Positions 1 through 64,000 of a stretch of 64,000 nucleotides of DNA are shown here, piece by piece; within the stretch, counting starts at the first letter, position 1, and every line of letters begins with the position of its first letter. This stretch comes from Tricharina praecox (lineage: Eukaryota). The DNA is taken from positions 124,001 to 188,000 of the forward strand of contig NW_026250441.1 of NCBI RefSeq assembly GCF_024521635.1, given 5' to 3'. Made by a program: the position numbers and the translations under genes. A model generated the notes under the pieces. It was not told the origin of the DNA, made no database searches, and worked only from the letters and a program-made list of their open reading frames with translations.

Positions 1-1521
1 GAGACGGAAGGCATTCCTCTAGGGATAGGGAAAAGTGTATGATTTGTTTCGTGCTTCTGTTTCTTTTCTCCATTGAGCGCATACCATGATGCCACAGCCC
101 GTTCCAAGCCATGGAGATATAATTATACACCCTCTTCCCTCATTTTTGCTTTTTATGTTTCGAGTCGTGAGTCTGGAGTCTCGGATTGGAATGCACGATG
201 CAACTCCGTCACTGTCATATGACATCGCCAGCTGCAGCGTATGCAGCGTAGGAAGACCCCCACCGCCCTCTTTTTTCATCTTCTTTGCAATTACCACTGC
301 ATTCGACCTCCCTAGATCATGGTCAGTTACATAACCAGTCCCTCCCACAGTCCCACTCCTCATGTTCTGTGCCGAGGAAAGCGATGAGGCGTTAAACTGG
401 CTGGAGGAGTTAGTTGGGGGAAGGGACTTCGATGTGGGGATTTGAAAGACTGGAGGCATGTCGCGCGCGTTTTCCTTTTCCTGTTGACGTCTCCTTTCCA
501 TCTTTCTTTCTGTCTCTTTCTGTGTGTAGACGGACTGGGCAGAGAGCAATAGGGAACCCCGTCGAGCTCGCGGCCAGTGGCCAGCGTTCGGAAACAGTAG
601 GGTGGAACCGGATGTGTGTACGGCATAGGTACAGCCATGATCTGCTAAGGTCGAATGCTACCTACTAGGATGAAATCAGAAAATAATCTTCATGTTTTGT
701 TTCTCCATTGTTTGCATGCGCCCGATCTACCGTAGATCATGGTAATGGGTATACAGCGTACCCACTCCTGAGTCCTCATGTGCCGGCGCCACCCGATCCA
801 CCAACCCCACTACCCCATCTCCGAGTGACCGCTGATGCGGGATCACCCGGAACCGCCCCGCATCTTCCCGCAGAGTAGCAGAGTAGCAGAGTAGAGAAGC
901 ACAGTGACATCACCCTGCAGACTGCGTCGATCTTCAAACGTCGATCTTCAGCCTCGTATTCCCCCGCAGCGCATCATTCACTTTCGCGCATTCCTCGCTC
1001 GTGAGTCGTTACACCTGATTTCGATTCCTGAGGGCGGAAACGAGTTCCGGCCGGCCGATGGTGCATTTTCAGATGCATACCTTCGTAGATATGTGTGGAA
1101 TAGATGGAGGCGTCTCCGCAATGTTCATTCCGACAGTTCTCTGCGGTGGGTACTGGGTTTACATGTCACGGAGATTTCTCGAGATCGCGGTACTAGTAGT
1201 TGCGTACTTCGGTGCAATCACTCTTTACGGTATCATGTATTTTCTTGTCTAATCACCATCGCATCCGACCTTAGTACTCTACATACCTAGATCAAGGCCG
1301 ACACGGTACCATGGTTGAAGCGACAGATCTCACGGATCTCACGCACTCGTACATACGCGAGTGAAAGCAGCAGTAGCAGTAGGCACTTGGGTAGACAGAT
1401 GAAAAATAATTATAACCGACCGACCGAAAACTGCCTACCCCAACCAGCTAGATAGGTTCCAACAAAAAAACGCCCGCTCAAAAAAACCATAAACATACAC
1501 AGCTACGGAGATGGCGGGAAA

Positions 1522-3012
1522 CTACCATCCCATAATCTCATTCCCCCTCCAGACCGCCTCCCTCGCGCCCTCCGTCATGTCCTCCTGCACCTCCCACCCC
1601 TCCCCCCCCATCCCCATCTCCCTAGTCCCAGCCGTCTCCCAATCCACCTTCCCGACAAACTTCCCCTCCCCCACAGCCGGATTCCCGGCGCCCGGAAAAT
1701 CCGGGGGCACCTCTCCCGCCAGCGCCGCATCCTTCTGCCTCCTGAGGGCCTCCACATTCCCGGGGGTCAGCGGGGTGGCGGGGATATAAAACACGCTGCT
1801 ATCCGCGCGTCCCGCATGCGTTTTATCAACGGCATGAATCGCATCACAATGCCAGGCGACAAAATCACCGGGCGCCACTTCGGGGATCGAGACCATTCCC
1901 TCCTGCAGCCTCAACCCGGGGTGGTTATCGGACGAAAGCTCCTGGCACGCGCCCATCGCGGCGCCCTCGAACCCCGTGCGAGCCGGGTCCACCCGTCCAT
2001 CCTCGCCAATAAACGGGCGTAGCATCCAGTATGCCGTCGCCTCCTTCAGCGCGGGGAACAAGCGCAGCGTGCCCTCGCCCGGCGCCGTGTTCGACAGCGA
2101 CAGCCACCCCTGCCACATCCGGAACATGCTGGCGGCGCCCGCGCCATTGTACATATCCATGTTTGCGCGCACGCGGTGCGTGGCGTCGTAGGCGTCGTGC
2201 GACTCCCACTGCCCGGACAGGATGCGAGAGTAGTTGGCCCGGTACACGGGGTCCTCCCAGCGCTCGAGTGAGCCGCCGTCCACGTGCGGGCCGAGAGCGA
2301 AGCCGGAGTCGCCCGGGAGGCGGATGCGAAGGCGGTCCGCGTAGGTGAGCGGGTGTTGCGTGGAGATGGGAGTGCTGGGCGAGGAGTGCCAGAGGCTCTG
2401 GAGGAAGGATTGCGTGCGGAGGATGTTGGGGTGCGAGCGCGCGGCGACTTGTGCGGGCGACCAGTAGAGCTCGTAGACGGCGGGGGAGGCCGCGGGGAAG
2501 GCGCGCACGGAGGAGGCGTTGGACCGGATGTATTCCTGCGATGAGGACTTGAGGAAGAGTGCGAGGGACGGTGGAAGGACGTTGCGGATGATGACGCTGC
2601 CGCGCGCTTTGATCTCGGCGAGGGTGGCGGCGGGGAGCGGCGAGGAGAGCGCGGAGAAGTCGATCGACGGGATGATCTGCGGTTGTCAGTAGGTGCGGGT
2701 GGTTTGGGTCGGTGGGTGGCATACACTCGGCCCTTTGGCACGGATCTCGTCGATTTCTCGGTCGAGGACGGGCAGTAGTCGTCGCCACGAGTCCTGGATT
2801 GCGTTCTCCCGTCCGGCAACGAGACTCCGCTTCAGCTCGGCGAAGCGCGGTGGCAGTGGCTGCGCTTTTGCGCCGTTGAGCGATGGAAAGACGGAGCTGA
2901 TGTCGCCCATCGCCTTGGTGCGGCTGTGGTTAACGGCTGCGATCGTGCCGACATGTCTTCGTGTGCGGACGGCCGCTCTGGCCGAGTTCGAGAGTCGAGT
3001 GGTTGAGAGCAT
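1522..3012 (-). CDS. DUF1479 (YbiU/Gig2-like) putative Fe(II)/2-oxoglutarate-type oxygenase, 2 exons (3012-2725, 2676-1522), about 480 aa
   Basis: ATG at 3012. A 48-nt phase-0 intron 2724-2677 (GTATGC...CTGAC...CAG) joins GDISSVFPSL...LPPRFAELKRSL to IIPSIDF...YELYWSPAQVAARSHPN...YADRLRIR...LGPHVDGGSLERWED...FRMWQGWLSLS...PGDFVAWHCDAIHAVD, motifs typical of DUF1479. The Arg/Ser-rich, acid-free N-terminus resembles a mitochondrial presequence. Confidence 0.9.
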
Positions 3013-4398
3013 CGTGGTACGGGTATGGTATCGACCGGTGATGGGCTTTCGGAACAGATGGGTTGGACGGACTGGACAGTGGACAGATGACGCCCTTATT
3101 ATAGACTTCGCACTGCTCAGCCGCCCTCGCGACACAGCTCGCCCTCCCATCCGGCAACTACGCACTTCCTCGCTCCGCTGTGGTGGTACGGAACGAAAAT
3201 GGCTGCTTGGTCCCGCTCGCCACGGGCCAGAACCTGTCCTGCGAGCTGCGAACAATCGTTTCCTGATCGGGTGATCTATGCTCACGGGTGCCACACGCAG
3301 GTTTCCCCACCGAATGGGTGTGGTGGGCTGGTTCAAGGTTGGCATAGGGGGAAGGCGTCAGATGAGAGATGACCGGCGTATCCACCTAACCACTTTGCAC
3401 TCTTACTTCCTCTGCTCGTGCCCTTCGTGTAGAGTAGGCAGACAAGGACAAGGGGCTGCAGAACGAGATGGGCGCCGTCCACCAATATACCCCGCGGCGC
3501 GCACAATGTCGTCTCCGAAGTTGGAGTACGTGCAATATACACGGCCAAGCACTTACGTAGACACTTACTCAGGCATCCGTTCTGTCTCGCCGGCTGTGAC
3601 GTGCGGGACGGCGAGTGAGCACGCGTGAAGTGGCCTCGACCGCCGAGGCGATTATAGGCTAAACCGCTCCGGTGCACAAGCGAGCAGAGATTGAATGCGC
3701 CTCTGAATAGCATCGCCACCTTCTCTTCTCGCTGGAGAGCAGCCATTCAACCACGCATGCAGGCGCGGCAGCAGCACTCTACTGGCACGCATACCGGTAT
3801 CTCAATACCGAAGTACTCTAGGCCGGGCGGACGGGCGGACGGACGAGTCTTTTCCCATATTGCCGTCCACCGTCGTTGCAGCACCCATTCACACTCCATC
3901 TCGCACATCCCTCGCCCTCGGTCGTCATACGGACATCGCCTGCACAGTGCGCGCACACACATTCTCTCTCATCCTCTCGAGTCTCGGCTCTCTCGTCTCG
4001 ATTTCCGTACGTGATCGATTGAGCCGCTGTGGAAGCGTTGCCCGATGCGGCAATGCAAAGCAATCCCCACCACTCCCGCTCCCCTCCTGCTGCCCGCCCC
4101 CCCATCCCAGTCCCCGTCCATCCCGACCACAGCAAATCCATCACAATCCCCACCCCTCCCCCACCGCCTTTGCCCCCGACCCAACTGACTTGGTCAAATC
4201 TACCAGTCGAACACACCGTCTCAGCCCGCTTCCCGTAGCGCCGGCTACGTGCAGAAGATTTACTTCCCCATCCAGCAACAAAACTTCCCCCGCACTTCAC
4301 ACCACGGACGGAAGAAAAAAAAAAAAAAACTTCCCCCCCCCATCCCAGACAGAAGCGTGTCGGAAGGCGAGGAACACGCATAGTCGCATCCAGAGAAG

Positions 4399-6538
4399 AT
4401 GGCTACCGTCGTTTTCGCCGCCAATAACGAATCCTACCGCAAACGCCGTCGCGCTCATCGCGCTTGCGAACAGTGCAAACGACGCCGCGTACGTCTGTCC
4501 GTCTTGCCTGCCCCCCTCCTGTCCTTTCCTGCCCCTTCCTGCCCCTCCCCCCCGTCGGGGCTGTCCCGGTCAGCTTCCGTTCCGTCGTCTTGACAGTTCT
4601 TCTGTCTCCGTCCGCCTGCTCGTTCTTCCGTCCGATCCGTCTCGGTGCTGTGCTGACTGTCCTCCCCCGGCCAGCGCCGCTGCGAACCCCCCTTCGAGAA
4701 CCATGACCGCTGCGCCGGCTGCACCCGGGATGGCATCGCATGCAGGTATATAGATACTCCACTCTTGGATGCCGTACCGATCCCCATCGTCGTCGTCGTC
4801 GCCGCTAATCATCGCCACCGCCAGTCTCGTGATCCCATCACCCTCGCCGAACCCTAACCCGCTGCTGCCCCTCACCCCGCCGCCGCCGCCGCCAACGCCG
4901 CCGGGTGACCATCCCGAGGCCTCGACTCGGCCGCGCTTCGTGGGCGACCTCAACCCCGAGTCCGTTTTCCTGACGTCCGCGGCGGTGCCGCAGCAACGGG
5001 ATCTCGCGGAATGCGGCGTGTGGGCGGTTCCCTCGCCGACGTCGCCGCAGCCACCGCCGCAGCACCACCAGCACCACCAGCAGCAGCATGTGCACCACCA
5101 GCAGCAGCACCACCAGCAGCACCGCCAGCACCAGCATAATCCCCACATACCGCCTCACCTGCCACGAGCGTACCTCACCTACCTCGACTCGATAGGCGCG
5201 TTCTCGTTGCCAACGTTACGCGCGCGGGAAGCACTCGTCGGTATCTTCTTCGAGTGTGTGCAGCCTTTGCTGCCACTACTGGATGAACCGGTGTTCCGCG
5301 ATCAGCACGCGAAGAGCACCGTCAGCATACCGCTTCTGCACGCGGTGCTGATGGTTTCCGCGCGATATCCGAATGCGGCTCGCTACCTTCCCGCCGGGGT
5401 GTCGGCACGGAGCTTTGCGCAGAGCACGGCCGACAAGGTGGAGGCGCTGCTGCATGGGGGCGTCGAGCGGGAGAGGCTGACGCTGGTGCGCATCCATGCG
5501 CTGCTGGCGTTTCACTCCGAGGGGCCGAGCGGGAACGAAATCGCCAGCCTGCACCTTTCCACCGCCGTGCACCACGCCTACTCCCTAGGACTGCACCTGG
5601 ACCGGCGCGTCATCAACCGCGAGGAGCTGCGGCTGTGGTGGGTACTGTGGGCGCTCGACGCACTGCAAGCCAGCCTGTGCGGGCGTCCCGTCGGCGTGCG
5701 ACGGGAAGACGTGTCCGTCCCCACGCCGGAGCAATGGGGCGAGCGAGGGCTCTTCGTTGCGGCAATGACCATCGCCGACGTGCTCACCGACGTCATCAAA
5801 CTCTACCGACCGGGCAACACGGTCTCGGGCTGGGAAGGCCCATGGATAACGCTCGAATCGCTCCTCCCGCCGGGCGGCGACACGGGCGTAGCAGCCAACA
5901 CCCTGCGGCTGTTCTACCACGCCGTCACGATCCTCTCCTACCGCTCCTCGTTCGCCTCCTCCTTCGTGTCCACCCACACCTCGGCCTCCTACGCACGGCG
6001 CATGTCCTCAGCACACGCCATCCTCGCCCTCTTCAGCGCCCCAAACAACAACCCCTTCCCCCCGCTTCCAGTAGTCCCGTACGCCGTCTCGCTAGCACTA
6101 ACCTCGTTCTTCTCCGCCCTCCGCGCCGACCCGGACTCCCCCCACACCGCGGAATACAAATCGTCGTTCCTGCGCGCCTGCTCCATCCTCGAGGAGCTGA
6201 GCACGTACTGGTTTTTCGCCGGTGCGATGGCCGCCATGGGGCGGCAGGCGATCGAGCGAATGGCGGTGAAGGAAGCTGCGGGCGTGCTGCGCGTGCTCAG
6301 TGGCAATGCGGGCGAGGAGCAGACTGTCAATGTCGGCGACGCCGGTGGCGGCGAAGACGGCGTCGAGGCGTGGTTCCTCCAGCTGTTTCCCGATTTGGCA
6401 CTGCCGACAGGACTCTTTGGCAATGGAGCGGGCGATGCCGTCGGCGCGTTGGGGTGGGAGGAGCCGGTGCAGGGAGCTGGGGCGGGGATGGGCGCGGGTG
6501 TGGGGGCGGGTGCGGGGGTGGGGTGGGGGGGTTATTGA
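4399..6538 (+). CDS. Zn(II)2Cys6 binuclear-cluster transcription factor with fungal-specific TF (Fungal_trans) middle domain, 3 exons (4399-4488, 4675-4745, 4825-6538), about 624 aa
   Basis: Splicing GTACGT(4489)...GCTGAC...CAG(4674) and GTATAT(4746)...GCTAAT...CAG(4824) reconstitutes RACEQCKRRRRRCEPPFENHDRCAGCTRDGIAC (six Cys). Downstream are FFECVQPLLPLLD, AVHHAYSLGLH and RLWWVLWALD...GRP motifs, plus a His/Gln tract. Confidence 0.92.
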
Positions 6539-6936
6539 GTGCGGATGGGATGGGCTGTGGGTGCGGAGGGGTGTAGGCTGTAGTGGGATGAGTGTATTTT
6601 ATGGTGATCGAAACCGAGATGGAAATGATGATGAAGCTATGGAATGGTGCCTATCATAATGTGGACAAGTATTGCGAGTACATAATGTGTGATGTGTTGA
6701 ATGGGAAGGCGGAGGTAGTATAGCGACTTATGCTTTCTATACACATGATCCACGACTCGTTTCCTCTCATGTTACGCCACACCGCCACACTGCGCCACAC
6801 ATGCGGCTCCCACCAAAGCCACGTGTAACACCTCCACCTAAGCTCCGCGTCAGCTCCATCCATTCCCCAGCACAGCTCCACCTTCCACCACCACCACCGC
6901 ACCCATCACCGACTGGCCACAATCACCAAACCCACC

Positions 6937-7905
6937 ATGCTGTTCAACTTTTTCCGGCTCGCCGCCGACTTCTGCCATCTCGCGTCGAAGGCGATCCTGC
7001 TCGTGACGATCCACAAGCACCGCAGCGCCGAGGGTGAGCCCGACTGATCTCGCATACCCCCTCCCGTGCTGCATCATGCTAACATCCACTTTCCACCAGG
7101 CGTCTCGCTGCTAACCCAAGCGCTGTACACGCTCGTCTTCTTCACGCGCTACCTCGACCTGCTGTTTACGCCCCCGTTCATGCAGCCGTACAACACGATC
7201 TTCAAGATAACCTACATCTTCTCCTCTTTGTACACAGTCTACATCCTCCTGCGCGTCTTCCCACGCTCCCGCGAATCCGAATCGCAGTGGAAACTAGCGA
7301 TCTACCTCCTGGCCGGCTCCGCGGTCTCCGCACCAATCTTCCAATACTTCTTCTCGCGCGGCGCCGGCAGCTGGTTCCTAATTGAGACGCTCCGGGACTT
7401 CAGCCTGATCCTCGAGTCCGTCGCGGTTTTACCGCAACTAACCCTTCTCGCGCACACCTCCGTGCCCACAGTGCTGAATAGCTACTACCTCCTGGCACTG
7501 GGCTCCTACCGCGCGCTATACATCCCGAACTGGATTTTACGCGCGCTCGACCCCAAAGACCAGTTCCAGGAGCCCGTAGCGGTGCTCTTCGGGATCGTGC
7601 AGACGCTGCTGTACATCGAGTTCGCGTGGATCTACTGGCGCCGGCAGAAGGTGAAGCTGCGCGGCGGCGGGGGCGTGCTCGATGGCGAGGAGTTTGCGCG
7701 CGGGCTTGTTCTTGGAAGGTTGATTGGTGGGGGCGTCGGGAAGACGGCGCGCGGAGGGCAGACCGGGGGCGGCTGGAGGGGAGGCGGGATTAGTGTTTCC
7801 GCCGATGACTTTGTTGTTGATGAGGAGGAGAGTGATGATGAGGAGTTGCAGCTTGAGAGGGAGGATGACGCGGAGAGGGGCCTGATTGAGGGCGGGAGAG
7901 CGTAG
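6937..7905 (+). CDS. ERD2-like ER lumen protein-retaining (HDEL/KDEL) receptor family protein, 2 exons (6937-7033, 7100-7905), about 300 aa
   Basis: MLFNFFRLAADFCHLASKAILL...SAEG|VSLLTQALYTLVFFTRYLDL...FSLILESVAVLPQL...YLLALGSYRALYIPNW match ERD2 family motifs. Intron GTGAGC(7034)...GCTAAC...CAG(7099). Confidence 0.9.
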
Positions 7906-8911
7906 TGGGGGGTGGAGGGCGGTGGTGGAGAGGGGATTGGAGGGATGGTGGGATGGGATGAACAAGGGATTTGGATGTTTTTTTGATGAGGAAATGGAGC
8001 ATGGTTTATGTAACTGCGATAGCAAGCATCGGACGCGAGTGATGACAAGATCCCGCCAGCTCTTAAGCATCCTCACTTGGGGACCAGGGTCCAGTAACGA
8101 CGGGTGTGCGAGTAATGATCGGGGTAAAGAAAACTGGCAGTAAAGACGTAAGCCGAGCTCGGAATCAAGCGATACATTCGTCGCAGCCGGTACTGTGATC
8201 ATAGAGTATCACTCGGGTCTCAGTGCTTTGCTCACCCGTTGATGTCTTCAAACAGGAGAAGGAGCAAGCAGCGGCGCAGCGGCACAGTAACGAGCCCTAT
8301 TAGAGCTGTGTCTTCAGGCGAGGGTTGGTAGGAACCGCCGGGTGAGAAATCGCCAGTCTTGATAGGCCGTTTGCGGCAATGAGTTGATGTTCCCTGGTGG
8401 GAGGGAGGGAGATAGAGGGAGGCATGGAAGGAGCAAGTCCGAGAAATACACCTGTATTAGTCACAGCAGCTCTCCACGGAGTTACGGGCAACTATAGTAG
8501 TAAATACCGGATCCGGGACCGGAAATACCGAGGCCGCCAGTTGTTGGCATGCGGTCTTGCGGTCGGTCAATATGCCAATTTGGGGATGCGGAATAGGTCC
8601 GTCCTGTGCTGACGGTCCACTGATGGGCAGGTGGAGTTAACGTACATTCCATCAGTATTGGCGTATGTACAGCTGCATCCATTAGTATCGAGCAACTGGG
8701 CGGGTGGTGAAGTAGATTATCTAGGTGCAGCGTCCGCTGAGTTGAAGCACTCCATGAGTCCATGGCTGGAGTGATGATAACGGTAGGTAGTGGATTGAGT
8801 TACTGCCGCGAGGGGGACGGAAGGGTTGTTTAAGCATCATCGCACTCCACCTTCGTACGTAGATCATGGCAGCGAGGCACGCACCACTTCATAATTTCCG
8901 AATTCGCATAT

Positions 8912-9070
8912 CCAGCACGGAAAAACCCCCGCGTGGTCTAGTGGTTTAGACTAGGCAATCGGCGAGGGGAGTCAGGTCTAAAGCTCCGGGTTCAACCCAG
9001 GTCGACGAACTTTATATTCAGCTCTTGGGGTTTCCAAGCCACTCGCCGGGGGTGGTGGTGGTTTTTGTTT
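8912..9070 (+). ncRNA. tRNA-derived Pol III-type cassette (SINE head or small ncRNA), unit U0
   Basis: A box TGGTCTAGTGG 8934-8944 and B box GGGTTCAACCC 8988-8998, then hairpins CTTGG-ggttt-CCAAG and CCACTC-gccgg-GGGTGG, then TTTTT 9062-9066. No acceptor stem can be formed, so this is not a canonical tRNA. Confidence 0.5.
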
Positions 9071-9927
9071 TGGGCTTGAGGGTGGGAGCATACGCTATCA
9101 CTCGGTATGTGGCAAGTGACCCCACGCGCGGCTGGTTTTTTTTTGCAATGCTTTCGTAAACCTGGGAGGAGGTAGTAAGCTTGAGGCAACTCGCTCACAG
9201 CACTGGCTTTATAATATCTCCAGCCTCCGCTTGTCTTATCATACTCAGAACCTAGGATTTGTCGTCACAGGTGAGCTCACCGGCTTTCTATACTTTTGCT
9301 TGTGTCGGCCCGAGGCGGATGGGTAGGGGAACTGGTGCGCCGCATGGGACTGGTCTGTACCGGGGCTTTCACCTGGACTGGCCACGGCAGACAGGAAACG
9401 GAGGCCGTGGGTTCGCCATAGTCTAGAGAGGCTGCATGCGAAATAAAACAGGAAGATCTCTCTCTATCTCTCTCTCCAACACAGGGGTAAGCAAGCAGCA
9501 GCCCAGCAGCGAACTGCTCGGCAGCAGTGTATTCAGACGGAGCCGGTAGGAAATGGCGAATAAGATTCAGGAAATCGTGATGGTCGTGACAGCCGTTTGC
9601 GACAATCAGTTGGTTTTCCCAGGAGGGAGGGAGGGAGGGAGGCGGCGCGCAGCGGAAACTAAGCTGTGCGCGGGCGAGAGGTGTTCCCTCCCTTATTTAG
9701 TCGGAGTAAAGAGATAGCTAGTCATACCTACTATACTCATGAACTATTGGCCTGCCGTCCAGTGATCGGTGGCTATGAGATGAGGAATACGTCCGGTGCT
9801 GTGCTGAAGGTCCACCTTTACACATGTGGGGATAACTTATAAGACTCCATCAGTGTATAGCTACGGTATTGACTATCCCGGGACGGGGTGGCACACACCA
9901 CTTCATAATTTTCAAAATCAAGTCTCT

Positions 9928-10086
9928 AGCACGGAAAAACCCCGCGTGGTCTAGTGGTTTAGACTACGCAATCGGCGAGGGGAATTGAGTGCAAAGTGCC
10001 GGGTTCAAACCAGATCAACGAACTTTGTATCCAGCTCTTGGGGTTTCCAAGCCACCCGCCGGGGGTGGTGACGGTTTTTGTTTTTG
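9928..10086 (+). ncRNA. tRNA-derived Pol III-type cassette, unit U1
   Basis: A box TGGTCTAGTGG 9947-9957, B box GGGTTCAAACC 10001-10011, same two hairpins, TTTTT 10075-10079. Confidence 0.5.
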
Positions 10087-10766
10087 GCAAGACGGGTGCA
10101 ACATTGGTTCTCACTCGGCAACTGACACACCTTGCGCTGCCGGTTTTTTTCATGTTCAAAGAAACGACTCATAGTCAGACCGAAGTACTCATTTCCAAAA
10201 GTGTTGTCCTAGATGTGATGCAATTTGGTGCGTACAGTTCAGTTGCAACATGTAGATGAATAAGGTGGACTTTGTCCGGTAGGAAGGGCTGCTATAGTTG
10301 CTTCTCGGACGTTTGCCTTCTACCATCTTCACGCGTGAGCTGGTTACATACGCTGCCGGCCCGAGTCATGTATCCGGGAGTAGGTAGTACACGTGAGCCA
10401 GCTCGCCCACAGCGCTGGCTTCATGATATATCTGCAGCCTCCGCTAGTCGTACTCGGAACCTGGAATTTGTCGGAATAGGTGAGATCGCCGGCTTTCTAT
10501 ACAGGATCGGGGCTGGAGAGATTGTAGGTGTGTCTTCCATTGAATAGATACCGCCGGATCGCTAGATAAAACCACTTCTTCCGTGCTCATATCATCCCTC
10601 CCACATCATCCTTCTCTAGACTTCCAAACACCTCACGAACACAATAAAAACCTCCAGAACACATCACACACAATCAAAACCTTCAGCGCCCATCACCGCG
10701 GGTCTTTCGAACTCTTTCTAGACTCGGTACCCTTTTTCAACCAACTACCCTCAAAACACAAACGCA

Positions 10767-10922
10767 ATGGGTGGCAGAACGTCACAGAGTCGCGTTTACT
10801 TGTGGAGATGCGACAATTGCTCGCACAGTAACAGCATGAACTCCCGGACGTGCGAGCAATGCGACAAGCGCTGTTCGCGCAGAGCCTGGGTCTCACACTG
10901 TGAGGCCGAGTTGAAATATTAG
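10767..10922 (+). CDS. RanBP2-type zinc-finger microprotein, copy 1 (51 aa)
   Basis: Hand translation: MGGRTSQSRVYLWRCDNCSHSNSMNSRTCEQCDKRCSRRAWVSHCEAELKY*. Exact W-x-C-x2-C-x3-N-x6-C-x2-C. A/C-rich leader CAAAACACAAACGCA-ATG. Frame conserved in 3 paralogs. Confidence 0.72.
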   Translation: MGGRTSQSRVYLWRCDNCSHSNSMNSRTCEQCDKRCSRRAWVSHCEAELKY

Positions 10923-12452
10923 ACTTACTAGTAGGGCGCGCTAGGGATAGCGTCTTCCCTGGATGGGCGGTCTGCGCAGGTTTGGGTAACTTTCTCTGTT
11001 AGGTTTGCGGGTATTTCTGTTGCGTTCGATGGTTTTTTTTAATGTCTTTCGTGTTGAAATTCCTTGCTGTTGTTAGATGTTGCACGCTTGAGTGCTGGGA
11101 GTCTGACTTTCTTGTTTCTTGGTGTGTACATAGGTCGCTTCCTCATATCCGTCTTCTGACGTGCCGATTGTGCATGTTTCCAGTATCAATCTTTCCTGAT
11201 TTTCCAAACGTTTTGAATTCCATGTTTCTACAATAGTGACAGTTATGGTTCCGGATTTCTGCAGATATCGAATTGGGTGGTAGGCTGCTAAGCAGCAACG
11301 GACAGTGGTGGTCGAGCTTTCTCTCGACCCGTGGAGCTGGCAGGAAAAGTCGGGGCGTTGGTGGTCGCCACAGTCTATTCAACGAACTGATGCCATATCA
11401 TATACGGCTGCGAGTTTCTATAATGATACATGTATGCATCTCGTGTGAGTTTTTGTCGATACATACCGGCGGCCAACCATAAGCAGGCCGGCTGCTAACC
11501 CCTCGAGGGTCCTTTACTATCCACCTTGCATTTTAAACGCCTTTCTCCCGGAGTTGAGGAAACTCGGTGGTCAATTCAAGATGGCTTCAAGGCCGTTTGG
11601 CAACCCACTTCCCATTACCGCAGGAAGAAATTTTGCTGTATTTGCGCTTTTCTTGAAATCTACGAAGCCATGTAACCCAGTTTTTTAAAATGTGGGTTTG
11701 ATTAAAGTCTTCACCATACACACCAACAAGCTGCCGAAGGTAGAGTCCGCAGTTTTTTGCTACCGTAGGTCTGAAATGTAATTAACACCGCCTACTTTTG
11801 CCAAAAGAAATCTCAAAAATCGCTTTTTATTACCCGCTTTGTAATTAATTCGATTTTTTCATCAATTTTATACCCCATTGACTCAATGAGTCCCCTGCTA
11901 TACGGTAAAATTGACTTCAGGTGGGACTAGCAGAAAATGTCGGGCAAGAAGTCGCCACAGTCTTGACAGGCCGTTTTGACCGTTAGTTGATGTTCCCATG
12001 AGGCAGGGAGGAAGGGAGGAAGGGAGGGAGGAAGGGATAAAGGAGTGGAGCAAGATCAAGACTTCGCACCTCCAATCCCATCGTCCGAAGTAGGTAGCCA
12101 AAGCAGCTCTCAAGTCTCCACTGACAACCAGTAAATACCGGATCCAGGACCGGGTACATGAAGGCCATGCATCGTGTTATGGTGCGGGCGTCGCGCAGTG
12201 AGCGGAGATCAAGCTAGGGCCTTGTGAGTGAGGGTGGGGGGTGTTCTCTCACTCCCTCACTCGCTCGTTTAGCTGAGGCCCGGGAATGAAGAGATACCTT
12301 ATAACCATGGTTAAGCACTACCTCTTTAATACGCTCTACTTGTATCGCCGGGACAGGCCAGGACGTAGGGTAGGGGAGGCCACACCTGGTCGCCGGCTGC
12401 AGGTTGAGTTACGCGGGGCACCTATCACTTTATCATTTTCGAATTCATGTAT

Positions 12453-12616
12453 CCAGCATGAAAAAAACCCCGCGTGGTTTAATGGTCAACAAGCTGGGCC
12501 ATGCAATCGACAAGGGGATTTGAGCGCAAAGATCACCGTCCAAACTCAGGTAAAACTTTTTTGTATTCAGCTATTGGGGTTACCAAGCCACCCGCTGGGG
12601 GTGGTGATGGTTTTTG
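12453..12616 (+). ncRNA. Degenerate tRNA-derived cassette, unit U2
   Basis: A box TGGTTTAATGG 12475-12485, B box decayed (CCGTCCAAAC), hairpins and TTTTT (12611-12615) retained. Confidence 0.4.
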
Positions 12617-13040
12617 TTGGCCGCAGGGACACAGCTGCCAGCATGGGATATCACTCGATGCGTGACTCGGCTTCCGCTCCAGTCTCCCCTAGTCGTATTC
12701 GCAACCTGGAATTTGTCAGAACAGCTGCGCTCGACAGCTTTCTATTGATCATACCGGCTGATGGGCTTTCAGGTGTGTATTCCATTCAATAGATACCGGC
12801 GGATTGCTTGTTAAAACTCCTTCTTCCATGCTCACATCCTCCCTCCCTCATCATCCTTGTCTAACCTTCGAAAACACCCCACGAACAGAATCAAAACTTT
12901 CAGAACACATCACACACAATCAAACCCTTTAGCACACATCACCGGTCTTTCGTTCAACTCTTTCCAGACCTCAGTTTACATCACCCCGGCTCCGTACCAT
13001 CTTCCAAGTTCGAGCTAAATACCCTCGAGGCACAAACACA

Positions 13041-13211
13041 ATGAGTGGCAGAACTTCAAAGCCTTGCGTTTACTTGTGGAGATGCGACAATTGCTCGCAC
13101 AGCAACAGTATGAACTCCTGGACGTGCGAGCAATGCGGCACGCACTGTTCGCGGAGAGCCTGGGCCGCACACTGTGAGGCCGAGTTCAAATACTATCAGA
13201 CTTACAAGTAG
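13041..13211 (+). CDS. RanBP2-type zinc-finger microprotein, copy 2 (56 aa)
   Basis: MSGRTSKPCVYLWRCDNCSHSNSMNSWTCEQCGTHCSRRAWAAHCEAEFKYYQTYK*. ATG context CACAATG. Gap-free alignment to copy 1. Confidence 0.7.
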   Translation: MSGRTSKPCVYLWRCDNCSHSNSMNSWTCEQCGTHCSRRAWAAHCEAEFKYYQTYK

Positions 13212-13870
13212 GGCGTGCTAGGGATAGCGTCTTCCCTGGATGGGCGATCTTCGCGGGCTTGGGTAATTTTCTTTGTTAGGTTTGCTGGTATTTCTGTCTT
13301 TCTGTTAGGTTCGATGATTTTTCTGTCGTTCGTGTTGAAATGCTTTGCTGTTGTTTGATGTTGCACGCTTGAGTATTGGGAGTCTCGTTTTCGTGTTTCC
13401 TAGTTTGTACATAGATCGCTTCCTCATATTCGTCCTCTGACGTGCCGATTGTACGTGTTTCCAATACATATAAATCTTTCTTTCCGTTTCCAAAAATTGT
13501 GAATTCCATAGTTTTTTACCATTATGACAGCTGAAATATCGGGCAAGAAGTCGCCACAGTCTTGACAGGCCATTTTGACTGTTAGTTGATTTTCCCATGA
13601 GGCAGGGAGAGAGAGGGGAAGACCAAGATATCGCACCTGAACTGGTTGAAGCAGCTCTTCACGGACAAGTATAATAGTAAATACCAGATCTGCGAGGATC
13701 GAGGCCGCTGCAGCGTGGTGTGCGGCGTTGTACTGCCAGATTTGTGCTGCCTGCGTCGCGCAACGAGAGGAGCCAAAGCTGTGGCCGTGGGGGTCCAATG
13801 GACGGCACTTAGTCGCTGTTCTCGTCCGTCACGGAGCATGCACCAATTCATAATTTCCGAATGCATATAT

Positions 13871-14060
13871 CCAGCACGAAAAAACCCCCGTGTGGTCTAG
13901 TGGTCAACAACCTAGGCCACTCAATCAACGAGGGGAGCTGAGTGCGAAGGTCACCGTTCAAAACTAGGAAAAAGGCCGTTTTATTCAGCGCTTGGGGTTT
14001 CCAAGCCACCCACCGGGGATGGTGATGGTTTTTGGTTTTTGGTTTTGGTTTTTGGTTTGG
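13871..14060 (+). ncRNA. tRNA-derived cassette, unit U3
   Basis: A box TGGTCTAGTGG 13893-13903, B-box-like CCGTTCAAAAC 13954-13964, hairpins, then an expanded (TTTTTGG)n tail 14029-14060. Confidence 0.42.
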
Positions 14061-14764
14061 TAGCACGGGTGAAGCATGGGAAGTCACTCAGTACCGGAAA
14101 CCTCACACGCTTCTAATAAGGTGGACTTTGTTCAGTAGGGCTGCTATCTTTGCTTCCGCGCGTGTGCCGTCAACCATATCCTACCTAGCCTTGAGTTTGT
14201 ACTTGCAGCTACCTCAAGCAAACCGCCAGTCTGGCCGGCTACTTCTCACGGGCCGATGGAATACTGCTCTGATGTAACGCTGATGGACTTCGGGCTCATC
14301 GTCTCGGTGTCGGTTAGAAGGATTTACTGGCGATCCTATAGAAAATCATTGGGAACCTCTAGCATATCCCTAGGGGATGTTTCTGAAGCACGTGTCCAGG
14401 CTCGTCAGCGGTCCATATGCCGCGAATGCCACCACAGCAACAGCCGATTGCCGGCTTTCTATCCATGATACGGGCTGGAGGTATTGTAGGCGTATGTTCC
14501 ATTCAAAAGATACCGCTGGATCCCTGGTTAAAACCCTTTCTTCCGTACTCACATCGTCCCTCCCCCATCATCCTTCTCTAACCTTCAAAACTACCTCACA
14601 AACACAATCAAAACCTTTAGAATACATTACACACAAACAAAACCTGCAGAACACATCACCACCGGTCTTTCGAACTCTTTCTAGATCTCAGTTTATTTCA
14701 CCCCGACTCGGTACCTACCACCTTCTTCCAACCAAGTTCCAACTACCCTCAAAACACAAACGTA

Positions 14765-14926
14765 ATGAGTGGCTGAACGTCAAAGCCTCGCGTTTACCTG
14801 TGGATATGTGCGTTTTGCTCGCACAGCAACAGTATGAGCTCCCGGAAGTGCGAGCAATGCGGCAAGCACTGTCAGCAGAGCGATTGGATCGTACACAGGG
14901 AGGCCGAGGAAAAATATTTGCGTTAA
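14765..14926 (+). pseudogene. RanBP2-type zinc-finger microprotein, copy 3, premature TGA at codon 4
   Basis: MSG*TSKPRVYLWICAFCSHSNSMSSRKCEQCGKHCQQSDWIVHREAEEKYLR*. TGA at 14774-14776 where copies 1 and 2 have AGA. Confidence 0.7.
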
Positions 14927-16392
14927 GGCGCGCTAGGGATAGCGTCTTCCCTGGATGGGCGATCTGCGCGGGTTTGGGTAACTTTCTCTATTGGGGTTCA
15001 ATGATTTTTCTGTCTTTCCTGTTAAAATGCGTTGCTGTTGTTTGATGTTAGACGCTTGAGTCTCGGGAGTCTCGCTTTCTTGTTTCTTGGCTTGTAGGTC
15101 GCTTCTTTGCGCGCTTCGCCGGCGCTGACCGGCGGGGGCATGGGATGTCACTCGGTACGCGACACGTGACAGGAATAAAAATCCAGCTCCTCGTCTCTGA
15201 CGCCCGTGTTTTCTATATCCTGCTTCACGCCCTGACTCCTACATGTTCCTAGTCCATTGCCGATAAGGCCAAACTCTGGGTGAGGACGCTAGGTGCGGTG
15301 GGGAGGAAGAGAGGCGAGGTCTCCACCATCTCGCTTTCGTCTCCCCTGGCTCTTGCTTCTCTCTTTTCTTCTACCCTCGCCGCCCTTTCCCTCGCCACTT
15401 TCCTCGCCCCTGACCTCTCTGATCTTTCTATGATATGTGGGGTTCGCTTCCAGGTCAGATTCCAGAGGTCTGACACGGGGGTTTCGTTGTGTCTTCCGTT
15501 CCGACGGGTGGTACCCCCCGCTGTACGTCTATAGTTTAAAGCAACGCACGCACTGCGTAGCAGCCATCCCCATTCTTGTCTTTTCCCCTCCTGCTCCTTT
15601 TTCTTACCTTCGCCCATAGGGGTTTCTGCTTTGCTTTCCATTATGGGTAGCTCATAAAGAGCTGGGGTGTGGATTATGTACTGGCACCACCAAAATCGCG
15701 CTGAGGGAAACCCGCGGCAAATCTGCTCACAACCCACAGGCGCTATCGAGTAAATCTGGCAAATCTAGGAGTTAGTTGAGTGCCTGGCGGATGCTTTTGG
15801 ATCACGTGTCCAGGCTCATCGGTGGTAGATACACCGCCAATGCCGCCGCAGCACAAGCGGATTCCGTTCCAGGGTAGTAACTGTGAAGCGGATATCCGCT
15901 CTAGTATAATAGATGAAGAATAATGGCCGCGTACGTTCCGTGATGACCGGCATTTCACCTCTGTATGAGCCGCATGGCTTTCTCGACTACAGCCGGGACT
16001 GTTTTTTTTGCTGAGCATGAGTCGAGCCGGCTCTCTCCTACGCTGTCACTTTTGCTTGCCATCATAGTCGGAAGCTGGGATTTGTCGGTTGGGAGGTATT
16101 GTATAACAGGTGAGCTTGCCGGCTTTCTATTCATGATACCGGCTGGAGGGATTGTAGGCGTGTGTTCCATTCAAGTAATACCGCCGGATCCCTAGTTAAA
16201 ACTCCTTTTTCCGTACCCACATCGTCCCTCCCCCGTCATGCTTCTCTAACCTTTGAAACTACCTCACAAACACAATCAAAATCTTCAGCAGACATCACCG
16301 GTCTTTCGAACTCTTTCCAAATCCCAGTTTACTCACCCCGACTCGGTACCGTCTTCCAAGTTTCAACCAACTACGCTCAAAACATAAACGCA

Positions 16393-16560
16393 ATGGGTGC
16401 CGAATCGTCAAAGCCTGTCGTTTACATGTGGAAATGCATCATCTGCACGCACATGAACAGTATGAGCGACCAGTGGTGCGACCAATGCGGCAAGCGCTGT
16501 TCGGACAAAGCCTGGGCCGCACACAAGGCTGCCGCGAAGCGATATAAGCCCTATGGATGA
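16393..16560 (+). CDS. RanBP2-type zinc-finger microprotein, copy 4 (55 aa)
   Basis: MGAESSKPVVYMWKCIICTHMNSMSDQWCDQCGKRCSDKAWAAHKAAAKRYKPYG* (3' part of track ORF 16162..16560). Same ATG position and leader as the paralogs. Confidence 0.75.
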   Translation: MGAESSKPVVYMWKCIICTHMNSMSDQWCDQCGKRCSDKAWAAHKAAAKRYKPYG

Positions 16561-16894
16561 TTGTTCTTTGGATGGGCGATCTGCGCGGGTTTGGGTAACG
16601 TTCTGTTGGATTCGGTGATTTTTCTGTCTTTCTTGTTTTAATGCCTCGCGATTGTTTGATGTTGCACGCTCGAGTGTTGGGAATCTCGCTTTCTCGCTTC
16701 ATGGCTTGTAGGTCGCTTCTTTGCGCGCTTCGGCGCTTCCAAATATCCTTCCTCCAACCTGCCGATTGTGCGTGTTTCCAGTACTATGAATCTTTCTTGC
16801 TTTTCCAGACATTGTGAGTTCCATGATTCTACCGTTGTGACAGCTATGGCTCCGGGTTCATGCAGATATCGTATCGAGTAAGGCTGGCGACGAT

Positions 16895-17127
16895 CAGTGT
16901 TCTACATAGACCCGACCGGTCGGCCGACCGATCTGGTCAGTCGGGATATATCCCGACCCGACTTTGGGTTTTGTCCGTCGGGATAAAATTAAGTAGACGT
17001 GACTTAGGGTTTAGTAGGTCGGGATATATCCCGACTCGACCAGACCTAAAATATTTTGGTCGGGATATATCCCGACCCGGCCAGACCATGCCCAAATTTG
17101 GTCGGGACTGGTCTATGTAGAACACTG
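16895..17127. mobile_element. MITE / non-autonomous TIR element, hAT-like CAGTGTT termini, 233 bp
   Basis: Perfect 18-bp TIR CAGTGTTCTACATAGACC (16895-16912) / GGTCTATGTAGAACACTG (17110-17127). Three internal palindromes GTCGGGATATATCCCGAC (16940, 17018, 17059). No TSD visible. Confidence 0.8.
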
Positions 17128-19386
17128 AACCTTTTATCCTTTTCCTCGCTCATTCTCTGGACTCCGCCCATTTCTTTCTTTTACGTACCCTCTGTTGAAT
17201 GTGTGCTAAGGTGCGGGGGCCGGGGTGGATGTCGGAGAGTGAGGAGGTTGAATGGTGGGGAAGCGGCGAAGTGAGGTGGTGTGGTAGTTGAGTATTGGGG
17301 TGGTAGGGGAAAGAGTATGCGCGGATGATCTAGGCGCAAAAGGGAGGATCTATGTAACGCTCAAACAGCAGTTTTCGCTCGTAAAATTGTTCAGCCCCCC
17401 TCGTCAGACCACTCAGCGATCGTGCGGGAGACCTTTCGGTCTTCCGCTGCATGTCGGGCCCACGTATCTGCCGTCGCGTTCCGGGGTATGGTTACTCTCC
17501 AGGTATACCTAGAGTACAGTGTGGTATGTATGAGTGATGTTTACGATGGCGATACACCTCATGTCACTCGAGCCTTCCGCAGCCGTGTGAGGGTCTAGTT
17601 GACACTTTCGGGTGCGCTAACCTGACATCACAATTCATGCCTCTGTACAGGGTCACGGTACTAGTAACTGGTGACCCGGGGGCCGGTTCTCACCCATCCG
17701 AGAACAGAGCACCACCGCTCACTCGTCACTAGCACAGCTTGGCCAGACAATGCACGGACGGCAAAGTGGCGTCTATGTACTGATCGTGGATGATTCAGCT
17801 GGTGGCTGGCTGGACGATGGCCACAGTTAACTAGAGTAGGTACTCTAGCCCTCATCTGTTAAGCAGGCAGATGTCGGATTTCAAAGTCCGGGCCGGAGTC
17901 CCGAAGCTGTACACTTCCATCCCATCGTATGCTCCCCGGCGGCTGGGATTCGAAATACTCACCCACATCCCCCCGTCCTCCTCCTTCGCGCGGAGATGCA
18001 TATTTCAGCGCCGTCGCCGATGTTTCTCTCTCTGTTTCTCTCTCATCTCATCTCGTCTCGCCAGTCGAAATCGAAATTCAAAATCGAAATCGAAACACAC
18101 ATCCCACGTTCGGGCCGTGCGTGGGTGAGGTGAGCGGCATGCGCTCGTGATCCCTGTCCAAGCAACCCTTCCGCCTCCCCGCGCGGCTCCGTTTCTGACG
18201 TGTCAGATTTTTGTAGCGCCCACGCCGAATTTCTGCCCTCCTTGGGGGCGGGGGGGTTGGGTACGTGCTAGTGTGTAGTGTGAGGCCTTTTCTGCCTAAT
18301 ACGTGTTCTGGAGCGGTCGGCGATGAAATGTGCTAGCATATGGCAGGTGGCGGGGGGTACTGCGTCCTGGACTGGTTCGGTGGAGGGGCGAGGGGTGGAA
18401 ATGAGAGGCGCTGGACACCTCGCTCGCTCGCTAACTGAATCGACGCGGAAGGGCTGTACCGCGCCGTACCGTACCGCACCGTACGGATCATCGCTCCTTA
18501 TCTGTCAAGCTGCTGCTGACGACGACGATTTGGAATTGTTGACATGACGATAACTAGATGTCTATGTGCTCTACTCTGGATACATGATACATGATCCATG
18601 ACACCTACATCACGCACCGGCAGTTCAGTTCAGTTCACATGCTCTTGGCTCGAGCTCGTTATCTGTTCGTAAATATCGGGATAATCAACTAGGTATGTGC
18701 TCCACAGTAGTTGCTGGACCTCCACGCGGCAGATCCAGCTCGACACGTCGTCGTCGCTCGGACTGCATTCCCGAGGAGATGTATTGGACAGCGGAGAGTT
18801 CCGCTGTGGACAACTCGCTCATGCAAGATCATAGGTACTCTACACATCTATTCTACTCTAGCAGCGGCGAGATTATGGGGGATTCACCCGGACCCGGGGG
18901 CCGGATATCGATAGAAAGTCAATCGTACATATGTAAGTGCTTTCACGGGTGCGGTACCGAGCAGTGCGAGTGGGGGGCTGGCATTTACCATGACCAATGA
19001 ATAGTCTCCTCTAGGGAAACGAAGCAAGCCACAGGGCCCGGGGGAACAGGGAGTCGCGACGAGTGATCGGCAGTGAGCTGGCGGTGGTCGGTTCGAAATC
19101 GGACTGTTTAGGTTCGGGCCTGACAGTCCCAGGCTCTCACTCAGCAACTTTTAAATTCTCGACTGGTACAGCCTGCGAGTCTGAGGTGAAATTGAAGCTG
19201 CCGATGATTTGCCTGTTCCGGCACGGCGACGGGGTCCGGAGCGGGATGAACACCGTACCTATGGTACATATCACTCTCGATGTGGCGCGGGCCCGAGGGA
19301 AGCCACGGATACATACTATACTACCTATGCCCGCTGGGGATGCGTGGGGTGGAGGGTCAGCACCATGGGAGGTGACTCGGTGATCT

Positions 19387-19458
19387 GTGGACTGGCGCGG
19401 CCGATGACCCGTGGACTGGCGCGGCCGATGACCCGTGGACTGGCGCAGTCGATGACCC
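19387..19458 (+). repeat. 24-bp minisatellite x3 (GTGGACTGGCGCGGCCGATGACCC)
   Basis: Direct reading; third copy has 2 mismatches. Confidence 0.9.
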
Positions 19459-19706
19459 GGGTCGCGATGATATCACTGCCGCTACATACCTACATACGTG
19501 ACACGCATCACCGTTGCATCGCTCGACTAGAGGTTGGAGTATGACCGCGCTGACAGACCTGAAGTAACGGCATATAGATTGACGTCGACTGCTGACTGCT
19601 GACTGCCGCAAACGACGCAGCGGAGAGACTCATCGTCGAAGCACAGAAGCCGGATGCTGGAGAAGGTGCGTGCCTTACCCTCTCCCCGCCATTGGTCACG
19701 AAGAAC

Positions 19707-19743
19707 AAGAAGAAGAAGAAGAAGAAGAAGAAGAAGAAGAAGA
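19707..19743 (+). repeat. (AAG)n microsatellite
   Basis: Direct reading. Confidence 0.95.
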
Positions 19744-22700
19744 CGAACACAGTGGCAACATGTCCGGGGGGGGGGAGGGGGGGACGGCCAGCTGAAAAGT
19801 TACCAGATAGGCACGGTGCATATCGGATCGTTCTCGGGGATGCGGTTTTGGGGAACATAGGTAACTAGGTACATAGTTACCTATGCATACCAACAGTGCA
19901 GAATCCGAACCTACCCGGGCAGCGGGACATGGATATAGACGACCGCTCGCGTTCAGGCTTGGATGTCGGGACCCAGAGCCTTCCCAGTTTTCTCACTGGT
20001 GGTGGTGGTGGTGGTGGTGGTCGTCTTTCGTTCATTCGTACCAGCTGAGGGGTACGAAATACCGGGTGGACGCAAGTGCAGTACAGTACAGCAAAGTACA
20101 GTACAGTGCAGCGCAGTGGAGTGCAGGTTAGGTTCCACCCACCTCTACTATCCTTCGCTCCACGTAGGCACGTATCCGCAGACTCGCAAGCGAAAGGGCA
20201 GAGCACGTATCCGACGACTTGTAGATGCGGTTGGGAGTTGATGCGCACTCGCACTGTTTCTCGATCGCAACAACTGCCGACAGACGCCCCCTTCCCCTTC
20301 CCCCCACAGTTCCGGCGATTTCCGATCTATCCGGACCCTTCTGGATGCTCCGGAGAAGGTTCGGTGTGGTTTGAGGATCAGGATGAGGATGAGGATGGGC
20401 ATGCAGGCACGCAGCAGAGTCCCGCGTGCTAGTTATCGGCTTAGGGTATTGCCCGAGCCTTGAGGAGGGAGAAGGAGGATGACGTTTGTGCTGGTTGGAT
20501 GGCAGATGCAGATCGATTGCCATTGCCATTGCCCGACCGTGAGTTTCGCTTTTTTTCTTTTCTTTTCCTTTGCTTGCTTGCTTCTCTCGGAGAGTCGGAA
20601 TCTCGGCAGATGCTTGCTGCTGGCATGAGATCTGTCTGTCTGTCTGTCTAGGAAAGCGGATACCGAGAAGCACACCCGCCGTTTTCTTACAGCTAACGTT
20701 CCGTGCGGCGGACTCAGTTAGATGTATATTTTGCCCGGCATATATGGATACTTGAGCAAGTACTCCGGGGGTTTACCATTCGAAATCGATTCCGGGGAGT
20801 TGTTCCGTTTCGCCCAGTACCAGTGTACCACTCGGAAGGATCAATCAGTATCACCCGCTCCCCAAGAAAAAACCGATGAGGGTTCCCCTTGCAATTAGGG
20901 CGGGCACTTCAGATATCTCTCGACCAAGCCACCGGTTATTTCGGGTGTATATCGACGGCGAGGGGGGTGGGCAAGAACTTTGTTTAGAGCAAGCATCACT
21001 GCAGCAACGGCCCGGATATATGGACCGCCTGATAGCATTATTGCTGTGATAGGCACATAGATTTGGAGACACAGCGGGAGCATGCGTCCAGCTCGGAGCC
21101 GGAGCGGAGCAATCAACTGCACGTGTGCAGGTACAGCTACTATATGTACTCTAAAGTATGGAGATATATATTAGAACAACGGGAGAGGGAAGGAAACCCG
21201 AACACACGCACGAACACACGAACGCACGCAGGCAAGCACGCGTATCTTTCCCTCCCTCCCTCCCGCGCCCCACACAATGTCTCGGTAGATGGAGATGGAC
21301 ACTCCTCCTCCTACACTGGCTGCAAATGGGAGTTTGGATCTCCAACGTACCTTTGATACGCGGCTGCGGATCGTATCTGGGACGGTGCATGGGCATGGGC
21401 TTGGGCGTGGGCGTGGACGTGGGCATGGGCTTCCGCTCTGTGGGCGTGCGAGAGACCTTCTATAGTACCTACATAGATCCTCCCGAGGCAAGAATCAGAA
21501 TCAGAGCCGGAAGTGCAGTTTCGAAGTCCGTTGCGACACGGGACCCAGGGGTGCACCTGGGGGATCTGGAGGCAGGTGGAGAAAACGAAACATTCGACAT
21601 TCAGTCTGGCCAGGGGGGTAGAGTAACTACTCGATACATAGTCAGCTCATGGGGGTGATGGCGGTGGTAGGCCTCGCTTGGGATACGGCCGACCGGACAG
21701 TCGGCATTACGGGGTGAATCCAGTGATGGTGGATTGAGATTGATGGCAGCAGGGAGGGATGTGGTATACTAGCAGATACCGTAGAATCGTGCTGGATGGC
21801 TGTTACGGGTTCTATTCATCCTTGCAGGAAGTAGATTACTAAGAGGTAGATAATAACTGTACGGTATGTATGTACTCGACGAGGAATGCCGTACTGCAAC
21901 CACAACATCACACATCACACATCGCACAATCGCACAATCGCACAATCGCCCGCTGCACCGGCATCACGAACACACAAGATATCAACCGGGGTGGGAAATC
22001 TGGCAAATGCCATCGACCTCTCGACGTTTCCATTTGCCAATCGCTCGCAGGCCAGGGCCCAGGGGGGTGAGTGACTTGGTGGCATGATGCAATACCATCC
22101 GACGACTCGCCTTTGGGGAGTTCTTATTTTTATCTTTGCTCAAGCCCGGCCAAGTCAACGCTCAACGCTCTCCTCCGCGCCCGCACGCCGTCCCCTCCGG
22201 AGTCAGTCCGACTTCGATGTCGTGCTTTTTTTTTCTTTCGTTTTTCTTTTCCGTGGCTCACCGTCGTCGTCGAGCCTGAGCCAATCAAGCGGCGCGAATG
22301 CGTGGTGATTCTCTTCAAGGCGAGAGTTGTGGCAGCCAATGGGCGGCGTTGAAACGGCCTCTTGGCGTCACAGCAATTTCGGGAGGGATGGGGGGCGGAT
22401 GATCCCTGATTTATCTCCACCTCGACTCTGGAGAATAGAGTGAAAGGCAGTCGCACACGAGATCGCTATCGACGAGTACTCTACCTCCTCTACATAGTTA
22501 CTATAGTAATTATCTAGGTAGGTAGGTTCTCCATCAACAGCCTCACTTTGGACGTCGTTTCGGTGCCGAGTCGCGGTTGTCGTCGGAAGTGCTCGATTGG
22601 CCCACCGCGACTGGCTGGTTGCCGCGTAGAGTACTCTGGTCGAACTCGACTCGACTGGTCGTCGTCGAAATGACATGGGCATGGTCAAGGTCATGGTCAT

Positions 22701-25700
22701 GGTCATGGGAATATGTCTCGATGGGGGGACATGGGGGCATGGGGGAGAACTCAAGTCTCCAGATAGCCGCCGGGAACCAGGCACGTGCGATCAGGGAAGA
22801 GATATCTTACCACCTCCACTACCACGACCACCATCACCTCCACCACCACGAGTCTATAGTACCGTACCGACCGGAGAAGCCGCAGCTCAACAGCTCAACA
22901 GCCTCAAATTCTGGTCCGGATCGTTTTCTGCCTATCACGGCCCCCCCTCCCCGTCTAGACCCTGGAGCGGCGGATGTACTAACGAGAGAGTACCGGTAAC
23001 TACTATACAAGTAGATGTGTAGAGAGACCTCTTCGGCCTGCTTGTTTTGCAAATTTGAGGGAACAGAGGGGGGGGGGGGGGGGGGGCAGCAAAGGTGTGA
23101 CCCGACCCCACCCCATCCTGCTCGTCTTTCCGTCTGCCCGTCCGCCCCCGGCGAATCCGACGGATTCTGCACCATGATTGATAGATGAAGAAGGGACGCC
23201 TTGCTCGATCCTTCAGCCGAGGCGAGGCGTGTCTTGGACTCCACGCCTAGTTACGCATGGAAGTCCGTATGTGGGGATGGCAGCCAGCTTCCGTCGCTAG
23301 AGTAACTAGCCCGGAGCGGGACTCGGGGAGTCGGAGCCCGTCATAACGAGACATTTTAGTAGCCGGTTGGCTGGCTGGCATTGGCGTGCAAGGCTGGCTA
23401 TCCTACTCTCCGTCGTGACGAGGCTACTAACTACTGTACAGAGACATCTTGTTTCTTCGCTCACGTTGCCGTTGATGGTCGCCGGTTGGTAGTGAACATG
23501 GGGAAATTGCTGGTCCGGTGTGCACTATTAGTGGTGGTGTCGGAGTCGGAGTCGACGAGGTGGGATTCTGGGATGGGGATGTGGAATGTGGGGTGTGGAA
23601 TGTGGGCAGCTAGAGCCATATGGAGCGCGTGGTTGGCAACGAACGAACGAACGACCACCGGCTCCTTAGATTGCCCCTGGGTGCGTCGTCCAGCCAGTTG
23701 GTCCGTTTCTCCCGAGTGATCGAGACACGACGTCACTCGACACGGTGAGCAAGAAGCTTGCCTCGTCGTCGTCGTCGTCTTCGGAGAAGGAGGCGGGATT
23801 CGCTGCTGCGCAACCCAGTATCGCTTAACTTCCCGCCACGCACGCAACCACCGCCGTCGACTCTTGCGCGGAACACGGTACACGACAGCTGTGAGTGCAT
23901 CGCTGCCTCTACCACTTATGCCCGGTACGGCGGTACACCACAGCTGTGAGTGAGTGAGTGAGTTGCATCGTCGCTTCCAACCGCATATGCAGTGACATCG
24001 TGACATCGTGACTTTTTCCAAAGTGGACAGTCGGTCGGTCGGTCGGTCGTACTTTGCTTTTCAAGTCGAAGCTCGAGCTCCCTACCGCGAGCAGTATCTG
24101 CACTCTCGAGGAGCCCTCCCCCCCCGTTAACTCCGATCCGCCACGATCAACGCGGTGCCAGCTGCCCCACGTCCGCCAGTCCACATGCACATACCCGGAG
24201 AGTGTCGAGGCTGGAAGTCAACGCACGGAATCCGACAGCAGCCTGCCCTACAGCGAGTGAGTGAGTGCGTCCATCGGGGAGATCTTCCGCTGCTGCTGCT
24301 GTGCACTCCGCTGGGAAGCGGTGGTGGAGTGGGAGCGGTCAGAAGGAGCAAAGTCGGGCTGGGACGGCGCGGATGACTGGCAGCAGCAGCAGGTATGGTC
24401 AGATACATTCTGCAGGTAGAGGGGAGATTCGCAGTATCTTGCCCCGCAGTGCTGGTTCTGCTGCTGCTGCTAAATGGAAAGCTTCGGATCACACAACTTA
24501 CAAGTCTCCGCCCGCTCTCCGGCGTTTTTTTCCGCTGCAATACTCCGAGTGACTGCCTATGCGTTTCGTGTCGTGTCGTAATCTGCCCCCCCACCCCCGG
24601 AATGGATTGGCCCTTATGCGCGCATACGCGGGTCGCAATGCATTATTCCATCATCATCGAGGAGTACATGTAGGTACATGTGCAACGTATGCATAAATCT
24701 CCATGAGAGGATCCCCATGGCAGGTCAGCCGGCGGAGTGCGGAGTGCGGAGTGGGTGAGTGAGTGAGTGAACCGCCACTGTGGATGGACTGCACTGGACT
24801 GGTCACGAGACGACGGACGTGCCCCCTATTCCGTGCATATGTGGTCTTTCCCGTGACGTTGGACGGAGATGGAGTACATACACGTAGGTACACGTACATC
24901 CCCCCCTCCTCGTACCTTCCTATCCCCCGGCCAACGTAGCATATAGCGGGGGGGATATATCGCAAGCCCCCCCGCCCCCGCGAGCACGCACGGTATATAT
25001 GTACTCCATGTACGGTATGTACGTACGTCTATTTAAGAGCACCAACCAACCAACCAACCAACCGGCACGTAGCACCAGAACATCTCGGTAATCTTCGCTT
25101 GCTAGGCCATGGGGAAGGGGGGGAAGGGGGGGAGGGTGGGTCAGTAAGTAAGTCGGTCATGTTTTTCTTCTTCTTCTTCTCTCCCTCTTCCTCAGCCTTG
25201 GGACTTAGGATTTGAGATTGATTCAATCGGAATTGCTGCTGCGCCGGGCTCAGCCTCTACGGGATAAAACGGGTTTCAACTCCGTGTCAGTGGGTGGGTG
25301 GGTGGATGGGTGGGTGGATGTGTGTCGTGTGGGTGGGTGTGTCTGTGTTGCTCTTACTACGGCGGCATGAGGTCTCAGACTCAAACTCTGCTCCTCTCTA
25401 ACCTCGAGAGTCAGCGTCAGAACCGAGGAGTCGGAAGCACCCTCACCGCCCGCAGCATCAGCATCAGCCATCAGCCATCAGCTGCAATACCTCCGCCAGC
25501 GATATGAATTCCGTGCGCATCCATCAATCCATCCATCCATCCACCCATCCATCCATCCCTTTCCGTTCCGTACGTACGTGTACGTAGTAACTTAGGTTGG
25601 TAGGTGGGCGGTCAATTCCGGCCGTGAAGTATGCGGGTAGCCGTCCGGAGTGGTACACGAGGAGTAGGACTCAGGAGGGTGGGAAAAGTGAAGAGGACGC

Positions 25701-28561
25701 AAGACAGGACCAGACCTTACTATGTACTCGGTGACGGTTGCCATGGGAGAGCTAATAAAGTCCCAAATCGAGGAGTGCAGCAGGCATCTACTCCATGTAG
25801 ATAATAGTAACAAGAGTGCTATGTGGTGAGGGTATAGTACACCTGGCCCTCTCGTCGCTAGCACCGCCGCGTGCGAGCCATGCGATGTCTACAGCAGTTT
25901 ACTAGTACAGCAGCCGCAGCAGCAGCAGCGAAGCAACAGAAAAAAGGAAAGAAAGAAGAAACAAAGGTTTTGTTATCATGTATTCCCTCGTCCCCCACCA
26001 CGCGGAACTCATTGCTTCGCCGGGTCAGCTTGGTGATCGTGCCTGTGCCGGTGGGATGGGTGAAACGGATGAACTGTGGATGTACCATTGTACCATCCAT
26101 GAGCGACCATTGGCCACAGGAACAGGGCAACAGGAACCGGGCAGGGCTATGATGTACTCTACCTACGCATGTACATACCGAGGTATGTATAGTTAGTACG
26201 TATTCTGTTTCCCGCATTCGTTTCGGGATCTCCAGCGGGAAGCAGCTTGGGGATCGTCAGGAGTATCAGGAGTATGTCGAGCAGTAGGAGGAGTAGGAGG
26301 AGGAGGGCTGGTGGATGTACTTAGCTTAAACATCGCGTATATAGGTCCCACGGTTGTGTATCCGGTACGGTATGGTACGCTACGGTACGGTGGTTGTGGT
26401 TGTGTAGCCACCCACCCATCCGGGAGTGCTACCATTCGGAGGAGTCTAGGGAGCGGAAGCTGAGGAATTAGCATGGACAGGATAGCTAGATACGCTGCCA
26501 GGTGTAGGAACGATGATGCTGGTCAGTGGTTACTTTCGAGCTGGGTAGGAAAACTACCAACTAGACCAAGAACTCCCGTTGCCCCCCCCTTGCCCCCCTA
26601 ATCAACCGGTACATACCTGTTTGGCTCTATCCCGATTCCCGCCTGGAGCCCCCCCCAAATCTATCTAGTATCGGTACATACCTGTTTCCCTCCCTCCCGA
26701 TTCCCGTAGGAAGTGATGATGATGCGATGTGCCTCCAGTCGACTCGGATAGGGGGTGGAGGTAGCTTTGCGTGCGTATCTACATGTCGGCAGTGCTCTCT
26801 CGCAAGACTTGGGGTACGAATAGTGCTTACTTTTTAGCAGTCCGCTCAGCAAAAAAAAACCGTGAGTACCCTGCAAGGCTGCATCATCCCGGCCCCCCAG
26901 GCATGCACGGAGGATCACTCGCTTGGCCGCCTACCCTCCCTCACCCCCCGGTCCCGGTCCGGCTAAGTTACTAGAGCAATTCCCACCCTCTCGCCTATGA
27001 AGTTACCGGTACCTTTCTCACTTGACCTCTGCTGCACCGGCGGGTACCTACATTGATGCCTACTTACATACAGGTCCCCTGTCCATCCATCCATCCATCC
27101 ATGCCCCCCCCCCCCGCAACACCGTCGTCGACTCACCTTACCAGCCAGCCAGTCTGCCTGCCTGAAAGAACGGAGAAACCTACGTACCGCACGCACCGTA
27201 ACTAGTAACGACACGACGTCACGGCCATGGGGGCTACGAAAATCCAGCTCAATCTCCAGACTCCAGTACCTATTCGCCTATGTATGTATTGAACATTCAC
27301 AATGCACATTTCCTTTCGCAACTAGGGCACGTGCGCCCGCCGGGGAGTTCTTCTTCCAGAGCTGATGGTCGATGTAGTTTTGTACCGGAGGGGACGGAAG
27401 GCGATGGTGTCACACCCCCCCAACTCACCCCCACGGAGGAAAAAGCGCACGGTAAAAAGGAAAACGTAGCCTGCCATGGTGAGTGAGTGCGTGAGCTCTG
27501 CGTCGCCACTGGACGATTTCCCGAAACGAAACGAAACGAAACGAATCTCGGATTCTCGGCCGGGCGGGGTTGGGAGGGGGGTCGCGTGGCAGCCTTGCAG
27601 GGTGAGTGAATTGAGTGAATTGAGCTCTACGAAACTACGCAGCTACGCCGCGCGGGGGGGTTCGGTGGTAATTTATCTATCCATCCGCTGGGTTCTGGGA
27701 TCGATATCTACGGTAGATATACATAGTACTATGTAAGTGGTAGGTAGTGATACTGTATGTAAGTACTGCACCGCCGCCTCGTCATGTATCAGCCTTCAGC
27801 TGAGGCTTCGCCTTGTTTTGCGCATCTTCTTTTCCATACATATGACAGCCCACCGTCCACGCCTCTATCAGGGCTTCCCCATGCATACACACATAACCTG
27901 TAGATACATAATCCACCAGTCCGGCCCAGCCCGGCCCAGCCCAGCCAGCAGTGCCCTCGCTTGTCAAAACCAAGACGGGTTACTGGGATTGATCATTGGG
28001 CTGGCTTTCACACGTTCTGCCCCCAAGCTGAGGCTCCCACACCCCACGCCACGTCCACGGGCTACATACGGGCCATGAGTCATCTACGGAATACGGTGGT
28101 GGCGGCCTTCCCGTTTCGGCCGTGGATATCTAGGTAGAGTAATTAACACAACACGGTTAGCCCATACATATTTCCAGAAATCCAATCCAGAAAGCCTGAC
28201 ATCTTATTTCCCCCCACCGAATGCTCCTCCATCTATGTATGTAGTCTGCTCTCCGCACCTCCTCGGCGAGAGCGCGCACGTGTCTCCCCCGTGCGCCTGC
28301 GTGGAGTGGCAGAACCGGGTTTGTAACTTCGCAGTCGGTGCATCAGCATAATGCATTGACCGGCGTTGACCGGTGATGAATGCGTCGGGACTCGGGACTC
28401 TAGTTGATCGCGCGCGCCGAGCGGGCGGGTGGGCTAGGGCGGGCGGGCTAGGGCGGGCTAGGGCGGGATAGGGCGGGCGCGGGCGGGACGGTGGGACGGT
28501 ACATACGTGGGCGGAAGAGATCTCAGGCTTCGGGGTAGAACGAAGCGTGGAGTTCCAGCCT

Positions 28562-28596
<35 letters not shown>

Positions 28597-29503
28597 ACCG
28601 CGCTCCGCGGGGCTGCCACCAGCGACTCTGCGAGCAAGGCAAGGCAAGAAAAGCACCAAGTCATATGTACAATACATATCCGCACGGAGACTATCCAGCC
28701 GAAGAGGCCGTGCGCTTTACTATGTACTCTATGTACCGGTACATGGGTGGATCTACTAACTAGTAGTAGTGATAGTGCTAGTAACTACTCTACTAGGTGG
28801 ATGGGTGGATACTAGCATCCATCCGGCGCTCTGCGGATATCAAACAGACTGCGCACTTCGACCTGCGGACTGGAACTACATACGGACTGGGACTGGGACT
28901 GCGGACTGGGACCACGGACCACGGACTGCATATCCGTTCCGACTCCAGGGAGCACATCAGGCTGCAGCCTTCAAATTTTCTTCACGATGATCATCGTTCC
29001 TACTAGTTAGAGGAGGACCTGGGTCTGGGGTACCTAGGCGAGCACTGCCGACCGAAGTGGCGGACATGAGCTCGCTCGCTCTATGATAGATATGTGCATA
29101 CATATCATACTAGACTTAGGCACGTCGCCGCTTATGTATGTATGTAGAGTATGTGCCTGCACCTGCCGGTGGCGGCGGGCACTTATGTACGTATCTGGCC
29201 GACCGGGCCAGGTATGTACATAACGACGTGTTCTTTTTTTTGTTTCTTTTTTCTTTCAATCATTCCCGCACGTGGACGACACTGGCAGTAGATGATGGGT
29301 GAAGTATTTCCTTTGCTCCTTGATAATCATAGTTATCATAGCCATAGCATACTTTAGAAACGCCGTTTCTACACTACATGTCGTAATCTGGAGTCTGGGG
29401 GACTGGATTATCCTATCCTATCCTATCCAGCCAGCCCGGGGCGGCGAGAAGCCAGCCAGCAGAGAGAAGAAAGAAAGGAAAAAGAAAAAGAAAAATACCT
29501 AGC

Positions 29504-29544
29504 CGAGAGAGAGACAGAGACACGGAAACAGAGACAGAGACAGA

Positions 29545-29592
<48 letters not shown>
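29504..29592 (+). repeat. (GA)n / (GAGACA)n microsatellite
   Basis: Direct reading. Confidence 0.95.
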
Positions 29593-29599
<7 letters not shown>

Positions 29600-30230
29600 A
29601 AATGACCAATCAGAACCCCCACCATCCCCCCATCCCATCCGCCTTCCCATCCCATCCCCCGGAAACACGAGACCCGAAAGGAAAGAAAAAAAAGAACCTG
29701 ACATTAATGAACAAAGAAAACAAAAAAAAAACAGTCGACGGACCAATGCTAGTAGCTGCCAAATGACCCAGGAAATTTGTTTGGAAGAAAAGAAGGAGAA
29801 ATTGGAAAAAGAAGAAAAGAAAAGAAAAGAAAAAGATTGAAGGATCGAAAATGTCGAGAAAATAAAAGAGAAATAAGTAAAACCCGTTACCCATATATAA
29901 AAATCACAAAAATCAAAACATAAAAGGAAAAGCCAACAGAAAGAAACACCATCCCCACCCCTCCTATAGAAAAGAAAAACCCCTTCCCCCCCACCCCCAA
30001 ACCCACAAAGCAGAACCACAGTAACACCGATATTTGCCTGAGCAACCCCAATTTAGTTAAGTAGATGATGATGATGACGATGACGATGGAATAGTTGAAA
30101 GAAACGACGACGACGACGGCGAAGAGTGATAAGGAAAAGAAGCGTTTCGATGTTTGCGCTGGTGCGTATGTTGATGTTGATGTTGATGATGTTGATGTTG
30201 ATGTTGAAGTTGCGACCGACCGGTGACCCG

Positions 30231-31250
30231 CTACTCCTTATCGATACCCAATCCAAATCCCTCGCTCCCCTCCTCGCTGACCTGGCTGAGTTCGCGCTTC
30301 ATATCGCACGGCTGGGGGAAGCCGTCGCTCGTGCAGCTAACGGCGCTGTTTGTGCTCGCCGAGTTGGGGCCGGAGCCGGGCAGCATCTGCGTGTTGATGG
30401 GCTGCGGGCAGATCTCCTTCCACTTCTTTTCGCACGTGCTACCGGGGATCTTCTTCTTGCAGCCAATCTCGAGCATCCGTTGGGAAATCAACTCCCACTT
30501 TTGCTTCTCGATGTGTTCCTTCGCTTCCTTGAGGTATTGGATCTAAGAGTGATGTCATGTCAGCATGTGGAAACGTGAAAAAGAAGAGAAAAAAAAGAAA
30601 AAACCGAATCCGGTTGTTGGAAGGGTAAAACATACATCTTCGACTTCCCATACCCGCATCTTCTCCTTGAGTCGCTTGTATCGCATCTGGAGAGTCGGGA
30701 CTCGGAATTCGCCTCGGCTGAGATCCCGGAATCTCTGGGCGATAGCCTTCCACGGCAGCCCCTCCTCATCCTTGAGTTTGAGAAGGAGGTTATCGTCCTC
30801 GGTCATGGTCCAGGCCTCCTTGCTGGTGCTCTTCCTCCGCTTTGAGGGCTGGGGGGATGACGATGGCGTGATGATCTCGGGCTGATAAGGCCGCTTGAAG
30901 TTGGTCTGGCTCGGAAGGGGACACATGCTCGACAGCTGATATGTCGTCATCGGAGGCAGGCTGTGGTGGTGCGGCGTCGTGTTGCCGGTGTGGTCGTCAT
31001 CCTGCTCGGAGTGGATGGACTCGCGGTCCTGGGAGAAGGATGGCGACTTCATGATGGGGGCCACATGCTGCTCGACCATGGACTGGGCCGCATGTGGGAG
31101 ATGCTGCGACGGGTATGTGTGAGGGTGGGTGGGCCCGTGGGAGTGAGTGTGGCCGTGGTGCGAGTGATGATGGTCACCGAGTGTTGCGTGGTAGCTCAAG
31201 GTGCTCTATATGAAGGAGTCAGTTTATTTTTCTTCTTTTCTATTCTTTCT

Positions 31251-31293
<43 letters not shown>

Positions 31294-31396
31294 GAGAGGA
31301 GAGGAGAGAGAGAGAATTCTGCGACGGCGGCCAAACACGTACCGACAGTGGTTGCCACTCCTGAGCTTCCGTGACTCCTCCGTGATAGCTGTTCAT
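30231..31396 (-). CDS. Myb/SANT-like two-repeat DNA-binding protein, 3 exons (31396-31343, 31205-30636, 30542-30231), about 311 aa; start codon uncertain
   Basis: Phase-0 introns 31342-31206 (GTACGT...ACTGAC...TAG) and 30635-30543 (GTATGT...GCTGAC...TAG) give a His-rich N-terminus, an NLS-like KRRK, WTMTEDDNLLLKLKDEEGLPWKAIAQRF...LQMRYKRLK and a second repeat WEVEDIQYLKEAKEHIEKQKWELISQRM...CEKKWKEI. Confidence 0.85.
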
Positions 31397-32362
31397 GACT
31401 CTGTAGCTGTTTGCGTGCGCCAGCACGTCCTGTAGGTCGAACGTGGTTGTCGACGAGAACACTGTCGGGTACGCTGCACTGGAGTGTGCGGATAGCAGCT
31501 GATGGAAAGCCGGTGCCCACGGTAAAGACCGTGGTATAACTTCCAGTTCCTGAATTTTGATTGATTTTGGGGGGGAAGACGTGGGAAGAATTGAGTCCCG
31601 TATCTTTCTTCCAGATGAAGAAAGAAATCGCTGGGGGGCTGTGGATGTTGTTTGAAGTTCGTTCTCGGTGGATGTCGGTGACTAGTAGGATGGAAGGGCC
31701 GATCTGTAGTGTTGAAGCGCTTGGTCGTAGGCGGATGGACAAAGTGTGGAGACGAGGAGGGTGATGCTGCGGGAGAGGATGGATGGCAGGATCTTTGGCG
31801 GCTGTCGGATCGGATATGTAGTGGCAGTGGTAGTAGTAGTAGTGATGGTGGTAGGGTAGTAGTAGTGGTAGTAGTGGTAGTAGTAGTGGTAGTGGTGGTA
31901 GCAGTGGCAGTAGTAGCAGCAGTGAGGATATGAGGCAGTCAGAAGAGCTCTCGGAGGCGGGCCGCAGCTGCTAAATAGCTATGCGATGCGATGTGGAGTA
32001 GGAAGTCTGTGGTTTTAAGTGTACAGCCCAACAGCGGTACCGCGAGCAGGTAAGTGGTGAGGATTGCGAGAACCCTGGCCGTGGATGGGATGCAGTCGAT
32101 GTTACACGGCAGACGAGCGAGGGAGCAAGCATAAACTCGGTTCTTTCAAAGATTGTCCCTAACTGTCTTTGCTTTTTTCTTTATTTTTCTTTTGGCCTGT
32201 GCAGTCAGTGAACTGCGGCCCCCCCCCGCCACCACCCTTGTCGCATCCCCCTCCCACCCCCCCCCCCCCCCCCCCCCCCCCCATGCGCTCCCATACACGT
32301 CCGATAGAGCGAACAGCGAGTAATATGTAAGTAAGTCAGTGCTTGCTTAGTTGTGGATGGGA

Positions 32363-32484
32363 GAGAGTGAGAGAGTGAGAGAGTGAGAGAGTGAGAGAGT
32401 GAGAGAGTGAGAGAGTGAGAGAGTGAGAGAGTGAGAGAGTGAGAGAGTGAGAGAGTGAGAGAGTGAGAGAGTGAGAGAGTGAGA
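32363..32484 (+). repeat. (GAGAGTGA)n octamer repeat, about 15 copies
   Basis: Direct reading; about 1 kb upstream of the Myb-like gene. Confidence 0.95.
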
Positions 32485-33099
32485 AGGTTGCGCAGGGGCC
32501 GCGGCGGTTTCCTTCCTCGTGGACGGCCAGCCCATGCCATGTCCACCGTTCCTGCCTGCTTGCCTGCTTGCCTGCCTCTGCCTACCTGCACTGCTTGCCT
32601 AGAGTACCTGCCTGCCGGGTCTCCGTCGTCGTCAAGTCCGAGTCTCCCTATCGTCCATCCTCCGTCCCCCGTCTTCCGTCTCCATCCCCGTCCTGTCCGA
32701 GGGGCACGCCCTCTTTCGGCGAAAACATTCGTTCGTTCTCGACTCGGAGTTGGTCCACTGATCTTCTTGGTTAGCTCGGAGCCTGGTTAGAGTGGTTGGT
32801 TAGTTAGCGATCCCATCTGGCCAAGGAATGCCCGGTACGGCCCTCGACTTGTCTGCGTTTCACAGCCCAGCGTCTCTAAGCGCCCCTGTTTGTCCCCTAG
32901 AGCTGCGCTTGACAGGGTCACCACGATGCCTAGGTAGCGACCACCGTGATCCTTGACCCGACGTAGACTCCGACTCTCCCTTTCTCTGCCTCGAAAATCC
33001 CCTCTCTCTCTGCCTCGAACATCCCCTCTCTCTCTTCTCCCTCCTCCTCCTCCCCCGTTCCGCGTGAATCCCTCGGGGTGGGGGGGCCAAACGGGCTGG

Positions 33100-33252
33100 C
33101 CGTGGCTTGCTGGCTGTGGCTTGCTGGCTGTGGCTTGCTGGCCGTGGCTTGCTGGCTGTGGCTTGCTGGCTGTGGCTTGCTGGCTGGCCACTACGCTCGG
33201 ACGGTGGCCGGACGGTGGCCGGACGGTGGCCGGACGGTGGCCGGACGGTGGC
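33100..33252 (+). repeat. Adjacent minisatellites (TGGCTTGCTGGCYG)n and (GGACGGTGGCC)n
   Basis: Direct reading. Confidence 0.9.
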
Positions 33253-34574
33253 TGCTCGCTGGCACGCCGCCGACTCGGTGGGCGGGCGTGCAGGGCACAT
33301 CATCTCAGCGCAGGGCCGCGGCGGGCGGGAGAGGACACGGTTAGGTATCGCAGGCAGAAAGTGGGTACTACTTTTGGTGTCCCCCCCTTGTTGGAGTGGC
33401 GGGGGTCACTGGTCAATCAGCAGCAGCAGCACAGCGCCATGCCTTTCTGTGACCTCAGCGCGAAAACCCCAAACCATCTCCCGGGTCACCACTGTCCACT
33501 CGACTCGGTGATGACCTAGGGGGGGGCGACGAGCGACGAGCGACGAGGGACAAGCCCCATCTGGTATCCATCCATCCATCCATCCATCCATCCATCTCTT
33601 CTTGCACTGCACCTCCGCATAGGTTTCCTGTCATCGGTTCTTACATACTTCCTACCTACCCGCCTGGCCCCCGTCGCCGCCGCCGGTGAGAGTCCATTCC
33701 TTCCTCCTTCGCGCCCCGCCTTCGCAGCGAGCTCACATCCTGCTCTGTGCTCATGCTCTCCCTGACTATTATGCTACACACGCAAGTCTCGACGTCTCCG
33801 TCCATCCATCCGTCTAGACGTGCATACGATTAGCGATTCTATCTAGTGGGCGTCGCGCTCCAGGCAGGCACGATGTTCGAATTAATTAATTAAAAGGTAA
33901 ACAGCCGAACTGGGGGAAAATAAAAAGTAAAAAGCAAAAAGTAAAAAGTAACGACAGCTAAAGTCCGGCACGGCCACCACGCGCCGTCATGGTCGTCCCA
34001 CAATACCGTTGTTTTCCCGCGATACCTACAAAATTCTGCTAGACGGAATGGGGAGCTACGTGCTATGTAGCGTTCTCGCCGGGCGCCATCATCATCATCA
34101 TCATCATCATCATCGTCGTCGTCATCGTCGTCGTCGTCGTCGCGCCAGTACAGTCCAGTCTTTCTCGCACCGCCAAACGAACGAGCGAACGAACGAGTTC
34201 AAGGAACTTTTGCATCGACCGACCGCCCGACCGATTGACACATCAAACGAGCCGGAGCTCATTCGGCATTGCTAATAGGTCGCAGGCCAACAGCCAGGCG
34301 CTACGCTAGGAACTCATGTGGGTAAACTGTTCGGACTCGCATCGCATGCCGCCCATCTGAATGCTCCGGTCGTGTGGGGATCATCCTCGAGAATCCTCCT
34401 GTCGGTGACGTGAGATGAGCATGAGCGTGAGCGTGAGCGGAGGGGTGAGTGGAATGAGTACATAACGCGCCGGGGGTTGATTTTCTTTCTTGCGCTTCAT
34501 GGGGAAATCCCCGAGCGCAACGGCGCGGAGGGGGACAAGATGAAGATGATGAAGAAGAGGAATCCCTGGTTTCG

Positions 34575-34600
34575 TCTCTCTTTCTCTTTCTCTTTCTCTT

Positions 34601-34635
<35 letters not shown>

Positions 34636-34701
34636 TTCTCTTTCTCTCTCTCTCTCTCTTTCTCTTTCTCTTTCTCTTTCTCTTTCTCTTTCTCTTTCTC
34701 T

Positions 34702-34740
<39 letters not shown>

Positions 34741-34756
34741 TCTCTTTCTCTCTCTC
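34575..34756 (+). repeat. Compound (TCTCTT)n/(TC)n polypyrimidine tract, about 180 bp
   Basis: Direct reading. Confidence 0.95.
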
Positions 34757-36611
34757 AGCCCATGGTTCATCATCCACAATCGCGCTCCCGGAGGACCCCA
34801 TCGATCCCCCCGAGTCCTCACATCACCCCCTCACCCTCCCTCCCTCCTCCAAATCCATCCTCCCTCCATCAGCAGTAGAGTACACTACACTACACTACAC
34901 ATACTCTACAGCCCAGTCCAGCCCAGCACGGCGAATCACCATTGCGCGTCTACTAGTACCTATCGTACTCTACATAGTGTAAGGTGCATGTCGCAGAGTA
35001 CATAGACTTGCCCATGGGCCACTCCCGTGACTTTCAGTATCTGCAGGTCGTGCATGAGGCCGTCAGGCCGTGAGGCCGGGAGTCGGGAGGCCGGTTAAGC
35101 CGCTTCCGCACCCTTGTCCATGTCCCAATGTCCATGCTTCCCTCCCTCCCTCTTCGCACTCAGCGATAATCGATAGGCAAGACTGGGAATGGAAGTGGGT
35201 TCCCGATCGAGTCGAGCTTCTTTCGCTGCACGGAAACACTCGAGCCAGTTGGGGCCATCTCTTTTTTTATTGTTTTTGTTCTTTTGTGTTTTTATTTTGT
35301 TTTGTAGAGAGTACAGTAGAGAGTACCTAGAGTTCGGTACTTGTAATGAGGGGCTCGGCAAGTAGAAGAGGGGAAGTCCCTATTCGTTCCATGTCTGCGT
35401 GGCACTTCCTCTCCTGACGAAACGTGACGATTCCGTCCGCCGTCTCGGCTTGGTACGTACATTCTCAGATGGCCGACGAGGTCTTGGAACAAGCACTTCT
35501 TTCTTTCCTTTCTTTCTTTCTCTTTCTCGCGACAACATCCGGGCGGTAAAACCAGCACCAGCACCAGCACCAGCACCACCACCACCAGCACCACCACCAG
35601 CATGTGCATGTGACCCGTCACAAAACCCAGTCGAGAGATCGTCACCACCAATTCATCCCGTCCGCGATTTCGCACGCCCGCACGCACAGTTGATATGGTA
35701 TGGTATGGTATGGTCTGGTCTGGTCTGGTCTGGTCTCGTCTATTCTGTATTGTCTTTCGTGTGCTGGCTTCGTGCTGCGCAGCACAGGCCGGAAATTGTC
35801 TATCGCACCTACATACATATAGCGACGACGACGGCGGTGTCGGCGGCCTCGCCAGCCGCGCGCGCATCGCACCATAGAGTACATTGCCGATCCGGATCGG
35901 ATCGGCCCGCGCCTCGAGTCCGGTGCAGTCTGGTGCAGTCCAGTTGTTTACGGTTACATATATCCGTGACCGTCACGGGTGGCATGGCATGCCGGTATGT
36001 AGCGCGGCGAGGCGGGGCGTGGATGGGGGATGGGGCTTGGATGGGCGGGATGGGGGGCGGGGAGGGGGGGGAAGGGGCGGATTACACATGCGAGCTGGTC
36101 TGGCTTTCTGCTTTGCTTCGATTTTACTTTGCGCGCGAGGGGAGGATGCATGACGCTCCGCCTGTAGCCTACAGAGTACAGTACTCTGAACTAGCACAGG
36201 GCTCAGCCTGCTCCCTATCTAGCGGGCTGACAGGGGCTGGTACCGTATTGCGGCGCTTAATTAGTTAGAGTAGAGTACGGTAGCTCCCTTGCGATCCCCT
36301 CCCTCCCCGCGCGCTCAGCTGCATGTCGAAATCGCAACGAAACGTTCCAGAAAGATCCTGAGTCCTGAATGATTGATTTGTGCATTCTGTTCGCTCGCTG
36401 TTCGGTGCGGAGGTGACGAGGGGGGCAGGGGGAAGGGGGAAGGGGGGGGGGGGGGGGGGGGGGGGGGCGTGACTGGACTTTCACCATCGCGCAGAATACG
36501 GATTGTCTCGTAGAGCACATAAAGTACATACTGTACATAGAGTAGTTGCGCCGGAGGATTTGCTCGCTGGGTGGAGTGTGCAGTGGCTTTTGCTGCAGGT
36601 CGAGCCACACC

Positions 36612-36643
<32 letters not shown>

Positions 36644-39600
36644 GACACACACACGCCCACCCGTCATGTCAAGTCATGTCATGCCCACCTACTAACTTAC
36701 TTATGTACCTGGACCTGGACATGTACTCGCCCCTCTACGGACAAAATCCTGAGGTAAGCCGACCGACCGCACGGCGAACGGCGAGCTCAGGCGGCAAGGA
36801 TCCCCACCCCACCCTACCCCACCCCACCTAGACCAACGGGGTATCCATCCATCTCCCGCCTCAAAATTCTATCCATCCACCACCACCACCACCACCACCA
36901 CCACCACCACCACCACCATGATACTCTATGCATGCTGCCTGCGGGCGCCGGGCGGGACAGGAAATAACAGGAAACTTACTTACTTACATCCATACCAGCG
37001 CGCTCGATCAATAGGACGAAACCACGTCTTCAAACATATCATACATACATACATCTGTCATCTCTGTCGTCTCGGTCCGTACATATGTACATGAGTAAGT
37101 TTGCGTACCTGCAGCAGCCGCTCCGGCTTTGTTTTTTGCACGGTGGACAAACGGACAAACGGGTGTGGGTCGGTGAGGTGGGAAGAAAGGCCTCAATTCC
37201 CACTCAATCGATGCGGGCTGGTAGGTATGCTGGGTGTCGTTGATAGTGCTGCTGCTGGTGGTGGTGGTGGTGGTGGTGGTGTCGGTGGTGCTGATGCTGC
37301 TGCTGGGTATGCAATGCTATTCTATGCTATGCGATGCGATGCGCCATATCTGGATTCTGGATCGGGAACTGCAGTGGAGTTTGATTGACGAACTGGGTAG
37401 TGGATGGTGGTGGTGGTGGTGGTGGTTGTGGTGGTATGTAGGTTTTGTTGGGCGCGCGCACCGCCGCTGCTCGGGCTCTGGATGTGCATGTGGATGTGTA
37501 TGGATGTGGATGTGTATGGAGATGTGGAAGGAGATGCATTCCCATTCCCACCGCTGCACGGAACGTTCGCCAGAAACATCAATTGGAGGACGAGGCTTGG
37601 CCGGAGTCACGGACTCACGGAGGACATATTCGACGGGAGTTATTAGTGGAGACCGGTATGTAGCGACCCTGATGGGGCGGCCATGTCCTTGGCACTTGCA
37701 GGTGCCAGGTGGGGCTCGGAGCTGAGCGCCGCACGCGGCGTTTGCTACGGTTTATACTACATCCATACAGCCATCCATACAGCCTCATCCTCATCGGCAT
37801 CATCATCTGCTGCTGCTGCATCGTCTTAGTTGCCGAAATCAACAAGAATCGAAAGTTATATACCCCGACGATCCGTCGAGCCTCGCCGGTCAAGAGACTC
37901 ACGGCAATGTCCGAGCGTGCAGCGGAGCTGAGTACCTACTACCGTACCGACTCCTTTTTTCTTTCTTTTCGGAAGGCCACCGTGGTAACCACCACATATG
38001 GACGGGGAGACACGTTCGCTCGGCCGCAGTCGAAAGCGGCCGCCGGCGTTACTTTCTGTATGTGTGAATGCAGAGGATTGTACATGTCTAAAAATCTCCG
38101 GCCCAAAACCTATGTACTCTTTTTGGCATCTTACCAAGCGACAGTGACTATATGTATGTGCGCACGGTACGTACCGTACTATACTATACTCTACACTGAA
38201 CCCAACAAGTTCCTCCTTACGGAACCCCAGCCAGCTCAACAGCGTCTGGTCCGTCTTTTCGGTCGTCCTACTCACCTACTTTGGTACATACTCATGTAGG
38301 TGTGTAGTTACGACGGTTCGACGACGACGGTTGGAGGCTTAACGAGGAAGTGGTGGTGGTGGTGGTGGTGGTGGTGGTGTTGGTGGTGGTGGACAAACGG
38401 GGCTATAGGTAGTAGGTACTCCAACATGGATCGAGGGACGGAGTATAGTAGGTCCTCTACTTTACCTAGCCGCAGTCAGTGGTCGGGGAGGTACCTGGTA
38501 GTCCACCTAGTAGATACATACATATTTCCTCGCGCCCTACCTATGTGCAGGGCTCCCATTACCAGCGTTTGTTTCTTCTCTTCTCTTCTCCATGTGAAGG
38601 AAGGTTTTTCGAAACTGCAGCAGTGGTGAGATGTCTGGACGCCTCTTCACTGCGCATCGCCATCGAAGCCATCGACGCCATCCACCCGGCGACCGGCCAG
38701 CCGTATGAAGATATGTACATACCAACCCTTCGCTGTCCTCTGGTCTTACATACCGCATCGCGCCCGCTATCTATCGAGTGGATCTTATCACAAGAACCTG
38801 GATCGCTGCTGCTACCTATAGCACCTCCATATATCTACACACAGTATGTAGGCAGAGAATGCGCCGTTAATATCCATCCTAATCCCGACCCGGATATCAT
38901 CCTCATCCTCATCCTCATCACCATCAGCAGCAGCAGCAGCAGCAGCAGCATCACCGACGGCGACCCCCACAGCCAGCAGCAACAGCAGTAGCAGCAGCAG
39001 CAACTGCCAACTGATATTCACCGAGTGTCTCGGTACTACTACCGTTCTCTACCGTTCTCTACTCGTTGTAGAATAGCGACCGGACCCACCCACCCTCTTT
39101 CGACTAGTCGCCGTTTCGGTCATCTGCATAGACACTCATCCTGGTAGGTGGGTGGGTATGCTACATACGATGATGATGATGGGGACAGCTGCCAGCAGCG
39201 GAGCTGTGAGCACGCTGCGCTGGGGGGAGGGGGGGGGTCTCCAGACAGACTGCAGGTGACGTTTCCAGCGACAGCGATCTCATCCCCACGCGCGCGTTGA
39301 TGATGACAAAGCCACCCGCCTTGCCTCACGCCGCGCCGCGCCGCCCGGTCGTGTGTGGTGTCTGGTGTGTGTTGTGGTGTGTGGTGTGGTGTTTCACCCC
39401 CAGCCAGAGCAGAAACGTCCCGGCGCCGAGTCGTGTTCCAGAAAGTCAACCGACCGACATCCCCTCAACGGATCCGACGTCAACGGTTGGCTCCTAGTTA
39501 CTCGCGGTCGGCCCACAGACCACCGCCAGATAGATAGAACACTGCCAGCCCTGCCAGTACTAGTGCAGTGCCAGTGCCAGGTGAGGTGTGGGGTTTCAAA

Positions 39601-39980
39601 ACCGATCGTCTCCTCACGAAACAACCCCGGCGCCTCACCTCACCTCGTTCTCGACCACCACCACCACCACCTCCACCACCAACACTACCACCACCACCAA
39701 GAAAATCCATATGCAAGAACGGTGGAAACAGCAAAACAGAAAACAAAACATTTCGCGCTCCAGCCAGAAACATTACCTACGTACATAACGATGCGCGTGT
39801 TGATGGATGGCATAGGTAGATATGTCAGAGCAATTCGGTGATTCGGTGATTCGATTGACCACTGATCACTGACCGCTGACCAGTGCCATGGTTTTTGTTT
39901 TTGTTTTTGGTTTTATCGTGTCGTTCGTCCGTCTTCCGCTGGACCCTCGGGAGAAAAGTAAGAAAAGGAACGAAAGACGA

Positions 39981-40107
39981 AAGAAAGGAAAGAAAGGAAA
40001 GAAAGGAAAGAAAGGAAAGAAAGGAAAGAAAGGAAAGGAAAGAAAGGAAAGAAAGGAAAGAAGAAAGGAAAGAAAGGAAAGAAAGGAAAGAAAGGAAAGA
40101 AAGGAAA
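39981..40107 (+). repeat. (AAGGAAAGA)n polypurine nonamer repeat
   Basis: Direct reading. Confidence 0.95.
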
Positions 40108-43100
40108 AAGAAAAAAGAAAACCAAATAAATAGCCGTGCGTGGTGTAGGTATAATCGGGAGGCACTAAGATGAGATGGGGATGTTGATGGGGATAGGGTG
40201 CAGCCAGCCAGCCAGCGAAAAAGCGAAAAGCTAAATAATGGAAAGAGAAAAGAAAACCGATGAACGGACAAACTACAGTGTCGCATTATCCGCCGGGGGC
40301 CCAGCAGCTATGCATGTCTCGACCGAAACCGTTAGGTAATTCATGCATCCCGCCCCCGGGTGTCCCCTCCCCTCCCGACCGAGCGCCGCAACGGCTAATT
40401 GTCGCGCGTCTAGGCCTCTCACTGCCGCGTGCTGCGTGCTGAAGGAGGTCTCCCCTGCGCTCGTGGCGGATGCGGGGTTGCTTGGGGTGTGTGGTCCGGA
40501 GGAGAAGGTGTGCTCTGTGTGTGGTACGGTGTGTGTGTGTGTGTCCATTGCCGGCACCGGCGGTCGTACACACTACACATACTTACCTCCATACATACAT
40601 CCCATGAGCCTTGGCACATTATTCACGTGAAGGCCAATTGCTCACGGTACCTACTTCGATACATATCATACCTTACTTACTTGCATCAGGTAAGCGAGTA
40701 GGTTATGTACCTACCTTAGGTAGGTAGAACACCACTTGCCCTCCACCCCCTCCTCTGTGCTACATGGAGGCTTCTCGCCAGTTTGACAGCTTTTGCCTAT
40801 CAGCATCCGCGAACGCCATCATTCCACGGTCCACCGGACCGTACCGCAACGCATCGTATCGTTATCCGAAGGCCACTTACAGCCTTTGAACTTACTGCTC
40901 CTGTCACACTGCTTTGTGGTGGCTGCAGATGGGCGGAAAAGCCATCACATGCACTCGCACTCGTACGCCGCAAATTTCGCAGAGGCGCCGTGCAGCTGGT
41001 GAGGATGGGAGCGAGAGCGAGGCGGAGGGGGAGAAGGAGGTGGAGAAGAAGAAGGACGAGCACACGGAGGTCGAGGACGATGGAGGAAGTTTGCTATCGC
41101 GGAAGTAGGTACATACCAAGTACCCCGTCAATCACGGCGTGGAAAGCATCGCTACCTATGCACATACACGCTGCAAGCATGTTCGGGGCACGTATGCATG
41201 CATAATCACCGTCAGTCCGGCGAGTAGAGTACGCACATACACGCTGCAAGCGTGTTCGGACGAGAGCAACTACCGTTAAGCACAGCGGGCGTGTTCGGGG
41301 GGGGGAAAGCACACAAGCAAGCAACTACCGTCAATCACGACGAGTATGTAGAGTGCATACACGCTGCGAGCGTGTGGTTCGGGGATGCATCTGTCGCCAA
41401 CAAGAAAACCAAATATGTATCATTGCTGTTTGCTCTGGTCCCGCCGCCGCGCCGGTTGCTTTTGTCCGCGGACGTGACATCCGCTTAAGACAGGTGGCAG
41501 TCTTTTCTCCTTCTCTTTGTTTTACTTTTTTCTCTCTCCCTTTCTTCACTTTCTCGTCCTTTTTTGCCCCCTCCCTCGCTCTTTCTTTGGCCTTCAACGG
41601 AAAGCCACCAGGCACACACTCGTTGGGATGCGGAAAAAGTGACTACCCCCAACTCGCTCCACGGAAACGGTCGACTCGATCTTCCCGGTGTGGATGGTTG
41701 TTTCACTTTTCAACTGAAACCTCGCTTCGCGTTCTCGCAAAGGCACACAGGCACACCTCTCGGTAAAAGTATTAGAAATTAGAATAAGGTATTGTTTTCC
41801 ATGTGTGGTGGTGGTGGGATGGAAGGGAAGGGGAAACCGGGAAAAAAAAGGTTGAAAGCATGAAGCACGCATATTCATGAGCCAGCGCTTCGGAGTGTAA
41901 GACGCTGGCGGCTGCGACTCCGAACCGGAAGGACTGGACTGCACTGGAAGAATGATCCTCGCTTTCGCCGGGCGGCCGTCGTCGATCTTGCGGTAGCCAT
42001 CGATGGGTCCGAGATAATCGGATGTCCTGGCGGACGAGTTCACTCTCCTACATCATACATGGAGTATGTAGACTGCTCTGCATACCCGGGTAGTGTAGAT
42101 ACTCGGTAGGCTCAGCAAGCGCATCGACCGAGAACCGTTAGCTTGGTATGTATGCCGATACACGCAGGAAGCCTCAAGCAGCGCAGAGGCGCGGGGGGAG
42201 GAGGGGGGAGGAGAAGGGAAGGTGGGGAGGGGAAGGCCCGAGAGCTGCCCCCCCCCCGAAGAGTGTGGTGTGGGTTAGGGTCTGCTATAGATTGACAAAT
42301 CATGCCGATTCATGCGGTGATGAGGGTTGATCACTTCTTTTTGACGTGACGATCAGCATCGAACCTCTCCGCTGTGATTCGTCCGTGTGGGGTTCCCCTC
42401 TTGCAAGGGACGGCACGGTAGAGTTGCGAGCAGGCCCAGAACGAAAATGCGAGATGAGATGCGGTCCCGCCCGATCACTCCATCGAGCCTAGTTACTCGA
42501 CATAGCTTCGATGCGATTTCGTCGTGGTGATGGTGGTGGTGGTGGTGGCGCGCTTTCCTCATGAGACGAAAGAAAGAAAGAAGAGAGAGAGATGGCGACT
42601 CTCACTGTGAGGCGGTTGATTGAGCGCGTGCGACGGAGCTGGCTGTTTTATGCAGCACGCACACAGCCATGCATATGGAGTATTTACTCCTTTACTCCGC
42701 GAACGATGATTGTTCCAGCCAGTATCAAACGAGCAAAACCGACCCACCAAGTTGCTTTTGTTCTCCATACTCTCCCCCCCCCCATTCCATCCCATCCATC
42801 ATCGTCTTCCGCACTGTTCTGCCGGCACGGACTCTCCTGATCCCATCCCTCCGACGACTGCACTGCACTCACTCACTAGAGTAACGAACCGGAGATTTCC
42901 GAGCTGATACACGCCCGCTAGCTAGTTAGTTGGCGGCATACATCGCAGGGTTAGCGGGAGTCCGCCGCATTCGCCAAAGAGGTTACTTGGCTGTGAGACG
43001 CGGCTGGCCGGGGCTTGGGCTGAACGGGGCTGAATATGCGGCTCGATGATAGGTGTGATTCCGATTCCACCACTGCACTTCAACGTGAACACCGCCTCCC

Positions 43101-44951
43101 TCCCCCTCCCCCATCCCTATCCCCCCGTGCACGGGAGTTGAATTAACGACCACGGTGGCGGTATCATACAGACCATTTCCTCGTACGAGCTTTAACTTCT
43201 AGAGTCGCCCGTTATTGCTTGGCAAATGGATGAAGCCTGAACTTTGAAGCAGTGGCGAAGAAAATCTACCTACAAGTTGCCTAGGTACATAAATATGTAC
43301 CTACATAAGTGCACCCAATCTTAACTATTTATGACTGACTCCTTACGAACTTTGCGCTCATACCTTAATCACAGTAGGTCACGATGATCGTGATCGTGAT
43401 CGATCAGCTAGCATAGCATGTCATGGTGGCATGTTCGATTCATTGATTTAATCGAGTCTGCAATGCCGTCACTCGGGCCGACACGACACTACGGACGGTA
43501 CTGCGGCTCATCCCACTGATCCGAAACGCGGAGGTATGTCCCAGAAGGAAGTGATGTCAGGTGGGTTGAAAAGAAAAGAAATAAAAATAAAAAGATATTG
43601 TACCTGAATGGTACCCGTCGGTGGCTGCTCTCGCTCTGTGTGGTCTACCTAGATACTTGTTTCATCGTCGGCGCGGCGATGTTTCTCTGCCGCCTGCCCC
43701 GTTCATTCCGCCCCGCTGGGATGCTTCACGTATATACCGATGTATGTAGAGTACCTTCTGCGTCCGGCCAGCACCCCGAAATCCAGCAGGCTGCCAAGTT
43801 CATCCGTGTATCGAGATACCCATCCTCAATATTATTTTTTGTCGCCGTAGCGGCGCTGATACATTTCTTCCGGACTCCAACTTCTCCGAGTCGTTCACAT
43901 TGTTTCACTAAGTTCCTCACTCACTACTACTTACTATACTTACCCCGCATCTCCCTCTTCATATAAAGAGCTCGAAGGATGTTGCCATTCTGGCTCTCTG
44001 GACCGCCCACGATCACCAAGATTCACGAACGTACCACTTCCGCTTCCACTTCCACTTCAGCGAGCAGCCCGGGGATGATCTTCGCACCCGGTGCAATCCC
44101 CGACTACCTAGTGCTTTGTCGGAGGGGTATCTAGAGTATGTATGTATGTAGAGTCTGCATCTCGCTACCGGTCGGAGGCATGTAGGTAATCATACTACTT
44201 ATATGTACCAGTGAGTACAGTACATACCTCGGCACGCCGAAAATCGTTGCACGGGCAGAGCAGGGCAGGGTTGCAGGCTGAACGGACCTCGGACAAAACG
44301 TATCGGCCACCCGCTGCCCAATACCTACTCTACCTATGTAGGTAGGTAATGCAAGGGAGGAGGAGAAGGAGCGGGAGATGTCTCGACCACCTGGTCCGTG
44401 GCGGGCAGGTCTCGAGACAGCCGGCTGCCCGGCTGCCTAACGGGAGATATGCAGACACTCAACTCACAGAGACACTCGATCAGCCACTTTGCGGAAGGAC
44501 GGAGGGATGAGACGGACGGACAATTAATTCGCATTACTTATACTCTCTACTAGCGGATTTCGGGAAGCCGACAGACAGCTTTGGCGAAACTTTGTACTCT
44601 ACCATACCCGCGTGGCTAATTTCCCCTCCCCCGCCCACCCCGCCCACCCCCGGAACCTGCCCGCGAGAATCGGGAGCCAAATCCCCAGGGTTTAATAGCC
44701 GTGAAACTAATATCTACTCTGCACACAGGCTACTCTGGACGATATATAAGTCTGACAGCCTTCGCCAGCAGGACTCTCGAAGCCACGCGAAGTATATTAT
44801 ATATCGGCGGTTTTTCTATGCCATATATACAAGGCAGGTATATTCCGTAATTCGGCCCACGCGCATGTGTAGAGTACTCTATCTACATACTGTACTAACG
44901 CACTAAAGGTGCAGTGTGGGGAAGCCTACCTACTATTCTTTTCTTCGAGGC

Positions 44952-44997
44952 GGGCGTGGGCGTGGGCGTGGGCGTGGGCGTGGGCGTGGGCGTGGGC
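44952..44997 (+). repeat. (GGGCGT)n hexamer repeat
   Basis: Direct reading. Confidence 0.95.
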
Positions 44998-47900
44998 GGG
45001 AATTCGCAAATCGAAAAATCGAAATGCGAGATTAAAACATGCGCAAACAAATACCAAACCTGAAGGGAGACAGTCGGCCGGTCATCGCAGGCCTGTATTC
45101 GAGTACTCTACATGGCCTTGCAGCCGTTACGTTACCAAGACCCCCGGGCCCAGCAAGGTTTATTTCTTAAATACTTTTTCTTTTATCGAAACCCAAACCA
45201 CGGGAGAGAGCTCGAGAAGAAGCCCGGCAGTTTGGGTATGGCCCTAGTTATGGGGTCGGGTGGAATGGAGTGTATGATGTTAAAGGATCGCTTTCTTTTT
45301 TGGGAAGCCGGGGGGTTTGGGATTTGTGTGGGGGAGGGAGGGGGGGGTGTACTGTACTGACAATTGGGACCTGGTGATCCCGACCTCGACCTCGACGCAG
45401 TGGGATGGTGGAGTCTAGTTGAGGTTCAATATATACCACATTTGATTCTTCGAATCTCGGTGCAGCTCACATGCGGAGAAACTGGGAAGGGAAAGAAGGA
45501 AGGAAGGAAGGAAGGAAGGAAGGAAGGGGCTAGTTACTTGGTAGTAGTAGTAATAAGTAATAAATATTAGAAGTGCCTTGCTGCTTCCGCGCTCGATGCA
45601 ATAGCGGGGATGTATCTAGTTATGTACGAAGCACGGCACTCTACGACTATATACACAGCACTATACCGCAGTATGCACACATAAAGACTCGACTCACTCA
45701 TGTCGACAATCGTCGATATTATAGTAGTGTCCATTAAGCAGATATTTACCGGCAGATCAGATACACGTGAGCCCCTCCCGCCGTATGTAGAGTACCTACC
45801 GTACATCGGCGGGCAGGAGAACAGACGCACTGAAACGCATGTCGGCTGCTCGTTCATTTTTTGAGAGGGGAGGGCGGCGGGGGGGCACACGGGGGGAACC
45901 CTAACCACCCGGCAAGGTGAAACGTGGGTGATTGTTCTTGGGGGGGGGGGATTCTTCTTCTTCTCGGGGAACCCTTCTCGGAGAACTTCCTCCAAGCGTT
46001 CGAGATGGTGGCCGAGTTCAGGGTTATGAACCTAGGCAGGTACGAGAGCAGATTGGGAAACCCCCTATCGCTGCTACGCTGCTCCATCTTGTCCACGCCT
46101 CTCGCGTTTCGTGAAAGCCGTTCGAATCCGCAATCCTGGGGCCGGGATCGGGCGTGGGGGGAGGTGGGGCGGAGAGAGAGAGAGAGAGACCTGAGTATTT
46201 CCCATGCTGCATCGCCGCTTCCGGTCACGGTGACCGAATGGGGCCGCGACCAGTGACCAATGCATCCGTGTTGAGGATATGTACGTTCTCCGCGGGCGGG
46301 GGGTGGGGGATGGGGACTGCGCGTGATTCACGGATTGGCAGACGACTGGTCATCGCACGTTTCCCTCCCCTCCAGATACGGCCTGTGGATGGTCCCCGGC
46401 CGTCGCGTCGGTAAACTAGCGACATGCAATGCAATTGGGGGTCGATAAACGAGCCTCAGCATTGGACTAGGGGAGGGGAGGTGAGGAGAGCAGAGATTCC
46501 ACGCGAGAGCGGGGATAGTCACGGCATACGGTGGAGTGGGAAAGGGGGGGCGGAATGGCGGAGTGGCGGAGGGGCGGGACATCTTTGGTGCCCCATTGCC
46601 CCTTTCCCCAGAGGTAACGGGAATGGCAACGCGTGGAGATTCGTGGATTTTGTTTACTCATGTCAAGCTCAAGCTCGGGCTCGCGCCGAATCGCAAAGTT
46701 TGTTACGCAAGCGAGCGAAAAATCCTGCGTAACCTCGGGCCCCCATCCGAACAGGGGTGGGCGGGGCGCGGCGGTTGGTCACGGGAGGGGGATCATGTAC
46801 GCTCATTCGCTACCATCGCGCCGAGTAGAGAAGGACATCGGGATCTACTCGTCGATACTACTGGCCTGCGGAAAATCCGGGGAAGGGTAAATAGGGGGAG
46901 GGGGATGTTTCTATGAATGGAACGGAGAGGAGTGGAGCCAGACGGGTGTGCTCCGAAGCGATGAGCACAGCCATGGATATGTTTATTTGCGCACATCTGC
47001 GACGGAATGGCCGATTGGAAGGTTCGGAGCGTTGTTTGTTTCGGTACGGGGGGTTCGTATGTAGATACGCTCGACATACTTACCGAGCTGCATTCCCATC
47101 GATGATCGGTTACGCAAGCAGCAGTCGAGAGGGAGTGTGCCGTATGCATATGCCCTGGAACCTGGACAGAGCGGAGCACAAGCTGGGCGCCGTCAGACAT
47201 TCGCAGTGGTCCCCCCCGCCCCGCCACACACAGCAAAATTCCACCAAAAATAATAATAATAATCTATTTCGGCAAATTAAATCTATGAGGGATATTCTGG
47301 CCTCTATTTGCGCCTGACAAACGTGTGTATCTACTCTACTCGCACCCGTCGCGAGACTGTGGCGATGGCTAGTGCAAAGCTGCCCGCTCATTGGTCGGAG
47401 CTCATGTACCGGGATTATGTGGAGCGAGTGATATGCTATGGTGTACGCCGCCTGCCTTTCTAGACGTGCGGCGTGATGGGAGAGAGGTTACTTTACTGGA
47501 GGGGGCGTTTTTAGACCTGTGGTTGCTGTTATTGTCGACATACGCCAGACGGGATTCCCTGCGGTCACAGTGGAGAGGCAGCTCTTCACTGGAGAGTGCG
47601 TACCTATGACATGTACATACCTAGGAATGATAGGTAGGTAGGTACGTAGACCACACCGGACGATTGCTTAGCTTCTTTGCCCTCCGCGATGACTGATTTG
47701 CGGACAGGAAGCTTAAAGATCGCGAGTAATCTGAGTGAAGCAAAGAAAGAAAGGGGGTCGATCATGGTACATGGTACCTATCGTGGGTTACGCCTACCGT
47801 TCGGTGCATGCTTCTATTTAGGTCAAGATACGGGGCTGACGACCTCGATTGGTGGTGAACGGTCCTATCGATTGGTCTGAACTTGGTGATGTTTTGCCGG

Positions 47901-50900
47901 GATTCTGTGGAGCTGAGCGGGGTAGATCTTGTATTACGCAGCTCTTACGAGCGAGTCTTGATGACTCCATACGGAGCGCCCAGCGAGTGGTTGTATGGAA
48001 CTGGCCGCGAAAGCGAGCGACTCAGCACTACGGTCTGGCCCATGGGAAAGAATCAAGGAGGCGGAAACAATCCTCTTGCAGCTCTCTCCCCCATCGCCCA
48101 CGCCCCCTCCCCTCCCCTCCCCTCCCCCCGGTGCATCCCCGCTGTTGGTGTGATGCAGATACGCGCCTTGGATTCGACCAGATCATGCTGTATGGGGATA
48201 AGTCGTTGCCTACTGGAACGAGAAACTTATGCTCCTTTCTTTCAACTGGCTTGTTCCACACCATCCCCTCCTCTCACCTCCCTTCGCTCCATGACCATGC
48301 TAGCCGGGATGAACCTCGCGTTCGATGGCAGACAAAGTTTGACTTGACATGACAGTTCTCGGCTTTCCGTTGTATTGGCTGTCAGTCCCCCTCGTCAATG
48401 TATGCTAGTCACCGTCCATGGATACAGCTTCGCCCAGCTCCGGTAGTTGCCCGGCATATGTATGTTTGGCGTGAACGTTTCCCAGACATCTCGCTCTCCT
48501 GGCCATCGCCCATGCCCCCCCAGTGGACGTGAAGCAGGTCAGGTCACAGCTTATGGCCGGAGTTGCGTGGGCGGTCGTGTGTGTGCAGCTCCCATGTACA
48601 TGTATGTACTTCCTCGGGCAGCTCAACCTCCCCCGCCAATCCGCACACGAGGAAGATACTCTGGGCCATGATTCGTCTCAGCATTGCCGCGACGGACTTG
48701 GGCCATTAGGAGATGTTGGACTTTGACTCGGCGACATAGACGCCATCGTATCCACTACGTGCTTACCTTCACTTACCGGAGGAATCCAGCAAGAGCTCGG
48801 TGATCTTCGGATCCCCGACTTGGGTGATTGGGTTGTAGCTTTCAGCCTGCGGAGTACCTAGTAGGTACTTGTGCTGCTGTTGAGAAACCCGATAAATGGC
48901 CATCATCCGTGGAGTTGGGGATATATGCGGATATGATCGCAGACTGACAAAGAGGGTTGTGGTAACCGGAACGATGGGAAGGATCATCGCGAAAGCTACA
49001 TACCTGTAGGTGAGACACTTCCAGCTTCACGGCTTGCTGAACTGCTGCTACTCTCTGGGAATTGGTCTGATCTGATCATATGTGCAACCGTTAACCGGAC
49101 TTAACTGAAACATACAACGTAGTCAATCAAGATTCGGCCTGGCGCAGCGACAATTTCTCCAGCTACGGACAGGATAAGTAGTTCTGGGGTTAGTAAGGGA
49201 TAGACCGAAAATCGGGCTTCTGCAATGATGAATACAGCTGCCAAGTATCTTGTAAGATGGCCGTCGGATCTCCACTGACCGACTTGATACGGTTGTGATC
49301 GTGACAGATATTGCGCGGAAGTACTAGCTAGCCCGTGCCGTTCCGCAATTGCGAGCGCGGGTGGTTGTGCTGTCTTCGATGACCGAGGTTCCCCGTCAAC
49401 TCCGCCCATTGAATGACTACGGGAAGACACAGAGTAGCCGAGCACAGTCATACGGCTGCAGTCGGTCGGGGATCTAGCCCAGCCGAGTGATCCGGCATGA
49501 AATTCATTTGCTCCGAAAATAAAAACCCTTTTCCACGCTGGGACGTAGATCAGCCAGTAACATTTCCCCATTTCTAAGATGACTCCCTGCAAGAAAGAAC
49601 TCCACTCATTCGCCACCGCAAAATCTCCACCTGCCCTCCGGTGTCCCCGGCCAATCACAAAATCACCATCCTCGGATCCCCTTGCTCGTGCGTCCGGATC
49701 CCCCCCAAAAAATTGTTGAGGCATTTCCGAATCCATCACATAATCTTTGTACACCTAGGCATAAAAAACCAAATCGTACCTCCGTACCGAGCACGGCCCT
49801 CGGACGCCTTATCGACAAGTCACCGACCATCTCCCCCCCACCCCCACAGACTCCGTCTCCACATACTCTCGGAGTTCACGCAATCAGAGACACGCAGCGA
49901 GCAGAGACCTCCGTGGGTGAGATCAACACATGCATCAGCAGCTATATGTAAGCTTGTAACCGCCGCCCTGTCGAGCACTGCCGCCTAGGCCAGCCTGGCA
50001 GCGCCCTGGAGTGTCCCGCGTGGTTATCACTTGACCTGTCAGACACGGGCCGGGGGGCCTCGGGCTCGCCGCTCTGTGATTGGTCGTAATAGACGGTAGC
50101 GCTGGCTGGTGATTGGAGCTGCTGGAGCGCGCGAGTGGGGGTTTCTGCCTTGCCTTGCAGCGTGCGGCTGGGTGCAAGTCGGCTGGAAATCGTACGCGGT
50201 CAAGGAATGAGGGGATGCGATGCTGAGTACTACACTGCACTACACTAACTATGCCGATGACTGTTCATACATGCCGCTTTCGACTCGGGTGTCTCGAAAT
50301 TCAGTGTAGGGTGTTCTGTAACCGAAACGAGGCTAGGTTGCTGTGGGGTCGAGTGACATAGAGTGGGTAGTCCTTTTCTCTCAAACTCTGGCTATAATCC
50401 AAGTACGTGTGGGTACATTGAGAATGGGGTACTTACTTTTATCCTGTATCAAGATCTTCACTCCTTGAGCCTAGGATGGTGTCGCGTTGGGCTGGCTTGG
50501 TGGCCTGATAAACGCGGTGGCGAGTAAAAATGGTACATGGCGGTGTCAGTGATCAATGGCTACATCTCGTCGTAATATGCGCATTCAGACCTAAAGGTCT
50601 TCATGCTAACACGTCCGATGATTACTTCTACTCACGGCTACAATTTTGCCTCCGTTTTGGCTCTGAAAAGCAATGCGTGAGTGGTGGTCGATTTCCCTAA
50701 GTGTAGTGAAGCGGGGCTCACGTCGATGAGAGCAGAAGCGGCGACACATCACTTTTATAACTTACGAGAAAACCTTCTTTTGTAGAAGAACAACGGAGAC
50801 TGCGTGTATCGAAGCCCGGGTCGCGCAGGAAGAGACGAGTCTAGGAAGAGTTTTCGGATGTTGCGCATACATTGTCACTCGATATAAGATGTCGCACTCC

Positions 50901-51462
50901 AGTGCAATATTTTCATATCAATAGCAAAGCCTAGATAAAGCCACTTGATCCTTTCACACTACATCAGCTTTGAAGGAGCCCTTTGAGCTTCACTAGTCTA
51001 TGTGCTTGCTACCCCAATCAGGGTTCACATGACTAACAACAAACAAGTATTAAACTAAAGTCATAGATCGGCTTGAATTAGGGATCAGGTTCTACTCCCG
51101 ATGTCCGCCTCAAAGTCTGACTCGCGTGAGCCTTTCGTATCAACCGTAGATCTTATCATGGACATGATAAGACTACTGGCACTGTCCAAAGAGTTTTGAG
51201 TCTATTAGGCCAGAGCACCGAAGCAAGCCCATCATAGTATATCACTCGCACAAACCCCGTTGGTGAACATCCTCACCGGTTGCAAGCGGCAAAACGGTGG
51301 CCGGCGGCCTTTAGCAGGCCCTTCGGGATATAAAGTCGGCTCCAGCAAGGGCTGGGATAGTACGGCGGATAAGGACTTCGTCTGTGCAGAAAAAATTGAT
51401 CGTATACAGTCCTCGGATATACGTCCCCAGCCATTACTTACTACTGGATACCGTTAAGAATT

Positions 51463-52200
51463 TGGAGCAGTGGCCGTCACAATTGATGAAGAACCATAGA
51501 ATTCACAGTGATAATAAAAGCATGAAAGATTCATAACGGAAACGCGCACAGTCGGCACATCGGAGGACAGATACGATGAAGCGCGGAAGTGCGCGTAGAC
51601 GCAACCTACACACCAAGAAATATGAAAGTGAGACTCCCAACACCCGAGCGGCCGTCAGAGAAAGTTACCCAAACCGGAGCACATCGCCCATCCAGAGAAG
51701 AATTTATCCCTAGCGCGCCCTAGTAGGGCCTATATTGCTGCGCGGCAGCCCTGTGTGCCTACCAGACCCTGTACAAACAGCGCTTGCCACATTGCTTGCT
51801 TGTCTGTCGAAGCCATCCGCCGGGGGTGGTGGTGGTTTTTTGGCATCAGCGATTGCGGGAGCACTAGATGTCACTCGGCACGTGGCACGGTATTCGCTGC
51901 TGGTTTTTTGAAGGGTAATCTTCATTGCTTTCGACTGCGCTAGATCATGCAAGCTTACATATCCGCTTCCACCCGGCTGTTACCCCTAGCCGGTGCCCGC
52001 GAGCTCGATACCGGTTCCATATTGCGCTGCGCCTTGCCCTCCCCGTAAGTCAACCCTCCCTGCTCCCTCCCCGTCCAACCATCTCCATTTAACCCGACAG
52101 AAAGAAAGAGTTACAAAGCCGGCGCTTTCTATCCATGATACGGGCTGGAGGCATTGTCGGTGTGTGTCCCATTCAATAGATACCGCCGGATCGCTAGTTG
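51463..52200. pseudogene. Scrambled dispersed copy of the 8-17 kb array unit
   Basis: 51463-51797 is the reverse complement of the ORF 3' half plus 3' region (KQCGKRCLYRVW*AHRAAAQQYRPY*, 51797-51720). 51810-51910 (+) matches the hairpin/T-run end of the Pol III cassette and the block after it. 52118-52200 (+) matches the promoter-like block at 14451-14535. Confidence 0.8.
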
Positions 52201-53683
52201 TGACATGTGGAACCCGGAACTTTCTCCCAGCTCCCCTCGCCGGTTGCGTGGCCTAGGTAAGAAGGATGTAGTTGACCTCTAGACCATTCCGTGATGGATA
52301 CTTGAATTCGAAGATTTTAAGGTGGTGGGGGCTCCGCTGCGCGGTGGTCAATAACGTAGGGGTAGAGTACACCATCACCGACGGAAAGTTAGATAGCTAG
52401 TATACCTATCCAGCAGTTCAACGTCAGCACAGGACGGACGTATTCCGCATCCCCAAATCCCCAAATCCCCAAATCCTCTTAGCCACCAACCGTAGGACCA
52501 TAAGATCGCGGGCAAATATCTAGTACATGACTATAGCTAGTACGTAGGTATATCTTCGCCCCCGGCTAAACGAGTGAGGGGACACCGCGCGGTCTCTGCT
52601 GCGCGACGCTGGCACCACAACGCAGTGGCCTCGATGCTCCCGTTCCTACATCCGGTACTTCCGGTGTCCGGACTCCGTGGAGATTCGCTTCGGCTAGTTC
52701 AGGTGCGATTTCTCGGTCTTGCTCCTGCCGCCCTCCTCGTTGTCAGGCCCACATCCAAAACAACCGAGTTGCATCGTCGGCGAGGTTACAAATATCTGCT
52801 CACGGTCAAGCAGGAGGCAGACGAAGTAGTAGCGGAAACCTAAAAGTGGCTTGCGGCTCGTTTCTACTACTTGAAAACAAGACATGTCGTGACTGGGAAA
52901 CATCTAGCATGGACCAAGAGCCCCGTCACAGCTCCGAACACGTAGTTAGCCATCTGCTGCTACCTAGGTGAGTGTCGCGAGGAGATCTTGGGGCGTCTCT
53001 GTGGCCTCAGCGGTACCGGTGTCCTCGCTGTTTGAAGAGTCCGCGTTGCCGAGTCAATCAGAAGCGAAGGATCTTGGGTTCCCGCGCCGCCATTTCTCTT
53101 CGCTCCCGTACGAGTCTACCACATGTTAACGAGGAACAGTGAGTCCTCCCACGCCCCCGACGACCACCGCGTAAAACGCAACTTGAAGGGGTTCCCTCCG
53201 CTTCCGCATTCAAAATCCATGCCGGGAGTGCTGAGAAAACGCGGGAGTTTGGTGTCCAGGAGGAGAGCCCGAGGTCCCGAACGGTTCCCGTTGCGTGAAC
53301 ACTGCCAACTCCACCGGGCCGTCAGTCACCGCCACCCAAGAAGGACCTCCAGTGGAAAGACACCTCGCCGCAGGAATTCATCTGCGTGGTCTCGTTTTCG
53401 ATTTTAGTTAATATGCATCTAGGCCACGGCTTAACTGAAAACTCGCAGCTGGCCTGTACGACTCCAGACGTGCTGCATAGTAGCGATACATTGGGCTGAA
53501 ATGAATGAAGTCGACAGCATCTCTTCAATCAAATCAAAGCGAAGCGATACAAAAGACACGAACCGCAAATCCCAGCTCTTCTTTCCCCGACTAGACAACA
53601 AAGACCGACTCGAAAGCACATCCGCGATGTAGAAAAAAGTAAATCAGCCATCAGTTGCCACCAATCACGTGCACTCACTCTAA

Positions 53684-55955
53684 CTACGCCAACCCAGCCC
53701 ACCCAGCGGACCACTCCCTCAACCTTTTGCCCCAAACATAAATAGGTATACCGATAAGCGCAAAACCACCAAATATACCAGCGTAGATTCCAAACGCGCC
53801 GTCGTATCCGCACGCATTGATGAAATCGACAATTTTAAAGTTCATGGCAAAACCGACGACGTTGCGGAGGGCGCAGACCATTACGAGAAGAGGACTATTT
53901 ATTGATATTTGTTAGTGAATGAGCCGAATAAGGGAGTGGGGTGTGTACCCTGCCCAGCGAGGGTAGCATTCAACTGCGTAGACCGAGAGGGAGGTGTTCA
54001 GTGAGAGAAACCCGAAATTGAGGAAAAATGCACCAAGTAGGGAGATCGCCCAATGGTACTGGTCGGTGTGGGCGCTGGACACTCCGTATATGACACTGCC
54101 GATAACGGTGAAGATTGAAGGGAGGATCAGGGAGGGGAGACGAGACTCGGGCTGGTAGAAGAATCAGTGCTGGAGTGCGGGCGATCAGGGAGCGAGAACT
54201 ACGTACCTCGTGGATACCGCCATTTTTCTTTGCCATATGCTTCGAGATCCAATCCATACCCCAGCCGGATAGAAAGAACGATAAAAAGCAGGCGGGTAGC
54301 ATCGCCAAGGTCGACAGCCCCAGATTATCTACAGTCCACGGCCCACCCTTCTCCCATACCATAAGGGGCTGTGCATAAGTCATTAAAGAACTGATCGATA
54401 TCGCGATACAGATCGAGTTCAAGATCACCACCCAGGCGATATTGGGAAGAAAAGCGGCTTTGAGCATATGTCGGTAGCAGGTCCAGCAGTTGGCCCAGTT
54501 GACGTTGCCGTGGGAAAACTTCATGTCATTTGCCCAGCTGCGTGGTTTGTACCCGCTGTCCGACCCAAGAGAGGGGGATCGCGCTACCATGTTGGTTGTG
54601 CTGTTGGTGTCGGTGACTTTGCCGATGACGCGGATGTTTCCGTACGCATCGGTATCGATGAGTTCGCCATCTATGGGAGTCAGCTAATGAATGCCAAACT
54701 AGTACTGCCAGGGGATACAGACCGATTTGCTGGATGGCACGAACATATCGTGTCTCCGGGACGAAGAAGATCATCATAACAGTTCCGAGTGCAGAGAGGA
54801 TGCCAAAGATTCCATAAAGCCACCTCCAGCCGACCATGTTGACGATCTTCGAAGACATAACTCCAAATAGGTAACTGATAGCCGCAGAGAAAGTCCACAT
54901 AGCCCCGATCGCCTATAAACATCAGGATCGCCCGCAAACGTCCTCGCCCGGGAAATCGGAATGGTACTTACGTTGCCTCTCTGATGAACGAAATAAACGT
55001 CATGCAGCACCAATGGACTCAACGACTCGAAACTTCCCGCACCAATTCCCATGACGCATCGCGCGGCCAGATGATGATCAAAGTTCTTCGAGAGCGCAGC
55101 CCAGATCATGCACGCAGTGGTGAGAGTCATCAGGATGCACAGGATTGCGCGGCGTCCAATTGCCAGGCAAAGGGGGACGGTGATAAAGTTGGACATGCCC
55201 ATGAAGAGGGAGGGAAGCGAGCCAAGAAGAGAAATGGTCGCGATTGATTTGTAGCCGCCTGGCGGAGGCTTGGTGAGGTCGATTCCGGGGGGAAGGTCCG
55301 GCATTGACATTCCGCCGAGCTGCCCTGCACGAGGAAGAAGGGAAAAGTCAAGGTCGATGCCAGAGGTTGAGCGGGCTTTGACTGCCGGACCAATGATTAC
55401 GGCAGGCTCTAGTATATTTTTAGCATAGATAATGATACGATTGATGGACCGGGATAGAAAACATGCCTCCCGTGTTCACAACCGCGGGTTTTGAGGAACC
55501 GGGAACGGGTGCGGACAATGCGGCCAACACTTCGACGGGATCTCCATACTGTAGCTGCAGGATAGGAATGATGCCACCGATACTTGCAACCGCGGTCAAT
55601 CCAGCGACACCATCTGTGTTGTATCATAGTTGGTAAGCCGTTGTAGTGCAGTTGGTAGGTGCCGGAAACTTACAAAGAATCATAGTGGCGAGGATCATAT
55701 GTTTCCTCCACATGGGGAGGTTAAGGGGATCTTTTTCAAGTTCGTCAGCTATCCGTATCATCATCACTGACCCCCACCACTGCGCATACCATTCGGATCA
55801 TCAGTTGGCACGGGAATGAGCCTCAAAGTATTGTTCTCATCGTACAGCCTAACGGTCCCTAGAGCCTGCTCTTTCAGCTGCTCAACAACCTCCGTATGGA
55901 CCGCCGTTGCGTCAAACTTCTCCATCGAGGAGCGATTCTTGCGGTGGCCACTCAT
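53684..55955 (-). CDS. Major facilitator superfamily transporter (DHA1/Hol1-like), multi-exon
   Basis: ORF segments LIPVPTDDPN|DPLNLPMWRK (intron 55789-55731), PLCLAIGRRAIL, ARCVMGIGAG...HDVYFVHQRG, GWRWLYG...FFVPETRY, KKNGGIHE|PESRL, RNVVGF...IYVWGKRLR are hallmark fungal MFS motifs. Not every internal splice site was resolved. Confidence 0.88.
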
Positions 55956-58862
55956 GTTTGCTTGTACGTACTGTCAGAAGAAGAAAATAGCGAAAGAGGA
56001 AATGCTTTTTATTTTCTCGTCAAGAGAATATTAGGAAGGCAAGAGAACGAACGGATGACTGGGGGTGCCGAAAGAGAATCGCCTTCCACTGGCTGCATTT
56101 TGAACTGTTGACTCGGACTATTCGGCTTTGCGGGGGCATGCATATTTAATCTGGGGGTGGCCATAGCCATGAGGTTTGACAGCGGCACTGGTGAACGGGT
56201 GGCAAAGATAGCTGGCAGCTTCTGAGAATGTACTCTGAGAGTTAATATGAAGGGAACCTGCACGTAGGAAAATCATCGGATCGTGTGGTTGAGATAGTGA
56301 TGGCTTTGGGTTCGGCTGTTTGAACTATAACCACGCATAGCATGGCCCGGACTGGAGACTGAATGGAGATATTGACTGTGGGAAGAGCTGGAGGATTCAT
56401 TAGCCATCACATACAGTAGTAGTTATAGATATTCAGAGTCAACTATTAAACTCTCGGTAACGCAGCAAGTTAAGGCGAGAACCTTTTATTCGCGTGTCAT
56501 CTAACGGTCATTACTATGTAACGATCTCGAGACGAAAACGTTCTTCAGACTCAGCGATCAGTTGTTTTGACGCCCGTCGCTCATCAACAGATTGCCATCA
56601 GCCTCTCCGAATGGACATTCAATTACTTCGCTGGCTCCCTCGTCTAGCTTGCAATTTCATCGCTTGCGCCGTGCGGCCACATTGGTTAACGTTCTGCAGG
56701 ACCTCCATGATCTGCCGGGCCCGCTTATCCAGAATTCTCGCCCCCGCTTTTATTGTACACACGGTATGACTGAATCTGTTATTCCGCGAGTACAATGTTT
56801 CTTCTGCAGTTTCGAGAAGGCTTTCAAGATAGAATCAACCCGAACATCCACACCTTACTCCCATCCCCAGCAACGGAAACACTACATGTTTAACATCTCA
56901 CGCCTTCCTACGACGACAACGTACTTAGAGGGATATCGCAACTACTTGCTTGCTGCCTGTACCAGTATATTCAACAGCCCTTGATGACGATGCCTGGCAG
57001 GGTTCGGCTACGGATCCGGTGCACAGGATTGCGACCGCAACCGCCGCCCGGAAGGTCGATGGGTGAGGTTGGGGAAGTACAAGATCACCTACTTGGGAGG
57101 CAGGCTCGGTTCGGCGGGGGATCGGTGATGATATGAAAGCGAATCTCGTCGTATGGAGGATTAACTCAGGGATCGATAGTATCGGCGAAACGTGGGGTGT
57201 TTTTCGCCGACTGGGTGCCAAGGTAGGTTTTGGGTTAGGTAAGTGATCGCTGGGAAGCGTGGTTTGCACTGCATGTCGGGATTTTAGTTTCTTCGAATGC
57301 CGGTCGGAGAGAGAAGGCGGAATTGCGCTGTGTAGATTCGTCTAAATGGAAGGGGGGATATGACATGAGGAACACTATTATCGCCTATATATCACCTCCC
57401 AACGGGTACACCTACCGGTAAAGTCGAAATTGAGCTTGGACGGGGCGCCACGCCAAACGCAGCATTTACGTTTGGCGACGGTCGACGGTCGACGACCGCA
57501 GTGTTTTCCCCGTTCAGTTTTAATGGATGGAGGTGGTGATGTGTAATTTGTACTGAGCCAGAAACGACTGAACGATGTTGCTTCGATTGCTATTAAGGAG
57601 TGGTTTGCAACCCCCGGTCGCAGCGCATGAATTGGTTCGCACCACTTTTAGATGATAGCGAATACTGCCACAGAAACAGTGCGCACGAAACACAAAGCGT
57701 CCGGCAAAACGAAACGCTTTTAGAGAAACTAGAGGTCATCGACATGGTAGAGCTTCCTTACGATCGCAACCTACATATCCAGCGGGGGGCCCCGCCGCCA
57801 CTGGCCAGAACGGGGCACGGTCGGCGAAATAAAAAGACCATTTCGGGTTTCAGAAGAAAGAAGCTGCACAGGAGTTGAAACGAGGGAGTAGACCATGATG
57901 AAACGAACGAAGTGCGGTTGTGGGAAAGCCGATACCGATGTAGTAGCCAGCCGCTTCCGCACTGAACATTCCCAGGCCCAGGCTTTTTGACACAGGACAG
58001 GACCGGGCTAGTCTGACAACTCATCGCCCCGGACGAGACCGTGTCGCCGGGCCCTCAATCGTCTTCCGTTCGGATGGACTGCTTCCAGGCCTACCCAAAG
58101 CTTTATGAATGCCCCATCGTCGGTCCATTCCAGATCACCAGTGGATGGCATCTTGTCGGGGGAACTTGTCATCACCGTTTGCCTCCAGCGCGTATTGAGG
58201 TCCTTCCGCGTTTGACTCGTTCTGACGGGGCGCCACGCTGGCGTTCCGCGAATCCGCGCCTTCATGTTCCCTTAGCTATGGCACTCTGCATGACGGTATC
58301 AGTACTGGAATCTCCGAGTCTCCCATGCGCTACCAATCTAGATGGTTCTGTGTATCCGCACACCCAAGAGCCGACCATCGCACTTGACCGAGAGTCCAGT
58401 CCAGAGCATGCCGGCGAGAATGCGCGAGTACGCGCAAGATTATGCCCGCGAGCTTGTCAGAGAGCTCTCCGGAGAGTATCCCCGAAAGTATGCCAGCGCA
58501 GGCATGGGAGTTTTCTGTCGGGACAGAACAGTGTTAGGGCCCGGTGACAGAGTGCCCTCCAGGGCGAGGATTTGCTGGACTAGAGCAGTCAGTATCCATC
58601 TGTTTCCCTCGACCAGACATTCGTTGGGATCCCCAAGGTACACGTCTTGTAACCTGGGTGTGACGTTGTTTGCTGGTCGGCCATGGGCAATGCGGTTCCT
58701 TCGAGAACTTCCATTGCACGTCCAGCGACGAGAAACTTTGGCACGCGACGACGAGAAATTCAATTGCACGCAACGGCGAGAACTTCTATTGCACCCCCGG
58801 CGACGAGAGGAGAAAGGAGGAGACAAGAAACTCTATCATATTTATGTACACAATTATAACTC

Positions 58863-59180
58863 TCAAGGCCTTCCGTGGTTCTTGAAAATTTCCTTCGGCA
58901 ATACATGTGTAAGAGGTTCAACAACTTCTATGACAACTTCCATCCAATTTTCCACTACCGTGCGATCATTTTCTTCATCGGTCCAACTTGCCTCCATCAT
59001 TTCATCTGCTGTGTGCAGCTGTTGCCTCAGTTACTCATCCAACTCTCTCAGTTGGAGAACACTTTTGAGACGGATAGTATCCGTCTGCGGTATCTCTTCA
59101 GGTACCACCAATACTCTCTCAACAGTCTTATAAATAACGAAGCATGTAGCTGCCATCGCTGTTGGGTAAGAACTTTCAAG
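58863..59180 (-). pseudogene. Possible terminal exon of a decayed gene of unknown family
   Basis: Acceptor-like CTAAT...CATAG| followed by 106 protein-like codons (LESSYPTAMAATCFVIYKTVERVLVVPEEIPQ...LDE*LRQQ...FKNHGRP*) with one internal TAA at 59033-59031. Confidence 0.3.
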
Positions 59181-59787
59181 CTATGGTCCAATTAGAAAAT
59201 ATGCCGGAATAGTAGAAGATGTTTCCGAGCAAATCTATAGAAAATTTGTAAAACATATTATTTATGAAAAGAAAGGAGCTTTGAATATGCCTGCAATGGC
59301 ATCTAAAAAGTCTCATCAAAGCTAGGTGTGCGTTTTCTAACTTCATAGATCTCTAGGGCGAGCAACTCTTGGATGGGTCTGGAAATTCACAAATTTTCAG
59401 ATACTTTGTATACTGAACCTATAGGTGATTGGCACAGAAGTCATTTTGTGCCTTCTTCGCTTTTGCATTGCGGTGCTCTGCTTGTCGCATTATGCGGGAC
59501 TGGAACAGTTTCGGCACGTCAGAGTTGTGAGACTGAAACGGTTTCGGGATGTCAGAGTATTGATTGATATCGAGTATAGAATAAAAGTGAGGGATTTCGA
59601 TAGTTCACAGCGGCATAATTTTGAGGGGTATCGTCGGTAGTTGTTCAGTGTTCTGGTTGTGCTGGTGTTGAGTTTTTCCGTGACACTAGTCCAGCAACCA
59701 TATAGTCTACACCTACACCTAAGCACGTGATCGGAAAACTGTGTCGTAGGGAACTCTGTTGCAAATGCCCTTTGGGTGATGCTCTGG

Positions 59788-60240
59788 TGTAACAGAACGG
59801 TCGGGCTGGACTCCAGGTAGCGGAGATGGGTGGGTAGGTGAACAGGAACTGGGTTGGACAAGGGCGAGGCAAGATTGGGAGAGGAGGCAAGACAGGACTC
59901 AGTGCAGATGGCAACCGAGAAACAAGGGTGAAGACAGGAACTACGGCACAGATGGCAGCTGAGGTGAGAACTGAGGTAACAGTGATTGAATCAACAAGCT
60001 GTTGCGTGAAGAACTAAGTACACAGAGGCGACGGCCCATTTATATAGCAGAACCTTCACTTCTTCCCGCAACGTGACAATGACCGTGGGTGTGTGCCACT
60101 CCCTGGGAAATACACCTGGCCATCACCCCGCTTCAGTGACTCATACCCTTCGCAGTCGGACTAACCCTGCTTCCTGCACACAGCTCCAATCCTCTGCGAC
60201 TCACTCCTGCGCTATCACTGCTCCTTGCAAACAGCCCCAA
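59788..60240 (-). mobile_element. Older, interrupted LTR of the same Ty3/Gypsy family in opposite orientation
   Basis: Begins TGTAACAGAACGGTCGGGC, the reverse complement of an LTR 3' end like GCCCGACCGTGCCGTTACA (60782-60800). Aligns inverted to 60352-60800 including the TATA box. Lacks about 110 bp of the LTR 5' end. Confidence 0.85.
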
Positions 60241-60800
60241 TGTCACGGCTCGCGATGGAATGGCGAAGGGAGGGTCGGCACAAGGATCGGGAGAGTTGGG
60301 GGGCAGTGCAGAGGCAGTGCACCGGCAGTGCAAGGATGAGTCGCAGAGGATTTGGGGCTGTGTGTAGGGAGCAGGGATAGCGGAGCAATCAGTCGCAGGA
60401 GATTGGGGCTGTGTGCAGGAAGCAGGGGTAGTGCGGCTGCGCAGGGTATGAGTCACGGAAGTGGGGGTACTTGCAAGGTGGATTTCTCAGGGTCTGGCAC
60501 ACGCCCACGGTCATTGTCAGGTTGCGGGAAGAAGTGGAGGGTTTCCTATATAAACGGGCCGTTGCCCCTCTGTACTTAGTTCATCACGCAACAACTTGTT
60601 AATTCAATCACTGTTACCTCTGTCCTTGCCTCGGCTGCCGTCTGCGCCGTAGTCCTTGTCCCTGCCTCTGTTCTCAGTTGCCGTCTGCACTGAGTCCTGC
60701 CTCACCTTGTCCCCTGAACCCGTCTTGCCTCTACCGAACCCAGAACCCGATCCCCAGCCCGGCTTCGCTACCTGGAGCCTTGCCCGACCGTGCCGTTACA
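60241..60800 (+). mobile_element. 5' LTR (560 bp) of Ty3/Gypsy retrotransposon
   Basis: Termini TGTCACGG...CCGTTACA. TATATAAA at 60547-60554. About 51-bp-period direct repeat in U3 (60339-60431). gag ATG 40 bp downstream. Confidence 0.88.
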
Positions 60801-60839
60801 CTTTGTTGCGTCCCCTATCTCTCCACCTAGCGAACTACC

Positions 60840-62030
60840 ATGGCCACCAACACTCAGGTACCCGGCGTCCCCCAGCAGGACAAAGTACCAGTGGCACCCC
60901 CCTTCTACCGAGAAATTCCTGCCGCTATCTACGAACAACTCGAGATCATCGTCAATCATGATGTACCCGCCGATGATGCAACCCTGATGGGGTTGTACAA
61001 TGAATTCAGAATCCTCACCCGCGCAATCACCCAGTCCCCAATAGCCGTACCGACCTGGCGATTCGACGACCTTGAAGAACAACTTGCTGACGCCCGCCGC
61101 ATCGCCAACCGCCTCGCAACCGTCGAAACCCAACCTCCAAGACGCGCTGAGCGCGTCCCAGAGCCAGCCATGTTCGACGGAACACGCGAGAAACTGGAAG
61201 GGTTCGTTGCGCAACTTTGACTCAAGCTGTACAGCGACCCAGCCCGTTTCCCAATTCCAGCACTCCGAATGGCCTATGCCTTCAACCGCTTGGAAGGCCG
61301 CGCCCAAGCCCAGATCCTGCCGTACATCGAGAATCACAACATCACCCTCACCGACGCTGATGCGATCATCACACTCCTGAACAACGCATTTGGTGACCCT
61401 GACCCAGCGGCCACCGCTCGAGCCAAGCTACACCACTTGAAACAAGGCAATAAGGAGTTCATCTCCTACTTTGCGGAATTCCAGATGCTTGTCTCCAAGC
61501 TCAATTGGGACGAGCATGCGAAACCTGACGCGCTGCGAGAAGGAGTATCCATCGAACTCCACCATCAACTTGTGGGCCGTACTCAGGGCCTCAACTACGA
61601 TGAGTTTGTGGCACTCTGTCAACGCCTTGACTCCGAGCCGCGTGCCCTCCAACTTCGTGAGGGACGCCGCACCACCAACCCCCCTCGGCAGAGTAGCGCC
61701 CCACACCCAACGGCTCCGCTCAGGCACACCACCTACAACACCATGCCCGCGACGACCACTGCCACAGGAACGGCCCCCGGAGCCATGGACTTGAGTGCCA
61801 ATAGCCGCAGGATCCCAGACCAAGAGCGTGCTGCCCGACTCCGCGAAGGCCACTGCCTGTACTGTGGGGGAAGTGGCCACATGGCCAGGCACTGCCCCAA
61901 CAAGAACCGAAATCCGTTCCGAGCAGCTGTGGCCCGGCTGGAGTCAGCCCAGCCCACCAACACCACCCCAACTCACACCTATCACAACTGCAACCAGGAT
62001 TGCGGCGAGACCTCCCAGCAGTCGGGAAAA
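60840..62030 (+). pseudogene. gag: Ty3/Gypsy gag with in-frame TGA at 61218-61220; end drawn at the frameshift site
   Basis: PEPAMFDGTREKLEGFVAQL*LKL, YAFNRLEGRAQ, LKQG...YFAEF capsid motifs, PGAMDLS, CCHC knuckle CLYCGGSGHMARHC, ending SGKA. The stop is consistent with CGA>TGA. Confidence 0.88.
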
Positions 62031-64000
62031 GCCTGGACCAACAACCGCTTGATGGCACTGTTGTTGGTCGTACCCAGGATAAGTCTTTGTCTCCTATGTC
62101 CCCTATTTTTCGTTTGTCTAGTCTCTCAGTGTCAGGAATGGTTGTGGAAGAATCATCAATGGAAGGAAAACATCTTGTTGTATTGTGTAACCTTTCGTTT
62201 GGTGACAAAACTATTGCCACGCATGCGCTGATCGACTCTGGGGCAACCGGAATTGCATTTGTAGACAAAGACTTCGCCCGCCATCACCACCTACCCCTCG
62301 TACCCCTGAAATCCCCGCGAAGTCTCGAAGTCAACGATGGCCGTCCCATCGAGTCAGGCGACATCACACATGTTGCCACCACCACCCTGTCCATACAGGA
62401 ACACCACGAGCAAATCCCTATGTTTGTCACCAAACTAGGCCACTACCCCGTTGTACTCGGAATTCCCTGGATGGACCTCCACGATGTGGCCATCCGGTTC
62501 AGCTCCCGAACCCTCACCTTCGGCTCCCAATACTGCACAGCCAATTGCGATGCGGTGCCCACAGTTGCACATGGAATCACCACCGACCCGCCTGACGTAT
62601 CCACCTACGCTCTCGCGTCAAAAGCAGCTCAGCAAGAGCCAGCGGTAAGCGCGGGGGCCGGCGACATCGTGGCCCGCTACATTACGTCTCCCCCAAGGAA
62701 GAATCACCAAGAATGCACTAACCTTTCAAGGGAAAGCACAGTCAGAATCTCAGCCTTACAGATGGAGTCATTCCAAGAACTGGTCAACAAGGAGAGCCTC
62801 ACGATTTTCAACACCACGCTTGCCGAGGTCAACGGTGCACTGGAAGGAAACAAGGACCCCACGGCAAATATCCCTCACGAATACCAAGAATTCCTACCGC
62901 TGTTCTCTGAAGCACTTGCTCAGAACTTGCCCCCGCACCAACACTACGGCCATAAGATTCCACTCAAGGAGGGATTTACGTCACCATACGGACCACTGTA
63001 CTCACTTTCGAAAACGGAGCTTGTCGCACTGAAGGAATGACTTGACGACAACCTCAGCAAAGGTTTCATCCGTGCCTCTTCCTCTCCAGCAGCATCGCCA
63101 ATCCTGTTTGTCAAGAAATCGGATGGCTGCCTACGCCTGTGTGTGGATTACAGGGGCCTGAACGAAGGAACAATCAAGAATAGGTACCCACTCTCACTTC
63201 TCCAAGAAACTCTGATGCGGCTATCCGGGGCAAAATACTTCACCACCCTGGATATCCGCGGTGCCTACAACCTTGTGCGGATGGCGGAAGGAGAAGAGTG
63301 GAAAACTGCCTTCCGGACACGCTACGGGCTCTTCGAATCCCTCGTCATGCCCTTCGGCCTCACCAACGCCCCTGCCGACTTCCAAGCTCTGATCAACGAT
63401 GTGCTACGCCCGTTCCTCGACGACTTCTGTACCGCATTCATCGATGACGTCTTCATTTACAGCGGATCCTTAGATGAACACCGGAAACATGTCAGGAAAG
63501 TACTTCAGGCCTTATCAGCAGCCGGTCTACATCTCAAACCCGAAAAATGTCATTTCCACCAGACAGAAGTCAAGTATTTGGGACTGATCATTACAACAAA
63601 CGGGATCAAGATGGACCCAGCGAAAGTCTCCTGCATACTGGAATGGGAGGAGCCGAGTACCGTCACCGATGTGCAATGCTTTCTGGGATTTGCGAACTTC
63701 TACCGGCGATTCATCCAAGACTATTCCAAGGTGGTATCCCCATTGACAGCATTGACCAAGAAGGAGGATGGAAAGTATGTTCCCTTCATGTGGGGACCGG
63801 AACAGCAGAAAGCATTCGACGAACTAAAAACAGCATTCACCTCGGCCCCGATCATCCTGCACTTCGACTACGATCGGCAGATAGTAGTGGAAACTGATGC
63901 CTCCGACTACGTCTCTGCCAGAGTCCTATCTCAGTACACCAACGAGGGAATCCTGCACCCAGTGGCTTTCTATTCCAAGAAACACTCCCTCGCAGAATGC
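62024..64000 (+). pseudogene. pol: Ty3/Gypsy pol (protease, RT, start of RNase H), in-frame TGA at 63038-63040, runs off the window
   Basis: Protease ALIDSGATG. After the stop the same frame reads [34 protein letters not shown]...[28 protein letters not shown]...FIDDVFIYS...YLG...[12 protein letters not shown]...VETDASD...HPVAFYSKK. Confidence 0.93.

Follow-up and report, generated by a model that had tools for sequence, protein, structure and literature searches.

A tandem micro-gene array in Tricharina praecox with a probably co-duplicated, independently dispersed Pol III-type repeat

Tandem arrays formed by unequal crossing-over, followed by birth-and-death evolution, represent an established general mechanism. 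The wtf genes of fission yeast have overlapping transcripts, and their products are multi-pass membrane proteins. Zinc fingers of the NZF type contact ubiquitin through a Thr-Phe pair, and N-myristoylation follows the rule Met1-Gly2 with Ser or Thr at position 6. The consensus boxes of Pol III are TRGCNNAGTGG (A) and GGTTCGANNCC (B), and a retroposed Pol III transcript is not expected to include sequence upstream of its start. Fungal tRNA-related SINEs, including AfuSINE2 of Aspergillus fumigatus, are 140-493 bp long in one published account (PMC5063351). We compared these systems with a locus in a 64,000-nucleotide stretch of Tricharina praecox DNA (contig NW_026250441.1, positions 124,001 to 188,000), referred to as the window.

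According to blastn self-comparison and a repeat search, the region at 8.3-16.9 kb of the window contains four gene blocks (69-79% identity, E down to 0). Self-comparison also resolves four A/B-box cassettes with a mutual identity of 73-80%, and there are four entry blocks; the order of blocks is constant across units (Table 1). The analysis bears out the preliminary description of about five diverged units in fixed order, in which U0 lacks the ORF, only a promoter fragment (9164-9293) being left, and the ORF of U3 is stopped. Clear termini are indeed missing, and the units abut seamlessly; at 13532/13534 the U2 3' block passes directly into the U3 entry block. That U4 lacks the cassette is correct for the core, but a 40-nt vestige of the downstream flank remains. 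The units measure ~1.0-2.4 kb by entry-to-entry spacing, with U1 enlarged by a 640-nt spacer insert, and the distance from the cassette anchor to the ATG is 0.46-0.77 kb in U1-U3, in the same orientation throughout. The stretch 11335-11489 is found again beside a paralogous gene copy in one run contig (record 4), and the joint 12609>15144, at the U4 vestige, is seen in a run contig. The repeat at 9294-9473 reaches a summed contig depth of 900 (bin 9202-9568) and of 5309 at 9428, with 70 contigs; it has loose contig ends at 9294, 9410, 9447 and 9465 and matches in loci L015 and L034 of the metagenome set described below. Neither transposase nor RT was found, in agreement with the earlier reading: the array has three listed ORFs that reach 130 aa, and none of them matches Pfam at E<=0.01. 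A MITE-like element follows U4, and no further cassette stands at the array end. A neighbouring gene within the window encodes a product that matches a protein of T. praecox at 100% identity.

Table 1. Features of the array and of its distant relic, in window positions.
Feature	Position	Strand	Remarks
U0 entry block	8309..8431	+	ends in (GGGA)n polypurine tract; self-matches 11912-12035, 13540-13690, 9571-9637; repeat families D11, D13
U0 cassette	8872..9142	+	core of the dispersed Pol III-type repeat at 8908-9078; flanks specific to the array
U0 promoter-block remnant	9164..9293	+	79% identity to 10376-10502; gene body absent; homology breaks at 9294
Other, very abundant short dispersed repeat in place of U0 gene	9294..9473	+	contig depth
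U1 entry block	9571..9637	+	blastn self-comparison
U1 cassette	9890..10150	+	core 9919-10093
U1 gene block	10432..11273	+	promoter and CA-rich 5'UTR-like leader, ORF, T-rich 3' block
U1 ORF	10767..10922	+	51 aa, MGGRTS..., zinc ribbon
Spacer stretch, partly AT-rich, without counterpart at U2/U3 junction	11274..11911		no blastn self-match
U2 entry block	11912..12035	+	91% identity to 13534-13621
U2 cassette	12413..12618	+	core 12446-12625; A- and B-box motifs degraded
U2 gene block	12677..13532	+	79% identity to U1 over 861 nt
U2 ORF	13041..13211	+	56 aa; Ser in place of Gly2
U3 entry block	13534..13690	+	immediately adjoins U2 3' block
U3 cassette	13836..14042	+	core 13864-14040; B-box motif degraded; (GGTTTTT)n tail expanded
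U3 gene block	14439..15121	+	blastn self-comparison
U3 pseudo-ORF	14765..14926	+	TGA at codon 4 (14774-14776); zinc ligands retained
U4 vestige of cassette downstream flank, 40 nt	15131..15171	+	blastn to 9081-9120, 12641-12669, 14074-14107; core deleted
U4 gene block	16105..16892	+	blastn self-comparison
U4 ORF	16393..16560	+	55 aa, MGAESSK...
Scrambled, partly inverted relic of one unit	51422..52729	mostly -	blastn self-comparison

The further scrambled copy noticed before is real. It comprises an entry piece, cassette fragments at 52207-52304(-) and 51807-51840(+), an inverted promoter piece, the 3' half of the ORF at 51723-51806(-) and a 3' block. Pieces of the cassette and of the gene stand together in this relic.

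An 18-mer search of metagenomes with the cassette, whose core is ~190 bp (the equivalent of window 8908-9072), yielded 50 loci. The core is present in 32 of them, distributed over 12 flank groups; these solo cassettes belong to one or more organisms other than that of the window, with core identities of 70-82%. None of the 32 contains the entry, promoter, ORF or 3' block (blastn, E<=1e-6), and the zinc-finger ORF is absent from all 50 loci (best tblastn E 0.098; no match to the motif regex). The solo cassettes adjoin unrelated genes: L014, for instance, has prephenate dehydratase at this place, and L032 a GCP5-type gene. In runs containing the window (window depth ~5-8), which are labelled soil metagenomes and in which depth may include other organisms, the cassette positions lie under 10-19 differing contigs with a summed depth of 80-285, and the ORF positions under 1-2 contigs only. 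Flanks at ~8872-8908 upstream and 9079-9142 downstream are common to the array cassettes (U4 keeps 40 nt) and absent from the dispersed copies. Independently of the micro-gene, the cassette exists as a dispersed repeat of Pol III type. A cassette found apart from the ORF and co-duplicated with it had been set beforehand as the first half of a refutation, and this is what the loci show.

How close is this repeat to the tRNA-derived SINEs? As read from the sequence, the U0 cassette has an A-box-like TGGTCTAGTGG, a B-box-like GGTTCAACCCA, two hairpin-forming blocks and T-runs. By eye, and as a motif match only, the metagenomic cassettes carry TGGCCTAGTGG and GGTTCGACCCA as boxes. The boxes of the window cassettes show 1-2 mismatches each to the consensus; erosion affects the B-box-like motif of U2 (CGTCC) and of U3 (CGTTC), and U2 has two mismatches in its A-box-like motif. 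Beyond such motifs nothing speaks for the tRNA derivation assumed in the preliminary description: ARAGORN detected no tRNA gene in the window or in 14 metagenomic loci, Rfam returned no tRNA or other family on the window cassettes at gathering score or E<=5 (window 8200-17200), and on 10 metagenomic loci there was no tRNA or other match on the cassette at E<=1. The T-arm-like hairpin has a loop of 5 nt, and the consensus fold shows almost no covariation (1/37 pairs). Exact direct repeats of at least 8 nt across plausible ends are missing in 13 of the 17 copies with enough flank, while the other four have single unrelated 8-9-mers at inconsistent positions (among the four window copies only U2, with an 8-mer); the 5' ends are not sharp. 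In pairwise comparisons the left limits of homology gather between -160 and -110 relative to the anchor, ~45-50 nt ahead of the A-box domain. This upstream stretch, which contains a TATA-like TTTATGA/TTCATAA, is conserved both within the dispersed copies and across species, from the metagenomic loci to the window. This conserved leader makes the cassette a poor fit to the usual tRNA-SINE picture.

The micro-gene itself belongs to a recognizable family. An exhaustive profile search returned five short full-length relatives among 46 matches, one of them in Tricharina praecox. The family proteins have 58-60 aa with an MGxxxS start, a RanBP2-like zinc ribbon and a helix. In an alignment of the five relatives with the three intact window ORFs, M1, S6, Y11, W13, C15, C18, N22, C29, C32, C36 and H44 are invariant in 8/8 sequences, the window ORFs being otherwise 30-50% identical to the relatives; the U4 ORF has the highest tblastn identity of the window copies to all five. 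The encoded protein of 51-56 aa comprises the MGxxxS N-terminus, a C4 ribbon (C15, C18, C29, C32), C36, H44 and a C-terminal helix. The motif W-x-C-x2-C-x3-N-x6-C-x2-C occurs in the U1, U2 and U4 ORFs and in the U3 pseudo-ORF; some relatives have C-x4-C as second knuckle instead. The window ORFs score 20.7, 11.2 and 9.9 bits, below the Pfam gathering cut-off of 27 bits, with PF00641 as the best sub-threshold match of the U4 ORF, and the relatives score 13.5-13.6 bits. An AlphaFold model (pLDDT 76.8) predicts a zinc-ribbon hairpin pair (two short strands) and a helix at 38-50, and the top rows of Foldseek are RanBP2/NZF fingers (r.m.s.d. 0.7-1.5 Å over 24-29 columns; best E 0.28). Cysteine spacing is common to the window ORFs and RanBP2/NZF fingers (PF00641; Nup153, RanBP2, YAF2, Npl4 and TRABID in the PDB). 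Unlike these, the window protein would be a stand-alone micro-protein with an MGxxxS start, additional conserved Cys36 and His44, and a helix, and the Thr-Phe pair of NZF fingers is not conserved. Gly2 is present in two of the three open window ORFs and in 5/5 relatives (in P0019 at the internal Met45), and Ser6 in all eight sequences. We infer that the protein may be N-myristoylated and membrane-targeted, with the ribbon binding a partner. The window ORFs have no entry in the protein collections searched and therefore have not been called as genes by anyone, and the one metatranscriptome run considered yielded no reads. To judge from the alignment, the window ORF is a real gene of a real family; this family comprises uncharacterised micro-proteins of Pyronemataceae-type fungi, and the window gene is a diverged paralogue within it.

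We consider a lineage-specific tandem amplification of the micro-gene, with the spacer repeat passively co-copied and birth-and-death decay thereafter, to be the best explanation, with a probability of about 0.8. All blocks (entry, cassette, promoter, ORF and 3') are repeated at similar divergence (69-80%, with one entry pair at 91%). Cassettes and entry blocks are most similar in the pairs (U0,U1) and (U2,U3), whereas the gene blocks pair as (U1,U2) and (U3,U4); such a shifted register is expected from repeated unequal exchange within the array and not from insertions of discrete elements. We infer the following order of events. A dispersed SINE-like Pol III-type repeat would first have inserted into the upstream spacer; the amplification, through unequal crossing-over or slippage during replication, would then have multiplied gene and spacer as whole units, with the cassette passively copied along in each. 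During decay the U0 gene would have been replaced by another repeat, U3 would have acquired its stop, U4 would have lost the cassette core, U2 and U3 would have seen their B-box-like motif degenerate, and one scrambled fragment would have been relocated 35 kb away.

Could the cassette and the micro-gene rather move as one composite non-autonomous element, the array being a set of nested or adjacent insertions? The fixed block order in 4-5 units and the cassette and ORF pieces in the copy 35 kb away would agree with this, but such a mobile unit with cargo, as envisaged before, is highly improbable in view of the 32 other loci without any further block, of a many-copy cassette set against a 1-2 copy ORF, of the seamless junctions, of the 17 cassette copies in which no direct repeat of at least 8 nt recurs at a consistent boundary, of the shifted register and of the lack of transposase and RT in the array ORFs; the ORF family is an ordinary small gene in other fungi. 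A role of repeats in the spread, in which Pol III repeats or the adjacent polypurine tracts recombined and seeded both the first duplication and later ectopic micro-gene copies, appears quite unlikely. Every unit does combine a single cassette with a (GGGA)n tract at its entry block, the breaks and inversions of the relic lie exactly around cassette fragments, and the multi-copy family offers substrates for ectopic exchange. However, the duplicated segment extends beyond the cassette into unique spacer to its left and right, the array closes on a MITE-like element and no extra cassette, and this course is indistinguishable from exchange anywhere in the unit; the suggested spread through a Pol III repeat is accordingly not upheld. 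Hardly credible, too, is a coupled module with the cassette retained upstream as ncRNA partner, insulator or enhancer of the gene. Its constant orientation and its position upstream of the ATG in U1-U3 would suit this, yet co-duplication accounts for the spacing, the B-box-like motif of U2 and U3 is eroded and the A-box-like motif of U2 mismatched, U4, with the ORF nearest to the outside family, lacks the core, solo cassettes stand beside unrelated genes, and fold covariation is nearly absent.

The array ORFs might also be dead relics in a pseudogene cluster without present function. Their copies are unannotated, U3 is stopped, U2 is without Gly2 and U1 without the C-terminal tail, and dN/dS is for most pairs not clearly below 1 (0.76-0.81 for U3 pairs, >1 for U4 versus the other copies). 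Some array copies may indeed be decaying or non-functional. As an account of the whole array this is unlikely, because the three open copies retain 11/11 family-invariant residues despite 50-70% amino-acid divergence from the relatives, three of four frames have stayed open through 20-30% nucleotide divergence, and between U1 and U2 (dN/dS = 0.51) the ORF has diverged by 11% and the flanks by 18% (p=0.04). Unlikely, too, is a reading in which an unannotated, lineage-specific expansion of a predicted myristoylated, membrane-anchored zinc-ribbon micro-protein is under positive selection, and in which the cassette is no retroposed SINE but a new family of structured ncRNA genes, each spreading along with an upstream promoter of its own. 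Positive selection would leave the residues of the scaffold fixed, while the others would change faster than synonymous sites and UTRs between U4 and the U1-U3 clade; if true, this would suggest a conflict-type function, e.g. in allorecognition, as a killer/antidote pair or as an effector directed at a host or competitor.

Overall, the array is most probably an ordinary tandem gene duplication, and a composite mobile unit, which would have been a remarkable new element, fails testing and is unsupported. Of the two interpretations offered previously, the birth-and-death micro-gene family stands, in line with the conserved protein family, the U0 gene loss, the U3 stop, the U4 cassette deletion and the scrambled relic, while the cargo-bearing unit falls. 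A whole tandem micro-gene family has been missed by gene callers despite relatives in other fungi, and the array is a concrete case of under-annotated micro-proteins in Pezizomycetes. The MGxxxS/RanBP2-like ribbon/helix family has no above-threshold Pfam model and no described function, and may evolve fast here. Likewise, the dispersed Pol III-type repeat is not in Rfam, and its upstream leader is at odds with the tRNA-SINE picture.

In comparison to tRNA-related SINEs, the cassette differs in having no detectable tRNA homology, no consistent target-site duplications found among the 17 copies with enough flank, and ~45-50 nt of conserved upstream sequence. Like the AfuSINE2-type SINEs, it is short and dispersed, with Pol III A/B boxes followed by an unrelated region (PMC5063351), and the A9-10 end of one metagenomic cassette subfamily counts as a likeness to fungal tRNA-related SINEs. 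The analogy to wtf drivers proposed earlier finds no support in the protein, a soluble-looking zinc ribbon of 51-56 aa that, unlike the multi-pass wtf proteins, has no hydrophobic segment; the only likeness is that of a small fast-evolving gene family beside repeats. Relative to usual tandem arrays, the locus is distinguished by a micro-gene of 51-56 codons, an uncharacterised family and unannotated copies. With tandem arrays shaped by unequal crossing-over and birth and death it shares the head-to-tail units, the even divergence of blocks and the shifted register, together with members that are pseudogenised or truncated and a repeat inside the unit that is passively copied.

Self-comparison of the window by blastn, combined with repeat finding, was used to define the blocks of the tandem array (see table). 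Its successive units, U0 to U4, follow the order entry block, cassette (a Pol III-type repeat with A/B-box motifs), promoter, zinc-finger ORF and 3' block. Together with ORF reading, these comparisons confirm the anatomy given in the preliminary description, including the block order, the missing ORF of U0, the missing cassette of U4 and the interrupted ORF of U3. In U0 the promoter block is reduced to 130 nt (9164-9293), and from 9294 the sequence is that of a different repeat. The ORF copy of U3 is stopped by a TGA at codon 4, while in U4 only the cassette core is lost, a 40-nt remnant of its downstream flank persisting at 15131-15171. The scrambled copy previously placed at 51.5-52.2 kb was likewise borne out; it spans 51422-52729 and contains two pieces of the cassette as well as the ORF's 3' half. 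In the 64-kb window, nhmmer with a cassette profile found no solo cassette outside the array and tblastn no additional zinc-finger ORF, and none of the three long ORFs listed within the array matches a Pfam family.

Features of the array and its immediate surroundings, in window coordinates
Feature	Position	Strand	Remarks
Fungal transcription-factor ORF	4769-6535		589 aa; neighbour of array
ER-retention-receptor gene	7180-7902		PF00810; upstream border of array
Entry blocks	8309-8431, 9571-9637, 11912-12035, 13534-13690	+	from blastn self-comparison/repeat finding
Polypurine tracts (GGGA)n/(GGAA)n	8396-8425, 9622-9651, 12003-12052, 13600-13621		closing each entry block
A/B-box cassettes	8872-9142, 9890-10150, 12413-12618, 13836-14042	+	73-80% mutual identity
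Gene blocks (promoter/leader, micro-ORF, 3' block)	10432-11273, 12677-13532, 14439-15121, 16105-16892	+	69-79% mutual identity
U1 ORF	10767-10922	+	51 aa
U2 ORF	13041-13211	+	56 aa
U4 ORF	16393-16560	+	55 aa
MITE-like element	16894-17128		downstream border of array

The transcription-factor ORF matches a Tricharina praecox protein at 100% identity, and after it the best named matches come from Sphaerosporella, Pyronema and Trichophaea; the window thus derives from T. praecox or from a nearly identical source (Pezizales, Pyronemataceae). The MITE-like element is bounded by 24-nt terminal inverted repeats (92%) and carries GGTCGGGATATATCCCGACC palindromes in its interior; it is multi-copy in the two DNA runs whose contigs contain window sequence (depth about 180, 12-20 contigs). 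Its Rfam match to MIR7504 is weak (31 bits, where the cut-off is 83) and corresponds to the hairpin alone. Long purine-rich microsatellites lie at 32353-32492, 29493-29616, 31254-31321 and 39935-40130, and comprise a stretch of (GAGAGAGT)n about 140 nt long together with arrays of the (GA)n and (GAAAG)n types.

Does the cassette travel with the micro-gene, as a composite mobile unit carrying cargo would? A metagenome contig collection was scanned with the cassette's best-conserved 18-mer, here called the anchor, yielding 50 loci (the L loci). True cassette homology extends past the 18-mer in 32 of them (blastn, E ≤ 1e-6); the 18 without it at this threshold were taken as chance and left out of later counts. 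In all 32 loci the homology to the cassette is limited to the equivalent of window 8908-9072, with two loci additionally matching 9407-9473, which belongs to the other repeat. The entry, promoter, ORF and 3' blocks are matched in none of the 32, and no zinc-finger ORF was detected in the 50 loci, where a six-frame motif search gave no hits and tblastn with six family proteins reached a best E-value of 0.098. The composite mobile unit that had been proposed is therefore unsupported. Between loci, pairwise homology starts 110-160 nt before the anchor and ends sharply 50-60 nt past it at a T-run. The 32 loci form 12 shared-flank groups and adjoin ordinary, unrelated genes, such as a prephenate dehydratase (L014), a GCP5-type gene (L032) and a PLD-like ORF (L021); one locus (L045) has a weak RT fragment alongside.

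Contigs from the two runs containing the window were also placed on window 7000-18000 at 80% likeness. In these runs, which are labelled as soil metagenomes and in which relatives may contribute some of the depth, depth is about 5-8 over single-copy parts and just 1-2 contigs lie on the ORF positions, while 10-19 contigs that differ in sequence overlap at the cassette positions (summed depth 80-285). The cassette is thus a dispersed repeat that occurs independently of the gene. One metatranscriptome run from the same study gave no contig on 7000-18000, a result that is neutral as to expression.

In the L loci (L008/L015/L019/L028/L032/L041; L016/L021/L024/L030/L034/L036/L038/L044; L018/L022/L040), cassette copies have longer upstream or downstream modules in common, variously combined, with three upstream and four downstream flank families; the cassette of that organism is embedded in a mosaic of other repeats. 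In L001, about 105-135 nt past the anchor, a 17-nt ATGAAAC(A)10 is inserted into the 3' body of the cassette and bracketed by a 13-nt direct repeat (CATTATCACTAGA). This insert resembles a severely 5'-truncated retroposition of the A-tailed cassette subfamily, and so read it suggests active LINE-type machinery in that organism. The other repeat, at window 9294-9473, is short, has no relation to the cassette and is extremely abundant in the runs containing the window, where summed depth is about 900 in bin 9202-9568 and reaches 5309 at position 9428 (70 contigs). Loose contig ends fall at 9294, 9410, 9447 and 9465, and the repeat terminates in a (CT)n tract. It has no match in Rfam, occurs also in L015 and L034 (blastn) and, by eye, comes directly after the cassette subfamily's A-tail in L032.

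How, then, did repeat and gene come to be multiplied together? Every unit block and the unique spacer are duplicated at similar divergence, and the 3' block of U2 directly abuts the entry block of U3 (13532/13534). The closest pairs are U0-U1 and U2-U3 for cassette and entry blocks, and U1-U2 and U3-U4 for gene blocks, a shifted register that is expected from repeated unequal exchange inside the array. Moreover, the flanks common to the array cassettes are missing from the dispersed copies, and U4 keeps part of the flank without the core. The simplest history would comprise three steps: a single insertion of the repeat into the upstream spacer of a micro-gene, tandem amplification of gene, spacer and repeat, and decay of the units. 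The (GGGA)n tract ending each entry block may be a hot spot favouring misalignment in unequal exchange. The other reading of the preliminary description, a micro-gene family evolving by birth and death, is supported by the existence of family relatives and by the gene loss in U0, the stop in U3 and the core loss in U4; in this reading the Pol III-type repeat was carried along as a passenger. We also considered RIP as the main source of divergence and rejected it, the transition/transversion ratio being 0.5-1.8 with no strong C:G>T:A bias.

The predicted micro-gene belongs to an uncharacterised family and is, judging by its sequence relatives, a real gene. Zinc-ribbon matches of the window ORFs in Pfam are all below threshold, the best, PF00641, scoring 20.7 bits where the cut-off is 27. 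When 1.84 billion representatives were searched exhaustively with an HMMER profile, 46 hits had E ≤ 0.001. Five of these are full-length short relatives: P0004, P0008 and P0009 (58-60 aa), P0019, which is extended upstream, and P0006 (101 aa), from another Tricharina praecox contig. Eleven of the other 41 were examined (including P0001, P0005, P0007, P0010, P0030, P0031 and P0043) and match by the ribbon alone; the match ranges of the remainder are no wider than the ribbon span. A word-indexed protein search found no match with U4 and, with the family profile, the same five relatives and nothing more, while the ESM Atlas returned generic zinc-ribbon clusters alone, all below 0.9. The window ORFs are missing from the protein collections searched and hence seem unannotated. 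P0006 runs 40 residues beyond the end of the 58-60 aa relatives (...AAANQA, then unrelated sequence), and an intron or the true stop was probably missed in its gene model. A 1078-nt contig of run X1 joins pieces resembling the promoter (14468-14715), the ORF (16361-16545) and the spacer after U1 (11335-11489) at about 85% identity; it points to at least one more gene-bearing paralogue in that sample, and may represent such a paralogue or a variant array outside window 7000-18000.

Residues M1, S6, Y11, W13, C15, C18, N22, C29, C32, C36 and H44 are invariant in all eight aligned sequences, and Gly2 is present in seven. The motif MGxxxS is a classical N-myristoylation context. An AlphaFold model from the family alignment (pLDDT 76.8) has two short strands forming hairpins, together with a helix over residues 38-50. 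Foldseek ranks RanBP2/NZF fingers first (YAF2, RanBP2, Nup153, RYBP, MDM2/4, TRABID, Npl4), with an r.m.s.d. of 0.7-1.5 Å over 24-29 columns, though none reaches an E-value below 0.28.

Nei-Gojobori counting over 51 codons gives U1-U2 a dN/dS of 0.51 and puts pairs that include the U3 pseudogene at 0.76-0.81, whereas U4 yields 3.55 against U1, 2.16 against U2 and 1.51 against U3 (Fisher p 0.034, 0.15 and 0.64). The ORF has diverged more than its flanks in the U4 pairs (27-29% vs. 17-22%; p = 0.06, 0.13 and 0.002) and less in U1-U2 (11% vs. 18%; p = 0.04). Given the few sites, this signal is only suggestive, either of a metal-binding scaffold that is conserved while the rest changes fast or of relaxed constraint in some copies.

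The 5' part of the L copies contains a TATA-like TTTATGA, about 30 nt, an A run and, after it, CCCCCGCG-TGGCCTAGTGG, which fits the A-box consensus perfectly. About 45-55 nt after the A-box follows a B-box-like GGTTCGACCCA within a hairpin whose loop is 5 nt long. Two blocks able to form hairpins, CTTGGGGTTTCCAAG and CCACCC....GGGTGG, come next and are followed by GGTTTTTGTTTTTG. Downstream bodies vary among subfamilies, one of which is terminated by A9-10. The window cassettes are 70-82% identical to these copies and more eroded, with one or two mismatches in the A-box motif and B-box cores CGTCC (U2) and CGTTC (U3). RNAalifold predicted helices from 19 copies, but covariation was nearly absent, with a double change in one of 37 pairs. 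ARAGORN and Rfam gave no match to the cassette, either in its window copies or in the 10-14 L loci searched, so the "tRNA-derived" origin previously assigned to it is undemonstrated. Consistent target-site duplications were not found (13 of 17 copies blank, four with unrelated 8-9-mers). About 45-50 nt 5' of the A-box domain are conserved across dispersed copies and both organisms, and would be absent from an expected retroposed Pol III transcript; we therefore describe the cassette, on its motifs, as a SINE-like, Pol III-type dispersed repeat, unproven as a SINE. The literature records retrieved describe neither this micro-protein family nor a Pezizomycete SINE like the cassette. Among them, the nearest described fungal class to the cassette is the tRNA-related AfuSINE2 group (PMC5063351).

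Follow-up and report, generated by a model that had tools for sequence, protein, structure and literature searches.

A tandem array of unannotated RanBP2-like zinc-ribbon ORFs in Tricharina praecox and the small fungal protein family to which it belongs

RanBP2/NZF zinc fingers are modules of large proteins. Can such a finger also constitute almost the whole product of a gene? This question is raised by a tandem array in the cup fungus Tricharina praecox (Pezizomycetes), located at positions 10380–16890 (+ strand) of the window, i.e. the whole 64-kb stretch of DNA that we analysed, in which each of four repeat units carries a short ORF with the signature of this finger. The array probably arose when a real, undescribed family of fungal small-protein genes expanded in tandem in this lineage. 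In contrast to the modular RanBP2/NZF fingers, a finger, a lipid-anchor-type N-terminus and one helix would here make up the entire gene product. Genes of about 55 codons escape gene callers, and three intact copies are missing from the annotation of this sequenced fungus. The array further provides a compact natural experiment: within 6 kb it combines a conservative copy, two diverged ones and a dead one, and can therefore reveal where the surface of a minimal zinc ribbon is free to vary.

The conserved cores of the four units lie at 10380–11290, 12625–13570, 14340–15170 and 16010–16890 (+ strand), with start-to-start spacings of ~2.27, 1.72 and 1.63 kb (units of ~1.6–2.3 kb). Conservation extends over ~800 nt per unit and takes in the 5′ leader and 3′ flank of the ORF. 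Upstream of the ORF, unit 1 contains a block (10483–10698, + strand) comprised of a TCTAT-containing, CCGG-rich segment and a CT/CA-rich leader, with equivalents at 12728–12943, 14445–14660 and 16113–16328. This block is the putative promoter and 5′ UTR, and a TATA-like box with a CA-rich leader is also found at orthologous loci. Just 3′ of the stop codon lies a 41-nt block (10955–10995 in unit 1; 13232–13272, 14947–14987 and 16564–16604 in units 2–4; + strand), which is the best-conserved piece of the repeat unit, with 93–100% identity between units. Nucleotide conservation of the ORF does not exceed that of the flanking sequence (divergence between units of 10–29% vs 13–24%). The indels are distributed differently: the flanks contain 15 events in 609 aligned columns, only two of them multiples of 3, whereas ORF columns 1–150, in which 3.7 would be expected, are free of them (Poisson P = 0.025). 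The first-pass annotation had described four copies that align without gaps over 51 codons between indel-rich flanks; this holds for the flanks and for 50 codons, while the sole ORF indel, an in-frame 3-nt gap, falls at codon 51. The array sits in a repeat-rich stretch, its units flanked by a tRNA-like dispersed repeat (~200 nt) and a MITE, and a retrotransposon lies at 61–64 kb of the window.

All four copies are on the + strand. Copy 1 (10767–10922) is an intact 51-codon ORF (51 aa) that starts with MGGRTS, belongs to a derived subclade and keeps 12 of the 15 outgroup-invariant residues. Copy 2 (13041–13211), an intact 56-codon ORF (56 aa) starting with MSG, keeps 11 of the 15. Copy 3 (14765–14926) also keeps 11 and has lost Gly2; it is a pseudogene because codon 4 is an in-frame TGA (14774–14776; translation MSG*TSKP...), so three of the four ORFs are intact. 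The four ORFs reported earlier as paralogs exist, on the + strand, but the stop codon in copy 3 had been missed, as had the MGxxxS start of the proteins and the arrangement in tandem units. Copy 4 (16393–16560), an intact 55-codon ORF (55 aa) starting with MGAESSKP, is the least derived and keeps 15/15 invariant residues despite ~50% divergence from all relatives. Copies 1–3 lack D38 and two alanines that are invariant elsewhere, copies 2 and 3 also lack G2, and the C-terminal ARWG of the family is absent from all four copies in the alignment with outside relatives. The ATG occupies an identical position in all copies and all relatives. The zinc-finger frame is the only open frame in three of the four copies, and GC3 of the ORFs is 0.69–0.73, compared with a flank GC of 0.42–0.52 and a host-gene GC3 of 0.78–0.85. 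None of the three intact ORFs occurs in a 15-billion protein collection in which the neighbouring gene is present, in agreement with their earlier description as unannotated. A neighbouring ORF is 100% identical to a T. praecox DUF1479 protein. The previously listed invariant residues (V10, Y11, W13, C15, C18, H20, N22, S23, M24, C29, Q31, C32, C36, W41, H44, A47 and Y51) were reproduced exactly, and the protein alignment of the four copies adds S6. Copies 1 and 2 differ, as stated before, by 11 residues and 5 synonymous changes, none on a Cys; by the NG86 method, the changes number 12 nonsynonymous and 5 synonymous.

RanBP2-type fingers have the spacing W-x-C-x(2,4)-C-x3-N-x6-C-x2-C. The strict pattern W.C..C...N......C..C has four matches in all six frames of the window, and these are only the four copies. 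The second knuckle has the form C-x4-C in relatives P0004, P0007 and P0008 and in group B of the metagenome orthologues (half of the relatives), which departs from the pattern. Pfam profile PF00641 gave 20.7 bits for copy 4, 11.2 for copy 1 and 9.9 for copy 2, against a gathering cut-off of 27, and five outside relatives matched no Pfam family at E ≤ 0.01. A profile search of the PDB returned the fingers of Nup153, NPL4, HOIP, RanBP2 and TAB2 as best matches, with E = 0.008–0.1 for single fingers and 1.5e-5 for a Nup153 chain that contains two, and the best non-family match among 1.84 billion proteins carries 10 PF00641 fingers. The earlier assignment to the RanBP2 type is thus supported by the spacing in 4/4 copies and by the PDB matches, but PF00641 stays below cut-off in the three copies tested. 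AF2 models (pLDDT 78 and 75) each consist of a ribbon and a C-terminal helix; one has strands at residues 12–14 and 21–23 and pLDDT of 86–91 over residues 11–50. RanBP2/NZF fingers also lead the structure searches of the PDB: the model ribbon superposes on the TRABID, Nup153, RanBP2 and RYBP fingers at 0.6–0.8 Å over 24–27 residues, with weak scores (Foldseek E ≥ 0.2, Z ≤ 3.3). Judged from sequence and models, the family probably has a RanBP2-like C4 ribbon, predicted to bind zinc, that is defined by Y11, W13, C15, C18, N22, C29 and C32.

The residues by which known fingers contact their ligands differ here. NZF ubiquitin binders have Thr-Phe straight after the second Cys and a hydrophobic residue in the second knuckle; compared by eye with this motif, the TF dipeptide is absent, the window copies having SH or TH after Cys18, as noted earlier, and the relatives GN, KN, RH or GT. 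The Ran-GDP-binding fingers of Nup153 and RanBP2 carry Leu-Val/Leu after the second Cys, as is also seen in Nup153 alignments, and by eye this pair is absent from the family, which has [STGKR][HNT] at those positions. ZRANB2-type ssRNA binders combine an aromatic residue after the conserved Asn with an Arg-Arg pair before the third Cys. Both features are absent by eye, since N22 is followed by SMNSRT or SMSDQW in the window, again bearing out the earlier reading, and by AMRTQT and similar in the relatives.

The array belongs to a wider group. A profile search of 1.84 billion protein representatives gave 64 matches, five of which cover positions 1–47 or more; these are full-length small homologues of 58–102 aa, and one of them (P0008) is an annotated T. 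praecox hypothetical protein on a different contig. The presence of full-length proteins of 58–60 aa elsewhere bears out the claim that these are stand-alone proteins. A metagenome scan by sequence pattern yielded 13 loci, of which 8 belong to the family as single-copy orthologues. All 8 have their own TATA-like box and leader, and all 8 keep C36 and H44, though these lie outside the scan pattern; both residues are invariant in 10/10 aligned family sequences. Beyond the window copies, position 20 varies between N, T and H, and the extra metal site proposed from C36, H44 and H20 is not supported, although C36 and H44 themselves are invariant. Orthologue groups A and B align without a gap in the CDS, whereas their flanks share ~53% identity and are interrupted by many gaps. 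The CDS differences fall on the three codon positions as [5, 7, 17] and amount to 15 synonymous and 14 nonsynonymous changes, with dN/dS of 0.16 (Fisher p = 1e-5). By this pattern of substitution, the family orthologues are evidently real genes under purifying selection. The family is small, conserved, fungal and so far undescribed in any domain library or paper that we found.

The N-terminus common to the family is a disordered MGxxxS(K). In an N-myristoylation motif of the PROSITE PS00008 type, the initiator Met is followed by Gly2, and residue 6 is Ser or Thr. Copies 1 and 4 and 7/7 outside sequences carry both G2 and S6, while copies 2 and 3 have Ser2; the motif is lost in copy 2 because of the Gly2-to-Ser change. 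Groups A and B have a Phe after Gly2, which the PROSITE pattern disfavours. As predicted from this motif, MGxxxS is likely a lipid-anchor signal of the N-myristoylation type.

How the copies have evolved bears on whether they still function. The tree unites the four copies in a single clade (support 97/94), with copies 1–3 as a subclade on a long branch, and the copy 1–3 lineage carries more unique changes than copy 4 in 21/21 relative-rate comparisons (individual p 0.008–0.34). dN/dS between copy 4 and copies 1–3 is 1.5–3.5, values that rest on 3–6 synonymous changes in non-independent pairs, with one of six pairs at p < 0.05, uncorrected. Among copies 1–3, dN/dS is 0.5–0.8, not significantly below 1, and those copies could therefore be decaying. 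The whole array might even consist of decaying, unexpressed relics that have so far gathered few lesions, with the annotated paralogue P0008 on the other contig as the functional gene of the species. We consider this unlikely, though it would fit the stop in copy 3, the losses of Gly2 (copies 2 and 3), of D38 and two alanines (copies 1–3) and of ARWG (all four), a dN/dS of 0.5–3.5 that is never clearly below 1, nucleotide conservation not above that of the flanks, the omission from the genome annotation and the repeat-rich surroundings. Decay is hard to reconcile with 15/15 invariants in copy 4 at such divergence, with zero frame-breaking indels in four copies where 2/15 flank indels are multiples of 3, and with the still high GC3. 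Moreover, the amino-acid differences steer clear of invariant columns (3/15 outgroup-invariant columns differ vs 24/36 others; p = 0.005), and the pair of copies 1 and 2 has a nonsynonymous rate (0.096) below its flank divergence (0.178; p = 0.023). Against copies 1, 2 and 3, copy 4 shows nonsynonymous rates of 0.31, 0.31 and 0.30, exceeding the flank divergence of the same pairs (0.20, 0.23 and 0.18; p = 0.012, 0.10 and 0.005), which is unexpected from relaxed selection alone. The conserved scaffold with a fast-changing surface proposed by the first-pass annotation is suggested by the dN/dS of 1.5–3.5 and by the avoidance of invariant columns, on few sites and non-independent pairs.

It is highly improbable that the ORF is part of a transposable element or dispersed repeat unit and not a host gene. 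Such an origin would suit the tRNA-like repeat and MITE beside the units, the retrotransposon at 61–64 kb and a repetition that covers the entire 800-nt unit beyond the ORF. However, the fragment of a known transposon protein that the first-pass annotation had considered was not found by Pfam search, the sole such row being Zn_Tnp_IS91 at E = 0.21, and the orthologues are single-copy with their own TATA-like box and leader at 8/8 family loci. In two metagenome runs with the T. praecox genome, contig depth is 2–9 in the ORF bins, like unique neighbours, whereas the tRNA-like repeat reaches 63–809 and the MITE 146; this evidence is weak, since contig depth does not measure copy number. There is likewise very little chance that the ORF contributes a single exon to a longer, spliced gene, for instance by joining the conserved hydrophobic frame that lies 3′ to the stop (FPGWAICAGLGNFL...). 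In favour of this, the 41-nt block is the best-conserved part of the unit and in copy 4 shares the frame of the ORF beyond the TGA. However, the hydrophobic frame has an offset from the ORF of +2 in copies 1–3 and of 0 in copy 4, and copy 4 offers no GT...AG pair able to join the two. The candidate introns of copies 1 and 2 would measure 41–44 nt and have poor donors, homologues terminate at a stop within 60 residues and show no extension, and the ATG is at a constant place in copies and relatives.

Under a lineage-specific tandem expansion, the family genes would be single-exon and encode proteins of ~55–60 residues with MGxxxS(K), a four-Cys ribbon, Cys36 and His44, and a C-terminal helix. 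A unit of ~2 kb (promoter, leader, ORF and 3′ flank) would have been duplicated in tandem, copy 4 remaining conservative and copies 1–3 descending from one fast-evolving duplicate; copy 1 would have retained the full N-terminal motif, copy 2 would have lost Gly2, and copy 3 would be dead because of the stop at codon 4. The protein may be myristoylated and held at a membrane, and the ribbon-plus-helix surface, which the paralogues would have changed, may bind a partner. This partner would not be ubiquitin, Ran or ssRNA in the canonical mode, because the contact residues differ. Our best guess for the function is a membrane-tethered recognition module. A bolder proposal, to which we give rather little credence, is that myristoyl-anchored stand-alone RanBP2-type ribbons are a Pyronemataceae-restricted intracellular recognition module, with the T. 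praecox tandem paralogues under diversifying selection on the ribbon/helix surface while the metal scaffold stays fixed, and with Cys36 and His44 as a second, partner-completed or intermolecular metal site. If true, a diversifying surface on a fixed scaffold would be the signature expected of a conflict system (against a mycovirus or transposon, or in allorecognition).

Stand-alone zinc-ribbon proteins of <70 residues are also represented by the archaeal and bacterial C(P)XCG micro-proteins (PMC11241148). These come from another domain of life and bear no sequence relation to the family, without the RanBP2 Trp/Asn signature or the N-terminal MG. The NZF of HOIL-1L, which carries a helical tail at its C-terminal end (PDB 3b08), likewise has a ribbon followed by a helix and appears in both structure searches (rank 35; rank 26, Z 2.6). 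The match is weak (rmsd 3.2–8.7 Å), this NZF belongs to a large E3 subunit as one of its domains, and the family lacks the residues with which it contacts ubiquitin. With the RanBP2/NZF fingers in general (Nup153, RanBP2/Nup358, NPL4, TAB2, HOIP, TRABID, ZRANB2 and MDM2), the family has the Cys/Trp/Asn spacing in common. Unlike them, the window copies have the finger as the whole protein and not as a module, and the new family adds invariant C36, D38 and H44, a packed C-terminal helix and the MGxxxS N-terminus.

Our comparisons show that a conserved family of small proteins exists and that the window holds its four-unit tandem paralogue array, in which one unit is dead. The array comprises four small ORFs on the forward strand, copy 1 (10767–10922, 51 aa), copy 2 (13041–13211, 56 aa), copy 3 (14765–14926, an ORF with an in-frame stop) and copy 4 (16393–16560, 55 aa), whose proteins align without a gap across 51 positions. 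The first-pass annotation had read them as RanBP2-type zinc-finger microproteins, and its list of invariant residues was reproduced by our alignment with S6 as an addition (S6, V10, Y11, W13, C15, C18, H20, N22, S23, M24, C29, Q31, C32, C36, W41, H44, A47 and Y51). Its claim that no indel occurs over 51 codons stands for the first 150 ORF columns (none observed versus 3.7 expected, P = 0.025) but not for codon 51, where one in-frame 3-nt gap is found; the flanks contain 15 indel events in 609 columns, two of them multiples of three. Codon 4 of copy 3 is TGA (translation MSG*TSKPRVYLW...), so this ORF is not intact. In the six-frame translation of the 64-kb window, the strict RanBP2 spacing W.C..C...N......C..C has four matches, all located at these ORFs. 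Each alternative frame over the ORF is interrupted by stops in two or more copies and stays open in two at most. The ORFs have a GC3 of 0.69–0.73, compared with a flank GC of 0.42–0.52 and a GC3 of 0.78–0.85 in three neighbouring genes. The three intact ORFs were not found in a collection of 15 billion proteins, indicating that they were missed in the deposited annotation. At position 16420, the contig of run X1 over copy 4 (depth 5.9) carries A for G, a strain difference that would change Val10 to Ile at a family-variable position.

Copies 1, 2 and 4 score below the PF00641 cut-off of 27 bits in Pfam (11.2, 9.9 and 20.7 bits, respectively), and a protein search with copy 2 alone gave no candidate. 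The four-copy profile yielded 64 matches at E ≤ 0.001 among 1.84 billion representatives, of which five cover profile positions 1–47 or more: P0004 (60 aa), P0006 (58 aa), P0007 (60 aa), P0008 (101 aa) and P0011 (102 aa, family region 45–102). The family profile returned the same five relatives and no others from a word-indexed protein collection. None of the five matches a Pfam family at E ≤ 0.01, and on this basis no Pfam family covers the small-protein family. The remaining matches cover only the four-Cys ribbon (positions about 12–35), mostly as several stretches. Among five of these scanned with Pfam, ten PF00641 fingers accompany a RanBP1 domain in P0001, PF00641 is present in P0005 and P0009, P0002 matches several zinc-ribbon families, PF00641 among them, and no Pfam family is matched by P0003. 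P0008 is the 'hypothetical protein BZA05DRAFT_421608 [Tricharina praecox]' (XP_051336264.1); since it lies on a 529-kb contig and the DUF1479 neighbour of the window on a 191-kb contig, it is an annotated paralogue elsewhere in T. praecox. P0008 carries about 40 residues beyond the helix more than other family members, and its gene model may have overlooked the true stop or an intron.

Metagenome contigs were scanned with a degenerate DNA pattern specifying M1, G2, Y11, W13, C15, C18, N22, C29 and C32, from which S6, C36 and H44 were left out on purpose. Thirteen loci were obtained, including eight family members, which form the orthologue groups A (L001, L005, L011), B (L006, L009, L013) and C (L007, L010), while L002, L003, L004, L008 and L012 are unrelated or broken and were rejected. 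All eight family loci keep S6, C36 and H44. Each is a single copy preceded by a CA-rich leader and followed by a T/G-rich 3' flank, and a TATA-like box lies about 230 nt upstream. The family is protein-coding. The coding sequences of groups A and B align without gaps at 84% identity, whereas their flanks share about 53% identity with 72–106 gap columns. Of the 29 differences between the coding sequences, 15 are synonymous and 14 nonsynonymous, and 17 fall on third positions; dS is 0.66, dN 0.10 and dN/dS 0.16 (Fisher p = 1e-5). Comparisons with group C give dN/dS values of 0.32–0.39.

Ten aligned family sequences share M1, S6, Y11, W13, C15, C18, N22, C29, C32, C36 and H44 as invariant residues and, in nearly all cases, G2 and one Ala. 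The extra metal site formerly proposed from C36, H44 and H20 is not supported: C36 and H44 are invariant in the ten sequences, but H20 is unconserved outside the window. Fifteen columns do not vary among the seven sequences from elsewhere (M, G, S, Y, W, C, C, N, C, C, C, D, H, A, A). The family start MGxxxS(K) fits the N-myristoylation motif; the Phe after Gly in groups A and B is disfavoured by that pattern.

The domains in neighbouring ORFs are Gig2-like/DUF1479, Fungal_trans and ER-lumen-receptor, and from end to end the DUF1479 ORF shows 100% identity to the T. praecox DUF1479 protein. Around two orthologous loci, none of 22 stop-to-stop ORFs is shared with the window's neighbours, and the only one with a Pfam match is a RING finger. 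As to whether the small ORFs could be pieces of a transposon, no transposon-protein domain was found in them with Pfam. The window stretch is present in two soil-metagenome runs at about 99% identity, where the contig depth of the ORF bins (2–9) resembles that of nearby unique sequence, as opposed to 63–809 for a tRNA-like repeat and 146 for a MITE; as contig depth is not copy number, this contrast argues only weakly against a transposon piece. The one metatranscriptome from that study gave 0 contigs on the window, a result that carries no weight for or against expression.

The array itself lies at one margin of a long stretch that is poor in genes and rich in repeats. Between an ERD2-like gene (7048–7905) and a Ty3/Gypsy-type retrotransposon on the forward strand (61221–64000; gag, aspartyl protease, reverse transcriptase and RNase H), which runs past the window end, long ORFs are very scarce and Pfam matches few (8200–60000). 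The forward strand carries four copies of a repeat of about 200 nt (8875–9085, 9890–10100, 12415–12625 and 13833–14045; 83% mean column identity), whose metagenome contig depth is 20–100 times that of its surroundings. Judged by its tRNA-like box A and box B motifs (GTGGTCTAGTGG, GGTTCAAACC), GC hairpin and terminal T-run, it looks like a SINE; it was not called by ARAGORN or Rfam. The Rfam and tRNA scans gave nothing at gathering score, and the sole E-value match was a chance MIR444 row (E = 0.12). Directly after unit 4 lies a MITE-like element of 235 nt (16894–17128). Its terminal inverted repeats measure 24 nt and are 92% complementary, the palindrome GGTCGGGATATATCCCGACC is present three times in its interior, and its contig depth is high (146 and 37). 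The 88-nt repeat D7 is found beside a GGGAGG-rich run, on the reverse strand at 11898–11999 and 13305–13598 and as related pieces at 8330–8400 and 9558–9645. Its minus-strand ORF MG(T/K)STN(G/S)QNGLSRLWRLLAR... begins in two of four copies, the other two being without ATG, and is probably non-coding.

Within the array of paralogues, the direct-repeat families D1–D4 and D9 have copies at all four places, with start-to-start spacings of about 2.27, 1.72 and 1.63 kb. An alignment of about 900 nt around each ORF shows conservation of the ORF itself, of its T/G-rich 3' flank, of a CT/CA-rich leader and, about 270 nt upstream, of a CCGG-rich block containing a TCTAT motif. Nucleotide divergence was at similar levels in the ORF (0.105–0.288) and the flanks (0.126–0.244). 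The best-conserved piece of the unit is a 41-nt forward-strand block (TTCCCTGGATGGGCGATCTGCGCGGGTTTGGGTAAC...; 93–100% identity) located 5–35 nt past each stop codon (10955–10995, 13232–13272, 14947–14987 and 16564–16604). One of its frames reads FPGWAICAGLGNFL, in phase behind the TGA of copy 4 and out of phase in copies 1–3; an intron or read-through linking the ORF to this block was rejected on reading of the copy sequences.

A maximum-likelihood tree of 11 rows, with copy 3 entered with X at its stop, places copies 1–4 in one clade (support 97/94), within which copies 1–3 are set apart as a subclade (97/95) by a branch of 1.68 changes per column, with P0008 at an unresolved position among the canonical sequences. 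Copy 4 keeps all 15 outgroup-invariant residues; copy 1 keeps 12, having lost D38 and two Ala, and copies 2 and 3 keep 11 each, having lost G2 as well. Unique changes are commoner in the copy 1–3 lineage than in copy 4 in 21 of 21 relative-rate comparisons (e.g. 11 versus 3; individual p values 0.008–0.34). Among the derived copies, dN/dS is 0.51 (1 versus 2), 0.76 (1 versus 3) and 0.81 (2 versus 3), and between copy 4 and copies 1, 2 and 3 it is 3.55, 2.16 and 1.51 (Fisher p = 0.034, 0.15 and 0.64). The nonsynonymous proportions in the latter comparisons (0.31, 0.31 and 0.30) exceed flank divergence (0.20, 0.23 and 0.18; p = 0.012, 0.10 and 0.005), whereas that of copy 1 versus 2 lies below it (0.096 versus 0.178, p = 0.023). 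These values are suggestive, although not proof, of an adaptive burst after duplication followed by some constraint, because the copy pairs have branches in common and rest on small counts. As the source of divergence, repeat-induced point mutation was rejected, since transitions are about as frequent as transversions (56:57 to 81:76) and normal RIP indices are obtained (0.81 and 1.14, similar to the rest of the window).

AF2 models built with the family alignment contain disordered residues 1–6, short strands at 12–14 and 21–23, and one helix, which spans 38–50 in copy 4 (mean pLDDT 78.4; block means 86–91 over residues 11–50) and 40–59 in P0004 (pLDDT 74.8). We propose that the intact copies are expressed, that their N-terminus may be myristoylated, and that the ribbon would bind zinc and the ribbon-helix surface a partner, with the paralogues having possibly diverged under selection on this surface. 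No published description of such a family was found in the abstracts surveyed. Structure searches gave no match at Foldseek E ≤ 0.001 or Z ≥ 5, and the top ESM Atlas look-alikes (0.84–0.89) are all unrelated zinc-ribbon clusters. Foldseek lists the Nup153, NPL4, HOIP, RanBP2, TAB2/3 and TRABID fingers at an rmsd of 0.6–0.8 Å over 24–27 residues (E ≥ 0.2), and RanBP2-type fingers are on top of the all-against-representatives structure alignment (Z ≤ 3.3). The best PDB match of the family profile is Nup153, a two-finger chain (E = 1.5e-5), followed by the NPL4, HOIP, RanBP2, TAB2/3 and TRABID fingers (E = 0.008–0.1). Known RanBP2-type subclasses contact ubiquitin through TF, Ran through LV, and RNA through an aromatic residue plus RR. 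The family differs from the ubiquitin-binding subclass in having no TF, from the Ran-binding subclass in having no LV, and from the RNA-binding subclass in having no aromatic plus RR; the earlier remark that the TF dipeptide and the RNA-contact residues are missing agrees with our alignments of both copies and relatives. The fold class is already known; the novelty lies in a stand-alone architecture that combines an anchor-type motif, an additional invariant Cys and His, and a helix.
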